A stretch of 64,000 bases of DNA from Pocillopora verrucosa (lineage: Eukaryota), in assembly GCF_036669915.1 (NCBI RefSeq), contig NC_089320.1:15851874-15915873 (forward strand). The letters are read 5' to 3'. This document shows, one piece after another, positions 1-64,000 of the stretch. The notes beneath the pieces are model-generated. The model was not told the DNA's origin and made no database searches. It saw only the letters and a list, made by a program, of their open reading frames with translations. The translations under genes were made by a program, and so were the position numbers. The stretch's first letter is position 1; the number at the start of each line of letters is the position of its first letter.

Positions 1-111
1 AGTGACTCAGATTACTCAGTTAGTTCCAGGAGTAACTTATCTGATGTGGATGACTTGGAAATGAGCTACTTTAAGACTGTTGCTGATTTGAATGCTAATG
101 ACAGACCTGTG
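1..111 (+). CDS. TIAM/SIF-like RhoGEF, exon (5' partial; window opens inside exon), ...SDVDDLEMSYFKTVADLNANDRPV
   Basis: Open frame 1 from base 1; GTG|GTAAGT donor at 112; phase-0 continuity into next exon. Confidence 0.6.
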
Positions 112-612
112 GTAAGTGGATGATTCTGGAAATTTGTCCTTCAAATTTTTCTTTTGCTTCCATTCAGGCTTCCTTCATGTAAAGCCTGAGGAATTAATGA
201 TTTTCCTGATTTTTTTAGTGATATATTAAAAGTCACTAAGGCACACAAATCAATCCACTACTATACGTGTGTGAAGGTGCCTCTTCTAAGATGCTTAGGG
301 GCTCTTTGCTGTGGGAAAACTTGGAAGAAAATAAGACAAAGGAGAAACACAGAGGAGGACAGCTTCATCATTCATCATCAGTTCATACTGTGTACAGTCT
401 CTTCTTCCTCAGATTTTACTTGACAGTTTAATCTTTGTGCTGAGTAACATTAGGTTGTTCCTATGGAGAACTAAAATCCCATTAAAACTTGATTCCACGA
501 TGCAGTGTTACGGACAATTAAAACTATGCAATTTTATATATTTCTTGTTAACTTTTCAAAATTCACACCCACTTTATCATGCTTAAAATATAATTATTTT
601 TTTCATTTCTAG

Positions 613-1002
613 GACATTTGTGCCTCATTTCATGATGAAGGAGACCTTAATAGTAGCTGTGGAACAGACTTGAAACCACAGTCAGGAATTGCTCAGTCAC
701 GTCAGGGGGGTGCAACTCGTAAGGCAGGCTGGCTGTCTGTAAAACACGTCCTTGTAAGAGTAAAGACAAGCAAAGTGGAGCAGGCATCAGATAGGAAGTG
801 GCGAAAATGTTGGGTGTCACTCAAAAGTGGTGCCCTGAATTTTTATTTTTGCAATGAAAAGACTGTAAGTCCCCAGGATTTGGATGAACCAAATTTTTCA
901 TTGGAAATTGATGGCTGTGTTGCCCAAGCTGTGCCAGAACATGCCAAGTTAGATCATGTGTTTAGTGTTAGCTCCAGACTTGGGGAAGGATACTTCTTCC
1001 AG
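613..1002 (+). CDS. TIAM-like RhoGEF exon: N-terminal PH domain (GWLSVKHVLV...RKCWVSLKSGALNFYF...)
   Basis: tttctAG acceptor at 611-612; CAG|GTAAAG donor at 1003; PH-domain beta strands recognisable. Confidence 0.75.
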
Positions 1003-1414
1003 GTAAAGTTTCTTTCATCATTAAATGATTGACTACGTTTGAATTTTTAAGAAAATGGAGAAAATTGTGTCAGGAAAATATGTATGTTTACAATTCACCT
1101 GAACAACCTAACCATCTTTGAGTGGTATGAGGGTTAATTAAGTTTAAGACATGACATAAAGGGTTTGGTATGTATATGAATGAATAGTAGAACAACATTG
1201 CCCCACATCAAAAAACAATCCAATTTCCAGCTCTATATGAACTTCTTGCAGTGTAGCTGCAACAGCCTTGTTTTTATTTAGTTTTCTTTAATTGTATATA
1301 TGGTAGAAACCAAAACAGAAACTAAGTGGAGGTGGTTTGAAAAATTTTAAATCAGGGAGACTTTGGATGAAAACAATGAAATAATTTTTGTTTCCCAATT
1401 GGTTCCATTTCAAG

Positions 1415-1645
1415 GCATCTAATCAGACCGATCTTGAGAACTGGATAACAGCAATACATTCAATGGCTGCATCAGTCCTGGCAGGAGCAGGACAGAAGGG
1501 AAAGCATGAAATGCTACGTATTCTTACAACAGAGATCAGTAGAGTTGAAAAGAAAATATCTTCGGATTCCAAACTTAAGAAAATGGCAGAGTTACAGTCC
1601 ACTGTTGTTACTGATTCCAAGAATAAACAGGCCTTTCTTGATCAG
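1415..1645 (+). CDS. TIAM-like exon: PH C-terminal helix (ASNQTDLENWITAIHSMAA) + coiled coil
   Basis: caAG acceptor; CAG|GTGAAC donor; phase 0 both sides. Confidence 0.6.
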
Positions 1646-2007
1646 GTGAACTGTCCAAAGTTAATGCCAGCTGAAGTTGTAATACATGAATGAAGATATT
1701 TTTAATATACAGGTGACTGCATGGAACACATGATGTGACTGGTATGTAGACATAACATCAGTACCAAACTTAATTTCGGAGTCACTGAAAATTTGTTAAC
1801 TGAACACAAGATTTGTTTAGAGTGAAACAATCTTGGTTCACCTAGATGTTTGATTAATCTCAGCAATGGTGAAATATTAAAAAAATGCAAATTTTTAATT
1901 TTCAGTGGGTAGCATTTCAGCCTGAAATTATGCCCATTGCAAATAACTAAAGAAAAGAGGATTTCTTCTTTAAAACCTGGGTAATGATACCAGTATTTTG
2001 TCTACAG

Positions 2008-2381
2008 ATATCAAAGTGGGATAAAAACTTAGAACAGCTCAACATTGACTTCTATCGGCTTCAGTGCTACACAGCAGCCATCCAAGGCAGCCAATTACCC
2101 AATCCTCAGACACTTCTAGCTTGTGTTTCAAGAAACACGAAACAGATCCTTTCAAGACTAAATATCTTTTCAGTTATGTCATTCCATGCTGTTGTAAGTG
2201 CTAGAGACCCGAGCACTGATGCAGAAGTAAAAACAAGGAACAAAGCAAAGAGATCAGCTAGCTCTGTAGGCAAGCTGAAAAGTGCTTTGCTTACATCACT
2301 GAGAATCAATGATGCAGCAAGTGTTAAGTCTATCAGGGATCGTTACTCTGGAAAAGGTTCTGGAACACCAAGATTAAAACG
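2008..2381 (+). CDS. TIAM-like exon: coiled-coil/Ex region (ISKWDKNLEQLNIDFYRLQ...)
   Basis: tctacAG acceptor 2006-2007; ACG|GTAGGA donor; phase 2 out, completed by next exon (cg+a=R). Confidence 0.65.
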
Positions 2382-2495
2382 GTAGGAGTGACCACTTCAG
2401 ATAAACGTACCCTCAAAGAACTTGTATTGCCTCCCTCAAAGAACTTGTATTGCCTCTTAATTGAATGTTATTAATTACTCCCTTTTTTCCCATAG

Positions 2496-2767
2496 ACAAT
2501 TGCAACCGAACTTAGATAGCATAGATGATATGCCAGAGGAGGAAGGTGCCTTGGTGGAGAACAGCTCTTTATCATCAAGTCACTCAGACTGGAAAAACCT
2601 TGGAAACTTTCTCCGCATCAGCCTGGATAACAATCAAAGCACTGTAATACCTTTACACAATGAAATGACTATATTAGAGGTGGTTGAAAATACTTGTAGC
2701 AAACGTCAACTGAACCCAGAGGCCTATTACCTTAAACTCGGATTAGAAGATGATTCAGGTGTAACAG
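2496..2767 (+). CDS. TIAM-like exon: Ras-binding domain (NFLRISLDNNQSTVIPLHNEMTILEVVENTCSKRQLNPEAYYLKLG)
   Basis: cccatAG acceptor; ACAG|GTAAGG donor; ubiquitin-like RBD pattern. Confidence 0.7.
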
Positions 2768-3779
2768 GTAAGGAAAAAAAACTGGTTTTCAGAAAATGTT
2801 ATCAGTATCATCTTTTGCTCTCAATTAAGAAATTTTCCAAAATCTAAAGTAGTGAAAGTTAAGCTTAGACAAAGGATCCGTAAAGCAGTCAAGTGTGCAT
2901 CTTTGTTAGTTATTGATTTAAATGATTAAGTAATGTTTACCCTAATCAACATAAGCATACAAAATAAGGGTAGCTGTTAAATGCAAATAATAAAACAGTT
3001 TAATTTACTTGTATGGTCAAATTGTACTACTAGTAATGATTTTTTTATCTGTAAAATCTCTTGATAAACAAAACACAATACTATGATTATTTTTATATAG
3101 TTTTGTCAACTTTACTGTGTTGATTTATCAAAATAAATTCTTTTAACTTTTTTTTTTATTGCAGACTACACCATTCCCCTCCAGGATTCTTTGCTAGAGA
3201 GTCATGTTAGTAAAGCCTTAAGATACATATTATCTTTTGATGGTCAAATGACTTTACCATTGAATTAAAATGGTTGTTCAAGTATCTTTACTCTTGACTT
3301 TATGATTTTCTGTCAACAGAACTATAACTGTCTCAGGTTATGTGAGAAGTGTACTTTTACTATAGAGTTGGAACGTTCAATGGAGATTGATAGGCTTGAT
3401 TTTGGTAGGTGACATGTAGACATCTGAGCAAGTTGTACTTATGATTTTTTATTTTTTATAAGATATGTTTCATGAAATATTTTGGTGCATAAAAAATCAT
3501 TTATGTTGTTTTATTTTTAATGTATTTATCAAGTATTTGTTTGTCATTGTGTTGCTCTCTGGGGTGCAAGTTCTTATTGAGTCAAATGCTACACGTGTTT
3601 TGTTGTTAATTAAGATATTTCACTTCAAAATAAGGCATGTATGGTCAGAACTCTCAATATCAAGTTGTGATAAAAACTGTGCCTGCTTTCATGTACAGTA
3701 TGTTTTTATGAGGCACTGCAATCTAGCATGTTTGATTCCTATAACATGCTTTTAAAAATATTAAATACAAATTTTTCAG

Positions 3780-3854
3780 GTATATCAGTGGAGAGTAAGG
3801 ATGAAGGCATTGTGGTTAGCTCAGTTGAGGAAGGGAGATTAGCACATGTTCAAG
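3780..3854 (+). CDS. TIAM-like exon: PDZ part 1 (GISVESKDEGIVVSSVEEGRLAHVQ)
   Basis: tttttcAG acceptor; CAAG|GTAAGC donor; phase 1/1. Confidence 0.75.
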
Positions 3855-4009
3855 GTAAGCAAAGAACTACAAAATAAAGAACTCTCAGGAAGGGTTACCA
3901 TTTTGGGAGGCATTTTATCTCCTCATATGTGGAGTCAATGAATACTTAGTGTACAGGTAAATACTTATTAGGAACTTGTAAACTGACTAATAGCAATTTT
4001 TTATGTCAG

Positions 4010-4102
4010 GTGTTAGGGCTGGAGATGAAATTCTTGCTGTAAATGATATTAAAGTAGAAGAAGTAGAAAATGCAGTGGAAGATCTCAGAGAAGCGCTTAA
4101 GG
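4010..4102 (+). CDS. TIAM-like exon: PDZ part 2 (GVRAGDEILAVNDIKVEEVENAVEDLREALKG)
   Basis: tgtcAG acceptor; AAGG|GTATGC donor; phase 1/1; classic PDZ 'GDxILxVN' motif. Confidence 0.8.
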
Positions 4103-4220
4103 GTATGCATCAACATTTGATTAATGTCTTTCTTTGAACTGTGAGATCACACTGTGGAATCTTGATAGCTACATCATGTAAACTACAGAAAGGATCATGT
4201 GGGTTTTTGTTCTTTTCTAG

Positions 4221-4335
4221 ACCCATCCATTACCTTGTTACTGCGTTCATGCCGTGATGAACCACCAGTGGCAAATAAGGTGACATCAGATGCCATTATC
4301 ACCAGTCTTGTTGTTCAGCCGCCTCCTAAAATAAG
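4221..4335 (+). CDS. TIAM-like exon: PDZ C-terminal part (DPSITLLLRSCRDEPP...)
   Basis: ttttctAG acceptor; ATAAG|GTAACA donor; phase 1 in / 2 out. Confidence 0.7.
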
Positions 4336-4825
4336 GTAACAACCGAGCAGTTAGCGAAAAAGAGAAGAGGAGGATTGCGCATTGTTTTACATTTGCAAGT
4401 TGCATGTATTGTTGGATGAGACACAATGTACATATAGACAGATGAACACTCTAGGACAATTTGATGAGAAAAGGGCTAATAAAAAAGTTTAAGTTGTCAT
4501 ATTATTACAATGTTTAATCCTCACGGTATGGTATTTATTACAAGTAGGTTGGGCTCTAATTTCACTTTAAATCTTTTGAGCCTTCATTAGATTGCTACTT
4601 TTCCATCGGATGTACTCTGTTTGGATGTTGGTAAATGTAACTTGATGATGACAAATGCTGACAAATGTTGCTCAAGAAAGTCAACTACACCAAACTTTCA
4701 TATTGTGTAATATGGTTGTGGAAATGCAAACAATTAGTTACCGTAGATGTTTAAGGCGCAAGAATTTTGATAATTTTTTGTAGTCACTTTTAACGTTAAT
4801 AGCTTCAGTTTTCCTATTCTTTCAG

Positions 4826-4878
4826 TGATACAATTCCTGAGCAAGATCTAAGTGACCTCATTGTTCCTCCACCTCAAT
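4826..4878 (+). CDS. TIAM-like small linker exon (SDTIPEQDLSDLIVPPPQ)
   Basis: tttcAG acceptor; CAAT|GTGAGT donor; phases fit neighbours (2 in, 1 out). Confidence 0.6.
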
Positions 4879-5317
4879 GTGAGTGATTTTCCCAGGGCTT
4901 TTCTTTATAAATTGAAGTAGAAATATATATTTATGCTTTTGACTCAAGTTTTTAAGTGTGTATGTGCGTCACCAAAGATGTCCTTATGAGGAGTGTCCTA
5001 TGTAAGGAACCAAAGAGTTTTTAATGGAAAAGCTGGAAGGAATTAAATTCGTTACAGCTTGGACTTCTTGAAAAATAGAGCCGAAATTTTTACAAATTCT
5101 ACATTAACTATTATTTTTTTAAATGTTCTTCATTCTTAGCCGTCCTTTTTCCGTCATGATTAATGTTTGCTTCTTCTGTTTTTCGAAGTGACTTTAAACA
5201 TGGCGATGTCGTTCCATAGAGGTTTTAATTAACACCAATTTAGGCGAAGTAGTTACCTTCAGGATTAATTTTGAAAGTAATTTGGTCTTGCTATTTATTT
5301 ATGTATTGTTGTCGTAG

Positions 5318-5430
5318 CTTTCGACGAAGATTCTGCAGTGGATACGGAAAGCGTTATCACAAGCTATACCGAAGACCTGAGTAGTCCTTCGTCAATACCA
5401 TCCGGCAAGAGTGTGGACGAACTTCTTCAG
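5318..5430 (+). CDS. TIAM-like linker exon (SFDEDSAVDTESVITSYTEDLSSPSSIPSGKSVDELLQ)
   Basis: gtcgtAG acceptor; CAG|GTACCT donor; phase 1 in / 0 out. Confidence 0.65.
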
Positions 5431-5774
5431 GTACCTTCTTTGTCTAGCTTTAATAAAACAATAAAAGCTAACCGTATTGCAGAACCGTCTGCCAGGCGAA
5501 ACTGCATTATTTAGTCAAACTGTATATTTACTGGAACTGTCTTAGATTTTAAAGTCATGTAGAATTCATGTTGTCGTGTTATAATTATGTTGTTATTTGA
5601 AAATGGTGTGCGTGTCGCCTTTCAAATAAGCTTACCTGCTGCCCAAAACTTCTGGTTAGCGAACATTTCAGTGCCTTCATTCGTGGGTTGTCTTTATTTT
5701 GTTGGGTTAAATGTTATGTCCAAAACTCGACGATTAACAACAATTAACTCTTTCTCTTTCTTGTTCACACACAG

Positions 5775-5921
5775 CGTGCTGAACAGGTAACGCTGTTCTG
5801 TAGGCGGCAGGTGGAATACTCAGACGACGAAGAACCCAAGCCGAGTGTTCGTCTTAGCCAAGCACAAAAGCTGCGGAAAGTTATCATTGAACTTGTCGAC
5901 ACAGAAAGATCTTACGTGAAG
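5775..5921 (+). CDS. TIAM-like exon: start of DH (RhoGEF) domain (QKLRKVIIELVDTERSYVK)
   Basis: cacacAG acceptor; AAG|GTAAAC donor; canonical DH helix-1 signature 'VIxELxxTExxYVxxL'. Confidence 0.8.
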
Positions 5922-6039
5922 GTAAACATGAACGACATCCACAAATTATTCTTTCGAAGGAAAAAAAAGCAAACTACTAAAACAAAAAATTGAAAGCAGA
6001 GGTCTTGTACAGACAACGTGGTTTTCCCGCCAAAAACTT

Positions 6040-6110
6040 TCCCGCCGGGGATTTGACGACGCGGCCACCAATTCGCGCGAATATTCGCGAATTCGCGCCA
6101 CCATTGTGAA
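6040..6110 (+). promoter_or_regulatory. Tandem E2F-like sites (TTTCCCGCC ×2) followed by a CGCGAA/TTCGCG palindrome cluster, in TIAM intron 11
   Basis: ggttttcccgccaaaaactttcccgccggggatttgacgacgcggccaccaattcgcgcgaatattcgcgaattcgcgcc. Confidence 0.3.
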
Positions 6111-6591
6111 TCATGCTTAGTTACCTGGCCACTCACCTCTGACGCAGCAAAGTCTCTTTTTTTCCCAGCTATAAGCAATCTTTTTGAACAGTGAAAAGCT
6201 ATAGACATAGGAATTCTTGACTGTAGTGGTTATTTTTTGCGATAGTTTTAGCAACAGCTGGTGTTATCTGTGTTTTGGTTTTGTGTGTGCGTCCAGATTG
6301 CTTGTGTGTGCGTCCAGAGTGTTTTTAATGTCGGCTTCTATAGTCACGGTCAAATCTTCAGCTTATTTGAAGACAATCTGGTAACAGTTAGTCACTCTTT
6401 GTGGTCTAACAGGGCGGTCAGTGGAATAATTTCATGAGTAACTCTCATGGTGGCGATGAAAACAACATGGCTTCTGGTGCATCTTTTTCCTTAAATGTCC
6501 TGCTACAAAGTTTCGTTTGTATTGATGTACAACATTTTCCCTTAAAAATCAAAAAACGTATGAATAAATTTATATTAATGCTTAATTTTAG

Positions 6592-6660
6592 GATCTGAGA
6601 CTTTTACTTAAACGTTATCTTGACCCCATGAAAGATGAAAACTTCATGTCACAATCAGAG
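6592..6660 (+). CDS. TIAM-like DH exon (DLRLLLKRYLDPMKDENFMSQSE)
   Basis: ttttAG acceptor; GAG|GTAGGC donor; 23 codons phase 0/0. Confidence 0.75.
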
Positions 6661-6796
6661 GTAGGCTTATGCTACAATTTTCTAGTGAAAATCGTTCTCT
6701 CTCTCTCTCTTTCTTTCTCGTTCTTTAAGTCAATTATTTAATGGTGTTATACCATTTCACTGACGTTTTTTTCATTCTAATTCTGCCCCAATCAAG

Positions 6797-6922
6797 GTTC
6801 AAGCGTTAGTGTCAACTGTTCATGATATATTAGAGTTTCAAGTGAAATTCCTTAAGGAAATTGAAAGGCCAGTAGAAACAGAGACTGGATTTGAAGAGTT
6901 CAGTGCCGTTGAACAATTTCAG
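6797..6922 (+). CDS. TIAM-like DH exon (VQALVSTVHDILEFQVKFLKEIERPVET...)
   Basis: caAG acceptor; CAG|GTATCT donor; 42 codons. Confidence 0.7.
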
Positions 6923-7370
6923 GTATCTTAGGAGTCTACTTTTTAACTATGAGGCCATAACATGAAAGTGCACTTTTCGATTGAGTGTTCAACAAACAAA
7001 ACCGAAGTTATTACCGCGGCCAATTAGAAAAAAAAAATGATGCCAGCACAAGAAGCCGCTAAGGACTCAATTCATGTCACGTGCCTTGAGCGCAGGAAAA
7101 AAGTAAGCGACCAAGACGTGAGTGGTTCTTGTTTTGTATGTGATTGGTTGGAAGAGTGGCTCTTGACCATACTCGTTGTAGTATTAAAGGAGAAGCAATA
7201 GAATCCTCAATCATTTTCTTCGCTAAATTGCGTAAAAATGAAATTCGACGGGAGATTCCTTTTTGTGTCGTAAACTTCGTGAAGATCTAATAGGGATAAG
7301 AATTAATTAGAACCCTACGCGAGATTCCCATATCTGTAAGGTGTCTTATTTAGCGTTATTTTACTTTCAG

Positions 7371-7479
7371 AACGTTATATACACGATCGGAGAGACATTT
7401 TTCAACTACACGGAACATTTCAAGCTTTACAGTGCGTTTTGTTCCAGTCACTCAAGGGTTGTTGAACTACTTCAGTCAG
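7371..7479 (+). CDS. TIAM-like DH exon (NVIYTIGETFFNYTEHFKLYSAFCSSHSRVVELLQS)
   Basis: tttcAG acceptor; TCAG|GTATGC donor; DH 'Y..FC..h..a' pattern. Confidence 0.75.
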
Positions 7480-7539
7480 GTATGCATTACAAAATAAGAT
7501 CCACCGGTTTCAGCGGGTATTCTGTTCTGTTAGCCCTTC

Positions 7540-7700
7540 ATCAGAGCGAAAGACGAAGGGTTAACGCTCAAAACGTCAGCTTTGAAGCTCTTAACGGTGG
7601 CCAATTTACGTCAACAACTCACTTGATATACTAAATTACCCTGTTACACTCTCCCACTAACGCGGCACCACAGTTTCTTTAGAAACTTACCTCCCTTATT
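7540..7700 (-). repeat. MITE/SINE-like dispersed repeat, family 1 (copy in TIAM intron 14)
   Basis: Reverse complement of the 9900-10055 copy (…AAATTGGCCACCGT[C/T]AAGAG…GCTGACGTTT[C/T]GAGCGTTA[G/A]CCCTTCGTC…; GGGAGGTAAGTTTCTAAAGAAACTGTGGTGCCGCG). Confidence 0.7.
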
Positions 7701-8122
7701 CTGTTCTGTAATCTCCTTTGGTCTCGTCACGCAACGCCCTCTCTCTTCCACTGGTGGTGGACGAGAGAACGCGTGGCGAGACCAAACAACGGCTGTGAAG
7801 GAGACTATCTGTTCTGTGAATGCAAAGATCAAAGCGATTTAGAGATCCATCTGTCAATCTACGATCGTCTCGTTTCCCAGGCATTAGTCATATGGAACTA
7901 CTGGGCTGAGACTCCATTTTTCCCTTTCACATTCTCGATCCCAGAGTCCAATTTTTTTGTGCGACGTCCTTCTCCTTTTTTATTTTCTTTAGTATTTAGA
8001 AATAGAAACTGCATGTGACACTTTTTCTTTTAAATCGCCTGGAATGGCCCAGGAAACTATAAAAATGCTCAATTTATTTGTCGCTTGTGGAGATAGTGAT
8101 TTTGTATTTTTTTTTTTTTCAG

Positions 8123-8217
8123 GATCAAACACGGCGCTGCATGAGTTCCTTCATGCCCGTAATCCAAAGAATCAGCATTCAGGGACGTTGGAATCTTACC
8201 TTATCAAGCCAATTCAG
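8123..8217 (+). CDS. TIAM-like DH exon ([32 protein letters not shown])
   Basis: poly-T + cAG acceptor; CAG|GTGAAA donor; DH 'L.S.LIKPvQ' motif. Confidence 0.8.
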
Positions 8218-8579
8218 GTGAAAAGAAAAAGTTATTTTTTACCCATTTACTGCTTCGTATAAAGCGGCTAATTATGTTAATTAGCCAGTATTCCTTACCT
8301 GGTTGGGTTAAGGTTGGCATGAAGCTGAGATTTGGTGTGCCAAATATGAAATTTGCCCTTAAGTATACTTGTAGCGGAGCTATGAACTGTTGAAGCTTAC
8401 TTACTTTCTTTCTTTCTTTTTTTTCGGTATATTATTGTTTTCTTTTTGGTACAACGCTCGTGACTAATTCCTAACATCTTTTGTTTGTTCGACGAACGAG
8501 TTCAGAATTTACGATCTTTCTTTGTTTTTGTCATACACAAATTTGCCATTGATCTAATAAAACGTGTTCTTATTTGCAG

Positions 8580-8661
8580 CGCGTAGTAAGGTACCCTCTA
8601 CTATTGCGGACAATCTTAAAGCTCCTGGATAGCTCCAGTGAAGAATATAATTGCCTTTTAG
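8580..8661 (+). CDS. TIAM-like DH exon (RVVRYPLLLRTILKLLDSSSEEYNCLL)
   Basis: tttgcAG acceptor; TTAG|GTAAGG donor; DH 'R..rY.LLL..llk' motif. Confidence 0.8.
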
Positions 8662-8759
8662 GTAAGGAATCATATGTCTCACCTCAACAACCCATACGCT
8701 GGGGCTTACTTATCTGGTTAGATGCAGATAAGGATTTCAACAGAATTTCACATTTTCAG

Positions 8760-8872
8760 AGGCTGTGACTGCAATTGAAAAAGTTGCTGAGCACATTAAC
8801 GAGATGCAGAGGATTACAGAGCAGTTCTCACCGGTTTTTCATCAACTGATTGAAGAGTTTGGAGTATTCGAG
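8760..8872 (+). CDS. TIAM-like DH C-terminal exon (EAVTAIEKVAEHINEMQRITEQ...EEFGVFE)
   Basis: tttcAG acceptor; GAG|GTAAAT donor. Confidence 0.75.
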
Positions 8873-9405
8873 GTAAATTACAAATCACAGTTACCTTGGG
8901 CTAATCGTAAAAAAAGTAAAAAAGATACACGCTTGCTTGCGATGGATGACCATGGAAGAATTTAGTTATCTTGATGGCAAAAAATATCCACGTCTAGGTG
9001 AGGTAGGCGCGAGAATTCCAGATAGTGTGCGAGCTCACCAAACTCGAAGCAGGGCAAACAGAAAGAAACAAACGATAGCCGTACATATTGTTTTTAGTGG
9101 CTTAAATATCGTAGTGAAAAGGTAGAGCAGGTGCACCTCTCTAATACTTTCACCCCTTCATTACAAACTGTTTTCTATGTTCAGTCAAAATTGAGACTTA
9201 TTTTCTTTTTCAAGTTTACAGACTAACATTTCAGTAATAAGGACACTCTGTTATGTCCCCTCGAAGTTCGATAGTATTTGTCCGGATTGTTTCCTTGGAA
9301 ATTCTCCATAGTCCACGCTGATCTTTTGCTTTACCGTCTCAATCATGAAAACATACTTCCCCTTTATGTTCCCGAATCGTTCATTCAATTATTTTTCTGT
9401 GGTAG

Positions 9406-9559
9406 CTTGCTGACGTCAGCATAGATCGGCTGACACATCATGGGAAAGTTCGTTGGCTCAATTGCCCGGATGACCTACTGAAAAGTGGAACGCTTAAAAA
9501 GTACCCAGTCTCTCCCAGAATTGGAAAAAAGATGACTCCAGGGACCATGCATCTTTTCG
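9406..9559 (+). CDS. TIAM-like C-terminal PH domain exon 1 (LADVSIDRLTHHGKVRWLNC...GTMHLF), boundaries tentative
   Basis: ctgtggtAG acceptor; TTCG|GTAAGA donor; only combination that is phase-compatible with flanking exons. Confidence 0.4.
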
Positions 9560-9764
9560 GTAAGATAGCATCGATAAAGATAGGTCCGTTATTTGTAATG
9601 GTGTCTTTGACAAGTATTGTTTGCTTTGGTTACTGTACTGCCCTTGCCCCTTTGATTGTGCCGAAGATATTTACATCGTTTTAACCCTCACGTTCCGTAG
9701 AAATATGTTTTTAGTACGTCTATCTGGACCTGAAATTCCGTACTTTGTTCTACCTTCACAACAG

Positions 9765-9829
9765 CATTTGAAAAGGTGTTGATTCTTCTTTACTTGGAGC
9801 GGAAACAGAAAAAGAAAGAAAAAGATCGG
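9765..9829 (+). CDS. TIAM-like PH exon 2 (AFEKVLILLYLERKQKKKEKDR), tentative
   Basis: cacaacAG acceptor; CGG|GTGAGT donor; phase 1 in / 0 out links 9559 to 10086. Confidence 0.45.
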
Positions 9830-9899
9830 GTGAGTCGAAGACAGGGTTTTGTTGTTCTTGTCTCGCATTTCCCTATTAGTACACATGTACCTTATTAAC

Positions 9900-10055
9900 A
9901 AAGGGGGTAAGTTTCTTAAGAAACTGTAGTGCTGCGTCGGTGGGAGAGTATAACAAGGTAATTAGTATTATCAACTGAGTTGAAAACGTAAATTGGCCAC
10001 CGTCAAGAGTTTCAATGCTGACGTTTCGAGCGTTAGCCCTTCGTCAGATACTTTA
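9900..10055 (+). repeat. MITE/SINE-like dispersed repeat, family 1 (copy in TIAM intron 19)
   Basis: GGGGGTAAGTTTCTTAAGAAACTGTAGTGCTGCGTCGGTGGGAG…AACGTAAATTGGCCACCGTCAAGAGTTTCAATGCTGACGTTTCGAGCGTTAGCCCTTCGTCAGA. Confidence 0.7.
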
Positions 10056-10085
10056 TTAACAGCTGTGTCTATTTTTCTTTTTCAG

Positions 10086-10179
10086 CCCACTTCTTTAAGA
10101 TCATCGGATGAAATCAAATTTAAAACTATTATCCCAGCTTCTTCACTGGTTGTGCGAGACCACTGTTGGTTAAATGATG
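10086..10179 (+). CDS. TIAM-like PH exon 3 (PTSLRSSDEIKFKTIIPASSLVVRDHCWLNDG)
   Basis: ctttttcAG acceptor; GATG|GTATGT donor. Confidence 0.65.
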
Positions 10180-10756
10180 GTATGTGATGTATGTTAACTT
10201 GACATGTAATATTCTACGCTGTCCTTACCGAGGCCACAAAGTGATTTTCTAATTTCCTTGGTAAAATGTTGTTTTTTTCCCTCATACGTGCGAGGCGAAA
10301 TCAGTTGTCAAATTTCCGATTTATGTTTACCCCTTAAACCCCTAAGAGAGATAAGAACCTTATTCTCCCAACAGTATCTACCCTGAATCAAACATTAAGG
10401 TAACGAGAATGAAGGAAATAATCGCAAACTCAAGAAGAGTAGGAAATGTATAAAGAACAGTATGGAGAGCTTTCATTCTGATGCTAGGTCGGTTAAGCGA
10501 GTGGTGTTAATAGTAAAGAAGATTACAAATTGACGCTGAAAACAGATGTTAGGGAAAGGTAAATACCTTTTAACATAATAGACCACGATTTATTTGGAAA
10601 ATTATAATAAGGGGGGATTTTTTATAGAGGTTACGAGCTGCCATACAGCACAGTATGTCCTAGTGGAAAAGGGAAGTTTCATTTATGTCATTGACATTTG
10701 ATCGGTGTTTCATGTTTTCAGTCCTGTTTTGGTCATAAAATTGTGTTTCCTTTCAG

Positions 10757-10847
10757 GTCCGGAGCCAATACATTCGTGGGAATTGGTGAACATTAGCGAT
10801 ACAGCAGAGATTGGCAGACAAGAATGTGCATATGTGTTTGCAAACAA
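10757..10847 (+). CDS. TIAM-like PH exon 4 (PEPIHSWELVNISDTAEIGRQECAYVFANK)
   Basis: cctttcAG acceptor; ACAA|GTAATA donor (phase 2) completing K with next exon. Confidence 0.6.
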
Positions 10848-11324
10848 GTAATATTGATACTGGTTCATTTTCAATTGTACATTGTATTGAACTGTCCGTT
10901 GGTTGTTGCGAGGGAAAGGACTTTCTCCTTGACATATTAATATCAACCTTTTCATTCACAAGACCTCAATAATAGTTCACCTTTCTTTCTGCCATAAATT
11001 ACTTATAATTTAGCTTTGAGATTTTGTGTTAGATTTTGCAATACTCCGTTCTTTTATATATTTTTTTTCTTATCGTTACTTTCTGCTAGACAATGGTCTG
11101 ATATTGTAAAGAAAACTCACTTTGTTCACTCCTGTCTGGATGTGAAAAGGTCAATTGATAAAACACCTTTCGATCGACTGTCATAAAACCAAAACAAAAG
11201 TGACCACACTGGCCATTCAGAACGAATAGAACTATTAGGAGTCAATAAGAACTCAAAATAAAACAAAGAAAGTTGCTGATGAGCGCAAAAACGCGAGTAT
11301 CCAAATTACGATTGAACCAAGTTG

Positions 11325-11425
11325 GGGGGAGGAGGGGGGAGGAGGTAAGTTTCTAAAGAAGCTGTGATGCTGCGTCGGTTGAGCGTGTTATGTGATTTGG
11401 CCACCGTAAAGAACGGTTGGGGAGG
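11325..11425 (+). repeat. Family 1 repeat, partial copy
   Basis: GGAGGTAAGTTTCTAAAGAAGCTGTGATGCTGCGTCGGTTGAGCG…TTTGGCCACCGTAAAGAAC. Confidence 0.5.
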
Positions 11426-11662
11426 CAGGTGTGAGTTTTGTAGACCAATTACACCGCACTAAGTATGATCAAACCAATGTAAAGTCGGATTACTTTTGTC
11501 AGTTGATCCTTTAAAATTTTCCCACCAAAGTCGTTGTTTTTATTTGGAAGAAATATTTGAACCATAACGTATCCTCAGAGTGGTGACCTTTAAACAAGCG
11601 CCCGTTACCGTACTTTTCCTGAGACGGTGTGTGTTGAAAGGTTTCATGTGACATTTTTGCAG

Positions 11663-12059
11663 AACTGCAGAAGAAAAGAGAGAGATGGTTAAGTGTATCA
11701 AAGAGGCAATAAAGCGGAGCATCAAGGCTGGTTATAATTTAGCAAACGCCATTGCGCCAAGATCGCCAAGCTTCCGACGTAACAACGCAGACGACAAGCT
11801 CAATGCATCGGATCCAGGCCCCTTCTTACGTCTCACCAGTGATCAATCGTCGCTTTTCCGCCGATCGTTCAGTCACAATCCCGAAGGTTTTCGAAATCGG
11901 AGAACATCGCTCGAGAGCGACGCGACCCATAGTTCGGATGGTTCCGGAGAAACCGAGTCCATCAGCAGTGCTACCACTCGAGATAGAAAGTACAGTTTGA
12001 AGAAAAAGAACAAAGTGGTATCTCCTTTGGGGTTAGAAGATGTTCAGATTAACTTATAA
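11663..12059 (+). CDS. TIAM-like terminal exon: PH C-terminal helix (TAEEKREMVKCIKEAIKRS) + Ser-rich tail, stop TAA 12057-12059
   Basis: ttttgcAG acceptor; long open frame to TAA; no convincing downstream exon. Confidence 0.6.
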
Positions 12060-12782
12060 AAGTTTAAATGGATGTCGCAATTTATTGCACCAAGTTCATA
12101 CTAAAGATCTAGAGTTTTATTTTTCTATAGTGATTTTACTGTAAAAAGGAAAGAGTATCGTTGTAAAAAATACTTCGTTATTTATGCAACTATCGTTGTC
12201 GTTGACTTCGATTTTTTACTTTCATGTTTCAAAGTTTGACTAACTTTTTAGTGTGATTCTTTAGTTTGTGTTTTTTTGAATCTGCATGAAAAAAATCGCA
12301 CTTGAGTTATTCCTAGATGACAGGTTACAGTCAGTACTTGTAGCTTTAATTACTTTGTGCAGAGGGTCTATGTATTCAGGCAAGAGAGCGATGGTAAATA
12401 ATGTTCTTTCTCACCCTGGGCTGCTATCACATTACACGAGAAATCCTGCGTTCTTTTTCTTGTCCCTAATAAGTTATTTATGGGCGGTCTGAAAAGGGTA
12501 CATGTAAAGAAGAAATTTCTACATAATCATAACCGTGGTAATTTGAACTTTGCGTGTTAAGTCATGGCGATTGATCAGACAATTTAATTCTTAAGCAGCT
12601 CTTAAGCCTTACAATTATGTAGTCGTTGGCTGTGGAGATAAAGAATACTTACCCAAATCGTTGTAAAATACTGAATTTCCAAATGTGAAAAATTGAATAC
12701 ATGGTGATTGAATTCACTGTTGTATTTCTCCTATCATATCTGTGACTTGGTGAGGTATACTTACTGAAATGTTCATCACAAA

Positions 12783-12850
12783 AACATGCCCGCTCTTACT
12801 TTTTGTTTGTTTTTCTGTTTGTTTTTCTGTTTGTTTTTTGCCTGACCATG
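12783..12850. repeat. Short tandem repeat (TTTTCTGTTTG)n
   Basis: ttttgtttgtttttctgtttgtttttctgtttgttttttg. Confidence 0.7.
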
Positions 12851-14764
12851 TATCAGCTTCAAAGGCTTGTTACATAGTCTTCCTTTATGTTTCTGCTCCG
12901 CATAGTACCAAACCAAAACGTCAGCAAGGCGCAAGGTCTTTCCAAAAGTTGCGTTTGCCATGGAAACCTCCTAAGTAGAAGATGCAGATGTAGACGCTAT
13001 TTAGTGCTTCTCTTTCTCGTTCAAAATTTCTTCTTTATGTACCACCATGCTTAAGTCCTCAGTGGCAAATCGTTTCTCATGGATCTTGTGTTTGCAAACT
13101 CTTTCGGTGTGTTCAAACTTATTTTGGTAGATTTGTGGGGTGTCTGTAGGGATGATACATCAAAATCTGTAACTCAATAAATTATTTGTTCATATTTAAA
13201 CTGAATCTGCTGTTGTATTTTTAACGGGATGCTCGAGAAAAATGCCGGTGGTCATGGCCGGTGTTAGCCATGCGCCCAATCGGTTGAGAGGGTGACACGA
13301 GTTTGAAGAGTTTTCGAGACCAACGAGGAGCTCTGAAAAACCGAAAGCATTCCATTCCTTGACCACTGCCGCACCTAACTAACAATTGTGCAAGGGAGAA
13401 GCTTTATGCGTGTACCTCGTCAAGGTCAATATATATGCTGATGACTTATTGTCTGTCCTCCTATAGATCACAAGTAAGAACCACACAGCGCGTACGTAAT
13501 TCAGCTAACTACATTCAATCAAAGTGAACAAATCTCGCTGTTGTTTTCATCGCTGTGCTGACCGCCTCTTATTCGATGTGCACAGAAGCTTGTGAGGCAC
13601 TTTAGATAGCTTGGGGTAGCTATGTATTATCATTTTGGTTATACGATCGGTCTTGGATAGAGGAGGACCCGACTAACACTCGATGGCTTCAACTTAGGTC
13701 TAGTAACGTTCACCTTCTTCATCACGCAATGGCTTTAGCCTAAGTCACGCATAACTCTGTCGTCACGAAACACCTTTACACGATCAACCCGAGAGTCTTT
13801 CAGCTAGTAGAGCGCAGATCATTATGCCAGCCTTCCCTGCAATATTAAAAATCAATCCTTGCGCATTCATTGACAACTCAATTTCCCAAGGAACAGTCCA
13901 TCTATTTGTTTGATTCATTTATTATTGTTTGATGCTTAGCTGCATGATCGCAAAAAATTTAATCAAATAAATTACCGGTAATGATCACAAACAGATCACA
14001 TTCTATATACCATTGGTATACATTTTTACCAGGTATCAGAAAGGATAACAGGCTTATTTTAAGAAAAATTTCAGAAGCACTCAAAATCTGAGATGCAAAA
14101 ATATGGCAAAACGTCTTGAACCATCCAACCTAGACTATTCTTCAGTGAAAGACAACTAGGAATCCAAGAAAAATTACTTAACTTACTGCAATACTTCTGA
14201 TGTCTTTCAATTAGCAGCCACTTATCAAAAAAGTCACTCACAGTCTTGGATCATTACCATAACTATCATAACCATAATTATCAGCAGCTGCTTGATAACA
14301 ATAATTAGCTACTCATTTTGGCTTGAGGTTTAAAGAAGTAAACTGAACCCATTAAGGAGTTGCAAAAAAACTGCAAAAGATGCAAGTTAAATGACCCACA
14401 AGACTTTTTGTGCTTACTGTTTTTAAATAAGTTATCTCTTTTCAACTAATCAACATGATTGACTGAAGTCTCTATAAATACGGTAATAAAATTTTTAAAC
14501 TAATTTATTTTCTTGTTCATCACCTTCACCTTGTGCTCAAGTCAGAACTTTTCACAAATGAAAAGATGTATCTCTACCAATACGGCATTACTTGTCAGTA
14601 TGTTTTCTGAACTGAAATAAAGTTAATACTACACCTTAGTTTGCATGTTTCAGGTGAAAGAGAATGGTCACTTAGATCACAATGATAAAAACAAAGAAGC
14701 TGCATAAGAAGCTGTATAAGTATACTTAATATATTTTAAAATATAAACCCCTCCTTTATATTCT

Positions 14765-15103
14765 TTACAATTTTCTTTCTGGTCTTCTTGTTTGCACAAC
14801 TTCCCTTGGCAATGCTTTCAATGGGTGGAACTTGCTTCCTTCATCATTCATACCATCTTGGACATCTCCTTCATCACACAGGTGTACCACAATGCTGGGT
14901 GCATCTTCAACAGACTTGTGTAGCTGGCAAGGTTGTGAAGTGTCTAAAGTGGCTACGGCAGCCAGCAGATCATAGTTGATCACTGGGTGAGACTCGAGAG
15001 TCTGTTCCCAGCCAACTGGAGGTGATGCAGGAGGGGAAATCAGGAACTGCTTTGTTTGAGGTGGAGGTTTAAGATTAGAGTTGTTGTTAAGGGAGGACTG
15101 TCT
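14765..15103 (-). CDS. RCAN: RCAN/calcipressin terminal exon with the FLISPPASPPVGW signature and a C-terminal PxIxIT-like 'REVVQTRRPE' motif; stop at 14765-14767
   Basis: ttattttgcAG acceptor; the invariant calcipressin SP-repeat motif 'KQFLISPPASPPVGW' is read directly from the sequence. Confidence 0.85.
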   Translation of the reverse strand, partial: RQSSLNNNSNLKPPPQTKQFLISPPASPPVGWEQTLESHPVINYDLLAAVATLDTSQPCQLHKSVEDAPSIVVHLCDEGDVQDGMNDEGSKFHPLKALPREVVQTRRPERKL

Positions 15104-15722
15104 CTGCAAAATAATACACAATATCTAAATGATCAAAACTATCTGATGAATCAACTTCACAAAAGTGTGTTAGAAAATGATTTTAATGCTGGATTAGTTT
15201 GTTATACTTTCTTTTCTTGTTATCAAGGCCATAGAAAATGAAATTCTCTTGTGAAAGAAGTCATTCATACCACTAATCCTTCCCACACCATCTTCTATCA
15301 AAAATGCTTATGTGATTATTGCAATTTAATCAGCACAGGTCTATACTTGTGAATCGATCTCCCTCCATCCCAAGGAGGAAATTGGAGAAGTAAAAACGTA
15401 TTCAGAGTCTACTGTAGGGTGTTAACAAATCATAGGTTGATTCAGTCTATGAACCATATTCTTCCTAGTGGATGAACAAAAATTAAGATCTGATCCTCAA
15501 AGATGAATGAGTTGATGACACTGCTGTAAAAGAAGCCTGAATTCAAACCAATGCCTCCCAAATACCAATTGATCACTACTACCAAAGGAGCTTTGAGGTC
15601 ACACATCTGCAATATCTTCTGGAAAGATCATCTGTGGGGATCAGTATTTTATTTCCAATTGTTCATAAAATATGGTAAGGAAGGGCTGCATGTCCATCAC
15701 TCTTTGATGTGTAAATAGTCAC

Positions 15723-15902
15723 CTGAACAAGGAAGATGCCGAGTTCATAGCCCAGAAAATACTGCCCATGCAGGTATTTCTTAGCTTCTTTTGCGTACTC
15801 TTCATTGGCAAATGTAACCCTTGCTCTATGAAAAGTCTTTAAGTAGATGAAGCTTCTGTCACTTTCACTTCCATAAGGTGAGAACAACTTTTCAAACACT
15901 TC
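15723..15902 (-). CDS. RCAN: RCAN/calcipressin core exon (EVFEKLFSPYGSESDRSFIYLKTFHRARVTFANEEYAKEAKKYLHGQYFLGYELGIFLVQ)
   Basis: ctttgcAG acceptor, CAG|GTGACT donor on minus strand; strong resemblance to the calcipressin RRM-like domain (FESLFR..FKSFRRVRINF...LH...FLG..LKLYFAQ). Confidence 0.8.
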
Positions 15903-16472
15903 CTGCAAAGAAGAAATGTCAAGTGCTAATTCTAATAGGCACTAAATAGGACCTGTCAAATTTGTAGAGTAATAATTACATCACGAAAAAGTAATGAAAG
16001 ACTATTTACACACAGAAAAGTGAATTTGACATTGCTTTCTAAAGAGAAACCCTGTTGAGCAAAAAATGCATAACAATACCAGATTTTACACAGGGCAAAC
16101 TCCACTTTCAGCTAAGCTCAGGCATAAATCAACATAAGAAGTTGTTGTATTTGAGTTAGAAATACTGGTATATGGATGTTTCTATAACTTCAATGTAAAG
16201 AGAAAAAGATTACAGTGGCTTGCTGTTTCCTTGAAGGCACCAGATGAACAAGCCATCTGAGCCGCAAACATTTAGAAAAAAATTTTTCACAGGTACATTT
16301 GCTGACAATTCACCAATTTAATGACTTGAATGATGGTATGACTGTGGGCTTAAATTTAATTAAGACATAGAAATTTGCATACAGTACTCTAAATACTTGC
16401 TCATTTTCTCTGATGAAAAGTTGTTGGTGTGGTTAAACACAAAGTATATCATATAATACTCCATGTTTTTAC

Positions 16473-16545
16473 CTCTAATAACATTCTCTTTTTCTTTTTC
16501 AGATTTTACAAGTCTACATTGACAAAGCCGACTTTCTAAAGGCAT
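16473..16545 (-). CDS. Possible alternative RCAN first exon (MPLESRLCQCRLVKSEKEKENVIR), speculative
   Basis: ATG-initiated short ORF ending at an AGAG|GTAAAA donor; would need a NAGNAG-shifted acceptor at 15899 to stay in frame. Confidence 0.2.
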
Positions 16546-17723
16546 TGCGCATTAAGCCTTGAAAAATGGTTTGAATGACATAGATCTATTAAGTAAAAGG
16601 CCTTGAAAGCAGCTGTTTTCTGCCAGTAACTGGGGTGCAAATAAGAAATATTAGGAAGCCAGGATAACCTGGACCTCAAGTCATTTCATTATTAGATTAC
16701 TAAGCCAAGACTGAGAACTATTTGCTTAAAATGTCCCAAGCATTCCAAAAAGTTTGTACCAACCTTAATGCAAATTCTAAAAGTGGAATCCATTCACACA
16801 TCTAATTCCCCTTAAAACTGGGAAATGGCTGCTACACAAATTTATTTGATTGTATTTCAATACTTGTACCATTTGTGATCAGAAATTATGGTACAAGGAG
16901 GTGAAAGTAGGTGGTTGAAGAAGACAGACTCACAGAGGGTTTTAGTCATCTACATAATGACTCTTAATGACAGTTCTGGAAACCCCTGTTATGATGAGGA
17001 TTTGGGGTCTTTCCCAAGGTCACAACTCCAAAAAAAATTCCTCTAATCTCATGTAGATTATTATATTCATTTGTTACTCAGAGTTAGAGAGGCGTGATGT
17101 ACACCCTGCTCTGTCCCCCCTAATTTCTATGCTTGTAAGTAACCAACCTGTCCCTTTTCCTCATGCAAAGCATGACTTGCTGGAACAGAACTTAACATGA
17201 AGAATTTTCTGATCAAATTTGTTTTCTTGAAAGTGACAGTCACTAATTATCTCATGTCCGTTCATCATCATTAATATTAGTCTCAATTTTTTCTTAACTC
17301 TCCAAAATTTTTGAACTCTGGTGAACTCGAACGATGGATTTTACGTAATTCTCTTTAACAATCGAAACCCGAATCGGTTCATTAACAAACGAAATCTTTC
17401 TAGTTTTCATAAGCTTATTAATAGACAATGCAAAACATTCCCCACCTCAACTAAAAAAATCGACCAAGCTTACAATCATTTTTTGCGATCTAAATATGTT
17501 TTTGTATGCTTTAGGATTCCCAACCAAACAGGGCTGAAAAAGCAGCTAATTTAGAGAGAAGTCAGCTTGATGACAACTATTCTCTTGAATACCACAGTTG
17601 TTTTGGTCCCAAGAACATTGTATTTCGACGAAATGGACCAGTTTTAAAACAAAACGCTAAGATAGCGAGCTCTAATAATCCACAGCTAAACACAGAGCTT
17701 ACGATATCTCTCTTTTAACATAC

Positions 17724-17861
17724 CTTTGTTTCTTGATCCTCAAAAACATCGTTCGGTAGATTAGTTACAGAAATACTCCATGTTTGTTGCTCTTCGCCGT
17801 ACTCGCCGTCAGTGATGTCCATTGGACTCGATATCTCGACGCTTTCAACGTGCGGCTTCAT
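17724..17861 (-). CDS. RCAN: RCAN/calcipressin exon 1 (MKPHVESVEISSPMDITDGEYGEEQQTWSISVTNLPNDVFEDQETK)
   Basis: ATG at 17861-17859 (minus); AAG|GTATGT donor; matches the RCAN RRM-like start ('ITNLP..VF'); phase 0 into next exon. Confidence 0.65.
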
Positions 17862-20800
17862 TATGAAGAAAGGAAAATCACTTTGGGTAATGACGAAGTG
17901 TTAAGTCATACGCAGTATGAGCTAATTTACCAAGTTTTCAATGTAAAATGAAGTTGACAGGGGTTTTCTACGTCATATATAGCTGCCGTTTACAGGTACG
18001 TCTAAAGAAACTATGCACGCAAGGCCCACTGGGATTGTAAAGTGTTTTATCGCGATTTTACAGGAAACGCGAAGTAAAGTAGTTAGCATTTGACGTCATG
18101 GTACAAACAAATCGTAATTAATTACTAAATTTCATGATTTGAAATCCAAAGTAAACTTGTTACGAAATAAAAAATAACCTGATTATCGAGTAGAAGTTAC
18201 CCTTCAGACGTAAACCTATATTCCTTAATTTCGCAAATTTGAAGAAGCTGGTCTCTCTACTAAATAAGGCGAAAAACTTGAGATTGCGAAATTTATATTC
18301 CCTCAGTCGACAGCCATGTCATCCTTATTATGAAATATATGCACCCACCTTTTATTTTTTAATTCAAGGATTGGTTTTGCATTTTATAGCTAAATGGAAA
18401 ATATTGTTGTTTTTGTTTGGGTTGTCGCAATCGTAACGAAAACTGAGACAATCTGGATGATCTACGGTATCATATAGAAACCAGGCTAAATATTTAACAA
18501 CGAGAAATCCAGAGGTGTAAAAATAAGCACATTAACGACAGGGTTACAAAATCGCAAACTACGTTCCGGTCCTCGTCAGCTTCTCAGTGCCGTGAACGTC
18601 GAGGGAGCTATGCAATGTTCGTTCAAAACTTGACGTTGATAATACGGAGGACTTAAAATAATCGCATAAACCAAAGGAAATAAGGACTGCTGAAGGACCA
18701 GGAATGTCAATGAAAGATTGCAAATAACGGACGTGAAAGCCTCAGGCTGCGTGTTCTTCATGATGGTCAGAAGCGTGACGCAACTAATGAACATAAATAG
18801 CACCTATCCAAATTCGGGTCATGACAACGTGGATTTACGCAAAGATTTCTTATGATTACTGGTCACCTGGATCAGGACAAGCTTGCCAGAGGATTCCTGA
18901 TTACTTCAGCTCTCATTGGAGCCGGATTTGACAGCGTGAAACGAAAGATCTTATCTTTAAGTGAGTATTTTTAGCTGGATCATGTTAGGGGTTTTTGTCT
19001 CTCCTCCTCTCTAATCTCTCGCCCAGTTACACACTCCCACACTTGCCAAAAAGCATTGAAATACCAAAATGTAACATGGAGACAAAAACGCAGCAAGAGT
19101 TAACCTTGCTATCGCCTTTGGTAATAAATGAGCTTGTTCCCATACCTCAGCGCGAGAGTCTAGAAGCTTTGTACCTTTTAATCACTGATTTGATTCACGT
19201 CTCTAATTCTGGTCGGTAGGTTCAGATGAATTCAGTGCAGGCATAGTTTTGGGCATTATTTTACGGTCAGAGCTGCGGGCACAATGTCGGCATGACTGAA
19301 CTTTTTTTGAAAATCCACTTGATGTTACAGTTCAACAGGAGATAAATTCTGTAGCCTGAGTAATGTCAACAATTAGCCTGCTTTTATCGTTTGCCAACAA
19401 GCAATTTGATTTAGTAAATTGTTTTTCTTAGCAATGTTTACCTTTTGGTGGTAGGAGTAAGTAAGGGGCGGGGGAGACTGGGAAGAGAGCTTTTATTTTG
19501 AAGTTGTAAATCGAGGTTTATGAAAAATTTACAGCATAATTTTCGGTATAACGCCGTTTTAAGAGGTGACGCTCATAAGCATAATGTTAAAATTTTCGAG
19601 CATATTTAACCTGACCCTACTGGTCTGTGCTTATTGATGGCTGGGAGAATATCATTCCTTCGTTGGATTGAATCACTCGTGGATAAATAAGTCTCGATTT
19701 TTTCCTCTTTATCAAGGTCGTAAGCATCAGACAACAATTAGAAATGAGCAATTAAGACATTTATTTCATTTTGCCGTGTAAATTGAAAAGATTGAAATTG
19801 TGAATTTGAATACATTACTCGTCTTGACAACAAGTTCATCGCTAAAAATAAACCTCCCTTGTGGTGTACATCTCACTTTACATAGCTCTGTTAAATTCCT
19901 CGCTATAGCCTACCTTCAAGAATCAAACAAACACTCAAAAGTTAGGTAGGATTCATCTTCCTTTTCCAAGCGGCTCAAGACATTTTTAGTTAATCAAGTA
20001 GGCTGAAGCACTAAATGTGTAACAGGTTATGTTGCGTGACAGGATACGAAGAAAAAACCTTCCGATTCACGTCATTATGCCATGCGAACATGGAAAATGA
20101 TTGTGGACACTTTCTGGTTGACTGATAAGTTACTGTCGGCTTAACAACTGATAATTTTTATGAGTACTATTACGCCAACAGGTAGCCCTAAATAATTTTT
20201 AAAAACCTAGTCCATGCTTTATGAATTATCAAATTTACAATAAACTTATTTGTACATTAAATTCTGAGCTATTTCAAAACTATGATGATGGCCGTTGACA
20301 CTTCCACTCATTATATCTATCGCGGTAAGTTCATCTACTCTTACTGACGTCAGAAACGTTCTCCTCGACTAGATTTGCCAGCCAGTGAAATATTGACCGA
20401 CAAGTAAGAAATAAAAAACTCGTATGGCTCTGCCATACAGTTACAAATATTTTACTATAAAATCTAATACCAGCATATTTACATGGTTAAAGCACTTCAT
20501 ATCAATTTACTAAAACACTACACTTACAACTAACACAAATAAAAAATGTATACTTCGCTATTATTACTGGTAGAGCTTAAAAAACCCTAACTCTGTACCA
20601 ATACTTCTGCAAAGTAAGTAGTTGCGCAAGCTTTTACACACTTGTAGAGAGGTTGTTTAAAAAAAGGAATGAAACACCTCTGGATCTGTAAAAATACTCG
20701 CATGCAAAGTTCTCTGAAGTTACAGCCCGGTTTTAAACGCAGGCGCGTATCGTACAATTTTTTACCAAAACGTAAAAAAAAGGTCTCAAAGAAATAGTGA

Positions 20801-21308
20801 TAAGTTTTAAGAACACTAAAAGTGTTGTACTTCCCACGCATGCAATGTACGAAATTAAATACCATGCGAAGTTGACGAACGAGCTGATAATGCTTGCTCA
20901 CTAACGCATGCATAACTGTACAGCGGTACATAGCATCATGAATATTACAAAGTCTAAAAGATTTACCGTAATTTGACCTTAAATCTCGGCTAGATCCAAG
21001 ATTTGCGTGCTTTTTCTGAGAGATTAATTCAAATATCAATTTATTTAAGTTATCACAAAGGAACAATGACTAATTCAACTTCATTCCCAGACTCTCTGTT
21101 CGTTCCGCCCCAAAAGCGACAAGTGCGATAGTAGAGACCCTAGAAACGAAGTTGTTGAAGAGAATCATATTCCAATAGGGATAAAACACCGCTTTTACCT
21201 GGTTTTACGTAGTCCCTGTACAACTCACTTTCAGTGATACATAAAAATGCAGTAACTCGACTGAACTATCAGAATAAAAAATAGAAACTATTCGCTTAAA
21301 AACTTTGC

Positions 21309-22126
21309 TTACGCCTCCGTGTCTCCAAAGTTTACTTTCTCATACACGTCGTCCTCTTGAACCACTATCTCCTCCGCTGGAGTATCGTAGGATCTTTGTT
21401 GAGTTCTTGGCGGCAAACACGGACGGCTGTCTTGCAATGCAGGAATAGTCGCGTATGTTGGATCCTCGTTGAAATTGTCTTGATCCCTTATCGGATTATC
21501 ACTATAAAACGGGTTTTCAAAAGACGGTGGTACCTCGTTCTTTTTAAGCACGGCACTTTCTTCATCAGTTGCTTCTTTCTCGTCAGTTCTTTGACGTCTA
21601 AGCTTCTTTGTCTGAGATGCGTTCGATGCTCGCACTTTAGACCTTGCACCTTTCAAGTAAGCGTTTGCACCTTTTCCAAGCGCGCCATCGCCTTCTTGGT
21701 GATTATCTATGTCGTTCACAAAAGATTTTCGAACCGGTGGGGACTTAGCATAACACGGATTCGACGCCCCCATAGGGGAAATATCTTGAAGTTCCATGTA
21801 GGTGTTGTTAGTGTGCGACACTCGCGGCGGAGGGGACATCTCATAGCGGGGGTTCACTGAACCCTTAGGGGTTACATCTTTAGGATCCGCGTAGGTGTTC
21901 TTGGTGTGAGATACCCGCCTCGAAGGGGGCTTTTCATACTGGTGTTTTGAAGCTCCCCGAGGGTGACATCCTTAGGTTCCGCGTAAGTGTGGTCTTCTTT
22001 ATTCTTCTTTTTGGCCGCCGCTATCTCATCCTCTATGGGCATATCAACCACCTTGGTGTAAATTGGATTGGATGCCTCGGCTCCGGCAGCATTGCCAGGA
22101 CTACTGTACAGAGGATTGTTTGTCAC
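21309..22126 (-). CDS. Adhesion-receptor terminal exon: cytoplasmic tail of ~30-aa tandem repeats carrying NPxY motifs (NPLY, NPIY, NPRY, NPCY, NPFY); the reading frame breaks (-1) near 21935-21945, first in-frame stop at 21872, repeat-consistent frame continues to TAA at 21309
   Basis: ttcttcAG acceptor phase 0 after the TM exon; two overlapping ORFs (21872-22126 and 21309-21857) are offset by one nt inside a tandem repeat. Confidence 0.6.
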
Positions 22127-23379
22127 CTGAAGAAAAGCAAGGCAAGATTAAACACATAAAAATTCCAGTAGGACTTTATTGGTCTGAAATGAATGAAAAA
22201 CGTGTCAGGTACTCGCCTAGCTACGACTTTTAACCGACAACTCATGGATTTCAAACGCACAGCTCTCATCCTTAATTCAACTCAACTTGGTATGATTTAG
22301 TTCAGAAGCTTATTTTTAAGTGAGAACAACAAAACGTACGGCCGATTAAGGCGAAGGAAAGTATTCCAAAAAAAAAGGACTCTGACAACTCGAAAAAAAA
22401 CAAACAAATAAACAAGCTACAACCTGAGGAGCGGGAAAACGCTAATGACCAAGTCGTGATTGGTTCTCGTTTTGCAGCTGATTGGTTGAGACGGTAGCAC
22501 GAGTTTTCCTGACCAATCACAGAGCGAAGTAACGCAAAATCGATGCGATCCCGGATCACTTTCCACACTCAATTGAAAATGGTTCTAAACACTATCAATT
22601 GCATCACTTGAAGACAAAATACTCGAAGACTACTTAGAAATAATCGAATGACAGATTATTACGCCATGTGTTTCAGACAGTTTCATTAATCATAAATTCA
22701 TCAAAATCTAACCTGGATATCGTTACGTTTGACAGCAGAAGTGGGATCCAAGTTGTTCCGTACCGATCCATCAGGTTCTTTCCTTAACTTCTCAGCCCAT
22801 TCCTCTCTCGATGGTCCTGACGTTAGCGCATTTCTATTGTCGCCAAAAACTGGGTCGGAGAAGTCCAAGTCTTCCCTGCCTGACTGGAAACGGACGCTAT
22901 CATGCTCGTTCTGTCAAATTAAAACGAGAATACGTCCAGAAGATGTTTGTGATTGGTTGGTTACAAATTTTAAAATTTTCTGTGAAACGAAAAAGGGAAA
23001 AAGCTTGATAGCGCAGTAATGATCTGATTCATTTTGATTCTATTAAACCTAAAAATATTAAAAATCCAAACTGACAGGGAGTAAACTAGCTGGCTATATA
23101 CAAGGCGTGACCCATGACTCAAACCCTTGAGCTCAACACTGTAACCATTAAGCCACGCGACCTCATATTTCCTTGGGGGAGTGTTCTTATCTGCTATAGG
23201 TTAAATACAGTGTAACAGACAGCTAGCCAATAACAGGTTTGCACCCATTGCGATACATCGAAAAGGCAACAAGGATATCAGATGCGACAGAGCAACAAGT
23301 ACGGCGCCACTAACACTGGAAAATCTCTGCCACGGCCGGGGCTGTCAATTTTTAACGTGTAATGTAAGTCAACTGTGAC

Positions 23380-23540
23380 TCACATATTGACACTGAAACC
23401 TGTGCCCAGTAGTTCAAAGAGTGGATAACGCTATCCAACGGATAAATCACTATCCAGAGGATAACTGATAAGAAAAAGTACTGCGCTATCCATCGGATAG
23501 CGATTTATCCAGTTGAGAGCGTTATTTAACCTTTGAACAA
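23380..23540. repeat. Dispersed repeat with 'GGATAAATCGCTATCCA' inverted-repeat cores (copy 1); copy 2 at 24440-24600
   Basis: …gctatccaacggataaatcactatccagaggataa…cgctatccatcggatagcgatttatccagttgagagcgttatttaacctttgaacaaccggggccag… vs …ggataaatcgctatccagccgac…cactatccaccggaaagatatttatccagtgcatgg…ccttcgaacaactgggcccagg…. Confidence 0.55.
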
Positions 23541-23625
23541 CCGGGGCCAGATCTGATAAGGACCACATTCACGTAACAAATGAACAAAAAAGCATAAGGA
23601 CGAATCTTCCAAGTAAAAGGTTAAG

Positions 23626-24024
23626 ACCGGTTTACCTTCGCCTTCTTGTATTTTCTTCTGTAGTAGAAGACAGCACCAAAAAGGATAGCAATAAGGAGAA
23701 TTATGACCACCACAGTAATACCAGCAATTCCGCCTGACCCCAAGCTACTGGCAGATACGTCCACAGAGGGGTTTCCTATATTGGTGTTAAGACCTCCCTG
23801 GCAGGGCAGCCTGGCTAGTTGGAGTACGTCACAGCTTTCCACGCACTGCCGCACACTGTTGCTAAGTATTCTGCAAGCTTCGGAGGCCGGTAGAGGGGAA
23901 AATGCGTTCCTTGCATCTAGCGCTGCGATGATCAAAAGGCTCTGTCTTTGAGTACCTAGAGAGATTGTTCGAAGAATCTCCACGTAGAAATAATTTGAAA
24001 GCGCTCGTCGTTTTCTGTTGGTGA
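23626..24024 (-). CDS. Adhesion-receptor exon 16: extracellular stalk + transmembrane helix (IAGITVVVIILLIAILFGAVFYY) + stop-transfer RRKYKKAK
   Basis: atttcAG acceptor (phase 1); AAG|GTAAAC donor (phase 0); 23-residue hydrophobic helix followed by a basic cluster. Confidence 0.8.
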
Positions 24025-24770
24025 CTGAAATATGACACAAGTAAGGTGACTGAGTACATTGACTCCCAGATACATTTGGCTTGAGGGAGCTATGTAACGG
24101 TATTTTGAGTAATTTAGGGGATGAAAGGTCGCATAAATCACCGTTAGGCCCGACCTAGCTCAGTCAAATAAGGTCAAGTCTTGCGTGCCCAAGCACCCAT
24201 TACTCCCACAATTATCTATTACTGTTTCCATAGCTTAAAGCCACAAAGGGTATTACTTACCCCTTCCCCACCCTTACCGTAAGTAAATCCTATCAGTTTA
24301 CTGCTACAAATTTTGATTTCTAGCTGGGGAGGGTGGGGAGAGGCATTGTGTGAGTCGAGTGTTTAGTCAAAAGTCGTAACGCAGTCGGACCCGGCTGAGA
24401 TTAAACTTTTGACCGTTTGATCCCAGCGGACAACAACTCACTGATTCCAGTGGTATAAAGGATGCAAGACGCTTTCATACGGATAAATCGCTATCCAGCC
24501 GACAAGTGTTAACAAAATATGTTGCACTATCCACCGGAAAGATATTTATCCAGTGCATGGGGTTACTCGACCTTCGAACAACTGGGCCCAGGCCATTAAG
24601 TCTCCCGCAACTTCTGTTCCTAAAGTTTATGTACCTCATGCGCTACATCATAAAAAAATAGTGTTGAGTGGTCATGCAATAAGCCTGTTTTCTGCATGCC
24701 CAACCCAAATAACTGCACGACATTGATTTCCATAAAATCTTAAAGCTGACTCTAATGTGATCATTCTTAC

Positions 24771-24898
24771 CTTTGTTGGCATCATTTCTGTTCGCTTCCA
24801 ATACGGTTACAATCTCTTTCTCCAGTTCTATCTTTCTCGGAGAAGATATTTCCGATTCGTTCACAAGGACTGGGATCTGGTACTGTGTCCCTATACAC
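24771..24898 (-). CDS. Adhesion-receptor exon 15: juxtamembrane extracellular segment (CIGTQYQIPVLVNESEISSPRKIELEKEIVTVLEANRNDANK)
   Basis: tttggcAG acceptor; AAAG|GTAAGA donor; phase 2/1. Confidence 0.65.
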
Positions 24899-25099
24899 CT
24901 GCCAAAAGAAAGAAAAGGGGATTCAGAAACTCGTATAAAATAAGAAAACCCTTAAACATTCCTTAAAATTAATTATTCTTTAAAGATTCTTCTCTATATT
25001 TGAACCAATACAAATCATTTCATTTGGTTCAATGTCAATCAACCCGATGCTTTCTTCTTAAGAAGCAAGCTATAAATACAAAATTTGTGTATTACTTAC

Positions 25100-25248
25100 C
25101 GGATGGAAGCTGAAATATAGGTCACGCACAATGTATCTCCCGTACAATCGCCACAAAGAGATACTTGCCGCTCACATAATGTCCCTGAAAATCCCACTGC
25201 ACATTGGCAAGTAAACGATGCTATTCCATCCTGACATGTACCTCCGTT
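25100..25248 (-). CDS. Adhesion-receptor exon 14: EGF-like domain (NGGTCQDGIASFTCQCAVGFSGTLCERQVSLCGDCTGDTLC…)
   Basis: ctctttAG acceptor; TCCG|GTAAGT donor; phase 0/2, completed by next exon (cg+g=R). Confidence 0.75.
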
Positions 25249-25794
25249 CTAAAGAGAGGAAAAAGAAACAAGGAAGAGAATCTATTAAAATCATATCAAG
25301 ACTTCCCTATGGTCTGTAAACGCTATGTGTCAGGAGAGGTTTATCTTACTGTAATATCGCTTAATATCGCTGTCATATCGCATAAGAATAGATGATCATT
25401 AAGGGAACGAGAATGAGATGGCAAAGATTATTTAAATCACTAACGTTGAATTAAAAAATTTAGGTTCAATATGTCCAGATGTGCAAAAACGTAACATCAC
25501 TCCTTTGAAGGATCTTCGCTTAGCCTCATGCACTGCGCGCGTGTCCAGGGACCGAATCCGCCATTTTCATTGAAACGATCACTGCTTTTTGTCTTTGCTT
25601 GTGATTCTAAATTTAGGTTTATCCTTGCAAATTTATTTTCATTCCCTTTTAACGTAATCAGTGCTGTATTTCGATTCACTTTTATACTGCTTTGAACGCA
25701 TAATCGTGAGAAAAGCTTTGTTCTCTTAGTAAGATACGCAAAACAGAGGCGCGATTGACTATAGGGACATTTAGTCGAAGGTCGCTTCACTCAC

Positions 25795-25970
25795 CTGACA
25801 CTCGATCCCTTGGCATTCATCTATGTTTTTTCACAATGGACACCTGTGTAACCGGACATGCACTGGCAGTTGTAGCCGTCAATCACGTCAAGACAGCTTC
25901 CACCGTTGTAACATAAAGGACAATCTTTGATGTTTGGGCAGACACCACTGCTGTTACAATCTAAACATAA
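25795..25970 (-). CDS. Adhesion-receptor exon 13: EGF-like modules (DCNSSGVCPNIKDCPLCYNGGSCLDVIDGYNCQCMSGYTGVHCE[K]NIDECQGIECQ) with an apparent 1-nt frameshift in an A6 run
   Basis: tgtttAG acceptor; GTCAG|GTGAGT donor; EGF C-x-C-x-x-G-Y-x-G-x-x-C-E and DxDEC motifs are split between two frames at gaaaaaacat (25824-25833). Confidence 0.45.
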
Positions 25971-26204
25971 GGAAAGAAGAAAGCCGATAGTTTCAGGATA
26001 TGCGTTGAATTGCGCCTGTGTAGTTAAGCTATCTTCATTAATTGTAAATTTACTTCATCCCTCGAAATCGTGTGTCTTGCTTTTACTAGGTAATTCAAAT
26101 GTATTCACAACAATCAGAGTGGTAGCCCAAGACACATTTCACATATCAAACTTTACCTGTGATAACAACTTGGAGTGATTTCCCTATGAAGTGAAGTGGT
26201 TTAC

Positions 26205-26548
26205 TGACTTGATAACAGCTGAAGTGAACATGCACAGTTCCATTAGACTCTTTGAAGTCACTGTATGCAATGGGACCTTGGTAATAAGGCGACCCCGATC
26301 ATCGAGTCTAAACAATGCGCTCACGTTCCTCTGAAGCTGGGGAACGACCAAGTTGTTCTCAGGAGTGCCCACTTTACATTCATAATCAACATTCCTGCCG
26401 TAATCATTGCAGCAGCGTTGTTTACCACAAGAAAGTAACGGTGATGATGAATCTTCGATATGTAACTGACCCACAGTAGTGCCCATTGGTTGATTTTCAT
26501 TAACAGTGTGAGGATTCAAACAAATGTCCACTGGATGAGGTCTATCAT
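26205..26548 (-). CDS. Adhesion-receptor exon 12: atypical Cys-containing cadherin-like repeat (DDRPHPVDICLNPHTVNENQPMGTTVGQLHIED…FRLDDRGRLITKV…); boundaries tentative
   Basis: gattttAG acceptor; candidate TCA|GTAAAC donor; phase relation to neighbours is not fully consistent, so an exon may be missing. Confidence 0.4.
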
Positions 26549-27099
26549 CTAAAATCGAGGTAAAAAGGGAAAAAAAGTTGAAAATTTTTATTAAAATAAG
26601 CACAAATGGCCACCTTAAACTATCAAAAACTTTAAGTGGCTCTGAACCATATTTACAGGTTGTTCTTAGCTTTTCAAGGAGATAAATAGTAATGTGGTGA
26701 TAGAAATTCAGCAAATAGGGTTCATTGCGCATGCTTTCAAAATGCAGACACGCACAGCTTCAATTAAAGATCCTGTTTAGGAGGCTTTAGTTTGCTAAGG
26801 TAGCTTTTCGTGCCAAAATAATGAAAACTTGTTGAGAAATAATTTCACATTGTTTTAATACCAATTCCAAGGAAAGAAAGTTAAAGTGTGGAAACAAGGA
26901 TCCATCAAAGAATATCTGATTTCAATCGACAAATCCATTTTGAGCCTCTTTAATTGAATTTCTGAAAATCTTGCTAAGCAAAAGTCCAGCTGGTTACACA
27001 CAAAAACTGTTTCCCAAAAATATATATTCATAATCTCACCTATAATTCTCACATAGAAGGATTTCCTGACTGGCGCAGACATGTTGCCTTTACTGATGA

Positions 27100-27344
27100 T
27101 TGCAATTGGAAATCAAAGCTTCCTCTGCGCTTGACACGTAAAAATCTAGACCATCCTTCTTAGCGACCACTAGCCTGTCTCCGATTATACTAAAAGGTAA
27201 TTGTGCCTCATCTACGAGTTCATACACAAATGTTTCCCCTGGATTCGTGGTCATTGTTGTCAAGGTGCCAACCAAGGAACCACTGATGGCTGTGATGGAC
27301 ACTTCACTAGGTTGAAGTAAAATTTTCATCTGTCGGCTGATACT
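27100..27344 (-). CDS. Adhesion-receptor exon 11: cadherin-like segment (SISRQMKILLQPSEVSITAISGSLVGTLT…FSIIGDRLVVAKKDGLDFY…); 3' (low-coordinate) boundary unresolved
   Basis: tgtctcAG acceptor at 27345-27346 in phase 0; open frame runs to TAA at ~27090 with no clean phase-compatible donor identified. Confidence 0.4.
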
Positions 27345-27707
27345 CTGAGACAAACACGAATAAAAAGTATACAACAACGAGTAAAGGTATGCAACGTAAA
27401 CAATAAAAAAATTTTATCTTTGATAATAACCCTTTAACCCCTAAGAGAGTCTGGCTTCTAGTTTCTCCCTACAGTTCTTCCCTTGTGTCAAATGAAAAAG
27501 TTATGGGAATGAAAGAAATGATCACCAATTTGAGAAGCTCGCGATTATCAAACAAATTCTCCTTGTCAGTGCCATGGAAAGTATAAAAGGAGCAGTGTGG
27601 AGAATATGTTTTAAAACGCTTGGGTGCAAAGGGTTGACAAGCACGATCTGGAAAACTTGACAAAATGCTGAGGGATAATCATTCACGATAATTTATTTGC
27701 ATCATAC

Positions 27708-27851
27708 CTGAAATAACAATGGTACATTCAAGACAGCAGATAAAGGAGCGGTCTTGATGTACTTGTATCCCATGGGGGAGAAACTTGAAATAATGATGCC
27801 ATCATCCTTTACTTCTACGCCTATTGTGAAATTTTGGGCTTGGGATCTATC
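27708..27851 (-). CDS. Adhesion-receptor exon 10: cadherin repeat continuation (DRSQAQNFTIGVEVKDDGIIISSFSPMGYKYIKTAPLSAVLNVPLLFQ)
   Basis: ttttcAG acceptor; CAG|GTATGA donor; 48 codons phase 0/0. Confidence 0.7.
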
Positions 27852-28377
27852 CTGAAAAAGTAAGACAATCGGCAAGGAAAAAGAAAGAAATGAGAGGAAC
27901 AACATGGAAGGCGTTTATCAAATACATAAATGACGGATGTAACTCTATGGAGACCTTGAAATGTACATGATCCACCGAAAATACGCACCGAGTAAACGTG
28001 TACATTTAGTCGGCATAGAGGTAATCACACGATTTCGAGTGAAATTTGGAATAAATAAGCACAAGTAAATTTTTTCAAAGACTAACAAAATTGCTCGAGC
28101 CCGTAGAGTTATTCAGTCTGGTTTGTTACTTCTTTGCACTGAGTTAACCCTCTTCTGCAGTGAATCACTGCAGTGAAAATTGCATTTATCTTAACCAATC
28201 AGAACTGAGTACTTTTTTCATGTATCTTGTTATTAAGGAAAAAGGTGAGGTCCTTTTCGAACCAAGTGGCCCATCCAGCCGGAGCTTATTAAAGAGATAA
28301 ACTGGTGTGTCCACATCAAGGGAGGAGGAATGCCGTAAAATCGTAATAACAGGATATCATTTGTACATCATACTCAC

Positions 28378-28619
28378 TGCACTCTTGAAAAGACTATCAG
28401 TTTTTATTCCAAACGGCCAAGAATTTTGTTGAGGGCTTAAGGAGTATGTCAGTTGTTGTTTATTCCTGATGATTACACTCTGGTTTGAAGGGTCATTTTG
28501 GATGGCAATTTCGTTATCAGGATCATCTCCCTGTAGCATTGCAATCACAGCACCAATTGATGTCTTCATACTAATGATTATGGGTGCACTGCACAGTCCT
28601 GTTGGGGCCTCATTCACAT
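28378..28619 (-). CDS. Adhesion-receptor exon 9: cadherin repeat (DVNEAPTGLCSAPIIISMKTSIGAVIAMLQGDDPDNEIAIQ…)
   Basis: ctcttcAG acceptor; GCA|GTGAGT donor; phase 1/0. Confidence 0.8.
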
Positions 28620-29293
28620 CTGAAGAGAAATCATACCAAAAAAGAAAAATTTTTAACTGACTGCTGACAGGATTTCAGAATAAATAACTTCATGAGGGGT
28701 GTTTATGCAGAGAAGAAGAAGAAGGATTAAATCCAAATATATGCATAGACCCAAAAATTTAGAGTGATTATATCGAAGATCACCGGGATTAAAAAATAGA
28801 ATTGTTTTTGTGAGTATACATGAAGTGTTTTCGACAGTTTATAAAGGAAACCACACAAAGTCAACCTCTTTGATAGATAGATCTATGAGGCTCGTTGGTA
28901 AACTTGGCCTGTGCCGTGCTCTCGGACGGTGGAAACAAGTGAAAATAGCATGCACGAAAACCGTTTCCCTGACAACCACGACTGCTGTTCGTCGTTCCCA
29001 CACTCTCTGACTCGCCTGCATGGGCTGAAGGACTGGAAGAGAGTACGGTAACCTTCACTGGAATAACAGGTCAAATTTGTCTCCCGTTATTTTCACCGAA
29101 AGGCAGTCCCACAACTGAAAAACCATTTTCTCAAGAACTTGAAAGAGAAAACAGAGGCCAGTGGAAAAAAGGTCGTCCATTATAGAAAACCTGATCAATT
29201 GGTTTTCTTACTTTGAGGAACTTTACCAACAAACCTCGACCTTAGTTTCCTGCCTTACGTCCAAACATGTTAAGAGTTGATCGGCTAGCTTAC

Positions 29294-29617
29294 CTTTGAC
29301 AAAAATAGTAAACAACTGCGTCCTAAATAGACTGTCGGCCACAATGTCACTGCAGTTAATCCAAATATCTAAACTGTGGTGAGCTTCGAAATTCAACCCA
29401 CTTAGTGTTTTGAGGTTTAATGAAGCATCCACAGTGAAAAACTTGCTTGTCCTCCCAGAATCAAAATTTCCATTCACGACACGGTCGTGCACTGTACAAC
29501 GATGCCGCTGACCAATGTCTGGGTCATCTACTGTAACTCTACCAACCACTGTATCGGGTTCATTCTCATATACAGAGGTGGCGCTCAAAGTGATATCTGA
29601 TGGGGCCTCATTCACAT
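29294..29617 (-). CDS. Adhesion-receptor exon 8: cadherin repeat (DVNEAPSDITLSATSVYENEPDTVVGRVTVDDPDIGQ…)
   Basis: ttctAG acceptor; AAAG|GTAAGC donor; phase 1/1. Confidence 0.85.
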
Positions 29618-29946
29618 CTAGAATTAAGATACAAGTGAAAAATATTAGCACAGAAGGAAACTACTCTACCATGACAACCATACAATGTAATGACGGAGAA
29701 ATTCTGTCTTGGTCACTCGTGGGAGTTAAGTGTTAACGGTGCGGGAATAAAGGCGGACAATGAAAAGGTGCTGCATAATAATCTACTATGCTAAATGGAT
29801 TTTGATGAGAATATGGCTAACCTAAACTTGTGACAAAATCTATGCTTCGAGCTTCCAACAGCTCGATCAACTCAAGTGGATAAAACCAAATATACTAAAG
29901 AGAAAAAAAGTAAGTTATACCATAATGACCAAGCCTGTGCACTCAC

Positions 29947-30249
29947 CCATAACTTTAATGGTAAACGTTTTTGCTATGAACATTCCATGACCATCAGAAC
30001 AATTCAATTTAATACTGAAGTATTTAGTGGATGGCAGTTGAGCTGATTCGTAATCTGTCATAGTAGGTCCTGCAACCAGATTTGTGCCCACAACTCTGAC
30101 ACGCCCACCAGCGTCATCCAATAGTCTACAGGTAGGAAAGTCACCATCTTGGTCTGTCAGTATTATGGAACTAATGAGCACTCTTTCGGCGCTGTTCTCT
30201 TTCATTGATGGAGTTTCAAGAGAAAGGTTGCTGGGTGGATCATTGACAT
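29947..30249 (-). CDS. Adhesion-receptor exon 7: cadherin repeat (DVNDPPSNLSLETPSMKENSAERVLISSIILTDQDGD…)
   Basis: caacAG acceptor; ATGG|GTGAGT donor; phase 1/1. Confidence 0.85.
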
Positions 30250-30654
30250 CTGTTGATGTGAGCACAAAGTGATTGGAAAGTGTTTGATTCAAGATGATGA
30301 GGTCGTAGGAAGCAAGGGTAAACAAAATCATCATAGTCGAATGTCAGAAGTAATCCATGAATATAAATATATTCAAAATATTTTAACTTTGGACACTTCC
30401 TTCCCTGAGTAGTTTCACAAACCTTAGAGGCAAAATTCATGTTTGTTTTGGCTTGGGCTTGTGCAGGCCTTTTGGCCTGAAAGGAGGATGGGGTTGGGAG
30501 GGTGGGGAGAAAAGAGAAAGAGATGGAGAGCAGAGACAGACTTAAGGTTTCCCAGGAAAAGCTTGCTTACCCTCATCTTTCATCAGCCATCTTTTACAAT
30601 AAAACGTGTGACACTCTCAGTTGAAAATCGAACATTTCTTAAAAAAGAACTTAC

Positions 30655-30954
30655 CATTAATGATTATCTTGAAGGTTTTCTCTACAAAAAGTCCTCCACT
30701 ATCTGTAGCCCTTATAATGACCAAGACAATGGGATTCGTTTCATGATCCAAAGGACCATTTACGAGGAGCACTCTGTTCTTATCTCCTCCAATAGCAAAT
30801 GGTACACCAACAGGTCCCATGATGGTGTAGGTGTGGACACCTCCAGGTTGGTCTGGATCCTCTGAGGAAAGGCTACCCACAGGAGTACCCAAGGGAGAGT
30901 TTTCATCCACTTTTGTACTAGACAATGTCAGGTTGACAGGAGCCTCATTGACAT
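30655..30954 (-). CDS. Adhesion-receptor exon 6: cadherin repeat (DVNEAPVNLTLSSTKVDENSPLGTPVGSLSSEDPDQPG…IRATDSGGLFVEKTFKIIIN)
   Basis: ttcttcAG acceptor; AATG|GTAAGT donor; phase 1/1; textbook cadherin repeat. Confidence 0.85.
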
Positions 30955-31039
30955 CTGAAGAATATCACATGCATGATACATGGTTGGCTATACATTTGTA
31001 TGAGTGTTAAGTGGTTGATAGGTGGGTAAACTGCTGAAT

Positions 31040-31450
31040 GGGTTCATAAAACAGAGAAGATGGAACTGAAGGAAGGAAATGAAAGAGAGGAGGAGAAGAA
31101 GAGAGTTTGATGGTAGGGAAGGGAGGGATGGGAAGTAGGAGGGATGGAAAGGTGAAATCACATAACCAAGCAAAAACAGAATCAAGAAGGCAGAAGAAAA
31201 TCAGAAGGTGGAGAAAGAGGAAGGAAGAGAAGCAGGATGGAAGGTGGGAAGGAGAGACATAGAGAGGGGCAGAGGGGCTAACAAGTGAATAAGCACATAA
31301 GAAAGCAAATGACTGACTGTACAAAAAATGGCATAAACAAAGAAACAAACCAAAGAACAAAAATAGACGCAAAAGAAAGAGAGACAGGTTGGGATGAAGA
31401 AGGAAATGAATGGAGAGAATGCAGAAAGAAAAGAAGGTGAGTGGAACAAC
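31040..31450. repeat. Purine-rich (GA/GGAA-type) low-complexity tract in adhesion-gene intron; source of several spurious minus-strand ORFs
   Basis: …gaaggaaggaaatgaaagagaggaggagaagaagagag…ggaaggtgggaaggagagacatagagagg…. Confidence 0.8.
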
Positions 31451-31464
31451 CATTCACCACTCAC

Positions 31465-31702
31465 CTTTCACTGATAAAACAAAGCTAGCTGACAGTGACT
31501 TGGGTGGATGCCCAGTATCAGTACATATCACAGTAAATGAAAGAGTTTTTATGTTCTCATAATCAATCTGTTGGGCTCCCTTCACTTTCAACACAAGTTG
31601 TGTGCTAATAATGAAATAACTTTCATCCCTGGGCTGGCTGACACTAAATAAACATTTGTGATACTGATGTGATGGTGACTTGGCATTGTCTGGGTCAGTG
31701 AC
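31465..31702 (-). CDS. Adhesion-receptor exon 5: cadherin repeat (VTDPDNAKSP…FVLSVK)
   Basis: ccttAG acceptor; AAAG|GTGAGT donor; phase 0/1. Confidence 0.75.
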
Positions 31703-32418
31703 CTAAGGAAAAGCAAATAAACAATCATTATAAATCAATATTTAAGACTGATCTGCATCAAGAATTGAAATCTTGGCTCTGGTATGTAAGATCTTTCCGT
31801 GAAAGATTACATGGCACTAAGTACTATCATTCACAAGTACCCTCATTGTCCTCAGGATGTACATAACAACTCAGTAAATGCAGATAGAAAGGTTGTGACT
31901 GTATACTGCTATTTAAGTCTTGATCAGGCTTACTGGTTATGTGAAACCTTTACAGCACAATGCTTCCATGTAATTGGTCAGTATTCAACAGCCGTGCTTG
32001 TTACACGTACCTTCTCTATACTTAACCTATGACATTTCATGATCTATTCAAAAATGACTGCAAACTAAAATTCACTTTACTACTACATAAACAAAATTGT
32101 TCTAAAGGTACTTGACAAACAAAATTAAGCTGTGAGCAACTAGAGGTTAAGGACATCATAAGACTGAGAACTGATTATGATTATGCTCTAAGTGTAAAAT
32201 GGGGTATGAAAAAGGGCAAATTGCCCATGATCCATGGAATTGACTTCTGCAAAATATCATATCATCTCCAAAGCAAGATGAAACCTTACAATCAAGTCAC
32301 CATTATACTTTGTTTGCAGATATAGATCCCCTGTTTGATGTTCCACAGTTGTTAAAGTACAAAATATGACAGCCAATTATAAAAAAAAAAACAACAACAA
32401 CAGCAAAGGAAGACATAC

Positions 32419-33557
32419 CACAAACTGTCCAATGACTGTCCCAGCAACAGAATTTTCCAACACAGTGTGTGACCCTGTCAGATTGATAGCTGTTGGAGCC
32501 TCATTATCATCAATAATTTCAATGTTGAAAGTCTTGAACACCTGTGTTTGAGAATCATTAGCTTTGACGTTCAGCTTGTACCATGATTTCTCCTCATAAT
32601 TCAAAGGAGCTTTTACTGTGACATTCACTTTGCACTCTTTCTCTGTTCCTTGTCCATTATATGCACACTGGACATTAGCTATGTCAAATTTATTCAATGT
32701 CATTACATCTGATTGGCTGACGTCAAAGGAGATGTCATCACCATCCTTGTCAATTGCAACAAGTTGACCCACAGTTGTGTTCACAGGAGCTGTTTCATGC
32801 ACAGTGGAACTTGTCAGCATTAAAGCTTGTGGGACATCATTGACATTTATCACATTTATAATGAAATCTTCTGTGGTTTGTTCTATTGGGTTTCCAAAGT
32901 CTGAACATCTAACAGTTATCTTGTTCAATCCTGGTAACAAATTCTGGGCAACTATAATCTTATTCACAGTCATACCAAATTTTCCGCTTGCATCGTTAAT
33001 TAACTCCCACTTAAAGTTTGAATGGAGATGAGTGTTTGGTGGGTCGTCTCCATCTACTGCTGTCAGCTCTCCTATCACTTTTCCTATAGTTGCATTCTCA
33101 AAGACAACAGAATTTGACAGTGTGACTTGCTTGGGAGGATCATTCACATTCTGTATTGTGATCTGAAAAGTCTTCTCCAGCCACATGGGAGGCATTCCAT
33201 CATCTGTCACTCTTATTTTTACTGCTAAATAATGGCCTTGGCTTAAAGACACATTCCCATTTAAAACTGGATTGTCCCATATGTTTATCAATTTATCTCC
33301 TTGAGCCACAAGAAGCTCATTGGGTTGTTGAACTGTATACATAAAAGTCTGTCCTGGCTGTGCATCATGGGAACTTAAAGTTCCAATAATGGTGTTTATA
33401 GGTGCATGTTCTAAAAGAACAGTCCCATTTAGCAGTAAGTCTCTAGGAGGATCATTTGTACGTCTGCAATAGTAATCGCTAATATCACTATCCAGTACAT
33501 CCCAGACATTTGAGGTCTGCCATTTTCGCGTTTTCTGGCAAGTTAGAGTGGAAGTCA
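32419..33557 (-). CDS. Adhesion-receptor exon 4: ~3.5 cadherin repeats (…DPPRDLLLNGTVLLEHAPINTIIGTL… VNDPPK… VNDVPQ… DDNEAPT…)
   Basis: ctcttcAG acceptor (phase 1); GTG|GTATGT donor; repeated cadherin 'x(V)NDxxP' linkers and DxD/DxNDN motifs. Confidence 0.8.
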
Positions 33558-33776
33558 CTGAAGAGAAGTCAACTTTAGAATAATCCTCACCAAATTATTT
33601 GTTTGGCTGTGTAAAAATCTTTGCAAGTGCATAGTTCTGAGAACAGGTTAAAGAACATTGTTCATTATAAGTTGTTCCTTGCAAACAGTCAATGTTAACT
33701 TGGTGACAAACTGAAGAGATGTGGTCACTGTAAGAATCTTGTGGGCATGAATTGAAAAGTGAGGCAGGGCTGTTAC

Positions 33777-33929
33777 AATCAAAGGCATGACATGTTTTGT
33801 GATCACTGGTAAGATAATATCCAGAAGGGCACTCGCATTTATACCAGCCAGCATGGTTTGTACAGATGTGACTGCATGGACCCTTGCCACTATTTGGTGC
33901 ACACTCATCGATGTCATAACATTTGCTAC
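33777..33929 (-). CDS. Adhesion-receptor exon 3: calcium-binding EGF domain (CYDIDECAPNSGKGPCSHICTNHAGWYKCECPSGYYLTSDHKTCHAFD)
   Basis: gttgatAG acceptor; donor T|GTAACAG exactly at the domain end, phase 1/1; D-I-D-E-C cbEGF consensus. Confidence 0.65.
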
Positions 33930-34336
33930 CTATCAACATTTAAAAGAAAAAAAAAATGTAAAAACTAATAACATAAGTATGTTTAAGGAATCAACAACAA
34001 ATTTTTGTCATTTACTTCTTTGTGCTTAGCCCTTCACACCCTGACATGAGTATGCATATTCTCCATACTGTTCTCTGCATCTGGTACTTTGTGTTTGCTA
34101 CATTTTCTGTAAGGTACTGACAATAAGAATTTACTTAATGATCAAGGACTTCTTTCAATGGGGATCACATCCTCTTAACAACACCTTAATTTGTTAACTG
34201 TGAAGTCTACTTCAGCAGACAATACAAGCCTTACTAATTCCCACTATAATGCATTAAGTCCACTTAATGCACAAGTGCATGAAGACACAATTTAAATAAG
34301 CTGGGGAAAAACAAAGGCAAAAATTTGAGTCTGTAC

Positions 34337-34537
34337 CTGATTTTGTGTAGCCGGATTGACAAGAGCAGAACCCATTGTTACAATAATGATCACATCCTCC
34401 ATTGATTATACCACATGGTCTTTGTTCAGACAAATGATAACATGTGCCTCCCCAGCTAGCAGCAGTTGTGACGGTACGTGTCCTTGTTTGGGTTCCAATG
34501 TGGCACTGCTGTGAACAGGTGCTCCATGAGCTCCATC
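34337..34537 (-). CDS. Adhesion-receptor exon 2: thrombospondin type-1 repeat (GWSSWSTCSQQCHIGTQTRTRTV) + start of EGF-like module
   Basis: tttttttaacAG acceptor; TCAG|GTACAG donor; phase 1/1; WSxWSxCSxxCG..QTR.R consensus. Confidence 0.75.
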
Positions 34538-37500
34538 CTGTTAAAAAAATAAATTTTATTTCATTCGTCTTCAATTTCAACCACTTGTATTGATGTTTTA
34601 ATCATTTCTTTCTTAGAAAATGCCTAACAAAATGAGAATTGTCTCATGACAAAACATTTGCTAAGGGAATCAAGAGAGAAGATTCTGCTACATTTTCTGA
34701 GTGTTTGCAAGAAAGTTCATCACTGACAACCTGAGTAGCACAAAGCAACTTTTGCAGATAATAAGCCCTTTGCCCTGGACATGTAACTTTAGTTTGCAAT
34801 TTCCCCATAGTGTTCTGGCTCTGTACATTTTCTATGTTACTTCTAAGGAGAATTTGTCTAACAATCAAGAGTGGGGTGGTATTGTTGGGAGAAATTAGGA
34901 GCTTGCCACTCTTAGGGGCTAAAGGACTCATGATAGAAGATGCTGGTCCATCACAGGAGCACTGTAAGCCACATACCATTTTAATTAACATGCTTTTAGA
35001 AAAGTTTTTCATAAGCATTAATTAAATCATATAACCCTAGTAGAGACAATCTCTGAGAGAGTGAGGTGTATGACTGAATTTCATTGTTTGACACCTGACA
35101 AAATGCAGCTCTTGATAAGTCTCTAAAATTGAGAAAAATGACTGCTTCTTCGCGCCTGTCCACTGTACTACTTGTAATATGTTCCATATTCTACATCACT
35201 TCCAGATACAATGAGCATTACAAATATTACCACAATAATTGTGGTAATATTTGTAATGTAATTTCAATTATTGAATCAGGGTATATTTACAGTAATGCTA
35301 AAATGCAATACATCAAAGTGTATGAGGAAGATGCAAAGGTTCACTAGTGCTGCTAATCAAACAGAAAATTTGAAAGTAGAAATCTTAACTTATTTCTTTA
35401 AAAATTCCACAAATTGAAATTCATAACGAATTAAAACTTTAAAACAATAGCAACCAGCATGAGGAAAACACTTTCTTTACTTTCTTTGCTTCATGATCAT
35501 GCTTCATTCTTCTTTGCCATAAATTTGATTGTCAAGTTACAAGAGTGCTACCAAATAAAAGGACTTGGGCTAAAGATGGTGAGGAGGCTCATGAGAAAGC
35601 AAAGGGCTTTTTAAAAAGATGGGCTCCCTCAAGCAAATATAATAATCACAGATTATTAAGATTGAATGATGAAAAACCACTAGCAGAGCAGAATTGAGAA
35701 GTGCTAAAAATTTCATTTTAACTTTCTTATTTGTTTAAAGCATAATATGCCTACAAAATTAATAACATTAAAAAAAACTTTTGGCTGCATTAAAATTACA
35801 ACATCTGACACATACAGAGGCTCTAAAAATACTACTATTTAAATTCTGATCTGTTCAATTTTTTCCTCTGAAAATATTTGTAAAAGATTTAAATGAAACC
35901 AAACTTACAAGAATTCTATTTTTCTTCTAAACATGTACACCCATGAGCATGTTTGTAGAAATAATTGGTTCTTCAAATTTTTACTCAACATGGGAAAAGA
36001 GTTTAAGCTGCTAACTGCATAGAATATATAACTTGATGCCTATTAGGCCATGATCTAATTAGCAAATCATTCCATTGAAACAAAACAAGGTTCTTTTTAA
36101 TTCTTACACTTCATTGCTTTCATTGTCCACAAAAACAAAGGAGTTTCCTGTATACCTCTTGTTCAACATTTGTAATAGCTTGCTGCTATAAATGAAACAA
36201 AAGCTACAACTTGGACATCTTTATAGATTTCTTAAAATTTGTAGACCAGTCAAAGGGTAAATAATTGCATTAAACCAAGGTCTGTAAATTGTAAGAAAAT
36301 TGACAACTACTGAGTTGTTATTCAACATAAAACAACCCCTCCAAAAATAACACACAATGAATGTGACACAACGATTAATATATAAATTAGTGTTATTTAT
36401 CTACCTTTTAAAATGGATGATTCATTTTTTTAGCTATTCTTCAAAGAAGATTGACTATCATTATAACTCATTTCTTTTTAAGTGTGGTATATTTGCAATG
36501 ATGCTGTGACGAGAAAATGCAATATTTTACGCCCACACAGGATGACGTGTGCAACATTACATAACTGCTTATTGCTTAATGTAAACAAAACATCAAATTT
36601 ACTTGATTTTCTTATGCATTCAAGATAATTTACTTTTACATTTTTCTTTTATACATTTATGGCATGTCAATGAGAGTGAGCAAAAATTTATATTTCAGTA
36701 ATCCATTTGAAGTTGTACAAAACAATATTGACCTGTTTTGACAACCTCATCAAAACAAGCTATATTGTTTCAAACCACAATGAAGATCTTAGTTCTGTAC
36801 AGACGTCATACGTATATTTACTAGGGAAAGAACAAAGAATAATAAAGATTAAATCCTGAGATCTATAAAAATATTGCAAATTTAAGGAAAATTCTTTGTC
36901 ATTTACAAGGAAACACAAATATATGCTCTTGAAAATGAAATCCAAATACTGGTAAGAGCACTAAAAAAGTTCTTGTTAATTACTTCATTTGCTATTATTA
37001 GCTAATGAAAACAAAAACACTCCAAAGAGTTTGTGTTGTCATGCAAGCTCTATTGTCAGGTATCTAATTTTCAACTTGCTATGTGGAGGCTAAAATTATT
37101 GTAAGCAACATATGTGTCTTGTTGCTTTTCTTGCATATCAGAGAGTAATTATATATTAATCAAAAAACAAAAACAACATTGTAATTACCAAAAATAAATG
37201 AGCATTCTACATTGTCACTTTCAAGTGACGGGTCATTCAGTATGCAAATATACAACTATGGCTTTTGCTCCGTGTCCACTGTAGCAAAGGTTGACACTTC
37301 AACAGGGTACAGGGAAGTAAAGCTCTAGCTTGTGTGACAAATTGCAACAAATTTAAAACCAAAAGTTACACTTTTCCCTCAAATGAGAGAGAAGTAACAG
37401 CTCATTACCTGCACAAGAACGCTAAATTTATTTTAATAACCAGAAAGGTCTCGTCAATTCTTTACCAATTCCCTTCACATCGATTGATGCCACCAAAATC

Positions 37501-38252
37501 TCTCAAGGGTCTCCACATTTAATAGTTTCATCAGTGAAAAAGAGTTAGGTACTAGGTTAGAGTTATGGCCAATCAGAGCACGCATACTCCCTCAAAACCT
37601 TCCCAAACCAACCAGTTTTTCCAACTGTAAATATTTTTAAAAAGCATTTGACAAACCTCATTAAACTAAGCGGCTAACTGATGATAAATAACATGACATA
37701 ACGACCAGCGCCGTCAAATAGAACGAAATTGGACCTTAGAGAATAACTAAATGTTCCGCTTAGCCAGAGAGGAAGATCCCCAAAAAAAAACCTTCCGTGA
37801 CGAATGATATGCCGACAGGAAGAAGAATTGCAATCATCCGTACGGTTACGTTGATTTTAGTCCAAAAACTTATACAAGGAAGAATCTGCTCTTGCAAGCC
37901 GTTACAAGTCGCGCCAGCTTCCAAAAGCTTTAACAAGAAATGTACTCAGAGAATCCCAAAATTTTGCTTGAACTTTTCAAACTCGTCTAACTTCACGTTG
38001 CATCGATTGGGAAAAATTTAAACTTAAAAGAGTTGTACAACAAAACATTTTGATAGAGTTTAAAACAAGTTTTAAAAACTATTAAACTCTTAAGTTAAGT
38101 GGTTTATGATCGCTTTGTCGATAAAAGTAGCCTGAACGGTTTAATGCGGTCGTTAGATAAAGGAAGTATTTCTCAAAGAACATGGATCAAACCACTGATA
38201 ATATGATGACGGGCATAAATTAAGTACGTATGTTTTCTTTCGTTTTACTCAC

Positions 38253-38373
38253 CGGAGACAACGCAGTTTTGAGGCGGGGGTGGTGTCCATCGCCTCCTCC
38301 GTCTTCTTCTCCATGCCTCGCCTTCCGTGATTAACACCAAAATCAACAGGGGAATGATAAATCGTCGCTGCAT
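38253..38373 (-). CDS. Adhesion-receptor gene exon 1: signal peptide MQRRFIIPLLILVLITEGEA followed by WRRRRRRRWTPPPPQNCVVS
   Basis: ATG at 38373; hydrophobic h-region; CCG|GTGAGT donor (phase 1) matching the phase-1 acceptors of all downstream extracellular-domain exons. Confidence 0.6.
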
Positions 38374-38889
38374 CTTGCTGATGTTTCGCGATGGGACGAC
38401 TTGGTTGCGAGAAAACCGATCTCTCCAACGCGTGCCGCGGAAATTTTTGGCAGTTGTCGGGTTCTAAAAGGTTCGCAGCTGGATCAATCTTGACTTAAAT
38501 TGTCAAGTTTCGGTGTACATAATACCTCAACAGCCAAACGTAATTTCTGGATAATTGATTCTCGTCGAGACCTGTACTCATTAGTAAACTACGCAGTTTA
38601 ATCATGAACTCAGTAAGGAGGTCAATTAGCAATCGTTTGACGTCATAGTACGTAGTACTATTGTGACGAAAATGGTACGTCTAGGGGTGAGATAAGTATA
38701 GAATTAGGACAAAAATAACATTTTTCCGGGTTTAAAAATATAAGAAAGAGAGAAAATTTCGATTGAAATCTTCACTTTATAGTAAATTAATCATAAATAA
38801 AACCAACTTTAGTAAAAATGGAGATTTACTGATAATCTTTTGATCAAACAATGTATGTTACCCACTGTATACCCCCAAGTACAAACATA

Positions 38890-39054
38890 GAGAGCGTCAC
38901 GTCATGTTGAGAGCGCATTACATTGCTCGCGCGGGAAACTTCCTAGCGCATGTTCACTAGCCGCGTCAGTTACCTGCGGTCGCTTGTCGACTTGTCGACT
39001 TTTAGATACTTTAGGAGGTTATAACTTCGCTTTGAGACTGAAATCGGTCGTGCT
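38890..39054. promoter_or_regulatory. Divergent/bidirectional promoter region between the adhesion-receptor gene (minus) and the helicase gene (plus), with an E2F-like GCGCGGGAAA site and a CRE-like GTCACGTCA
   Basis: Two start codons 680 bp apart on opposite strands; TTTCCCGC(GC) reverse complement at ~38930; tgacgtga-like at 38888. Confidence 0.35.
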
Positions 39055-39613
39055 ATGACTTCTTCTTACGTTTTTGTTGAGGGAAAAGACAGCGACAAAG
39101 AGAAGGAAGATTCGGATTTAGAAAGTGGAAGCGAGGATGAAGGCTTCGAAGACGCTGATCAAGATTTTGATTTCGTTCTCAAGCCATCGCGTAAACTTCG
39201 CAATGGTGCGAAGAAAATGCAAGAAATGGAATTTAGAAACGATCGATTTCGTCTTAAACAGGACATAATCCGAGTGCGTGGTAAATTTGATGAGCGTTTT
39301 TCTCATCCTTGGTGGAGAGTGGAATTCAAATTGGACGCGTCGAAATCTTCGACGAGCTTTAAGCACGCTACTTCACTGCCTTCGTACAGTATTCGAACGG
39401 ATGACGATGTGAATAAAAGCTTGCTGTCGCAGTTCCTCACCACAGGTTGTGAAGTGAATGATCAACACGTCACGATATTGCTGGAGTTTCTTGAGAGAAA
39501 AAATTTGAAACCCACATTTGAGGATCTGGTTAAAAACTTGGAGAAATTTGCTGAAACCGACAAAGAGGGTCACGACATTGCTGAGCAGATTAGAGCAGCG
39601 CTGGACCGTAAGC
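39055..39613 (+). CDS. HELB-like helicase gene exon 1: acidic N-terminal region (MTSSYVFVEGKDSDKEKEDSDLESGSEDEGFED…ILLEFLERKNLKPTFEDLVKNLEKFAETDKEGHDIAEQIRAALDRK)
   Basis: ATG ORF; perfect C|GTAAGT donor at 39614 whose phase-1 overhang joins in frame to the acceptor at 40220. Confidence 0.55.
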
Positions 39614-40220
39614 GTAAGTTTAAGTATGTTCTATGCTAATTGTGTTTATATATTTATCCCTTTCACTCCCAAGTTCTCATTAATAGTTCTCCTTACTGTC
39701 TGCCATACAAATAATGTTAGTTTGGGGAGTTTGGTAGTGGACCACATTGTGATATTTTTCCTCATTCTTATCACTTGTCTGCTTTATATTTTTTATATAT
39801 TGTAAGAGAAATTCTGTCTGGTCACTCATGGAAGTGAAATGGTTAAACAAGAGAGACCTAGTATAATTTGCACTATGAAATATATAATTTCACAAACTGT
39901 TTATTACCCACACTGTCTTTTTCTATATTATTCTGTTCACTAGTGTTTAGACGTCTGATATATTTGTCTGGACTGGATGGGTTTAGAGGCTCCATTTGGC
40001 TTTAAAACAAAGTATTCAACCATATCATTCAATAACTGCTCAATTTTGACCAGCAAATTTACATTTTTAGAAACTAGCCATGGACCTGTTGGGACAGAAG
40101 CATTTCAATATTTCAGCTTAATAATCCACCATCCACTATAATTTTTATTGTGCCAATGTTTCATGGTTCAACTGTTACATGTTATTATTATTTCTTTTTT
40201 TCACTTTTTCATCTTAATAG

Positions 40221-40762
40221 CAACTGGTAAAGCCTTCGCTGTTCCTTTGTTTACCAAGTATGCTCATCAGCTGTTTCCTCGTCGTGTTTGTTCAATCTTT
40301 GAGGAATCTTCTAAGGAAGAGCTGGAAGAGCTTAATGAGGCCTTAAATAAAGAACCCTGGGTTTTTGGTTATTGGAGTGTTCTCAAACAAAGATTTAATC
40401 TCTCAAGCTGTGAGGTAAAGCTGAAATCATTTGAAGACTGCAATCTACTTGACCAAATGCCAATTGCCAAGCAAGATGCATTGCACATATATAATGCCCT
40501 TTCACGATTGCTTCGTAAGTATGGCCATACTTATGTAGAATTCAAGATGCTGACAAAGGAGCTAAATGGAGTCAGAAACTGGAAAAAAAGTCTTGACTAT
40601 TTGAGAGAAATTGATGTTGTAGGGACTTCTGAAGACCATCTGGGTGACAATCGGCATGTCTTTTTGACACATGTTCGTCGTTATGAAGAAGGAATTGCAA
40701 GAAATGTTGTTGCAGTCATGGATGAAAAACCTTGGACAAGTAATGTGGAGATTGATGAGAAA
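40221..40762 (+). CDS. HELB-like helicase exon 2 (PTGKAFAVPLFTKYAHQLF…LREIDVVGTSEDHLGDNRHVFLTHVRRYEEGIARNVVAVMDEKPWTSNVEIDEK)
   Basis: atcttaatAG acceptor; AAA|GTAGGT donor; phase 1 in / 0 out. Confidence 0.6.
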
Positions 40763-40804
40763 GTAGGTTCTGATTGTGCAACATATCTTCTAAAAGTACT
40801 GTAA

Positions 40805-41470
40805 AATTCTGAAAATAAGCCCCTCTGTGTATAAGCCCCTCCATATAGAAGCCCCCCAAAACTGAAACGCAAAAATACCTCCTATAATATGCCCCTCCAA
40901 ATATAAGCCCCCGAGGGCTTGTTAAGCAATGTGGTCAACTAGTGTTGAAGTTTATTGTCTTTTATGCAGTTCGCTCTTCACTCACACCTTGAATTCCTTT
41001 GGTCCATAGACAAAGTATTTGCAAGGAAGTTCAATCCCACCACCCTGAACCCAAATTCCTTCTGGTGCTCCTCACTTTTCACCTATTATCTTTGTGGTGA
41101 TAGAATGTAATGTTCCATCTTTGAGCATGGGAAAATCTGTGGCAGAGGTTCCTGGATGAAACTGAGCCTGAACTACATTACCATTTTTACTGAATTTCTG
41201 TTCTGATAAAGTTTATTGCTATTGTGTTTGAACTTGGCATTTTCAGTGTGATTAATTTGTTGCAAATTTCTAGCCAAAACCCTAATATTACCAGTTGCAC
41301 ATTCAAAAATTTTGACACAAATTTCCCTTCAATTATAAGCCCAGCCAATTTTGGAATGCAATTTTCCCTCCTATAATGAGCCCTTCCGAAATATAAGCCC
41401 CTTCCAAAAATAAGCCCCTCAAAAAGGCCCTTTGAAAAATATAAGTCCCAGGGCTTATTTTTGGAATTTT
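40805..41470. repeat. Two copies (40810-40925 and 41335-41465) of a degenerate '(A)TAAGCCCCT'-motif repeat block in helicase intron 2
   Basis: ataagcccctctgtgtataagcccctccatatagaagcccccc… / …aatgagcccttccgaaatataagccccttccaaaaataagcccctcaaaaaggccc…. Confidence 0.6.
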
Positions 41471-42056
41471 ACTGTAGTTTTAACACCTTTCCACACATCA
41501 GGTGGCCCATAAGTCTTTCCCACTACACAATATAACAGGTTTGTTAAGCAGAAGGGTGCTGAGAAAAAAGATAAAAATATCTACTTGGGGATGTGTTTTG
41601 ATTTTAACTCCAAATTATCAAAAGAGAACGATACAAGAAATGCATTAAAGACAGCAAGGAAAATTAATTTTGAGAACCTGACAGGGAGAGGGTCAAGTTA
41701 CAGTACATGTACATGTAACCAAAAGAACTATGCAACTCAAAAATGTATGTATGATGTATGATGATTGTGTAGTTGGGGGTAGAGGACATGCAAGTAAATT
41801 TTGTAGAGGGGTGTCAAACCCCCCCCCCTCCCCATCCAAATTCCTGAGCATATCTATATAATCATCTATGTAATCACTTTCCACTATTGACCAGGAAGGT
41901 ACATGATTCATATAGTATAGTTAAAGTTATATCTCTCGTGCACAGTTCACAATTTCATCCCAGAAATGTCTAATGTATTGAAATGGTGCAGAGAAGACTA
42001 GAGAAGCACTGAGGTTTAACCGTATTGTACTGTTTCCTATACTTTATTTATTACAG

Positions 42057-43304
42057 GTATTTAATGGTGATATAGACCAAATTCATGCAGCCCAACTCAT
42101 ATCAACAAAGCCAGTTGCTGTGCTCTCAGGTAGGGGTGGCTGTGGTAAGACATTTGTTGTGTCAGAAATCTTGAAAAAGGTACTAGAGGAAAAAATGGAA
42201 AATTTCCACCAAGAGAACCCTGTAAATTCATTTGAAACAAATATGGACACCTCTGAAGGGCAAGATAAGCATGCAATCATTCGGGATTACCCTGATGATT
42301 ATGAAATCACTGAAACTGATCCAGGCAGTAAAGAAGATGAAACTTCATCTCATAATGTTGACAAGAAACTTAAAGAGGTAAATGAAGAAGTTTTGCTAAC
42401 TGCACCAACTGGCAAGGCTGCCTCCATCCTAGGGAAAAGAATTGGGATTCCTGCACACACACTGCACTCAGTCATCTTCACATTTCTCAACTGGAAGAAT
42501 CAGGTTGGAAATGTCAATGATTGGAAATTCAGCAAAGTTCATCTTCTAGTGTGCGATGAATGCAGTCTGGTGTCGGTGAGGGTGTTCTACAAGCTGATCA
42601 GCATTTTGCGTCAGTATGCCCATCTTAAACAAGTGATTCTCTTGGGGGATGTAAACCAACTTCCATCCATTGAGCCTGGGAATTTTCTGGGTGATATCTT
42701 CCACACATTGGAGAAAAATGGCTTCTGCATCACTCTGCAAACCAACCACCGATCAGATTCAGAGCTTATTGTTCAAAATGCTGGAAAAATATCAATGCAG
42801 CAGATGCCATTTTTTGATTCAGAAAGAGGTTTCTTCTCAGTTGAATACAATTCTAATGTCGACGGTGAGAGTATCACTGTCACTGAAATTATTAAAGACA
42901 TACTGAAAAATGAGGCAAACCCTTTTATCCTGCCCAAACCTGAAGCCTCTCAATTTGTTACATTGCGACGAAAAGACTGTGACAACATCAATGAACTATG
43001 TGCTCTCCATTACAACAAACACTGCATCAAAGACCACCGTGGGAAACTGAAATTTGAAATTGGAGACAAAGTTTGTGTAAGGCGTAACATGCTGTGTCTT
43101 GATCAGTATGAAAACGAAATTGTCAAGATTTGTAATGGAGAGATATTCTTCATTAGAGATATCATTCAGGAACAAGACGAAAGGAGCAAAAAGAAAATTT
43201 TTTACTGTCTAGACGATGGTGAAAAGATAATAAAGGTTGATTTCAAGACACTGAAATCAGCCAAACTGAGTCATGCTTGGGCAAGAACCATTCACACATT
43301 CCAG
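42057..43304 (+). CDS. HELB-like helicase exon 3: SF1 helicase core with Walker A 'AVLSGRGGCGKT', motif Ia 'LLTAPTGKAASILG', Walker B 'LLVCDECSLVS', 'LLGDVNQLPSI', motif V/VI 'AWARTIHTFQ'
   Basis: ttattacAG acceptor; CAG|GTAGGA donor; motifs characteristic of the RecD/HELB/PIF1-type SF1B family. Confidence 0.85.
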
Positions 43305-44310
43305 GTAGGAGCTCTTTCTAGCAAACTGGAAAATTAAAATCAAATAACGCAAATTTAAAGAAGTTATCTTTAAATTAGCAACCACCTAACAACAACCTGT
43401 GTTGAAGAATGGAGGAATGTAACAATAGCTGCAGTGGCACCTTTTACCCCTTCACTCTCAGTAAAGAAATGATTTATGCGCAGGTTTTTGTGGAAAACAT
43501 AGACCTCATATCTGATTCTGTTGCCAGGTTTGGTGGTACATCAACTTTCAATTTAGTTTAGAAAGTAATTCAGAATTGTTTTCATTTTGTGTTACCTTAC
43601 TCTGTGATTGGTCTGGAAGACTTTCGCCAGAATATCAACCAATCAGATGCAAAACAAACACCAATTTTAGCAACATTGCTGAGCCTCTTCTTCTGATGTT
43701 TACCTCTTTTCCAGGTGTTGACTAGGTTACTCCAGTTCTTGCATAAAACGAAATCCAACCCTTCTCTTGTGATGACCATAGGGGGAGAGTAGATTTGCTT
43801 GTTTGACATGCCCAATTAAATTCTCACATGTAAATGTAAAGGATTGAAAATTATACAGGTTTAGAGAGGTTAACCATTAACTCCCAAGATCTGATTCTTA
43901 CTGCTACACATTTCCTTGTAAATAAGTTACAAGAATTTGGTGTTAGATCAAGATAACAACTACCTGATACATTTGAGTATTCTCATTACCTGTTTACTGG
44001 ATAGTGCATGGATATTGTCAGGAGAGGTTACTTGTTAATCACCTCTGGGAGTTAAAGGGTTAAAGAGTCAATGTTTTGGGATCAATGTCGGTATCTAAGC
44101 AACTGTGTACCTACCCCTCCCCTGACTCAACAGCAGTCATCTGATAACAAGTTAGGGCAGTAGCCCTTTACAAGTAAGGGCTCCTGGCTTGGGTTTATGT
44201 TGGGTTGGGGGAGGGGTAGATGCCTGGTTGCTCTGATACTGACATTGATCCATGTTTTGTATGGATTCTGTCTTGAGACTCAGTCTAATACTGTGCCACA
44301 TTTTTCTTAG

Positions 44311-45333
44311 GGCTCAGAGTGTGACACAATTGTCTATGTGGTGGGAAATCCGTTTTACCAGAACTGGCAGCATGTGTACACGGCGATCACCCGTGGCGTG
44401 CGGCAAGTTGTATTGGTTTACAAGCACATTTCCTTGTCACGTGCCGTTACGTCACTTCCTGTACCGCGTAAGACTAAATTGAAAGAAGACATGGTGAAAG
44501 CTCTGAGAAACCAAAATCAGCTTAATAAGCTTGATGGGGTGAAGACCAACGCCCAAATTGCCCCAGATCATGGAGATGGTGTCGCGGTTTCTCTCCTGCC
44601 CTCTGATGACATGAAAGAGGCCACTGTAAGGTCAGTACTAGAGGCTCACTGCGAAGATCAACAAAGGGTATTAGGGGAATGTTCTTCAGGAACATCATCC
44701 TCCTTCAGCGCTGCAAGATGTTCAGAGGATTTTTGTATCTCAAACAAAAATCTGAATATCAAAAATCACCAGAAGGAGCAAGAAGACACGAGCTATGTCC
44801 TTGCTCCAAATAGAGATCGATCCTCTCACGAATTGGCCGAAGACTACCGTCAAGAAATGGCTGTGGTTGCTGCAGAGGCCAGAGACTCCCAACAGATCTC
44901 TGGTGGTTCCCCTCTGAAGGTAAAGTGTGGCTTGGAAGCCATTTTTGAAAGTCCGGGCGGCAAAAGGAAACATCCAGAAAACGTCAAACAGGACGGCCAG
45001 GATATCTTGGACTCAAAGATCTATCAGAGCCCGACGCAAAAAAGAAAGTACCCTGAAGGCATCACTCCTTTATCTCCTCCGCAAACGCCACCTTACCTTG
45101 GAAAATTTCCATCGTCTCTTTCATCATTTAGCCCCTTGAGCCAGACCTCAAGAGAAATAAAGCAAGCCGCTGATAAAAAGCCAGCTATCACAGGAACTAC
45201 TGCAAAATTCAACACCAAGTGCAAGGTCTGCGGAGGTCCAATTCATGCTGGCAAAGACCAAATAACTCATCTCTTCGATGGCTCCAAAAAATCTTGGATT
45301 CACGTTAGGTGTTCAACCAGTGATGCGCAGTAA
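44311..45333 (+). CDS. HELB-like helicase exon 4: motif VI 'GSECDTIVYVVG…YTAITRGVRQVVLV', S/P-rich low-complexity tail with several S/T-P sites, C-terminal zinc ribbon (CKVCGGPIHAGKDQITHLFDGSKKSWIHVRC); stop TAA at 45331-45333
   Basis: tttttcttAG acceptor in phase 0 joining TIHTFQ|GSECD; long ORF. Confidence 0.85.
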   Translation, partial: GSECDTIVYVVGNPFYQNWQHVYTAITRGVRQVVLVYKHISLSRAVTSLPVPRKTKLKEDMVKALRNQNQLNKLDGVKTNAQIAPDHGDGVAVSLLPSDDMKEATVRSVLEAHCEDQQRVLGECSSGTSSSFSAARCSEDFCISNKNLNIKNHQKEQEDTSYVLAPNRDRSSHELAEDYRQEMAVVAAEARDSQQISGGSPLKVKCGLEAIFESPGGKRKHPENVKQDGQDILDSKIYQSPTQKRKYPEGITPLSPPQTPPYLGKFPSSLSSFSPLSQTSREIKQAADKKPAITGTTAKFNTKCKVCGGPIHAGKDQITHLFDGSKKSWIHVRCSTSDAQ

Positions 45334-45534
45334 GCACCGACAAAAACGTCGAAAAGAAGATGATATCGAGGCTTTTGAGCGATTTAAAAATGGTAAATGA
45401 AATCTGTCCCGTTGGCAATTGAAGTAGTTCTTAGAAGTTGCAGTTATCAACTTTCTTTTGTTTTAAAAATGAGACATGAGTAAGTGCAATATATAGATTT
45501 AGCCAAGCCTAAAAAGCGGAGCTCACTTTTTTTT

Positions 45535-45690
45535 TCCCCGCACGTCTTAAGGGCACAACGCCTTGTCCCGGCCAGGACTGGAACCCGGGTCGTCCGACTC
45601 GGAGCTCAGTGCACTGACCACTAGACTACTGGACAAAGCTGTGGCGTTGGTGTGCCCGCGGTACAGTTGACCACGCATGTTAAAAGTAGC
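45535..45690 (-). repeat. tRNA-derived SINE-like element (minus strand A box TAGTCTAGTGG, B box GGGTTCCAGTCC)
   Basis: Minus-strand reading …AGTCTAGTGGTCAGTGCACTGAGCTCCGAGTCGGACGACCCGGGTTCCAGTCCTGGCCGGGAC…. Confidence 0.4.
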
Positions 45691-46231
45691 ATCTCTTTCT
45701 TAAGTCCAAATTTTTTCGGCTTGATAGGTTAGTACTATTTTGTATAATTATGGGGCTACGCTCTGCGAGCTCCGCTATAATTTTTGGAAAAATTTACGTT
45801 GGGTTCTACTGTTGGAGTGTGTTAAGGGTAATTGTTGTTGCTTCTAGAAATCTCCAGACTGCTGAGTCATGCTGACTTGCATACCGTAGAACTTTCCAGA
45901 ACATTTCATTAAGTCATTTGTTATGTAATAATACTAAAACAGTTCTTATGTAAGCTTCTGGAATGTTCGAAAACACTTTGTGAATTTATATAAAGACTCA
46001 TGTGGTACTGGGAGAAGTTTTTGTTGTCAGTGCGACGAGAGAGAGTTACTGTGGAAGATTGCTTATTTCAAGGAACTTTGGAGTCTGCAGTGAGATTGTG
46101 TCAGTGGTGAGCTAGGATATAGACTGAGCTGTGCTTAAGTAAGTTTATTAACGATAAGTATTATACTGCTTTTAGAGGTCGCTCCTTGTTAAGAACATTA
46201 CTCGCTGTTTAATAAAGAAGGTAATTTAGTA

Positions 46232-46325
46232 TTAACAACTGAGTTGAAAACGTCAATTGGCCACCGTCAAGAGTAAAAAAGCTGATGTTTCGAGCGTTTG
46301 CCCTTCGTCAGAGTGATTGGAGGAA
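46232..46325 (+). repeat. Family 1 repeat, partial copy
   Basis: CAACTGAGTTGAAAACGTCAATTGGCCACCGTCAAGAGTAAAAAAGCTGATGTTTCGAGCGTTTGCCCTTCGTCAGAG. Confidence 0.65.
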
Positions 46326-46806
46326 TTGTGGGTTGTGTGTGGGTTTATATGCAGAAAGTGGAGCTACGCTATTGGTGAGAGTGGGATTGTAATGTTTTTC
46401 TGTCGGTTAAATTATACCGCAACAGAATGTGATTCTTTTTACCGTGGAATAGCAAAATTTTTGACAGGAAAATTGTCTGAAAGAAATATCCTGATTGGTC
46501 GCCTATTAAGCGCAAATTTTACTCTTTTACTTTTCTATATGCATTTGAGTTTTAGTTGGTAAAACTTCTTACATCAGGTCATTTACCTATATTTTACAAG
46601 TAAGTCGACTTTCGTGTTTAAACATGAAGAAGACATTTCAATTCGATGTTATGGAAGATCACGCTACTTTCACGCGTTATGCGTTCCATGCTCCCATCAG
46701 AAACTGTAATTATAATTTTTAATGCAATCAAATGAAAAAGATTAAAAAGATTATGAAAAGATTCCTCCACAGGAAAGAAGAATCTTCAAAATGTGTCCCG
46801 CTCCTA

Positions 46807-46885
46807 AGATGTGGCTTTGTAGCTCAGTTGGTAATAGTGACCGAATCGTATCTTGGAGGCTCGAGATCAAATCCTTGAATTTTTC
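46807..46885 (+). repeat. tRNA-like sequence (GTAGCTCAGTTGGTAA … GGCTCGAGATCAAATCC); degenerate, probably a SINE head or tRNA pseudogene
   Basis: A-box/B-box-like motifs but D-stem and T-stem do not pair canonically. Confidence 0.3.
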
Positions 46886-47740
46886 GCGGGCTTCTTTACT
46901 GCATTTGCTTAACAAGCAGCTCACCTGCGCTGATAATTGCTATACTTAAAAACTGTGATGTTATTTGTTTCTGCGTTCTCCGAACGGCTAAAAACGCTTC
47001 GAAGTCTTCTAGAGAATTGTCCGTGAACGTTTACGGTCCAACCTGTATTTCCAAGAAAACTAGCTAAAACTCAAGCTGTTTTAAATAAGACGAACGTGTG
47101 TAGTTAAGGACTTCGCGATAACGGTTGTTGCCTGCGCAGATAAACGAAATTGGTACAAGATGCATTCAGTTTACTATGGCAACAAAGACGTTTGCTTTCT
47201 GGAACTGAAACAAAAATTTGCGAAATCGTCGATTCATCGGTGAAGACATTCTTGTTCTTGAGGTTGTACGAGTCAATGTCAATGTCAGCTAATCGGAATA
47301 TCACAAGATATGTGCAGAGCTGCAAAAATTGAAGTAATTTGGCGACACCTGTTTTTCGATTTACAGTCTCAAGATCGCCTTTTCGACGGGCTGTAACCGG
47401 AAAGGAAGTTAAAGGAAATCCACCCTTTTCTAGAATAAAAAGAAAACCTTACCTCTCGGCTCAGCAATTTTTTTACATCTGGCTCCACACAACAAAGTCA
47501 CTGCTCCATTTTATATAACTGCGCCTCTTTCCACTACGCATAAATATACATCCAACTTGTTCGTTCTGCGAGAAAAAGTAATGTTATATTGTGACGTCAC
47601 AATAAAGTTTACAACTGAGGTGCGCGAGATGAATGAGTTGGTCCCAGACCGCCTGCTTTTTTTACAGAGGACGAAGAAATTTGGTCTGGTCTCGAGATTT
47701 ACAAAACGCACATTATTGAGGGAACGTTTGGCGAAATACA

Positions 47741-47762
47741 TACATACATACATACATACATA
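47741..47762. repeat. (TACA)n/(TGTA)n microsatellite, probable 3' tail of the LINE
   Basis: catacatacatacatacataca. Confidence 0.7.
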
Positions 47763-47902
47763 ACTTTATTTGATAACGCAGGTTAAAATTTGCGCAACTT
47801 TACAGCTGATGTGGACCTGCCTAAACTAATTAGTCTATAATTATATAAAATACAGATATGATAAAATTTATAAGTTGAATAAATCAAGTAAACCATAAAG
47901 TT

Positions 47903-50900
47903 TTAGTAATAGTGAAAATTTGGTTTCATGTTTTGTATAACATTACCTCCCTTTTCAAAATTAATATTCATAACAGTTTGCTTGGATTGTTTTAAGTTAT
48001 ATTTAAAAATAGATAAATTTGGAGAATCTTTAACATTATCGGGAAGTGCATTCCATGCTACTGCAGATCTATGAGCAAAGGACCTACGACCCAATTCGGT
48101 TTTGGGCCTATTAAGTACAACATTCAGGGATTTCCTTAGGTTATAACTGTTAGAGTTCTTGGTCACCAAACAATTAATTTCCCGCAACCCTAAATTATAA
48201 TAAGCATTATATGTAATAGTTAAGATACGTAGCTTATAAAAATACTCTAAAGGCATCCAGCCAACCTTAGAAAGTACATCATTATCCCCAAAACTATTTG
48301 GTATCTTATGAATTAGCCTGGCAGCCCTGATGTGAATCATTTCTAGATCTTTAAGCTTGGATCCAGACCCCCAAATTGCAATTCCATATAGAACACTTGG
48401 TATAACTATCCTATAGTAAAAAGTCTCCAAGATAGATGTACATAGGAAATTTATACGTCTCAACATTTTAACTTTGGCATTAAATGCAGATCTAGCCAAT
48501 GCAACATGCTGAGACCAAGAGAGTTTATCATCAATTGTAACCCCAAGGCAATTGGTGGAGGACACATACCGAATGGTGTCCATACCCCACTTCAGCTGTT
48601 TCAAAGGACCTATGAAGGGGGTAGTACTTAAGACCATTGCCTCGGATTTACCTTCATGTAGAATCAATCTGTTACTAAGACACCAGGAATTAACCTGGTC
48701 CAAAACAGCCTGTAACCCTGTTGTTATTTCATCAACAGTATTCCCTACTACATATATTGTTGTGTCATCAGCATACATATAGACTTCTCCACTGGTAATA
48801 GATTCAGGGAGGTCATTAACATAAGATGCAAACAATCTTGGTCCTAGTAAGGATCCCTGAGGGACCCCAGCTCTAATGGGGATTCTATCAGATCTAGACC
48901 CACTTACACTAGTCCCTTGTACACGGTTGGAGAGATAGTCATTGATCCATTTCCACATATCACCTGCCAAGCCAACAGCCTTGAGTTTCTCAGTAAGAAT
49001 ACTGTGGTTGACACAATCAAAAGCTTTGCGGAAATCAATGAATAAGACTCCAACCTTATGGCCTCTATCCAGGGCACTCCCCCAGGACTCAGTGAGATGA
49101 AGGAGGAGGCTCTCCGTTGAATAGCCCCTCCTAAATCCCCATTGTCTATCTGTGAGAATGCCATTGGATAACATGTGATCATCAAGTGAGTCACACACTA
49201 CCTTCTCAAGAAGCTTTCCTGGTGTACTAAGCAAGGATATAGGTCGGTAATTGTTAGGATCCAGCCTGTTCCCTTTCTTAAAAACAGGTGTAACTAATGA
49301 CTCCTTCCATTGTTGAGGGAACTTACAACAGTCCATGCTTTTTTTGAACACCTCTAGCAGACCCTGAATAGCAGAGTCCTGTGCCAATTTAAGATCTTTA
49401 GGAAAAATATTATCAGGGCCTACTGCTTTGTTTGGATTAATAGACTTCAAAACATCTCTAACTATATCCCAATTCAAAGAAAAATTCTCTATAGTGGGGG
49501 TAATTCTATTAATATAAAAAGTAGTATCTAAATGTACTGGATCCAAGTTCTTAGTAAGATCATGTGCAATATCAATAAAATAGTTATTAATCAAATTCGC
49601 TTTCTGCCTATCATCTGAAATAATAGTGTTATTAGAATCTTGTAGGGGACCAATTTTATCACTTTTGATCTTACCAAGTATACGATTAGATATTCTCCAG
49701 AAATCTTTAGGTGAAGAAGATTCTTTAAATAGCCCAATCCAGTAAGAGGCCTCAGCTTTTCTGAGCATACTTCTAACAGCGTTTCTTTTAGCTCTATAGA
49801 TGTCCCACTGAGGATTATCATGGGGTTTACCTTGAGCAGCTTTTAAACACTTATACCTTTGATTCATAGCCTTTCTGATTTCGGTATTGATCCAGGGAAG
49901 TGACTTGTGTCTGACCTTCACATTCCTTCGTTTGATGTTGGACTCTATAATGTCTTTAAACATGGTTTCCCATAAGTAAACACTGTCCTCAACATCCTCT
50001 ACAGCAGACACAATATGCCATGGAGCTTCCTCTAAGGACCTCTGGAATTTTTCATTATCCATATCCTTATAGTTCCTTACTGTAATAAGCTTAGGCTTTG
50101 AATTACTCCTCCTTGTAGAAAAGGCAGCAAATATAAGATGATGGTCTGAAATGCCCAGGTCAATAGAACCAGCTAAGACATTTGATGCATGCAAATTAGG
50201 ACTAACAATAATGAGGTCGATAAGTGACTTAGAGTTAGCTGTGATGCGCGTTGGTGATTCAATGACGTTAACGTAACCAAAACGCCTAAGAATTCTTTTC
50301 ATTCTATTACAGTCATATGGCGCATCTTGATCTGTATCTGCCGTATTAGCTAAGAGATTACAGTTAAAATCACCTAATAATATGACATTCTTCCTCTTGA
50401 TCCATATTTTATTAAGCAGGTCATGTAAGTCATCATAAAACGTGATTGATTTAGGTGGTCGGTATAGGCAGCCAAGTAAAGTAGACTGTGATCTTATGGT
50501 AATGTTAATCCATACAGCCTCCAAGTCCTGATGAATGTCCCACTTTAGGTTTTCAGAAATGTTCAAATTATCGCGATAATATATTACCACGCCGCCACCT
50601 TTCAAGCCATTTGATCTATCTCTTCTCACCGTGTTATAACCATATATTCTTATTAATTCATTTGATAGGTCTACGGTCAGGTGGGTCTCAGTAACGCCCA
50701 GGATGTCGAATTCAACCTCTTTTAATAGGAATTGAATTTCAGACAATTTATTAGTAAGACCATTGATATTTATGTGTCCAATCTTTAAGTTCTTGTTGTT
50801 GCCCATCGTAGTCTTTAACGTAGTGAAAACATCTTCGTCAGGTTCAGACACCACGTCATCGTCAAGGTTTAAGTCAAAAGAACTGGCATCGGCAAAGGGA

Positions 50901-51448
50901 AGAGCCCTCAGTTCACAGAAAGGGCAGTTCCAGAAGAAATGATCGAGGAGTTGAAGTTTGTTGTATTCACTTGGGTTAACTCTTCCACACTTTATGTGGC
51001 ACCAACGGAGACAGATATCGCATTCTATTGCACGGTGAGTTTTGGCGACAGCTCTCTCGCAAATTGGGCACTTAGGGCTGTTAAGTGGGGGACCAGGATT
51101 AGGATTAATGTCACCACTAGTTGAGAGCCTTATCAAATTAAAGGTGCTGACTGAGTTGGGATACAGAGAAACCCGAGTTGAGAAGAACCTTCTACCGTGG
51201 GAGCGATGATACGTACCACGTGGAGGAAATGTAGCCAGAGTCGGGTAGAAAAAATCCTTTCGCCAATCCATGGCACACTCCGAAGCATCACTACGCATTC
51301 CATTGGCTTTTCCGAAGGCTTCGACATCGAAGAAGCAACAGTAAAAGCGAAACTGAACCAGAAAAGCATATAAAGTGACGGAACTCCAAGAAAAACGTCC
51401 AACCGCCATGGCTGACCACCGCTGACCATCAAATACTCCGTCATGCAC
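47903..51448 (-). mobile_element. Non-LTR (LINE) retrotransposon ORF2-like polyprotein: PHD/C4-type zinc finger, APE-type endonuclease, reverse transcriptase (FIDFRKAFD…YADDTTI), 1181 aa, intact
   Basis: Single uninterrupted 3546-nt ORF; EEP endonuclease motifs (HININGL, GVTETHL), RT motifs (FRKAFD, YADD); (TGTA)n microsatellite at the element 3' end (47741-47762). Confidence 0.9.
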
Positions 51449-51860
51449 TAAACAGCATCACTCTTATACATGAACGTGAGAGGTAAGGCCAACTCTAGTC
51501 GAGTACGCAACTTTTTAATTGTACTCAACGAATTTACGAGAATTTTTAATTTAAATAAAGTTTATGTCTGTTTTGTCACCAGTGCAGGTCGAAGTAAACA
51601 TCTGAGCCAAACCTCAGACCTCCGAATTACAGGGATCCCTTTGGAGGGTTAGGCCATTATCAGCTCGTGTGCGATAAGCGATCTCTAGAACATAATGGAG
51701 CGAACTTTATTCGTGTACATAGCTTATCTCACAAGAATTCTTCCAACACCTTTCCCCGCGCCAAATTGTTCAGAGGAGACTCTTTAAACACGAAGAAAAT
51801 ATCCACCATTGCTTGTATAAAATATTTCTGGGACACACAAAACGTGACGCCGCAACCATA

Positions 51861-54800
51861 GATTCGGAAAAGTTTGACCTCCACGGGTAAGTCTTACGAT
51901 GATTGTTTATATTTCAATGATTGACCTCTGGTTTGATAACATTTTTTATGGTTAAGCGTGGCTTAATTCTTTGAGCAAAACAGATGATAAAGCGACAAGA
52001 AAGCGCTCAATAAGCAAATCAAACAACAGTAGACCTCTTTCAAGTCCGTGGTATGGTTCATAGGGGTCTTACAAGTCTCCAACGAGAGATAACGTTTCGC
52101 CATTTGGTCTCAAGATCAGATCATATTTTTAGGCCAAAAGCCTTGTAAAGGTAATGAATTTTGCAGTGCATGGTCTATGTCTTGAGATTCTGGCATTTCT
52201 TTTTAAACTCTGATTTGAAAAAAAAAAAATGTCTCAATCAGGAGCCCTCTTGTCTCAATATGTTCTTGGTGGCAACTTGAGGTAGATATGCTACAATCTG
52301 AGAAAGATGCTCTTTTAAATTGGATCGCAAAATAAAAAGATTTTCTCTTACCAGGTTCAGGTTTAAAACACCTTAAAGGCCACTCTTAAGTGCCCCCTTC
52401 CCCCCACCCCTCAGCTGAAATTGTAGCCTCATGAGAGGACAAAAGAAAATAAATTTGAGGGACATGATTTCAAGTGACACTAAGCCCTTGAAAAATATGA
52501 AAAAGGGCATGGAAAATTAAGTGAAAATAAGTAATCATATTTTGACCTGAAGATGAAATACATACAAAGAAAAATTTGAAACAATTTCAAAATATAAAAG
52601 CCATAAATTGGAGATTCCAGGACGACGGGTAGAGTAATTGTATCCAGCTTCGAACAGCAAAACAAGCTAAACAGCTGTTGAATGTTGTTGATGTACGAAA
52701 TTAATTGATTTCGATCGAGACAAAGCGACTTTGGAGTTAAGGAGAAAAAGGCATCGGTCGGGTATCATTAAATTCGTGAAAGATTACCAAATTGGAGATT
52801 TTTTTTTACATTGCATATTACTGTTCCTTGTGTTAAGCCTTTGATTTGGAGTGAGACTGAAGATGAGCATGAAAACAAAGTAATTTGCATTTGAAAAGCA
52901 TGCGGCAAGGTTCGTATCATACCAAGGTCAACCTCAGCCTCATTCCTGTTCAAAGGCTTGGCAACCAAGCACACAACTGTAAAATAGACTATTGAACAAA
53001 GAAGACATCAGGATACGTAGATTAAAAACTGAATTCTTCCATTCTTCAATAGATGTAATCAAAACAAGATTCATCAAACTTCGAGAGACGATGCGTGAGC
53101 TAGGTCACTCATGAAACTCCAAAAGGGTAATGTTGCCCTGATGAAAAAGTTTACTCGGAAAATCAAACGCTTGTAGTACCAATTATCCTTCACTCAGGGA
53201 GCTTCAAATCTCCCGAGTCTGCAAACAGAAATGCTGTCCAATTCATCTGACGCATTAGATAGGTTGTGCTATGTTTATACTTATAGAAATGTCAGCATCT
53301 CATTTAACTATTGGGCAACTCTGACGAACAGTGTTTTTGCGTTTCTTCTCGCTCCCATGACAGCGACAGGGAATGCTTTCGTTTTGGCAGCAATTTGGAG
53401 AAACCCGGCGCTAAGGACTCCATCCCATGTGCTTCTTGCTGGATTGGCCTTCACAGATTTTTGCACAGGACTATTAAGTATGCCACTTCTAGCTGCGTAT
53501 AAGTTAGCACATTTAAGGGAAAGCAGTATGACATGCACACTTGTTCTGATTTCATTTAGTGTCAGTATGTTTTTTGCCTGCTTGACGGTCGTTGTCATAG
53601 TGATGGCTGCTGCAGAAAGATGGCTATGCATGAGCAGGAGGTATCTTCTTACAGTGCGCCGAGTTACCATTCTTTTTACCATAATGGTGTGCTTGATAAC
53701 TGCTTTTGTAACTGTCCGCGTTATCAGTTTTCGGTATCTATCGAAGGACATAGACAATTTGCTGAATGGAGGTTTTTTGACGGCAGCGGCGATTTGTATT
53801 CTGGTTATGGCAGTTTCTTATTACAAGGTGTTTGGAATAATTCGTCACCATCAAAAAGGAGTTCAAGCAAATCAAAATTCCATTAATATTGCCAAGTACA
53901 AAAAATCTATATTCACCGTTCTCTATATACTTGCACTTTTTGTGATCGGTTACATCCCCTATCTAGGTAGCGAGTTAACCTTTCACGTTTTGCAGGAATT
54001 CGGAGACATGTTCCTAACATGCTCCAATTTTACCTTGATTTTTGTTTATTTTTCCTCGCTATTAAATCCTTTGCTTTATTGCTGGAGAATTAAGGAGATA
54101 AAGATGGGTGTAAAAAATTTGGTAGAAAAATTACTTTGTAAACAAGCAGCAGAGAATGAGGAATAATGATAAAATTCGTAAATTTCCCTTGACAAGTTTT
54201 GCGTAGCAGAATAGGTGAAAGAAAACTATCAAAAACGAATACTGATGGTGTAGTTGACTTTTTAAGGACGCTTCCTAAGGAGACGGTTGTAGATTTTAGA
54301 TTATTTCGACTGCAGGATACTAAGGATACTAGCCGATTTTCTTGACTATTAACTACCCTGAAAACGTTTTTCTCCTCAGTTACAATGTTTATTCATGTTG
54401 ATTTGCCTATCTATCGTTCCTGAAAGCTGACCCTTTAGCGTCCTTTTTGCGTCCTACGCGCGCATAAAAGGCAACCTTCTCGTTCTTTCTTCTGTTGTAT
54501 TTAGTAATTCGAAGGATCCTGACCTCTGCTACATTTGTAACTTTTGAAACCTTTGGCACAAGTGGGACCGATATGAAAGTTTATTCTTTTATTTTCCTTA
54601 GGTTTAGTTTTCTTTTATTTTGATTAGATAAAGGTAGTCGAAAATCTATTGTACTGTGTACCTTTTTAATTGCTTTGGGATAAGTAGCGATAATCACGCT
54701 TAGTGTTTACTAGTAAACGCTCACCTATTAGTTTGAGAACGTTTGAGCTATTGACTGTTTGCGTGAATATATTGACGTTGTTTTTTTTTTTTGCCTTAAA

Positions 54801-57090
54801 CGTTTTCATCGCGATTTGTAATTGACCCTGTTTTTGACACACTGTTTATTAAGTAATAAAAGTTAACAAATGAGAGAGAGATAACTGTACACCGCAGATA
54901 GCATAGCTAATCTGGGTGGTGTAGAGTTTTTGTATTACACAACATAAAATAATAAATATGGGAAAACATATACATATGCATATCTGCTAGAAAATTAATA
55001 CATAAAGAGAGGACAAGATCATTACACAGAGAAGAAAGAAATTAAATAAGATCAATACTTAGAAAAGAAGGCGAATGGTTAGATCTGTTTTTTCATGCTT
55101 TTATCTTATATATGGGAAGTGTTCGCCTCGATTAATAGGAATTTGTTTTATTATTACTTCAGTTTAGGTCGTTTTTAGCCTTTTGCCTGTTTTAGCAACT
55201 TGTTCGTGTTAATATCTTGGTAGTTTTAGTATTCTGGTTTTCATCGACAACAAATCTTTGTTAACCGTCACTTTGCTTCTCGTGATTGCGACCCGAAAAA
55301 TAGTCCCAAACACCTCGGTAGCCATACGCCTAAAGCGACGCCTCGCTTGTATTTTCTTTCAGTCGTCGCAAGCGTAACACGGAAGATTACTTTAACAAAT
55401 TTTGTTGTTAATTTTCTTTGTCAACCTGTATACCTAGCACTTTCTCCGTTGTAACTCGGCGCTTGCATGTTGGCAAAAGTTGCAACATTGAAAAAAAACG
55501 GCTTCAAAGTCTGATTACTGAACCATGGAAAATTATTTCAAGGCACAAATATTTGCATAACGTTGGTATGTTTAATAATCATTTGGTAATAATCGAACTG
55601 CACTGAGATATTTCGAACCGTTTATTGTACGTTACTTTTACTTCACCATCATATTGCCATTAAATTACCAGTGAGTTAGATATCTGTTAAATGATAAAAG
55701 GAGATAAATTTATGTTTTTTAAATAGTGTTAACCCTACCACACCCTTGTGCTGACAGTGCAAGGTGCAGACAAGTCAACATTGAAACTGACTCTGTGCAT
55801 GGTATCTTCATAATGATCCTGGATGATCTCGATAATCATTATCTACGAGATGCCGTAATAATGATCTCAGGATTTTCCAGAGTAGTGCTCTGTCCACCAT
55901 TTCACACACCCTCTAGATATCAATTTAACCGGCAAAGTTTATTACTAGTCTAATGACTGTTTTCTAATTATGCGGAAGGTTGCTAACTTGACCGTGCGAG
56001 ATCTGCCTGCATCAGTCCACAACTTTCCTGGCGATCTTGTGTAAAATATTTACGGAAAACACAAAACGTGACGCCACAACCATAGATACAACCACACAAC
56101 TGAAAACACCTATTAACCAATGAGAGCGCGCGTTCTATCTGTTGAATATTTAATAAACTTTTATAAGAGGTTACATGTACGCATATTCTTCCAATTACAA
56201 AATGAAAAAAGGAGAGTATAAATGGACAGCGGTATGTTATTTTTTTCTTTATTGACGCAACTTATATCGATTTAAATCGAGACAAAGCCAGATTGGAGTT
56301 TAGGAAAAAATGCCTCGCGTGGAGTTTTTATTGTCTTGAAACTTGGCCAAATTGGAAACTTCTTGTCACTTTGTTCATGAGTGTTCTTGCATGACAGCTC
56401 TTAAAATAGCCGTGACTAAGACAGACCACGTGACCTTACCAGTTATCAAACGGGAGCGCGGGAAAAAACGATCATTGTTCATGTAAGTGTGCACTGTTTA
56501 CCCACATCATGTTACATGTAATTTAGAGATCTGATTCAAAAATTTCCTCGGTAAATTTGTAATCGTCAACATCATGGCGAGCTTTCGAGGCTACTTTTTA
56601 CCCAAAGAAAGAGACTGGAACGAGGATGAAGACGACTCTGAAGTGGAAAGTGAAAGTGACGACAAGTACTTAGAATGTAAAGACATCCTTAATACTACAA
56701 GTAGGAAATACCAGTTCTACCGCCCATCGAAGACCCCAGAAAAGCTGAAAGAACTTTATGGCCAGCTTCTGCCAAAGAGAGAAAAATTTGTGCGTGCCAG
56801 ATTTGATCGAATGTTTACGTACCCTTGATGGATGGTTGAGATGATAGTGAATAAAAGATCTAATGGGCAGCAGAGCATTCCGTCCTACAGCATTCGATCG
56901 GACGACGGGGTCGATAAACTTTGATCTCGTTGTTTCTGACGCAGGCATGCTGAATCAGTAATCAACATGCCTTTGCGATTTTGGACTTGATCGAAAAAAG
57001 AAATCTCACTGCGATGCTTGATAATCCGAGGAAAAACGTAGAGGAATTCGCGCGCAGTAGAAAAGTCAACGATGATATTGCCAACCAGAT
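51861..57090. repeat. Tandem segmental duplication unit A (~5.2 kb): GPCR + degenerate helicase-exon-1-like fragment
   Basis: Unit start motif 'gattcggaaaagtttgacctccacgggtaagtcttacgatg' recurs at 51861, 57091 and 63751; long stretches of near-identical sequence. Confidence 0.85.
53231..54166 (+). CDS. Intronless class-A (rhodopsin-like) GPCR, 311 aa, copy 1 (ERW variant of DRY at the end of TM3, NPLLY in TM7)
   Basis: Single ORF with 7 hydrophobic segments, N-glycosylation sequon NSS at the N-terminus, E-R-W after TM3, NPxxY. Confidence 0.85.
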   Translation: MLSNSSDALDRLCYVYTYRNVSISFNYWATLTNSVFAFLLAPMTATGNAFVLAAIWRNPALRTPSHVLLAGLAFTDFCTGLLSMPLLAAYKLAHLRESSMTCTLVLISFSVSMFFACLTVVVIVMAAAERWLCMSRRYLLTVRRVTILFTIMVCLITAFVTVRVISFRYLSKDIDNLLNGGFLTAAAICILVMAVSYYKVFGIIRHHQKGVQANQNSINIAKYKKSIFTVLYILALFVIGYIPYLGSELTFHVLQEFGDMFLTCSNFTLIFVYFSSLLNPLLYCWRIKEIKMGVKNLVEKLLCKQAAENEE

Positions 57091-57120
57091 TCGGAAAAGT
57101 TTGACCTCCACGGGTAAGTC
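56574..57120 (+). pseudogene. Degenerate paralogue of the helicase-gene exon 1 (MASFRGYFLPKERDWNEDEDDSEVESESDD…RARFDRMFTYP* …IPSYSIRSDDGVDKL* … QHAFAILDLIEKRNLTAMLDNPRKNVEEFARSRKVNDDIANQIRKSLTSTG|gtaagt)
   Basis: Collinear similarity to 39055-39613 (acidic DSDLESGSEDEGF ~ DDSEVESESDDKY; RGKFDERF ~ RARFDRMF; LPSYSIRTDDDVNK ~ IPSYSIRSDDGVDK; ILLEFLERKNL ~ ILDLIEKRNL) but interrupted by stops/frameshifts; GTAAGT donor conserved. Confidence 0.55.
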
Positions 57121-57810
57121 TTACGATGATTGTTGATACTTCAATGATTGACCTCTGATTGATGAAATTTTTCTATTAGTGTGGCTTAATTCTTTAAGCA
57201 AAACAGACGATAAAGCGGCAAGAAAGCGCTCAATAAGCAAATCAAACAACAATAGACCTCTTTCAAGTCCGTGGTATGGTTCATAGGGGTCTTAAAAGTC
57301 TCCAACGAGAGATAACGTTTTGCCATTTGGTCTCAAGATCAGATCATATTTTTAGGCCAAAAGCCTTGGAAAGGTAATGAAGTTTGCAGTGCATGGTCTA
57401 TGTCTTGAGGTTCTGGCATCTTTTTTTTAAACTCTGATTTGAAAAAAAATATATATGTCTCAATCAAGAGCCCTCTTGTCTCAATATGTTCTTGGTGGCA
57501 ACTTGAGGGTGATATGCTACAATCCGAAAGATGCTCTTTTAAATTGGATCGCAAAATAAAAAGATTTTCTCTTACCAGGTTCAGGTTTAAAACACCTTAA
57601 AGGCCACTCTTAAGTGCCCCCTTCTCCCCACCCCTCAGCTGAAATTGTAGCCTCATGAGAGGACAAAAGAAAATAAATTTGAGGGACATGATTTCAAGTT
57701 ACACTAGGCCTTTGAAAAATATGAAAAAGGACATGGAAAATTAAGTGAAAATAAATAATCATATTTTGACCTGAAGATGAAATACATACAAAGAAAAATT
57801 CCTTGCAGGT

Positions 57811-59280
57811 TAGCTGCAAGTTAAGAAATTTCAGAAAAGACTCTTGAAACAGTTAAGGCTTTGATGGGATTTTAACCCACGCCTCCCAGATAGTTGATGG
57901 GTGCCACTACCAACTGAGCAATAAAGCAGCCTACTTTATTTGGTTCTCTGTTCCTGTAAAGAAATCAAATCACAATAAATTAAAAAGGTAATGTATATTT
58001 AGATTTATCAGATTCTGATGAAAATTTGTCTAAATGGTAGTTACGAATTGAGTCACCAAACTTTGTGAGGTTTTGTCGTGTTTATTTTTCATGTTGTTGA
58101 AGCTGATGACTGGCATGGAAAACCTTTTAGCTATCTTCAAAATCAATTACATGTGTTGTTTTCACCCCGTCCAATTATTTCACATGTGATTATATATATG
58201 TTTCTTTCGGGTACATTAACAAGCTACTAAATCGATACACACAAACTTGTCTACCTTTTTGTCTGAAACAATTTCAAAATATGTTATTGCCGATTCTTTG
58301 TTAAAAAATAAAAATAATAAAGAATAGAACGTAAAAGAACACATTTCGCCCCTTTAAGATGATCCTGCAAAGTCATAAATTGGAGATTCCTGGACGGTGG
58401 GTAGGGTAATTGTATCCAGCTTCGAACAACAAAACAACCTACTCAGCTGTTGAATGTTTTTGATAAACGAAATTGATTGATTTCGATCGAGACAAAGCGA
58501 CTTTGGAGTTGAGGAGAAGAAGGCATCGGTCGGGCATCAGTAAAATCTTGAAAGATTGCCAAATTGGAGATTTGTTTTTACATTGCATATAACTGTTCCT
58601 TGTGTTAATTGAACGAAGAAGACATCATGATACGTAGATTAAAAACTGAATACTTCCAGTGGCTTTTTTCTCATTGGGTGTAATCGAAACAAGATTCATC
58701 AAACTGCGAGAGACGACGCGTGAGCTGGGACACTCATTAAACTCCAAAAGGGTAATGTTGCTCTAATGAAAAAGTTTACTCGGAAAACCAAACGCTTGTA
58801 TTACTAATCATCCTTCACAATTAAGAAATTTCAGGAAAGACTCTTGAAACAGTTAAGGCTTTGATGGGATTTAAACCCACGCCTCCCAGATAGTAATGGG
58901 TGCCACTACCAACTGAGCAATTAAGCAGCCTACTTTAATTGGTTCTTTGTTCCTGTAAAGAAATCAAAATCACAATAAATTAAAAAGGTAATGTCTATTT
59001 AGATTTATCAGATTTTGATGAAAATTTGTCTAAATGGTAGTTACGCATTAAGTTACCAAACTTTGTGAGGTTTTTTTTGTGAGGTGTTTATTTTTCATAT
59101 TGTTTCCAAGCTGATGACTGGCATGGAAAACCTTTTAGTTATCTTCACAATCAATTACATGTGTTGTTTCACCCCGTCCAATTATTTCACATGGATTTAT
59201 ATATATGTTTCTTTCAGGTACACTAACAAGCGACTGAATCAATACAAACGAACTTGTATACTTTTTTGACTGAAACAATT
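57811..59280. repeat. 1.0-kb internal tandem repeat (~1.5 copies) inside unit B, each copy carrying a tRNA-like (A-box/B-box) SINE-type head on the minus strand
   Basis: 'ttaagaaatttcag[g/a]aaagactcttgaaacagttaaggctttgatggg' at 57824 and 58821; 'tcaaaatcaattacatgtgttgttt' at 58136 and 59136; GCTCAGTTGGTAG and GGGTTAAAATCCC boxes. Confidence 0.7.
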
Positions 59281-59925
59281 TAAAAATATAAAAGCCATAA
59301 ATTGGAGATTCCAGGACGACGGGTAGAGTAATTGTATCCAGCTTCGAACAGCAAAACAAGCTAAACAGCTGTTGAATGTTGTTGATGTACGAAATTAATT
59401 GATTTCGATCGAGACAAAGCGACTTTGGAGTTAAGGAGAAAAAGGCATCCGTCGGGTATCATTAAATTCGTGAAAGATTACCAAATTGGAGATTTTTTTT
59501 TTACATTGCATATTACTGTTCCTTGTGTTAAGCCTTTGATTTGGAGTGAGACTGAAGGTGAGCATGAAAACAAAGTAATTTGCATTTGAAAAGCATGCGG
59601 CAAGGTTCGTATCATACCAAGGTCAACCTCAGCCTCATTCCTGTTCAAAGGCTTGGCAACCAAGCTCACAACTGTAAAATGGACTATTGAACAAAGAAGA
59701 CATCAGGATACGTAGATTAAAAACTGAATTCTTCCATTCTTCAATAGATGTAATCAAAACAAGATTCATCAAACTTCGAGAGACGATGCGTGAGCTAGGT
59801 CACTCATGAAACTCCAAAAGGGTAATGTTGCCCTGATGAAAAAGTTTACTCGGAAAACCAAACGCTTGTAGTGCCAATTATCCTTCACTCAGGGAGCTTC
59901 AAATCTCCCGAGTCTGCAAACAGAA

Positions 59926-60861
59926 ATGCTGTTCAATTCATCTGACGCATTAGATAGGTTGTGCTATGTTTATACTTATAGAAATGTCAGCATCTCATTT
60001 AACTATTGGGCAACTCTGACGAACAGTGTTTTTGCGTTTCTTCTCGCTCCCATGACAGCGACAGGGAATGCTTTCGTTTTGGCAGCAATTTGGAGAAACC
60101 CGGCGCTAAGGACTCCATCCCATGTGCTTCTTGCTGGATTGGCCTTCACAGATTTTTGCACAGGACTATTAAGTATGCCACTTCTAGCTGCGTATAAGTT
60201 AGCACATTTAAGGGAAAGCAGTATGACATGCACACTTGTTCTGATTTCATTTAGTGTCAGTATGTTTTTTGCCTGCTTGACGGTCGTTGTCATAGTGATG
60301 GCTTCTGCAGAAAGATGGCTATGCATGAGCAGGAGGTCTCTTCTTACAGTACGCCGAGTTACCATTCTTTACATCATAATGGTGTGCTTGATAACTGCCT
60401 TTGTAACTGTCCGCGTTTTCAGTTTTCGGTATCTATCGAAGGACATAGACAATTTGCTGAATGGAGGTTTTTTGACGGCAGCGGCGATTTGTATTCTGGT
60501 TATGGCAGTTTCTTATTACAAGGTGTTTGGAATAATTCGTCACCATCAAAAAGGAGTTCAAGCAAATCAAAATTCCATTAATATTGCCAAGTACAAAAAA
60601 TCTATATTCACCGTTCTCTATATACTTGCACTTTTTGTGATCGGTTACATCCCCTATCTAGGTAGCGAGTTAACCTTTCACGTTTTGCAGGAATTCGGAG
60701 ACATGTTCCTAACATGCTCCAATTTTACCTTGATTTTTGTTTATTTTTCCTCGCTATTAAATCCTTTGCTTTATTGCTGGAGAATTAAGGAGATAAAGAT
60801 GGGTGTAAAAAATTTAGTAGAAAAATTACTTTGTAAACAAGCAGCAGAGAATGAGGAATAA
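59926..60861 (+). CDS. Intronless class-A GPCR, copy 2 (tandem paralogue, ~97% aa identity to copy 1)
   Basis: Same 311-codon ORF 6695 bp downstream of copy 1; differences include L2F, A->S, Y->S, LF->YI. Confidence 0.85.
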   Translation: MLFNSSDALDRLCYVYTYRNVSISFNYWATLTNSVFAFLLAPMTATGNAFVLAAIWRNPALRTPSHVLLAGLAFTDFCTGLLSMPLLAAYKLAHLRESSMTCTLVLISFSVSMFFACLTVVVIVMASAERWLCMSRRSLLTVRRVTILYIIMVCLITAFVTVRVFSFRYLSKDIDNLLNGGFLTAAAICILVMAVSYYKVFGIIRHHQKGVQANQNSINIAKYKKSIFTVLYILALFVIGYIPYLGSELTFHVLQEFGDMFLTCSNFTLIFVYFSSLLNPLLYCWRIKEIKMGVKNLVEKLLCKQAAENEE

Positions 60862-63236
60862 TGATAAAATTCGTAAATTTCCCTTGACAAGTTTTGCGTA
60901 GCAGAATAGGTGAAAGAAAACTATCAAAAACGAATACTGATGGCGTAGTTGACTTTTTAAGGACGCTTCCTAAGGAGACGGTTGTAGATTTTAGATTATT
61001 TCGACTGCAGGATACTAAGGATACTAGCCGATTTTCTTGACTATTAACTACCCTGAAAACGTTTTTCTCCTCAGTTACAATGTTTATTCATGTTGATTTG
61101 CCTATCTATCGTTCTTGAAACCTGACCTTTTAGCGTCCTTTTTGCGTCCCACGCGCGCATAAAAGGCAACCTTATCGTCCTTTCTTCTGTTGTATTTAGT
61201 AATTCGAAGGATCCTGACCTCTGCTACATTTGTAACTTTTGAAACCTTTGGCACAAGTGGGACCGATATGAAAGTTTATTCTTTTATTTTCCTTAGGTTT
61301 AGTTTTCTTTTATTTTGATTAGATAAAGGTAGTCGAAAATCTATTGTACTGTGTACCTTTTTAATTGCTTTGTGATAAGTAGCGATAATCACGCTTAGCG
61401 TTTACTAGCAAACGCTCACCTATTAGTTTGAGAACGTTTGAGCTACTGACTGTTTGCGTGAATATATTGACGTTGTTTTTTTTTTTTGCCTTAAACGTTT
61501 TCATCGCGATTTGTAATTGACTCTGTTTTTGACTCACTGTTTATTTAGAAATGAAAGTTAACTAATGAAAGAGAGGTAACTGTACACCGAAAATAGCATA
61601 GCTAATCTAGGCGGTGTAGAGTTTTTGTATTACACAACATAAAATAATAAATATGAGAAAATATATACACATGCATATCTGCTAGAAAATTAATACATAA
61701 AGAGAGGATAAGATCATTACACAGAGAAGAAAGAAATTAAATAAGATCAATGCTTAAAAAAGAAGGCGAATGGTTAGATTTGTTTTTTCATGCTTTTATC
61801 TTATATATGGGAAGTGTTCGCCTCGATTAACAGGAATTTGTTTTATTATTAATTCAGTTTAGGTCGTTTTTAGCCTTTTGCCTGTTTTAGCAACTTGTTC
61901 GTCTTAATATCTTGGTAGTTTTAGTATTCTGGTTTTCATCGACAACAAATCTTTGTTAACCGTCACTTTGCTTCTCGTGATTGCGACCCGAAAAATAGTC
62001 CCAAACACTTCGGTAGCCATACGCCTAAAGCGACGCCTCGCTTGAATTTTCTTTCAGTCGTCGCAAGCGTAACACGGAAGTTTACTTAAACAAATTTTGT
62101 TGTTAATTTTCTTTGTCAACCTGTATACCTAGCACTTTCTCCGTTGTAACTCGGCGCTTGCATGTTGGCAAAAGTTGCAACATTGAAAAAAACGGCTTCA
62201 AAGTCTGATTACTGAACCATGGAAAAATTATTTCAAGCAACAAATATTTGCATAATGTTGGTATGTTTAATAATCATTTGATAATAATCGAACTGCACTG
62301 AGATATTTCGAACCGTTTATTGTACGTTACTTTTACTTCACCATCATATTGCCATTAAATTACCAGTGAGTTAGACATCTGTTAAATGATAAAAGGAGAT
62401 AAATTTATGTTTTTTAAATAGTGTTAACCCTACCACACCCTTGTGCTGACAGTGCAAGGTGCAGACAAGTCAACATTGAAACTGACTCTGTGCATGGTAT
62501 CTTCATAATGACCCTGGATGATCTCGATAATCATTATCTACGAGATGCCGTAATAATGATCTCACACACCCTCTAGATATCAATTTAACCGGCAAAGTTT
62601 ATTACTAGTCTAATGACTGTTTTCTAATTATGCGGAAGGTTGCTAACTTGACCGTGCGAGATCTGCCTGCATCAGTCCACAAATTTCCTGGCGATCTTCT
62701 GTAAAATATTTACGGAAAACACAAAACGTGACGCCACAACCATAGATACAACCACACAACTGAAAACACCTATCAACCAGTGAGAGCGCGCGTTCTATCT
62801 GTTGAATATTTAATAAACTTTTATAAGAGGTTACATGTACGCATACTCTTCCAATTACAAAAAGAAAAAAGGAGAGTATAAATGGACAGCGGTATGTTAT
62901 TTTTTTCTTTATTGACGCAACTTATATCGATTTAAATCGAGACAAAGCCAGATTGGAGTTTAGGAAAAAATGCCTCGCGTGGAGTTTTTATTGTCTTGAA
63001 ACTTGGCCAAATTGGAAACTTCTTGTCACTTTGTTCATGAGTGTTCTTGCATGACAGCTCTTAAAATAGCCGTGACTAAGACAGACCACGTGACCTTACC
63101 AGTTATCAAACGGGAGCGCGGGAAAAAACGATCATTGTTCATGTAAGTGTGCACTGTTTACCCAAATCATGTTACATGTAATTTAGAGATCTGATTCAAA
63201 AATTTCCTCGGTAAATTTGTAATCGTCAACATCATG

Positions 63237-63790
63237 GCGAGCTTTCGAGGCTACTTTTTACCCAAAGAAAGAGACTGGAACGAGGATGAAGACGACTCTG
63301 AAGTGGAAAGTGAAAGTGACGACAAATACTTAGAATGTAAAGACATCCTTAATACTACAAGTAGGTAATACCAGCTCTACCGCCCGTCGAAGACCCTAGA
63401 AAAGCTGAAAGAACTGTATGGCCAGCTTCTGCCAAAGAGAGAAAAATTTGGGCGTGTCAGATTTGATCGAATGTTTACTTACCCTTGATGGATGGTTGAG
63501 ATGATAGTGAATAAAAGATCTAATGGGCAGCAGAGCATTCCGTCCTACAGCATTCGATCTGACGACGGGGTCGATAAACTTTGATCTCGTTGTTTCTGAC
63601 GCAGGCATGCTGAATCAGTAATCAACATGCCTTTGCGATTTTGGACTTGATCGAAAACAGAAATCTCACTGCGATGCTCAATAATCCGAAGAAAAACGTA
63701 GAGGAATTCGCGCGCAGCAGTAAAGTCAACGATGATATTGCAAACCAGATTCGGAAAAGTTTGACCTCCACGGGTAAGTCTTACGATGAT
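63237..63790 (+). pseudogene. Second degenerate helicase-exon-1-like copy (in tandem unit B)
   Basis: Near-identical to 56574-57120. Confidence 0.5.
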
Positions 63791-64000
63791 TGTCTATATT
63801 TCAATGATTGACCTCTGATTGATGAAGTTTTTTTATTAGCGTGGCTTAATTCTTAAAGCAAAAAAAATGATAAAGCGACAATAAAGCGCTCAATAAGCAA
63901 ATCAAACAACAATAGACCTCTTTCAAGTCCGTGGTATGGTTTTTAGGGGTCTCAAAAGTCTCCAACGAGAAATAACGTTTTGCCATTTGGTCTCAAGATC

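Follow-up and report, generated by a model that had tools for sequence, protein, structure and literature searches.

Introduction

The described systems closest to the receptor reported here are PCDH15, CDH23 and CDHR2, which have 11, 27 and 9 cadherin repeats (CA), respectively, with a free EC1. FAT and FAT-like proteins have about 32–34 repeats followed by EGF and Laminin-G modules, Dachsous has about 27 in an ectodomain otherwise free of modules, and CELSR/Flamingo combines a HormR–GAIN domain with a seven-pass adhesion-GPCR membrane region. Hedgling carries an N-terminal Hedgehog signalling domain and a VWA ahead of its cadherins, classical cadherins (types I–IV) have a cytoplasmic p120/β-catenin-binding domain, and clustered and δ protocadherins consist of six or seven cadherin repeats alone, mostly encoded by one large exon. 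Thrombospondins have type-3 Ca-binding repeats and a C-terminal L-lectin-like TSP_C domain, while the [F/Y]xNPxY motifs in the tails of the LDL-receptor family, MEGF10/Draper/CED-1, integrin β and APP dock PTB-domain adaptors (Dab, ARH, Numb, GULP, talin). To our knowledge, the non-classical cadherins of cnidarians are known almost wholly from genome surveys. Here we describe a gene from the coral Pocillopora verrucosa whose predicted product shares features with several of these systems but has the full layout of none.

Results

Gene structure

The gene lies on the minus strand of a 64,000-nt stretch of genomic DNA (the window) and runs from its ATG at 38373 to the end of its stop codon at 21309 (Table 1), exactly the span that a first-pass annotation, made from the sequence alone, had given for a multi-exon gene. 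We found no second copy within the window. The coding sequence comprises 16 GT–AG exons with the canonical AG/GT at each junction, and not seventeen as first counted, since the longest of them, exon 3, is uninterrupted in relatives (cDNA L002 and ORF P0001) and the stop codon within it cannot be skipped. Two Tara Pacific scaffolds (L003 and L004), 98–99% identical to the window in nucleotide sequence, have identical exon boundaries and encode an intact ORF of 1,910 aa; the counterpart of exon 16 is an intact ORF of 272–273 aa in L003, L004, P0357 and P0361. The first intron measures 3.7 kb. The intron phases are, in order, 1,1,0,1,1,1,1,0,1,1,1,0,2,1,0; introns between domains are in phase 1, but with 10 of the 15 introns in this phase, the earlier statement that all ectodomain exons share it was too broad.

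The junction of exons 3 and 4 (GQFV/VTDPDN) is backed by the spliced P0006 and L002. For exons 9 and 10 we considered a phase 0/0 junction (...NVPLLFQ/SISRQMK...) and rejected it, since it arises from a pair of window indels that compensate each other; the Tara scaffolds show that the correct junction is in phase 1 (...NCTIVIS/EYQPTDE...).

Table 1. Features of the receptor gene in window coordinates; all lie on the minus strand.
Feature	Position	Strand	Support or remark
Whole coding span, 16 exons, ATG to stop	21309..38373	-	exon chain; intact Tara ORF
Exon 1: start codon, signal peptide, W-Arg7-W-Pro4	38253..38373	-	phase-1 donor
Arg7 run (exon 1)	38290–38310	-	
Exon 2: TSP1 repeat, six-Cys EGF-like module	34337..34537	-	
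TSP1 repeat (exon 2)	34413–34535	-	Pfam TSP1_spondin 2e-11, TSP_1 1.7e-5
Six-Cys EGF-like module (exon 2)	34338–34415	-	final Cys from exon 3
Exon 3 (1,511 nt): cbEGF, eight-Cys Sushi-like module, CA1–CA3, first half of CA4	32419..33929	-	
cbEGF (exon 3)	33790–33915	-	
Eight-Cys Sushi-like module (exon 3)	33466–33777	-	
Exon 4: second half of CA4	31465..31702	-	phase 0 in, phase 1 out
Exon 5: CA5	30655..30954	-	Pfam Cadherin 3.5e-9; L002 block 30956–30655
Exon 6: CA6	29947..30249	-	alignments to L002, P0047
Exon 7: CA7	29294..29617	-	Pfam Cadherin 2.9e-5; alignments to L002, P0047
Exon 8: initial part of CA8	28378..28619	-	P0047 residues 198–278, 77% identity
Exon 9: remainder of CA8	27708..27851	-	contains lesion 2
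Exon 10: CA9, degenerate linker	27040..27344	-	contains lesions 3 and 4
Exon 11: CA10, degenerate, Cys-containing	26157..26548	-	contains lesion 5
Exon 12: EGF 1 (25833–25922), start of EGF 2	25795..25960	-	Pfam hEGF/EGF; contains lesion 6
Exon 13: remainder of EGF 2, Cys-knot start of membrane-adjacent domain	25100..25248	-	
Exon 14: β1–α1 of membrane-adjacent (MAD/SEA-like) domain	24771..24898	-	
Exon 15: RKRR site, remainder of MAD, TM helix, RRKYKKAK stop-transfer	23636..24024	-	
RKRR furin-type site (exon 15)	24005–24016	-	
TM helix (exon 15)	23660–23728	-	
Exon 16: 272-codon cytoplasmic tail and stop	21309..22126	-	contains lesion 7
NPxY motifs (n = 5)	22106–22117, 22058–22069, 21843–21854, 21750–21761, 21504–21515	-	last reads FENPFY
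Lesion 1: in-frame TAA for conserved Lys codon AAA	33595..33597	-	AAA in L001, L003
Lesion 2: 1-bp deletion, exon 9	~27727	-	extra T in Tara L003/L004
Lesion 3: 1-bp insertion, exon 10	~27326	-	frame of lesion 2 regained after 12 codons
Lesion 4: 1-bp insertion, exon 10	~27112	-	
Lesion 5: 1-bp deletion, exon 11	~26267	-	tblastn frame switch 26268/26274
Lesion 6: A7→A6, exon 12	~25832	-	
Lesion 7: G5→G4, exon 16	~21959	-	Tara G5, DVTLGGASK

Domains of the encoded receptor

From the N-terminus, the gene encodes a signal peptide, the W-Arg7-W-Pro4 stretch, a TSP1 repeat, an EGF, a cbEGF, a Sushi-like module and 10 cadherin repeats, followed by two EGFs, a MAD/SEA-like domain bearing RKRR, a TM helix and a 280-aa tail. 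The signal-peptide-like N-terminus and its Arg run had been recognised in the first-pass annotation, as had the TSP1, cbEGF, cadherin and EGF modules, all of which were matched in our Pfam HMM search (TSP1_spondin/TSP_1 and FXa_inhibition/EGF_CA/cEGF at the N-terminus; Cadherin, 129.8 bits across 4 significant stretches; hEGF/EGF near the membrane). Where at least 9 cadherin repeats had been proposed, we count ten repeats of cadherin length, distributed over nine exons. A DxN[DE]xP-type linker precedes eight of the ten, if TNDPP before CA1 is counted. The canonical DxNDxP is found in seven of the nine inter-repeat linkers (CA1–2 to CA7–8), at which the stalk is predicted to bind Ca2+; the final two linkers lack it, and flexibility is therefore probable at that end.

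Two modules had been overlooked previously: one rich in Cys, which separates the cbEGF from CA1, and the MAD/SEA-like domain next to the membrane. The eight-Cys module scores 17.2 bits against Pfam Sushi, a β-sandwich with four Cys and a Trp, and its mollusc counterpart 19.4, both below the cutoff of 20.7. Its Cys and Trp pattern is kept among relatives, and its predicted structure is β-rich (pLDDT 54–88). The membrane-adjacent domain, located C-terminal to the repeats and ahead of the TM helix, matches a ferredoxin-like (MAD-type) fold; RKRR lies in its disordered α1–β2 loop, which has a pLDDT below 50 in the model. R-x-R-R and YxExL are invariant across coral, anemone and octocoral. Neither the Cys-rich module nor the juxtamembrane profile had a significant match by sequence in the PDB.

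The TM helix is the sole hydrophobic segment (hydropathy peak 3.07), and the tail beyond it contains five NPxY motifs, as the earlier proposal of one TM helix and NPxY repeats had anticipated. The motif nearest the C-terminus has the FxNPxY form seen in the LDL receptor, and this form is kept among relatives (FENPFY, FDNPFY, FPNPVY, YDNPTY). The tail also has tyrosines of the TYxxP type and contains an internal repeat of 31 aa.

Relatives and transcription

A profile search over 1.84 billion representatives was swamped by multi-cadherin proteins, and only matches to the whole N-terminal profile were informative; a C-terminal homology search was similarly swamped by EGF proteins but still gave Tara contigs and intact tail exons. 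The family members are found in the sea anemone Nematostella (XP_048577480/81), the octocoral Xenia (XP_046847643/457/458/460), the scyphozoan jellyfish Sanderia (EP00794_P000603) and the stony coral Desmophyllum (OS493_033483/033486/018416). Sequences from all four share the poly-Arg stretch, TSP1, EGF, the Cys-rich module, about 10 CA, RxRR and YVEIL, the TM helix and NPxY, and the poly-Arg/poly-Pro stretch is kept in each of them as well as in L002. A TSP1–EGF–Sushi–cadherin protein of the mollusc Nucella gives a weak but collinear match. The family is so far found in cnidarians, namely stony corals, a sea anemone, an octocoral and a scyphozoan. This agrees with the earlier view of a lineage-restricted chimera, although other genomes have the gene too: its orthologues are already in RefSeq and UniProt, where RefSeq lists them under the automatic names "protocadherin Fat 4", "fat-like cadherin-related tumor suppressor homolog" and "cadherin-23-like". 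Our literature search covered the accessions and the TSP1–cadherin combination in cnidarians and found no account of the family.

Transcription and splicing of a family gene are directly observed in a related coral at about 66% identity. The intron-less cDNA contig L002 begins at the signal peptide and aligns over residues 37–870 without a change of frame (66% identity), so that the start codon, TSP1, EGF, cbEGF and CA1–7 are read continuously; the spliced P0006 agrees with the predicted junctions. In this relative, the TSP1/EGF part and the cadherin repeats are thus carried on one mRNA, as the single-gene proposal had required. The long first intron, the separate TSP1 exon and the division of the Desmophyllum locus into two models (OS493_033483 and OS493_033486) could be taken to mean that the exon chain artificially fuses the gene for a secreted TSP1/EGF protein with that of a neighbouring cadherin receptor. 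However, a single exon runs from the cbEGF through the Cys-rich module into CA4, the signal peptide and CA7 are linked within L002, the full chain is present in the Nematostella and Xenia RefSeq models and the phase-1 junctions are compatible, and we regard such a merger as scarcely credible.

Comparison with known cadherins

The tandem extracellular repeats with predicted Ca2+-binding linker motifs place the protein in the cadherin-related branch of the cadherin superfamily. Like PCDH15, CDH23 and CDHR2, it has a long Ca2+-linked stalk with some non-canonical linkers, a ferredoxin-like domain placed after its repeats and before its TM helix and no catenin-binding tail, and the fold of its CA1 is closest to these proteins. 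It is nevertheless not their orthologue: its ten repeats carry a TSP1–EGF–cbEGF–Sushi-like head instead of the tip-link EC1 handshake interface, its MAD is separated from the last CA by two EGFs, contains a furin-type RKRR and shares just 8–9% sequence identity, and the NPxY-rich tail is unrelated. The conserved R-x-(K/R)-R in the low-confidence MAD loop is a putative parallel to the furin S1 site of the Notch negative regulatory region (HD/SEA-like), but the receptor has neither LNR modules nor an ankyrin/RAM intracellular domain. The tail resembles those of the LDL-receptor family, MEGF10/Draper/CED-1, integrin β and APP in that one TM helix is followed by [F/Y]xNPxY, whereas the ectodomain is unrelated to theirs and the tail combines five NPxY with TYxxP repeats.

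The unusual layout noted in the first-pass annotation is borne out, as the receptor fits none of the other classes. There was no Cadherin_C match in the 280-aa tail at E ≤ 1, as would be expected of a classical cadherin, and no Pfam match to GAIN, HRM or 7tm_2, which together with the one hydrophobic segment separates it from CELSR/Flamingo. Ten repeats with added TSP1, EGF and MAD modules do not make a Dachsous, and ten repeats over nine exons with TSP1, EGF, Sushi-like and MAD modules do not make a clustered or δ protocadherin. A single TSP1 repeat without a Pfam match to TSP_3 or TSP_C sets it apart from the thrombospondins. As in hedgling and other non-bilaterian cadherin chimeras, cadherins are joined to unrelated extracellular modules in early-branching animals only; unlike hedgling, which has been characterised as FAT/Flamingo-like (PMC12549020), the receptor begins with TSP1/EGF, has no Pfam Hh or VWA match and lacks the Hedgehog N-terminal domain, VWA and Ig modules.

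The automatic names of the relatives raise the question of whether the gene is a cnidarian FAT4 or FAT-like protocadherin orthologue that acts with Dachsous in planar polarity. It does encode a large type-I cadherin-superfamily protein in which the repeats, EGF modules and one TM helix follow one another in FAT-like order. Yet it has 10 repeats against ~34, no Pfam Laminin_G match, an unrelated tail and a TSP1/EGF/Sushi-like head unknown in FAT. Among solved cadherins its sequence matches are unspecific (clustered protocadherins, CDH23 and CELSR, 1e-16 to 1e-10), and Fat4 EC1–4 was not among the PDB sequence matches at E < 1e-5. Moreover, FAT and FAT-like are reported as separate genes in cnidarians (bioRxiv 10.1101/488270, with reference to Hulpiau and van Roy 2011). 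We therefore consider FAT4 orthology very unlikely.

Lesions in the window copy

The single in-phase ORF of the first-pass annotation does not survive inspection, as the window copy contains one nonsense codon and six 1-bp exonic indels (Table 1). These seven lesions are private to the window and are missing from every Tara Pacific scaffold that spans the respective site (three near-identical scaffolds). Translation ends at codon 219 (TAA, exon 3), where orthologues all read ...QPNKKFGE.... We sought a GT–AG intron that could bypass the TAA, but there is no GT donor from 33729 to the stop, and in relatives the sequence runs on here without a break. At lesion 2 the Tara reading SAVLNCTIVIS agrees with SAVLNCTIVVS of Desmophyllum, the orthologue sequence in the exon 10 region is EEALIPISIISKGNMS, and at lesion 5 the Tara scaffolds have GCAATAC, giving KVPLQYSDF. 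Extension of C-runs at ~26275 and ~21963 would also restore the frame, but was rejected as a repair because Tara shows an extra A and G5, respectively. As it stands, the receptor protein cannot be made from the window copy.

The lesions could mean either that the allele is dead or that the assembly is locally in error. If the gene were functional there, the lesions would be sequencing or assembly errors between 21.9 and 33.6 kb, for example from an unpolished long-read consensus. Each of the six indels involves a single base, and A/T/G runs hold at least half of them (T2→T3, A7→A6, G5→G4), which would fit such errors, as would the undamaged state of three out of three wild samples. The substitutions also look constrained, with a pN/pS of 0.34 between the window and intact haplotypes, and the non-synonymous excess on the window lineage (9 synonymous and 12 non-synonymous changes, versus 10 and 6 on the Tara lineages) is not significant in an underpowered comparison (Fisher p = 0.32). 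Against this, 937 nearby codons common to the window and the Tara scaffolds are undamaged in the window, as is a 1,181-aa LINE ORF, and upstream DNA differs from L001 by just 2 indels per 7,170 nt. Taken together, the intact codons and the low upstream rate speak against a uniform assembly error rate; the upstream rate predicts at most ~1.6 error indels in the CDS, where six are seen. Three of the six, furthermore, fall in runs of just 1–2 bases, and an A→T nonsense change is atypical of long-read error. Window-private indels are equally frequent in exons (6 per 3,660 nt) and in non-exon DNA (21 per 8,501 nt), and Tara-private indels number 1 in exons versus 17 in non-exon DNA. On balance the evidence leans towards a dead allele, and the window copy is most likely a recently inactivated allele or a lineage-specific pseudogene; assembly error is the less probable explanation, albeit one with considerable weight.

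Discussion

We propose that the locus encodes a type-I membrane adhesion/matrix receptor of a cnidarian cadherin-related family and that the window copy is most likely inactivated; to this reading as a whole we give a probability of roughly 0.7. In our model, a ligand-binding head (TSP1, EGF, Ca-binding EGF and the Sushi-like module) would sit atop the ten-cadherin stalk, with two EGFs and the ferredoxin-like MAD/SEA-like domain linking the stalk to the membrane. Based on motif conservation and the structural model, a furin-type convertase probably cleaves RKRR in the exposed MAD loop, and by analogy with Notch S1 processing the cleaved halves may remain non-covalently associated. The five NPxY motifs of the tail are predicted to recruit PTB-domain adaptors, which would lead to endocytosis through clathrin, to signalling by tyrosine phosphorylation, or to both. 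Ca2+ binding, cleavage by furin and PTB-adaptor binding are deduced from motifs and fold, and the ligands are likewise putative.

More tentatively, and at less than even odds, the genes may form a distinct, ancient and uncharacterised cadherin-related family that is Cnidaria-wide and possibly shared with lophotrochozoans, in which a TSP1/EGF/Sushi-like head, 10 cadherins, a furin-cut MAD and an FxNPxY tail would couple matrix or cell binding to Notch-like force-sensitive processing and LDLR-like endocytic signalling, with the window copy as a natural null allele.

One protein here unites a matrix-type TSP1/EGF/Sushi-like head, a hearing-cadherin MAD with a Notch-like furin site and an LDL-receptor-like FxNPxY tail. 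The "protocadherin Fat 4" names are misleading and could skew FAT gene numbers in comparative work. As for the disrupted copy, it may flag the quality of the assembly or be a loss-of-function allele that occurs naturally in a reef coral. Nematostella XP_048577480 would offer a tractable receptor for study. If the proposed mechanism is true, regulated ectodomain processing and PTB-adaptor signalling on cadherin stalks would predate the bilaterians.

Gene structure

The window, eukaryotic DNA of ~38% GC, comes from a scleractinian-type cnidarian genome, as stony-coral sequences are its nearest public relatives. From 21.3 to 38.4 kb, ORF fragments on its minus strand encode Pfam TSP1, EGF/cbEGF and cadherin domains. 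Guided by GT–AG sites and continuity of frame, we built a chain of 16 exons (E1–E16), and its ends coincide exactly with those in the first-pass annotation, a model's reading of the sequence alone. Three comparisons validate the chain. The junctions from E3/E4 to E6/E7 are reproduced by L002, a cDNA contig of a related coral, and by its spliced product P0006, and E6–E15 are collinear with the gene models P0047 and P0048 of Desmophyllum pertusum, the source of the named protein relatives. Most decisively, identical boundaries placed on Tara Pacific coral-sample scaffolds (L003 for E3–E4, L004 for E5–E16) yield an unbroken 1,910-codon ORF with a single stop; these two and a third scaffold, L001, are 97.7–99.6% identical to the window at the nucleotide level. 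The first pass had counted 17 exons, most likely by splitting exon 3 around a TAA, but exon 3 is one continuous ORF in seven species and no GT–AG intron able to remove the TAA exists there.

In the true, repaired reading the intron phases are 1,1,0,1,1,1,1,0,1,1,1,0,2,1,0. The proposal that all ectodomain exons share phase 1 holds for the introns between domains, which fits exon shuffling, but not for five others, which interrupt a domain or follow the TM exon.

Other elements also occupy the window. A tandem segmental duplication of 4.8 kb (97.1% nucleotide identity) has in each copy an ORF of 311 aa for a rhodopsin-type GPCR, intact and without introns (98% aa identical; Pfam 7tm_1). An intact 1,181-aa LINE ORF, with Exo_endo_phos endonuclease and RVT_1 reverse transcriptase, may mark a young retrotransposon. 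Immediately upstream of the cadherin gene are three intact ORFs of a HELB/PIF1-like SF1 helicase (AAA_30, AAA_19), 99% identical to L001, with WHD_HELB found in the Tara copy. Copies of one interspersed repeat, 120–145 nt long and 74–75% identical, occur in introns 14 and 15 as well as upstream of the gene. The flanking genes are represented by an exon of a TIAM-like RhoGEF (Tiam_CC_Ex, 4.6e-31) and by calcipressin exons whose protein is 100% identical to that of L003.

Positions of the receptor gene, its lesions and other features in the window
Feature	Position	Strand	Exon	Detail
Receptor gene	21309–38373	−	E1–E16	ATG at 38373; stop ends at 21309
Arg7 run of the W-Arg/Pro stretch	38290–38310	−		
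Lesion 1	33595–33597		E3	TAA replaces AAA (Lys)
Lesion 2	~27727		E9	−1 bp
Lesion 3	~27326		E10	+1 bp
Lesion 4	~27112		E10	+1 bp
Lesion 5	~26267		E11	−1 bp
Lesion 6	~25832		E12	−1 bp (A7→A6)
Lesion 7	~21959		E16	−1 bp (G5→G4)
Donor read-through	23624–23636	−	E15	Last intron retained
Interspersed repeats	23406–23550 / 24447–24591			
Interspersed repeats	22459–22578 / 43546–43665			
TIAM-like exon	1984–2385	+		
Calcipressin exons	~14768–15899	−		
Helicase ORFs	39055–43337	+		
LINE ORF	47903–51448	−		
Tandem duplication	52577–57340 and 59271–64000			
GPCR ORFs	53231–54166 / 59926–60861	+		

Domain architecture

The intact reading opens with a signal-peptide-like stretch and W-R7-W-T-P4, followed by a TSP1 repeat (Pfam TSP1_spondin, 2e-11), a six-Cys EGF-like module, a calcium-binding EGF (EGF_CA, cEGF and FXa_inhibition matches) and a Cys-rich module, ~105 residues long, in which eight Cys are conserved and one Trp is invariant. 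The latter is directly continued by the start of CA1 (YYCRR-NDPP), the first of ten cadherin repeats (CA) of 100–130 residues each; their linkers are canonical (DxN[DE]xP) from CA1–2 to CA7–8 and degenerate at CA8–9 (VISEYQP) and CA9–10 (IIDDRPHP). C-terminal of CA10 come two EGFs, a ~150-residue juxtamembrane module and a single TM helix (peak KD hydropathy 3.07). The TSP1/cbEGF/cadherin/EGF/TM/NPxY architecture described in the first pass is real, conserved in relatives and transcript-backed in one. The contig L002 has no introns across E1–E7 and reads in one frame from the start codon via WFRRRRRRRWSPPPP, TSP1, EGF and cbEGF to CA1–7; the TSP1/EGF and cadherin parts therefore share one mRNA in a relative and are not products of separate transcripts. 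A W-Arg(4-8)-x-Pro(3-5) stretch between signal peptide and TSP1 is kept in P0013 (a D. pertusum model), P0206, P0221, P0266 and L002, across stony corals, sea anemone, octocoral and jellyfish, and could be a convertase site, bind glycosaminoglycans or have another role.

The juxtamembrane module is, by its modelled fold, a membrane-adjacent domain (MAD), SEA-like, with a furin-type site. An alignment of stony corals, Nematostella and Xenia gives paired cysteines, an invariant R-x-R-R and a Y-[VA]-E-[IL]-L motif, and the AF2 model (pLDDT 78.9, pTM 0.73) is β–α–loop–β–β–α–α, with RKRR at its sole low-confidence internal loop. Since PDB sequence searches with the module gave no match, the relationship to MADs is at the fold level only. 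In place of the Notch regulatory region, the SEA-like domains from PCDH15 and CDHR2 can act as proteolytic switches that depend on contact (PMC6586460), so by analogy a processing or switch role for the coral module would be a reasonable inference.

The 280-residue tail is without a Pfam domain, a catenin-binding domain included, but carries five NPxY motifs (NNPLY, SNPIY, VNPRY, SNPCY and FENPFY), the last matching the FxNPxY form of the LDL receptor. It further has three motifs of the form TY[AM]x[PL], one related motif (PTYATIP) and an internal repeat of 31 residues, which reads through in the intact sequence only. Two other corals (P0357 and P0361) retain the motifs in their own intact tail exons. 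The Xenia tail has FPNPVY and LENPLY, and that of Nematostella RNPIY and YDNPTY. Read-through at the E15 donor would give an almost tail-less end, ...RRKYKKAKVNRS*. A short-tail isoform (X2) is likewise annotated for Nematostella in RefSeq, and a tail-less form may be conserved.

Probable recent inactivation or possible local error

The single in-phase ORF claimed in the first pass does not exist in the window itself, where the exon chain terminates at codon 219 and carries seven frame-breaking differences. Lesions 2 and 3 compensate each other, leaving 12 out-of-frame codons between them across an intron. Every lesion is missing from each covering Tara scaffold (L001 and L003 for the stop, L003 and L004 for the indels), and the orthologue-matching Tara readings are QPNKKFGE, SAVLNCTIVIS/EYQP, EEALIPIAII, KVPLQYSDF, HCEKNIDEC and DVTLGGASKHQYEKPP.

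Two readings apply to the window copy, recent inactivation of the allele or local mis-assembly. A uniform error rate across the assembly is disfavoured because five neighbouring ORFs also present in the Tara scaffolds, 937 codons in all, are unbroken, as are the LINE ORF and both GPCR ORFs, because only 2 indels separate the window from L001 over 7,170 upstream bases, and because of how private indels are distributed: 6 in 3,660 nt of exon and 21 in 8,501 nt of non-exon sequence in the window, at about equal densities, versus 1 and 17 in Tara. Equally, a long pseudogene history is disfavoured by a pN/pS of 0.34 between the window and intact haplotypes and by private substitutions (9 synonymous/12 non-synonymous in the window, 10/6 in Tara) that indicate no significant extra relaxation (p = 0.32). 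Both sets of figures fit a recent loss of constraint, and a locally poor consensus fits them likewise. We favour real and recent inactivation, at a probability of about 0.55, over a local assembly or consensus error, which we regard as a possible but weaker candidate.

Family and relationship to known cadherins

Matches to an N-terminal profile among 1.84 billion representatives were mostly multi-cadherin proteins, and only whole-profile, single-stretch matches were kept. These were Nematostella XP_048577481 and XP_048577480 ("protocadherin Fat 4 isoform X2/X1"; older model A7SV36), Xenia XP_046847457, XP_046847458, XP_046847460 and XP_046847643 ("fat-like...", "cadherin-23-like", "protocadherin Fat 4-like") and EP00794_P000603 of the scyphozoan Sanderia malayensis. 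Together with Desmophyllum they share the W-poly-Arg-poly-Pro start, TSP1, EGF, Cys-rich module and ~10 CA, and relatives with complete sequence add RxRR+YVEIL, a TM helix and a tail with NPxY motifs. A candidate relative in the mollusc Nucella has the identical order (TSP1×5–EGF–Sushi–cadherins) at 23% identity. Outside cnidarians, many bacterial cadherin-like/VCBS/RTX proteins match the cadherin repeats with E-values better than those of bilaterian cadherins, probably reflecting database composition; the bacterial model Cadherin_4 of Pfam also matches them.

As the first pass proposed, the layout differs from those of FAT, Dachsous and protocadherins, by Pfam, hydropathy and repeat count. 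It lacks the Cadherin_C (catenin-binding) domain of classical cadherins, the ~34 CA plus LamG of FAT/FAT-like proteins, the GAIN domain and 7TM region of CELSR, the Hh-N and VWA domains of Hedgling and the TSP_3 and TSP_C of thrombospondins, and matches neither the ~27 CA without other modules of Dachsous nor the 6–7 CA that are the sole ectodomain modules of clustered protocadherins. Similarity of the cadherin region to solved structures is generic (protocadherins, CDH23, CELSR), Fat4 EC1–4 being absent among matches at E < 1e-5. With the PCDH15/CDH23/CDHR2 group the protein has a MAD in common, but it is an orthologue of none of the three.

Our literature search found no description of this TSP1–cadherin family. 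The Nematostella survey of Hulpiau and van Roy (2011), as cited in 10.1101/488270, counted 16 cadherins including "cadherin-related proteins", and may list the family without characterisation. The public Desmophyllum orthologue models (P0013, P0047 and P0048) are fragmented, with N- and C-terminal halves as separate genes on one contig, and the terminal TM-region translation of the paralogue model P0047 is out of frame. The receptor is a variant of the cadherin-related receptors rather than a system of a new category, and public databases already list its orthologues, under misleading automatic names.

Follow-up and report, generated by a model that had tools for sequence, protein, structure and literature searches.

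The apparent -1 frameshift in the cytoplasmic tail of a coral receptor gene is very probably an error of the assembly consensus, in which one G was dropped from a run of five, and the tail that it seems to cut short is a genuine, conserved and uncharacterised coral-lineage variant of the known NPxY/PTB-docking design. The exon concerned, at 22126-21309 on the minus strand of the window (the whole stretch of 64,000 nucleotides that was analyzed), is the terminal coding exon of a Pocillopora (stony coral) TSP1-EGF-cadherin single-pass receptor. This reading is carried by two observations: only this assembly shows the indel, which no independent sequence of the genus shares, and the surrounding region holds an excess of 1-nt indels regardless of coding status. 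A real private allele and a pseudogene are, even taken jointly, improbable.

Exact-sequence look-up placed the window ORFs in a cluster with XP_058952437.1 (labelled P0056 here), a RefSeq entry of 1976 aa from Pocillopora verrucosa named "uncharacterized protein LOC131779869", along with numerous ORFs drawn from Logan assemblies and from the coral metagenomes of Tara Pacific. The RefSeq protein represents either an orthologue of the window gene or the same gene, with exons that are 92-100% identical; its gene model is uninterrupted, whereas the window gene has six single-base frame breaks. The encoded order is a signal peptide, TSP1, Ca-EGF, a series of cadherin repeats, EGF, one transmembrane helix and a cytoplasmic tail of ~347-348 aa. 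Pfam analysis of the full 1976-aa protein recovers TSP1, EGF_CA/cEGF, cadherin (four scored stretches) and hEGF/EGF, which bears out the preliminary description of this exon as the last one of a cadherin-type receptor. The cadherin family PF00028 scores above its gathering threshold in several window exons and in the RefSeq protein (1.3e-38, four stretches), and the cadherin linkers DxNDxP/DVNEAP can be seen in the sequence. Because EC repeats are present, the receptor is a member of the cadherin superfamily, non-classical and single-pass; its 348-aa cytoplasmic domain matches no Pfam family at E<=0.01, and since Cadherin_C is among the families without a match, a classical cadherin is excluded. 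This domain is assembled from three parts, namely the end of the transmembrane exon (...YYRRKYKKAK), a middle exon of 66 codons and the terminal exon. By tblastn, residues 1638-1705 of the RefSeq protein fall on the middle exon and residues 1703-1976 on 22132-21312, the latter in two frames. A calcipressin gene lies downstream, a synteny common to the window and a more distant relative (contig L002).

Table 1. Features of the receptor gene in the window (positions are those of the whole stretch).
Feature	Position	Strand	Remarks
Terminal coding exon, 272-aa cytoplasmic tail after one G restored	21309-22126	-	Acceptor ...ttcttcag, GTG at 22126; TAA at 21311-21309
Premature stop (...ILKM, stop), uncorrected frame	21872-21874	-	
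Frame break	21955-21958	-	G4 on the coding strand (plus-strand cccc), G5 in all other Pocillopora sequences; DNA alignments
Repeat unit 1, DHTYAEPKDVTLGGASKHQYEKPPSRRVS	21909-21994	-	Contains the indel; KHQY in place of NPxY
Repeat unit 2, HTKNTYADPKDVTPKGSVNPRYEMSPPPRVS	21816-21908	-	
Repeat unit 3, HTNNTYMELQDISPMGASNPCYAKSPPVRKS	21723-21815	-	Found in all relatives
NPLY, first NPxY	22106-22117	-	Tyr kept in 12/13 relatives
NPIY	22058-22069	-	Tyr in 3/13; NPLH in most relatives
NPRY, in repeat unit 2	21843-21854	-	
NPCY, in repeat unit 3	21750-21761	-	Tyr kept in 12/13 relatives
Conserved basic block KVRASNASQTKKLRRQRTDEK	21576-21638	-	
FENPFY (NPFY at 21515-21504)	21504-21521	-	Within EVPPSF[E/D]NPFY block, invariant in 13/13
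EDPTYATIP (Yxx-hydrophobic)	21441-21467	-	Conserved, Tyr invariant
C-terminal YEKV, in EDDxYEKVNFGDTEA	21333-21344	-	Conserved, Tyr invariant
Middle cytoplasmic exon, 66 codons, NEHDSV...KRNDIQ	22713-22910	-	Phase 0 at both ends; splice sites read
Transmembrane helix IAGITVVVIILLIAILFGAVFYY, then stop-transfer RRKYKKAK	23636-23728	-	Read from sequence; exon ends at donor gtaaac
Five further single-base frame breaks, ectodomain exons	25831-27726	-	tblastn frame switches; private vs 3/3 Tara contigs

The frame break itself is present in the window, as had been described. Starting with GTG ACA AAC AAT CCT (VTNNP...), the frame that enters the exon (frame A) reads VTNNPLY...TPTRILKM and runs into the premature stop listed in Table 1, while the rest of the tail lies in the -1 frame, which is open between 21971 and 21312 and ends in ...YEKVNFGDTEA. 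One base is missing, and without it the stop after ILKM would indeed drop three NPxY motifs. A short-seed repeat search recovered a 30-nt core (...TYADPKDVT...) three times with start-to-start spacings of 93 and 92 nt, which puts one missing base between units 1 and 2. The preliminary description had located this base at aacacc[c]agtatg (21935-21946). Alignments with orthologous and conspecific DNA are gap-free there, as they are with relatives over the stretch AACACCAGTATGAAAAGCCCCC, and the missing G lies ~10-20 nt upstream of that site: a single gap falls within the G-run, where the window has CTC-GGGG-AGC and relatives have CACGGGGGAGC or CCTGGGGAAGC. The proposed protein junction, with ...TLGELQ joined directly to KHQYEK, has to be replaced accordingly. 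With one G restored, the 272-aa tail has the junction ...DVTLGGASKHQYEK..., and the correct reading across the site is ...KDVTLGGASKHQYEKPP.... A protein search with the joined tail found 25 single-ORF homologues, of which two, 272 and 273 aa long, align over 100% of the query and read ...KDVTHGGASKNQYEKPP... and ...KDATPGEASKHHYEKPL...; these readings mean that the -1 frame of the window (GASKHQYEKPP) is already correct upstream of the site first proposed. The continuous reading is the ancestral one, and the earlier suggestion of a homopolymer miscall as the cause of the break was essentially right, one G having been lost from a G5 run. A run of G4/G5 is short for a classical homopolymer error, a point that counts against an artefact.

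The G5 run and an uninterrupted exon of 272 codons are found in all independent Pocillopora sequences recovered, a set comprising more than 25 Tara Pacific or Logan contigs (13 checked at the DNA level) and RefSeq XP_058952437.1. The RefSeq protein and the 272-aa ORFs P0057 (20 contigs), P0058, P0064 and P0066 give the correct reading without interruption, and G5 stands in every Pocillopora contig inspected as DNA, including L004-L006, L012 and L015-L020. Conspecifics did not come up in the first tail search, since their tail ORFs belong to a 90% cluster that is represented by another exon of this gene (P0026). Exact look-up found the post-frameshift ORF of the window, 182 aa in length, verbatim on three Tara scaffolds. 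These matches were considered as a natural frameshift allele and rejected, for all three scaffolds have G5, and in each of them a gap of 100 N covers the exon start and shortened the ORF call to 182 aa. A literature search on Pocillopora assembly frameshifts yielded nothing useful.

These comparisons make it very unlikely that the sequenced colony really carries the single-base deletion, as a germline or somatic allele with a tail that ends at ...ILKM. Such an allele would explain why the break is present in the window sequence. Two window-private substitutions flank the break (ACG>ATG at 22041 and GTT>GTC at 21965), so the window haplotype is distinct, and marine invertebrates are highly polymorphic. 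However, the break is missing from every independent Pocillopora sequence recovered, the exact truncated ORF of 84 aa is absent from a collection of 15 billion proteins, and the 215 residues that follow the break are 100% identical to P. verrucosa XP_058952437.1 by tblastn; the allele would also have to coexist with a 5-10-fold excess of 1-nt indels throughout a 20-kb stretch. The tail of this allele would keep NPLY and NPIY and lose the conserved C-terminal motifs. In its assembled form the gene has five other breaks upstream of the transmembrane helix, and the notion of a "truncated tail allele" therefore has no meaning. The truncated, polymorphic or recently pseudogenised allele that the preliminary description had named as an alternative is not supported, the break occurring in no independent Pocillopora sequence and being one of six private breaks.

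The five upstream breaks, which had escaped the preliminary description, appeared as frame switches when the P. verrucosa protein was searched by tblastn. They fall inside ectodomain exons, where there is no space for an intron, at 27726 (deletion), 27326 (insertion), 27112 (insertion), 26266 (deletion) and 25831 (deletion), and around each of them the homologous frame is open and 92-100% identical. A four-way alignment identifies all six breaks as window-private single-base indels, with three Tara contigs in mutual agreement at each position.

Single-base indels are in excess well beyond the six breaks. Compared with each Tara contig over ~18-20 kb, the window has 206-214 mismatches and 40-44 1-nt indels (ratio 0.19-0.21), whereas the Tara contigs compared with each other over a similar span have 138-237 mismatches and 4-10 1-nt indels (ratio 0.02-0.04). 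At the same SNP divergence, the indel-to-mismatch ratio of the window thus exceeds that of natural Pocillopora variation 5-10-fold, both inside and outside coding DNA. Between 32.3 and 43.8 kb of the window, a comparison with another Tara contig gave 58 mismatches and 4 1-nt indels (ratio 0.07), a near-natural value, and the excess is thus regional. The window has 33 private 1-nt indels and 82 private SNPs across 20.2 kb, and 20 of the 33 indels lie within 25.4-28.2 kb, a clustering that fits a locally poor consensus. About half of the private indels are located outside runs of three or more, which argues that the error process is not purely homopolymer-driven.

Private 1-nt indels are equally dense in CDS (6 in 3191 nt) and in non-coding DNA (13 in 6410 nt). 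Among the three Tara contigs, mutual comparison finds zero indels in CDS and about four gap columns in non-coding DNA. An excess that is blind to coding status and reaches into introns fits consensus error, not a natural allele or a pseudogene. If the whole gene were a recently inactivated pseudogene with six real frameshifts, the accumulation of six frame breaks in one gene would be accounted for, as would the private SNP densities, which are alike in CDS (11 in 3191 nt) and introns (26 in 6410 nt), the CDS value being not clearly lower. This similarity counts to some degree against an artefact, since it is also expected from relaxed constraint, though the numbers are small. Inactivation does not explain why the surrounding introns and intergenic DNA have an equal excess of 1-nt indels, and with six indels to eleven substitutions the gene departs widely from the 0.02-0.04 of natural variation; moreover, nonsense codons and larger lesions are absent from all homologous frames. 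A pseudogene is for us less probable still than a real allele.

A break in the DNA might also be bypassed in expression through programmed -1 ribosomal frameshifting, transcriptional slippage or an alternative 3' splice site (...caccag, followed by TATGAA). Downstream of the break it is the -1 frame that is open, over 220 codons, and an AG in phase 0 stands directly before TATGAA. Against this, an X XXY YYZ slippery heptamer is absent at ACC CTC GGG GAG, a G4 run is too short for slippage, and a pyrimidine tract is absent before the internal AG. With a continuous ORF in orthologues and conspecifics there is nothing to bypass, and we give this possibility almost no credence. Consensus error remains the preferred reading of the break, and the corrected tail is the one to which the following observations apply.

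The corrected tail contains three units of ~31 aa with a DNA identity of 57-67% and 12-16 of 31 residues in common. Tandem Repeats Finder called no repeat in the terminal exon. Every unit has a tyrosine in TY(A/M)(E/D)(P/L) and a second tyrosine 16 residues on, which is part of NPRY in unit 2, NPCY in unit 3 and KHQY in unit 1. The preliminary description of ~30-aa tandem repeats, each with an NPxY motif, is hence right about the tandem arrangement and the presence of multiple NPxY motifs, and wrong about unit 1. Equivalents of this unit in two other lineages read SKNQY and SKHHY. Across three lineages with three units each, units in corresponding positions are identical at 18-27 of 31 residues as compared with 9-19 for non-orthologous pairs; this positional orthology indicates that the triplication is old and that unit 1 already lacked NP in the ancestor of these lineages. 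Elsewhere among corals, lineages have two units or a single one.

Five NPxY motifs occur in the corrected exon (NPLY, NPIY, NPRY, NPCY and NPFY). In 100,000 shuffles of the 348-aa cytoplasmic domain, the mean was 0.107 NPxY and a count of at least four was never reached. The only tail motif that fits the canonical [FY]xNPx[YF] is FENPFY, found as FENPFY or FDNPFY in all 13 homologues aligned; NPIY, in contrast, is not a conserved tyrosine motif, given its replacement in most relatives (Table 1). Invariant or nearly invariant blocks of the 13-homologue alignment are the N-terminal NP(L/I)Y, KVRASN.SQ..KF.RQ.S.EK, EVPPSF(E/D)NPFY, E(D/E)PTY.TIP, LPPR and the C-terminal ..YE..(N/T)FG.... Within the basic block, RQR[S/T] is possibly a basophilic kinase site, a putative assignment made from its sequence. 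A regular-expression scan of the tail for ITAM (Yxx[LI]-x6-12-Yxx[LI]) or ITIM motifs found none, the only YxxL/I being YATI. AlphaFold2, supplied with the family alignment, models the tail with a mean pLDDT of 56 and a pTM of 0.12, and assigns it four helical turns of 3 residues and no longer secondary-structure elements. This prediction is consistent with a disordered tail that carries short motifs. Single-ORF homologues of the tail are found in many coral contigs.

Several known receptor systems resemble this arrangement in part. [quoted passage not shown] CED-1, Draper, MEGF10 and Jedi-1 likewise combine EGF modules in the ectodomain and a single transmembrane helix with NPxY and other tyrosine motifs in the tail, and recruit CED-6/GULP via NPxY (PMC8092387, PMC4055271). 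Unlike CED-1/Draper/MEGF10, the coral receptor is without an ITAM, an EMI domain or a long EGF array, having only few EGF modules, and its ectodomain consists mostly of cadherin repeats and one TSP1. It is a member of neither the LDL-receptor nor the CED-1/Draper/MEGF10 family, and would merely share the mode of action of LDLR, LRP or Draper tails. Integrin beta is likewise an adhesion receptor that uses multiple NPxY/NxxY motifs for adaptor docking and endocytosis, and NPxY tails are common on adhesion receptors such as integrin beta1 and also occur on APP, LRPs and TrkB (PMC4389405). Integrin beta tails have two NPxY/NxxY motifs, which bind talin, kindlin and Numb; they differ from the coral tail in being short (~50 aa) and belong to heterodimeric receptors with an unrelated ectodomain.

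A further parallel is calsyntenin/alcadein, likewise a cadherin-repeat protein in whose cytoplasmic domain an NP-type motif engages the PTB domain of X11L/Mint; for calsyntenin-1, which is cadherin-related, a passage of PMC10820826 that cites Araki et al. 2003 states that the Mint PTB domain binds via an NP-type motif. Calsyntenin differs in having only two cadherin repeats, a divergent NPME and no tandem 31-aa units. Sequence similarity to the coral tail was undetected, the latter being without a Pfam match. The PTB docking of calsyntenin-1 means that NPxY on a cadherin is an uncommon combination and not an unprecedented one. In calling such motifs unexpected on a cadherin-type receptor, the preliminary description overstated the case, considering the calsyntenin-1 passage (PMC10820826) and the precedent of integrin beta1 (PMC4389405).

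Judging by motif resemblance only, a role in PTB docking and endocytosis is the most likely one for the tail. Signals of the type [YF]xNPx[YF] are bound by the PTB domains of ARH, Numb, Dab2 and Dab1 and drive clathrin-dependent uptake (PMC4389405). The coral tail may similarly serve to dock adaptors with PTB domains (Dab, Numb, ARH or GULP/CED-6 type), and perhaps AP-2, and would in this way couple an adhesive or ligand-binding ectodomain to clathrin-dependent internalisation or to tyrosine-kinase signalling. Adaptors would bind primarily at the invariant FENPFY, the NPxY and TYxxP tyrosines of the repeats could offer additional docking sites that possibly depend on phosphorylation, and YATI and YEKV may be sites for AP-2 or SH2 domains. 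The tail peptide EVPPSFENPFYSD is a candidate PTB-domain ligand, beside the NPxY peptides of the repeat units. A more specific proposal, which we regard as unlikely, is that of an engulfment or endocytic receptor of the stony-coral lineage, in which a TSP1-plus-cadherin ectodomain would be linked through FENPFY and the Yxx-hydrophobic motifs to adaptors of the GULP, Dab or Numb type, while docking valency would be tuned by how many 31-aa TYxxP...NPxY units (one, two or three) a given lineage has. The uptake of dinoflagellate symbionts by cnidarians has been linked to TSR-domain proteins (PMC5446238), and on this ground the receptor could act in the internalisation of particles or symbionts.

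The main value of these results is in quality control. The window between ~11 and 31 kb, and worst of all between 25.4 and 28.2 kb, has many single-base consensus errors, which break an otherwise intact gene for a protein of 1976 aa six times. Frameshifts or "pseudogenes" called within ~11-31 kb should be given no biological reading, and the gene models of this assembly need polishing. There is in addition a modest secondary value. RefSeq already lists the product of the gene as an uncharacterised protein, and its design principle is already known from LDLR/LRP, Draper/MEGF10, integrins and calsyntenin. With a disordered tail that carries a canonical FxNPxY motif and an NPxY/TYxxP unit of variable copy number, this conserved cadherin-TSP1-EGF receptor offers a candidate on which a role of adaptors in coral endocytosis or engulfment can be tested.

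Besides the frame break in its cytoplasmic tail, the cadherin gene carries five extra single-base frame breaks in its ectodomain exons, all of which are private to the window when compared with three contigs from the Tara Pacific coral metagenomes. As assembled, the reading frame of this gene is interrupted well upstream of the transmembrane helix. Private 1-nt indels are in excess across window positions ~11300-31800, numbering 33 vs 82 private SNPs, and 20 of the 33 fall within 2.8 kb, with peak density at 25434-28170. The stretch at 32.3-43.8 kb is normal-looking, with a ratio of 1-nt indels to mismatches of 0.07. This excess suggests that the assembly is locally unpolished or gap-filled at ~11300-31800. 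The Tara scaffolds have a peculiarity of their own: an identical 100-N gap (locus 318-417) is present in three independent scaffolds, L018, L019 and L020 (= L004), where it spans the boundary between intron and terminal exon together with the exon's first ~100 nt, its end directly adjoining the window-private substitution at 22041 (ACG>ATG, T>M). Because the gap lies over the start of the terminal exon, a spurious 182-aa ORF is called on these scaffolds; it is the same sequence as the post-frameshift ORF of the window.

Features of the window and their coordinates
Feature	Window position	Strand	Description
Multi-exon gene	190-12056	plus	large; PH domain (613-1029), checked
Calcipressin (RCAN) gene	14768-15941	minus	directly downstream of cadherin gene
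DFSDPVFGD	22845-22862	minus	middle cytoplasmic exon, Pocillopora
Five extra single-base frame breaks	27726, 27326, 27112, 26266, 25831	minus	ectodomain exons, cadherin gene
SF1 helicase gene	39025-45330	plus	multi-exon; AAA_30/AAA_19/PIF1-like
1184-aa ORF	47906-51457	minus	intact; endonuclease (Exo_endo_phos) and reverse transcriptase (RVT_1) domains
GPCR ORF, copy 1	53177-54163	plus	329 aa, intact; rhodopsin-family; 7tm_1 E ~1e-17
GPCR ORF, copy 2	59872-60858	plus	329 aa, intact; rhodopsin-family; 7tm_1 E ~1e-17

L002, a more distant relative, and the Tara contigs also have the calcipressin neighbor, and synteny is thus conserved. The helicase gene, whose Tara counterpart L003 carries a HELB-type winged helix, is arranged head-to-head with the cadherin gene (first exon ~38373-38251). 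From a reading of its translated exons, our guess is that the gene with the checked PH domain may encode a Rho-GEF-type protein. The 1184-aa ORF is a young-looking LINE-type retrotransposon, and the GPCR ORFs lie in the two nearly identical copies of a tandem segmental duplication (flanks ~52.5-57.6 kb and ~59.1-63.8 kb).

Ectodomain homologs of the cadherin gene are present in Desmophyllum pertusum. In alignment A3 of the tail homologs P0001-P0025, coral lineages differ in how many copies of the 31-aa tandem unit they have: Pocillopora, P0001 and P0002 have three units, P0019 and P0023-25 have two, and P0003-P0009 have one. At the position of the Pocillopora motif DFSDPVFGD, L002 has DFSNPVYGD (9018-9044). 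This juxtamembrane motif is a sixth FxNPxY, decayed in Pocillopora by N>D and Y>F.

Follow-up and report, generated by a model that had tools for sequence, protein, structure and literature searches.

The right end of the window (the whole 64,000-nucleotide stretch of Pocillopora verrucosa DNA that was analysed) raises the question of how single-exon GPCR genes came to be repeated in tandem together with the broken first exon of a helicase gene, and from which gene this exon derives. The preliminary description of the sequence proposed a young array of at least 2.5 units, each with an intact class A GPCR and a degenerate exon captured from the adjacent helicase gene before amplification.

The repeats were delimited by blastn comparison of the window with itself: 52577-57340 matches 59271-64000 (97.1% identity over 4766 nt), 51853-52576 matches 57082-57800 (94%), and 63747-64000 matches 51860-52117 (91%). 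These self-matches resolve into units A and B and the start of a unit C, which bears out the proposed tandem structure; the elements are as follows.

51853-57081, plus strand: unit A, 5.2 kb, from blastn and comparison with Tara scaffolds
57082-63746, plus strand: unit B, 6.7 kb, holding the duplication junction
57082-57800, plus strand: segment a of unit B
57821-58282, plus strand: segment x of unit B
58369-58818, plus strand: segment b2' of unit B, the upstream region of an older GPCR (G2), stopping 38 bp before the G2 ATG
58819-58820: junction between b2' and x' in unit B
58821-59289, plus strand: segment x' of unit B, followed by b, GPCR B, c, and pseudo-exon B
63747-64000, plus strand: start of the next unit (segment a), from blastn, continuing past the window end

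Unit A is devoid of segment x, and 13 bp at 52563-52575 replace the ~434 bp found in the Tara scaffolds. The expectation that the array runs off the window and has more copies also proved right, since Tara scaffolds of the locus carry further units, G2 and G3.

Each complete unit contains one GPCR gene.

53231-54166, plus strand: GPCR copy A (G1 type), intact single-exon ORF, 311 aa
59926-60861, plus strand: GPCR copy B, intact ORF, 311 aa

Both products are predicted to be class A (rhodopsin-like) receptors by the 7tm_1 profile, seven hydrophobic segments, and E/DRY-type and NPxxY motifs. The Pfam 7tm_1 matches score 62.6 and 64.1 bits against a gathering score of 30.5, copy B spanning profile positions 1-260 of 260; the Kyte-Doolittle segments lie at 34-56, 67-85, 98-135, 138-171, 174-205, 224-251, and 260-278, and the motifs are ERW at 129 (a DRY variant) and NPLLY at 279. 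The copies differ by 10 nt and 6 aa, that is, they are 98.9% (nt) and 98.1% (aa) identical, slightly more than the ~97% first reported for them, while their length and intactness stand as described. Copy A has 3 aa differences from XP_027051548.1 of Pocillopora damicornis, a protein found in the 90%-identity cluster of the nearest GPCR match and named "adenosine receptor A3-like"; such RefSeq names are automatic labels. At CDS nt 426-493 of copy B six clustered differences from copy A are all in the older-paralogue state, and this stretch is a gene-conversion tract. The dN/dS of the GPCR paralogues is 0.5-0.9 with all ORFs open, which fits relaxed constraint as well as diversifying selection; judged by their sequence, these genes may encode functional chemosensory or immune-type receptors.

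The second constituent of the unit is a pseudo-exon.

56574-57113, plus strand: pseudo-exon A, GTAAGT donor at 57114-57119
63234-63773, plus strand: pseudo-exon B, GTAAGT donor at 63774-63779

In tblastn the helicase exon 1 query (39055-39636) matches 56589-57103 and 63249-63763 with E ~1e-17 and 27-40% aa identity, so that the similarity to 39055-39613 is significant at protein level and each unit does hold a weak, degenerate homologue of that exon, with the conserved donor that had been claimed. Pseudo-exon A is disabled by a TGA at 56826-56828 (P*W), a 1-bp deletion near 56918, and a TGA in "QAC*IS"; pseudo-exon B has all these lesions and a TAA in "SR*YQ", the latter also occurring in both copies of Tara scaffold L009. 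The two TGA stops and the 1-bp deletion are common to both window copies and to psi1 and psi2 of L009, and the copy in L006, which is 5'-truncated and covers the 3' half only, has the second TGA. Because the copies have the stops and the frameshift in common, the pseudo-exon was dead before amplification. The co-duplication of an intact class A GPCR with a dead helicase first exon is supported. Intron phase at the donor is 1, as in helicase exon 1. No copies of other helicase exons were found in the array, and exon 1 ends exactly at the exon-intron boundary with GTAAGT and downstream sequence kept; an origin as a processed (retro-)pseudogene is ruled out by the retained donor and downstream sequence together with the absence of other exons.

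To the left of the array lie a helicase gene and a LINE.

39055-45333, plus strand: HELB-1-like SF1 helicase gene, from Pfam, PDB sequence matches, and collinearity with HELB-1 of coral contig L001
39055-39613, plus strand: helicase exon 1, clade 1 of the exon-1 tree
~40220-40765, plus strand: helicase WHD-like exon
~42022-43320, plus strand: helicase AAA_30/AAA_19 exon
~44304-45333, plus strand: helicase C-terminal exon
47740-51430, minus strand: LINE with a 1181-aa ORF (PHD finger, endonuclease, and reverse transcriptase; Pfam RVT_1, Exo_endo_phos, and PHD)

A RecD-like ATPase core is indicated by Pfam AAA_30 (3e-19) and AAA_19 (1.5e-18) on 42120-43337, and the PDB sequence matches are Dda, RecD, and RecD2. 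Precomputed annotation places PF25894 (WHD_HELB) on the products of Tara scaffolds L009 and L010 that match the WHD-like exon of the window and on HELB-2 of L001, while a local Pfam scan of the same WHD-like sequences gave no WHD_HELB match; the label HELB is therefore owed to the precomputed annotations and the AAA_30/AAA_19 domains. The HELB (DNA helicase B)/RecD-like SF1 helicases are the parent family of both the pseudo-exon and the neighbouring gene; unlike them, the array keeps only an N-terminal exon with no Pfam domain, which makes a helicase function impossible. The LINE is flanked by a 6-bp target-site duplication, AAATAC (read directly), has an (ATAC)n tail, and was inserted outside the array, in the interval that separates it from the helicase gene. 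It is missing at the empty site in L007, L009, and L011, and the gene table of L010 has the same short helicase-to-GPCR spacing.

Two clades of exon 1 split in 500/500 neighbour-joining (NJ) bootstraps, and 0/500 group the pseudo-exon with the adjacent exon as its sister; its identity to each sequence of the second clade is 46-56%, versus 36% (aa, over 167 aligned columns) to the adjacent exon, with which blastn within the window finds no DNA-level match. An intact HELB-2 exon 1 (P0121), 54% identical to the pseudo-exon, lies in L001, a 302.7-kb contig of a more distant coral (ERZ25067556), about 3 kb downstream of the orthologue of HELB-1, which has an exon 1 (P0147) sharing 64% identity with that of the window; WHD_HELB and AAA_19/AAA_30 exons follow P0121, and a GPCR cluster is found ~20 kb beyond HELB-2 on the same contig. 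From the clade 2 placement and the synteny in L001 it follows that the source gene was most likely a now-lost paralogue formerly at this position, and the pseudo-exon is most likely an in-place relic of this HELB-2, not a copy of the surviving neighbour. That the unit copied the extant exon at 39055-39613, was amplified, and only then saw its copy degenerate might be argued from the significant homology, the same intron phase and GTAAGT donor, and a helicase gene only ~12 kb away; yet the identities and the tree point to the other clade, 2-3 stops and one frameshift are far too few for neutral drift to 36%, and an intact orthologue candidate occupies the syntenic position in another coral, so that this course of events is hardly credible. 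Hence, in the earlier proposal of capture followed by amplification, the adjacent gene fails as the source. A segmental duplication that brought the exon beside the GPCR from an intact HELB-2 still present at another Pocillopora locus would find room in clade 2, which holds many unnamed coral sequences, but it is unlikely: searches of a 5.8-billion-protein database, where Tara Pocillopora metagenomes are well represented and HELB-1 exon 1 is found at 90-97%, give no protein more than 56% identical to the pseudo-exon, and the remnant at the left edge of the array begins ~2.8 kb past the HELB-1 end, near the 2.98 kb that separate intact HELB-2 exon 1 from HELB-1 in L001.

This remnant may be considered the original site of the exon.

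51812-51892, plus strand: "unit 0" remnant at the array left edge, from alignments and blastn

The stretch 51812-51863 matches 56036-56087, and next come the last ~30 nt of the pseudo-exon and a third GTAAGT donor at 51887-51892. The arrangement, read from these alignments, is that of a ~1-kb deletion at AACCA(T)AGAT microhomology, which would have removed the original HELB-2 exon 1, and it is also present in Tara scaffolds, L009 7800-8932 matching 51431-52576. With disabling mutations common to the copies, an intact syntenic counterpart in L001, a retained donor and intron stub, and neutral evolution, the relic resembles a unitary pseudogene; it differs in having later been multiplied by hitch-hiking in the tandem amplification of its neighbour, which made it multi-copy.

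The order in L009 and L011, and likewise in the L010 gene table, is HELB - G1 - psi - G2 - psi - G3, while L007 and L008 cover the left part of the locus up to G1. The GPCRs of these older units are ~80% aa identical, with dS ~0.18 between G1 and G2; the array can be called young as regards the A/B duplication, while the unit of GPCR plus pseudo-exon is older. None of the scaffolds L007-L011 shows the A/B duplication, which is thus absent from these other colonies. At its junction, window 58720-58818 is 100% identical to L009 15462-15560, and 58821-58920 is 97% identical to L009 14559-14659 and 94% to L009 8953-9053, the sequences being joined at 58818|58821 without evident homology. The A and B copies of the duplicated segment are 97.9% identical to each other and each 97.0% to Tara unit 1, with 42 and 37 private changes; the length of this segment on the Tara reference is ~6.6 kb, and in the window the starts of the two copies are ~6.3 kb apart. 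The window adds a lineage-specific duplication (~6.3-6.7 kb), a novel junction, a ~430-bp deletion, and tracts of gene conversion.

Between A and B the pseudo-exon is 96.85% identical, the flanking non-coding DNA 97.9%, and the CDS 98.9%. The pseudo-exon is absent from both L005 units, where the GPCRs are frameshifted, and from the first unit of L004/L006, where the GPCR is intact; another L004/L006 unit keeps only its 3' half. It is most likely a neutral passenger, drifting at or above the flanking rate and missing from some units.

Two further readings concern the reality of the A/B duplication and the role of the pseudo-exon. Two haplotypes, or collapsed reads, wrongly joined end to end at a locus that in truth has one G1 unit would account for the single G1 unit in 5/5 Tara scaffolds examined, with more than 20 similar places besides, and for an A-B divergence of 2.1%, which is within the range of deep allelic divergence. 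Against such an assembly artefact, the window is free of Ns, the junction joins the start of x to b2', whose end lies 38 bp short of the G2 ATG and shows no evident homology to x, as an overlap misjoin would not do, and A and B have their own conversion tracts, an indel, and some 40 private changes each; moreover, the Tara scaffolds are 2-3% different from the window everywhere and have no LINE, so that they stem from another lineage and are not at odds with the window. An artefact is accordingly quite unlikely, and the copy number in the source individual is what we infer from the assembled sequence. As to the pseudo-exon, it could be a regulatory module, the old HELB-2 promoter and a non-coding 5' exon whose GTAAGT donor is spliced upstream of the next GPCR ORF; each receptor would then have been amplified with a ready-made helicase-type promoter, and chimeric pseudo-exon-GPCR transcripts would exist. 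From the pseudo-exon to the next GPCR downstream, which has the same orientation, the distance is indeed 1.3-2.8 kb; the donor is intact in all copies, and the 3' half of the pseudo-exon and the next ~330 nt are best conserved between the window and L004/L006 (94-95% versus 87-91% elsewhere). The donor, however, is conserved because the copies are recent, the A-B divergence of the pseudo-exon (3.15%) exceeds that of flanking non-coding DNA (2.1%), GPCR A, like the Tara G1 copy, is preceded by unit 0, from which the exon body and the upstream ~480 nt are deleted, and an intact GPCR ORF is found in a unit devoid of the pseudo-exon (the L004/L006 first unit). A regulatory role is very unlikely on this evidence.

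Loss of HELB-2, a dead exon carried as a passenger, amplification of the GPCR unit, and a later A/B duplication probably make up the history of the locus, and we infer the in-place loss and the following order of events. The ancestor would have had HELB-1 and HELB-2 in tandem and then a GPCR cluster, an arrangement that L001 still has. HELB-2 would then have been lost in the Pocillopora lineage except for its first exon, which would have gained two nonsense mutations and the 1-bp frameshift and, with the stub of its intron, come to adjoin a GPCR. Amplification of the segment pseudo-exon - a - x - b - GPCR - c would next have produced at least three units (G1, G2, and G3), the pseudo-exon being a neutral passenger. 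In the window lineage the stretch beginning at x1 and ending shortly ahead of the G2 ATG would have undergone one more tandem duplication, giving rise to GPCR A and GPCR B; after this, unit A would have lost ~430 bp, and ectopic gene conversion would have left short tracts.

Birth-and-death and concerted evolution of chemoreceptor arrays are known from vertebrate olfactory-receptor clusters. Like these, the coral array consists of intronless class A GPCR ORFs in tandem, with intact and frameshifted copies mixed (L005), a raised dN/dS (0.5-0.9), and short gene-conversion tracts between paralogues; the coral GPCRs are not orthologous to vertebrate olfactory receptors.

Closer to the window array are the GPCR clusters of corals themselves. 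Tandem duplicates make up 32.6% of the genes of P. cf. effusa, and no amplified domain is more abundant there than GPCR (Noel et al. 2023, Genome Biol 24:123, PMC10236652), so that tandem GPCR amplification in corals is already documented. By the definition of that study (paralogues on one contig and at most 10 genes apart, with E <= 1e-20 across 80% or more of the shorter protein), GPCR A and GPCR B form a tandem cluster: they lie 6.7 kb apart, no other gene intervenes, and their identity is 98% over 311/311 aa. In host group (Pocillopora) and gene class the window array agrees with those clusters, and it has in common with them single-exon genes placed head-to-tail on one strand a few kb apart, duplications of different ages, and genus-specific expansions; there is no difference in kind. 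The region 51.8-64 kb forms the proximal end of a tandem array of single-exon rhodopsin-class GPCR genes that is lineage-specific and evolves by birth and death; at the level of this one locus it adds a dead exon carried as a passenger, a duplication junction that could be mapped, a conversion tract, and lineages that differ in copy number.

The right end of the window is built as a tandem array, since blastn comparison of 50-64 kb against itself aligned 52577-57340 with 59271-64000 (97.1% over 4766 nt), 51853-52576 with 57082-57800 (94%), and 63747-64000 with 51860-52117 (91%). The preliminary description had proposed such an array leaving the window edge, and both points were borne out, as two full units are followed by the start of a third one, which is cut by the window end. 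The sequence contains zero Ns, and beyond the LINE element that precedes the array no further array homology was found by blastn. The features are as follows:

47740-51430, minus strand: LINE of 3.69 kb with PHD finger, AP-endonuclease, and reverse transcriptase (Pfam), between helicase and array
51853-57081: unit A, 5.2 kb
53231-54166: GPCR A ORF, intact, 311 aa, in unit A
57082-63746: unit B, 6.7 kb
59926-60861: GPCR B ORF, intact, 311 aa, in unit B
from 63747: start of the third unit, running past the window edge

The neighbouring gene at 39055-45333 (plus strand) encodes an SF1 helicase with AAA_30/AAA_19 domains (Pfam) that weakly resembles Dda, RecD2, and RecD in sequence, and it was named HELB-1-like (HELB-1). 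Precomputed WHD_HELB matches were present on the corresponding ORFs of Tara Pacific scaffolds and on the product of a second HELB-like gene (HELB-2) of a more distant coral, while the local Pfam copy gave none, nor any on the second helicase exon of the window; the local scan also returned no useful domain on HELB-1 exon 1 or on P0121, the first exon of that HELB-2. The HELB-1 exon 1 translation (39055-39636) matched 56589-57103 and 63249-63763 in tblastn with E ~1e-17 and 27-40% identity, the matches being broken by stops and a frameshift, and at the nucleotide level blastn found no similarity between the exon and these pseudo-exons A and B. Both pseudo-exons end with a GTAAGT donor, and their intron phase (1, with a 1-bp deletion restored) is that of the real exon 1. 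The degenerate exon-1 homologue in each unit and its donor had been noted from the sequence beforehand and were confirmed, and the check suggested there, similarity of the pseudo-exon ORFs to the helicase exon, gave a significant result at the protein level. No trace of other helicase exons, including the later exons of HELB-2, was detected in the array by tblastn or tblastx.

In the database search the repaired pseudo-exon translation was 54% identical over its full length to P0121, an intact 219-aa protein which shares 42% identity with the real exon 1 of the window. P0121 is located on a 302.7-kb contig of another coral (ENA ERZ25067556 ctg24667, here L001) where it forms exon 1 of an additional HELB-like gene and is followed by a WHD_HELB exon, a gypsy-type insertion, and an AAA_19/AAA_30 exon. 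The insertion (L001 16382-19321) is a gypsy-type LTR retrotransposon with RVT_1, RNase H, and integrase, occupying the intron between the WHD and AAA exons of an otherwise intact-looking HELB-2. HELB-2 begins 3 kb after the first HELB-like gene, which is collinear with the window's helicase and whose exon 1 (P0147) is 64% identical to window exon 1, and at least 5 GPCR homologues are clustered about 20-40 kb further along this contig, the best being 60% identical to the window GPCRs.

The preliminary description held that an ancestral unit had captured the first exon of the adjacent helicase gene, and this part did not stand. Profile search gathered 47 exon-1 homologues, and the neighbour-joining tree of 45 sequences falls into two deep clades, split in 500/500 bootstrap replicates. 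Clade 1 holds the real exon 1 of the window together with P0141 (90-97%), P0148 (73%), and P0147 (64%), while the pseudo-exon groups with clade 2, being 46-56% identical to every member of it, 32-43% identical to clade-1 members, and 36% identical to the adjacent exon 1, to which it was sister in none of 500 replicates. Its lesions are few (2-3 stops plus a single 1-bp deletion), and at 36% identity most of the divergence must therefore have built up while the source was still working as a gene of its own. Because of the clade-2 placement and of lesions too few for neutral drift to 36%, the source is identified on sequence grounds as the paralogue HELB-2 and not as the extant neighbour; capture from the latter, contradicted by the tree, is hardly tenable. 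Another reading, in which the pseudo-exon is a partial duplicate of an intact HELB-2 residing at another genomic place, is unlikely. The searched protein database, where Pocillopora is well sampled, contains no protein more than 56% identical to the pseudo-exon, which speaks, short of proof, against the survival of an intact HELB-2 at another Pocillopora locus, and the left edge of the array points to the same conclusion by its position. There 51812-51863 matches 56036-56087, some 500 nt before the pseudo-exon begins, and after 51863 the sequence jumps directly to the final ~30 nt of the pseudo-exon with its donor, corresponding to a roughly 1-kb deletion at AACCA(T)AGAT microhomology. This unit 0 remnant is also present in the Tara scaffolds and lies ~2.8 kb past the last HELB-1 exon, and the intact HELB-2 exon 1 in L001 lies 2.98 kb past HELB-1. 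From this correspondence we infer that the remnant marks the original HELB-2 exon-1 site, so that the relic is probably in place and the array would have grown by copying a segment of exon 1, intron stub, GPCR, and spacer.

With 97-98% identity to the window, the aligned Tara scaffolds L009 and L011 possess the order HELB-1, unique flank, a x b G1 c psi, a x b2 G2 c psi, a x b G3, in which a, x, b, and c are segments of the repeat unit, psi is the pseudo-exon, and G1-G3 are older GPCR units. The gene table of L010 is the same, L007 and L008 span the left part to G1, and more than 20 similar Tara places exist beyond those aligned. G2 and G3 share about 80% amino acid identity with G1 (dS about 0.18), and L004, L005, and L006 carry additional units, frameshifted GPCRs among them. 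The window contains a second G1-type unit which is absent from the compared Tara scaffolds. Its region 58720-58818 (b2') is 100% identical to the L009 region just upstream of G2, stopping 38 bp before the G2 ATG, and segment x restarts at 58821 directly after it; therefore the tandem duplication extends from x to b2', and the sequences joined at 58818/58821 have no evident homology. The duplicated segment measures ~6.6 kb on L009, and the loss of x from copy 1 brings the starts of the two window copies to within ~6.3 kb of each other; in unit A ~434 bp of x are replaced by 13 bp at 52563-52575. Unequal crossing-over between x segments was considered as the origin of the A/B pair and rejected, since b2' between x and x' needs a novel junction. 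Over 4685 aligned columns copies A and B share 97.9% identity with each other and 97.0% each with Tara unit 1, and their private changes number 42 and 37; the duplication therefore followed the split of the window and Tara lineages.

Three lesions, namely, TGA in P*W, the 1-bp deletion, and TGA in QAC*IS, are common to pseudo-exons A and B and to both L009 copies (psi1, psi2), so pseudogenization preceded even the older duplications. One TAA stop is absent from pseudo-exon A, which reads AGG AAA TAC at 56706 where 63366 and both L009 copies read AGG TAA TAC; back-mutation, conversion, or retention of an ancestral state could explain the difference, which is without functional effect, as the other lesions persist. 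Identity between units A and B is 96.85% for the pseudo-exon, 97.9% for the non-coding spacer, and 98.9% for the GPCR CDS with its upstream region, and because the pseudo-exon value is below that of the spacer, no sign of constraint is apparent in its sequence. The pseudo-exon is wholly absent from both L005 units, whose GPCRs are frameshifted, and from the first L004/L006 unit, whose GPCR is intact, and it is reduced to its 3′ half in another L004/L006 unit.

These data bear on two more alternatives. The old HELB-2 promoter and donor might have been retained as a putative leader exon for the GPCRs, which is highly improbable, as pseudo-exon divergence is neutral, the copy in front of G1 has been deleted, and one unit that has no pseudo-exon carries an intact GPCR. 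The A/B duplication might be an assembly artefact, as the preliminary description allowed, which is also improbable given a junction without evident homology and balanced private changes in both copies.

An intact 311-aa receptor in each full unit, as first described, was verified. GPCR A and GPCR B, which are distinguished by 10 nucleotide and 6 amino acid differences, match Pfam 7tm_1 far over the gathering score, and each has seven hydrophobic segments, ERW after TM3, and NPLLY in TM7. The nearest database matches, at 99-78% identity, are ENA contigs from Tara Pacific coral metagenomes, and the second match belongs to a 90%-identity cluster that includes XP_027051548.1 (“adenosine receptor A3-like [Pocillopora damicornis]”), which is 3 aa apart from GPCR A. 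These matches assign the window to Pocillopora. Paralogue dN/dS is 0.5-0.9 with every ORF open, which fits relaxed or diversifying evolution of predicted functional receptors. Two further array members in L005 (317-1338 and 8640-9557) are broken by frameshifts, and the array therefore holds pseudogenized as well as intact receptors.

Six of the ten CDS differences are clustered in CDS nt 426-493 (window 60351-60418), and because at all six sites GPCR B agrees with the older paralogues, a short ectopic gene-conversion tract in GPCR B is indicated; positive selection behind the clustered amino acid differences was dropped for the same reason. Differences are also clustered at 57019-57195, where one copy has the nucleotide states of the older paralogous units, which looks like another such tract within the array. 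Twelve substitutions private to unit A crowd into 90 nt at 54827-54917, compared with ~2% background divergence, and may represent one more conversion tract, from a donor unit outside those sampled; Tara unit 2 is deleted at this position.

The LINE has an uninterrupted 1181-aa ORF and a 3′ tail of (ATAC)n, is accompanied by a 6-bp target-site duplication (AAATAC), and according to the scaffold alignment interrupts unique flanking DNA. The empty site is intact in L007, L009, and L011; thus the insertion is recent and represents either a polymorphism or a change private to this lineage, and the element may have kept its activity. Since the ORF is listed as starting at 51448, beyond the boundary of the element, this copy either is 5′-truncated or uses an internal Met as its start. 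Short translated similarities (50-83% aa) between 43516-43722 and 22420-22581 (minus) and between 46243-46389 and 9979-10047, linking the helicase intron and downstream region with distant window parts, are probably dispersed repeat fragments. Unrelated to the array are an exon for a TIAM-type CC-Ex domain at 1984-2385 (plus; Pfam 4.6e-31) and cadherin-domain exons of one gene at 29223-33558 (minus).

A mechanism accommodating the observed repeat structure, paralogous pseudo-exon origin, common lesions, junctions, conversion tract, and copy-number difference between lineages would begin with the decay of HELB-2 in place, its first exon being carried along in repeated tandem duplication of the adjoining GPCR segment. 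Later the array would have followed a birth-and-death mode accompanied by deletions and gene conversion, the GPCRs presumably being the selected cargo and the pseudo-exon neutral.

In Pocillopora cf. effusa tandem duplicates constitute 32.6% of genes, these duplicates arose by multiple events of different ages, and the rhodopsin-like GPCR is the commonest domain among coral-amplified families (Noel et al. 2023, PMC10236652). The window array is an instance of the tandem GPCR amplification described there, and a gene relic made multi-copy by hitch-hiking is a small and unsurprising addition to it. For annotation, the repeated helicase-like ORF fragments at the locus should be masked as pseudogene pieces, since otherwise protein-to-genome alignments could falsely chain them into chimeric gene models. 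The locus leaves the current understanding of coral genomes unchanged and is a clean worked example more than a discovery: it records that the Pocillopora lineage lost one member of an ancient pair of HELB-like paralogues, indicates that a gene relic can multiply through hitch-hiking, and displays the growth of a coral GPCR array at base-pair resolution, including duplication with a homology-free-looking junction, microhomology deletion, ectopic gene conversion, and copy-number differences between close lineages.
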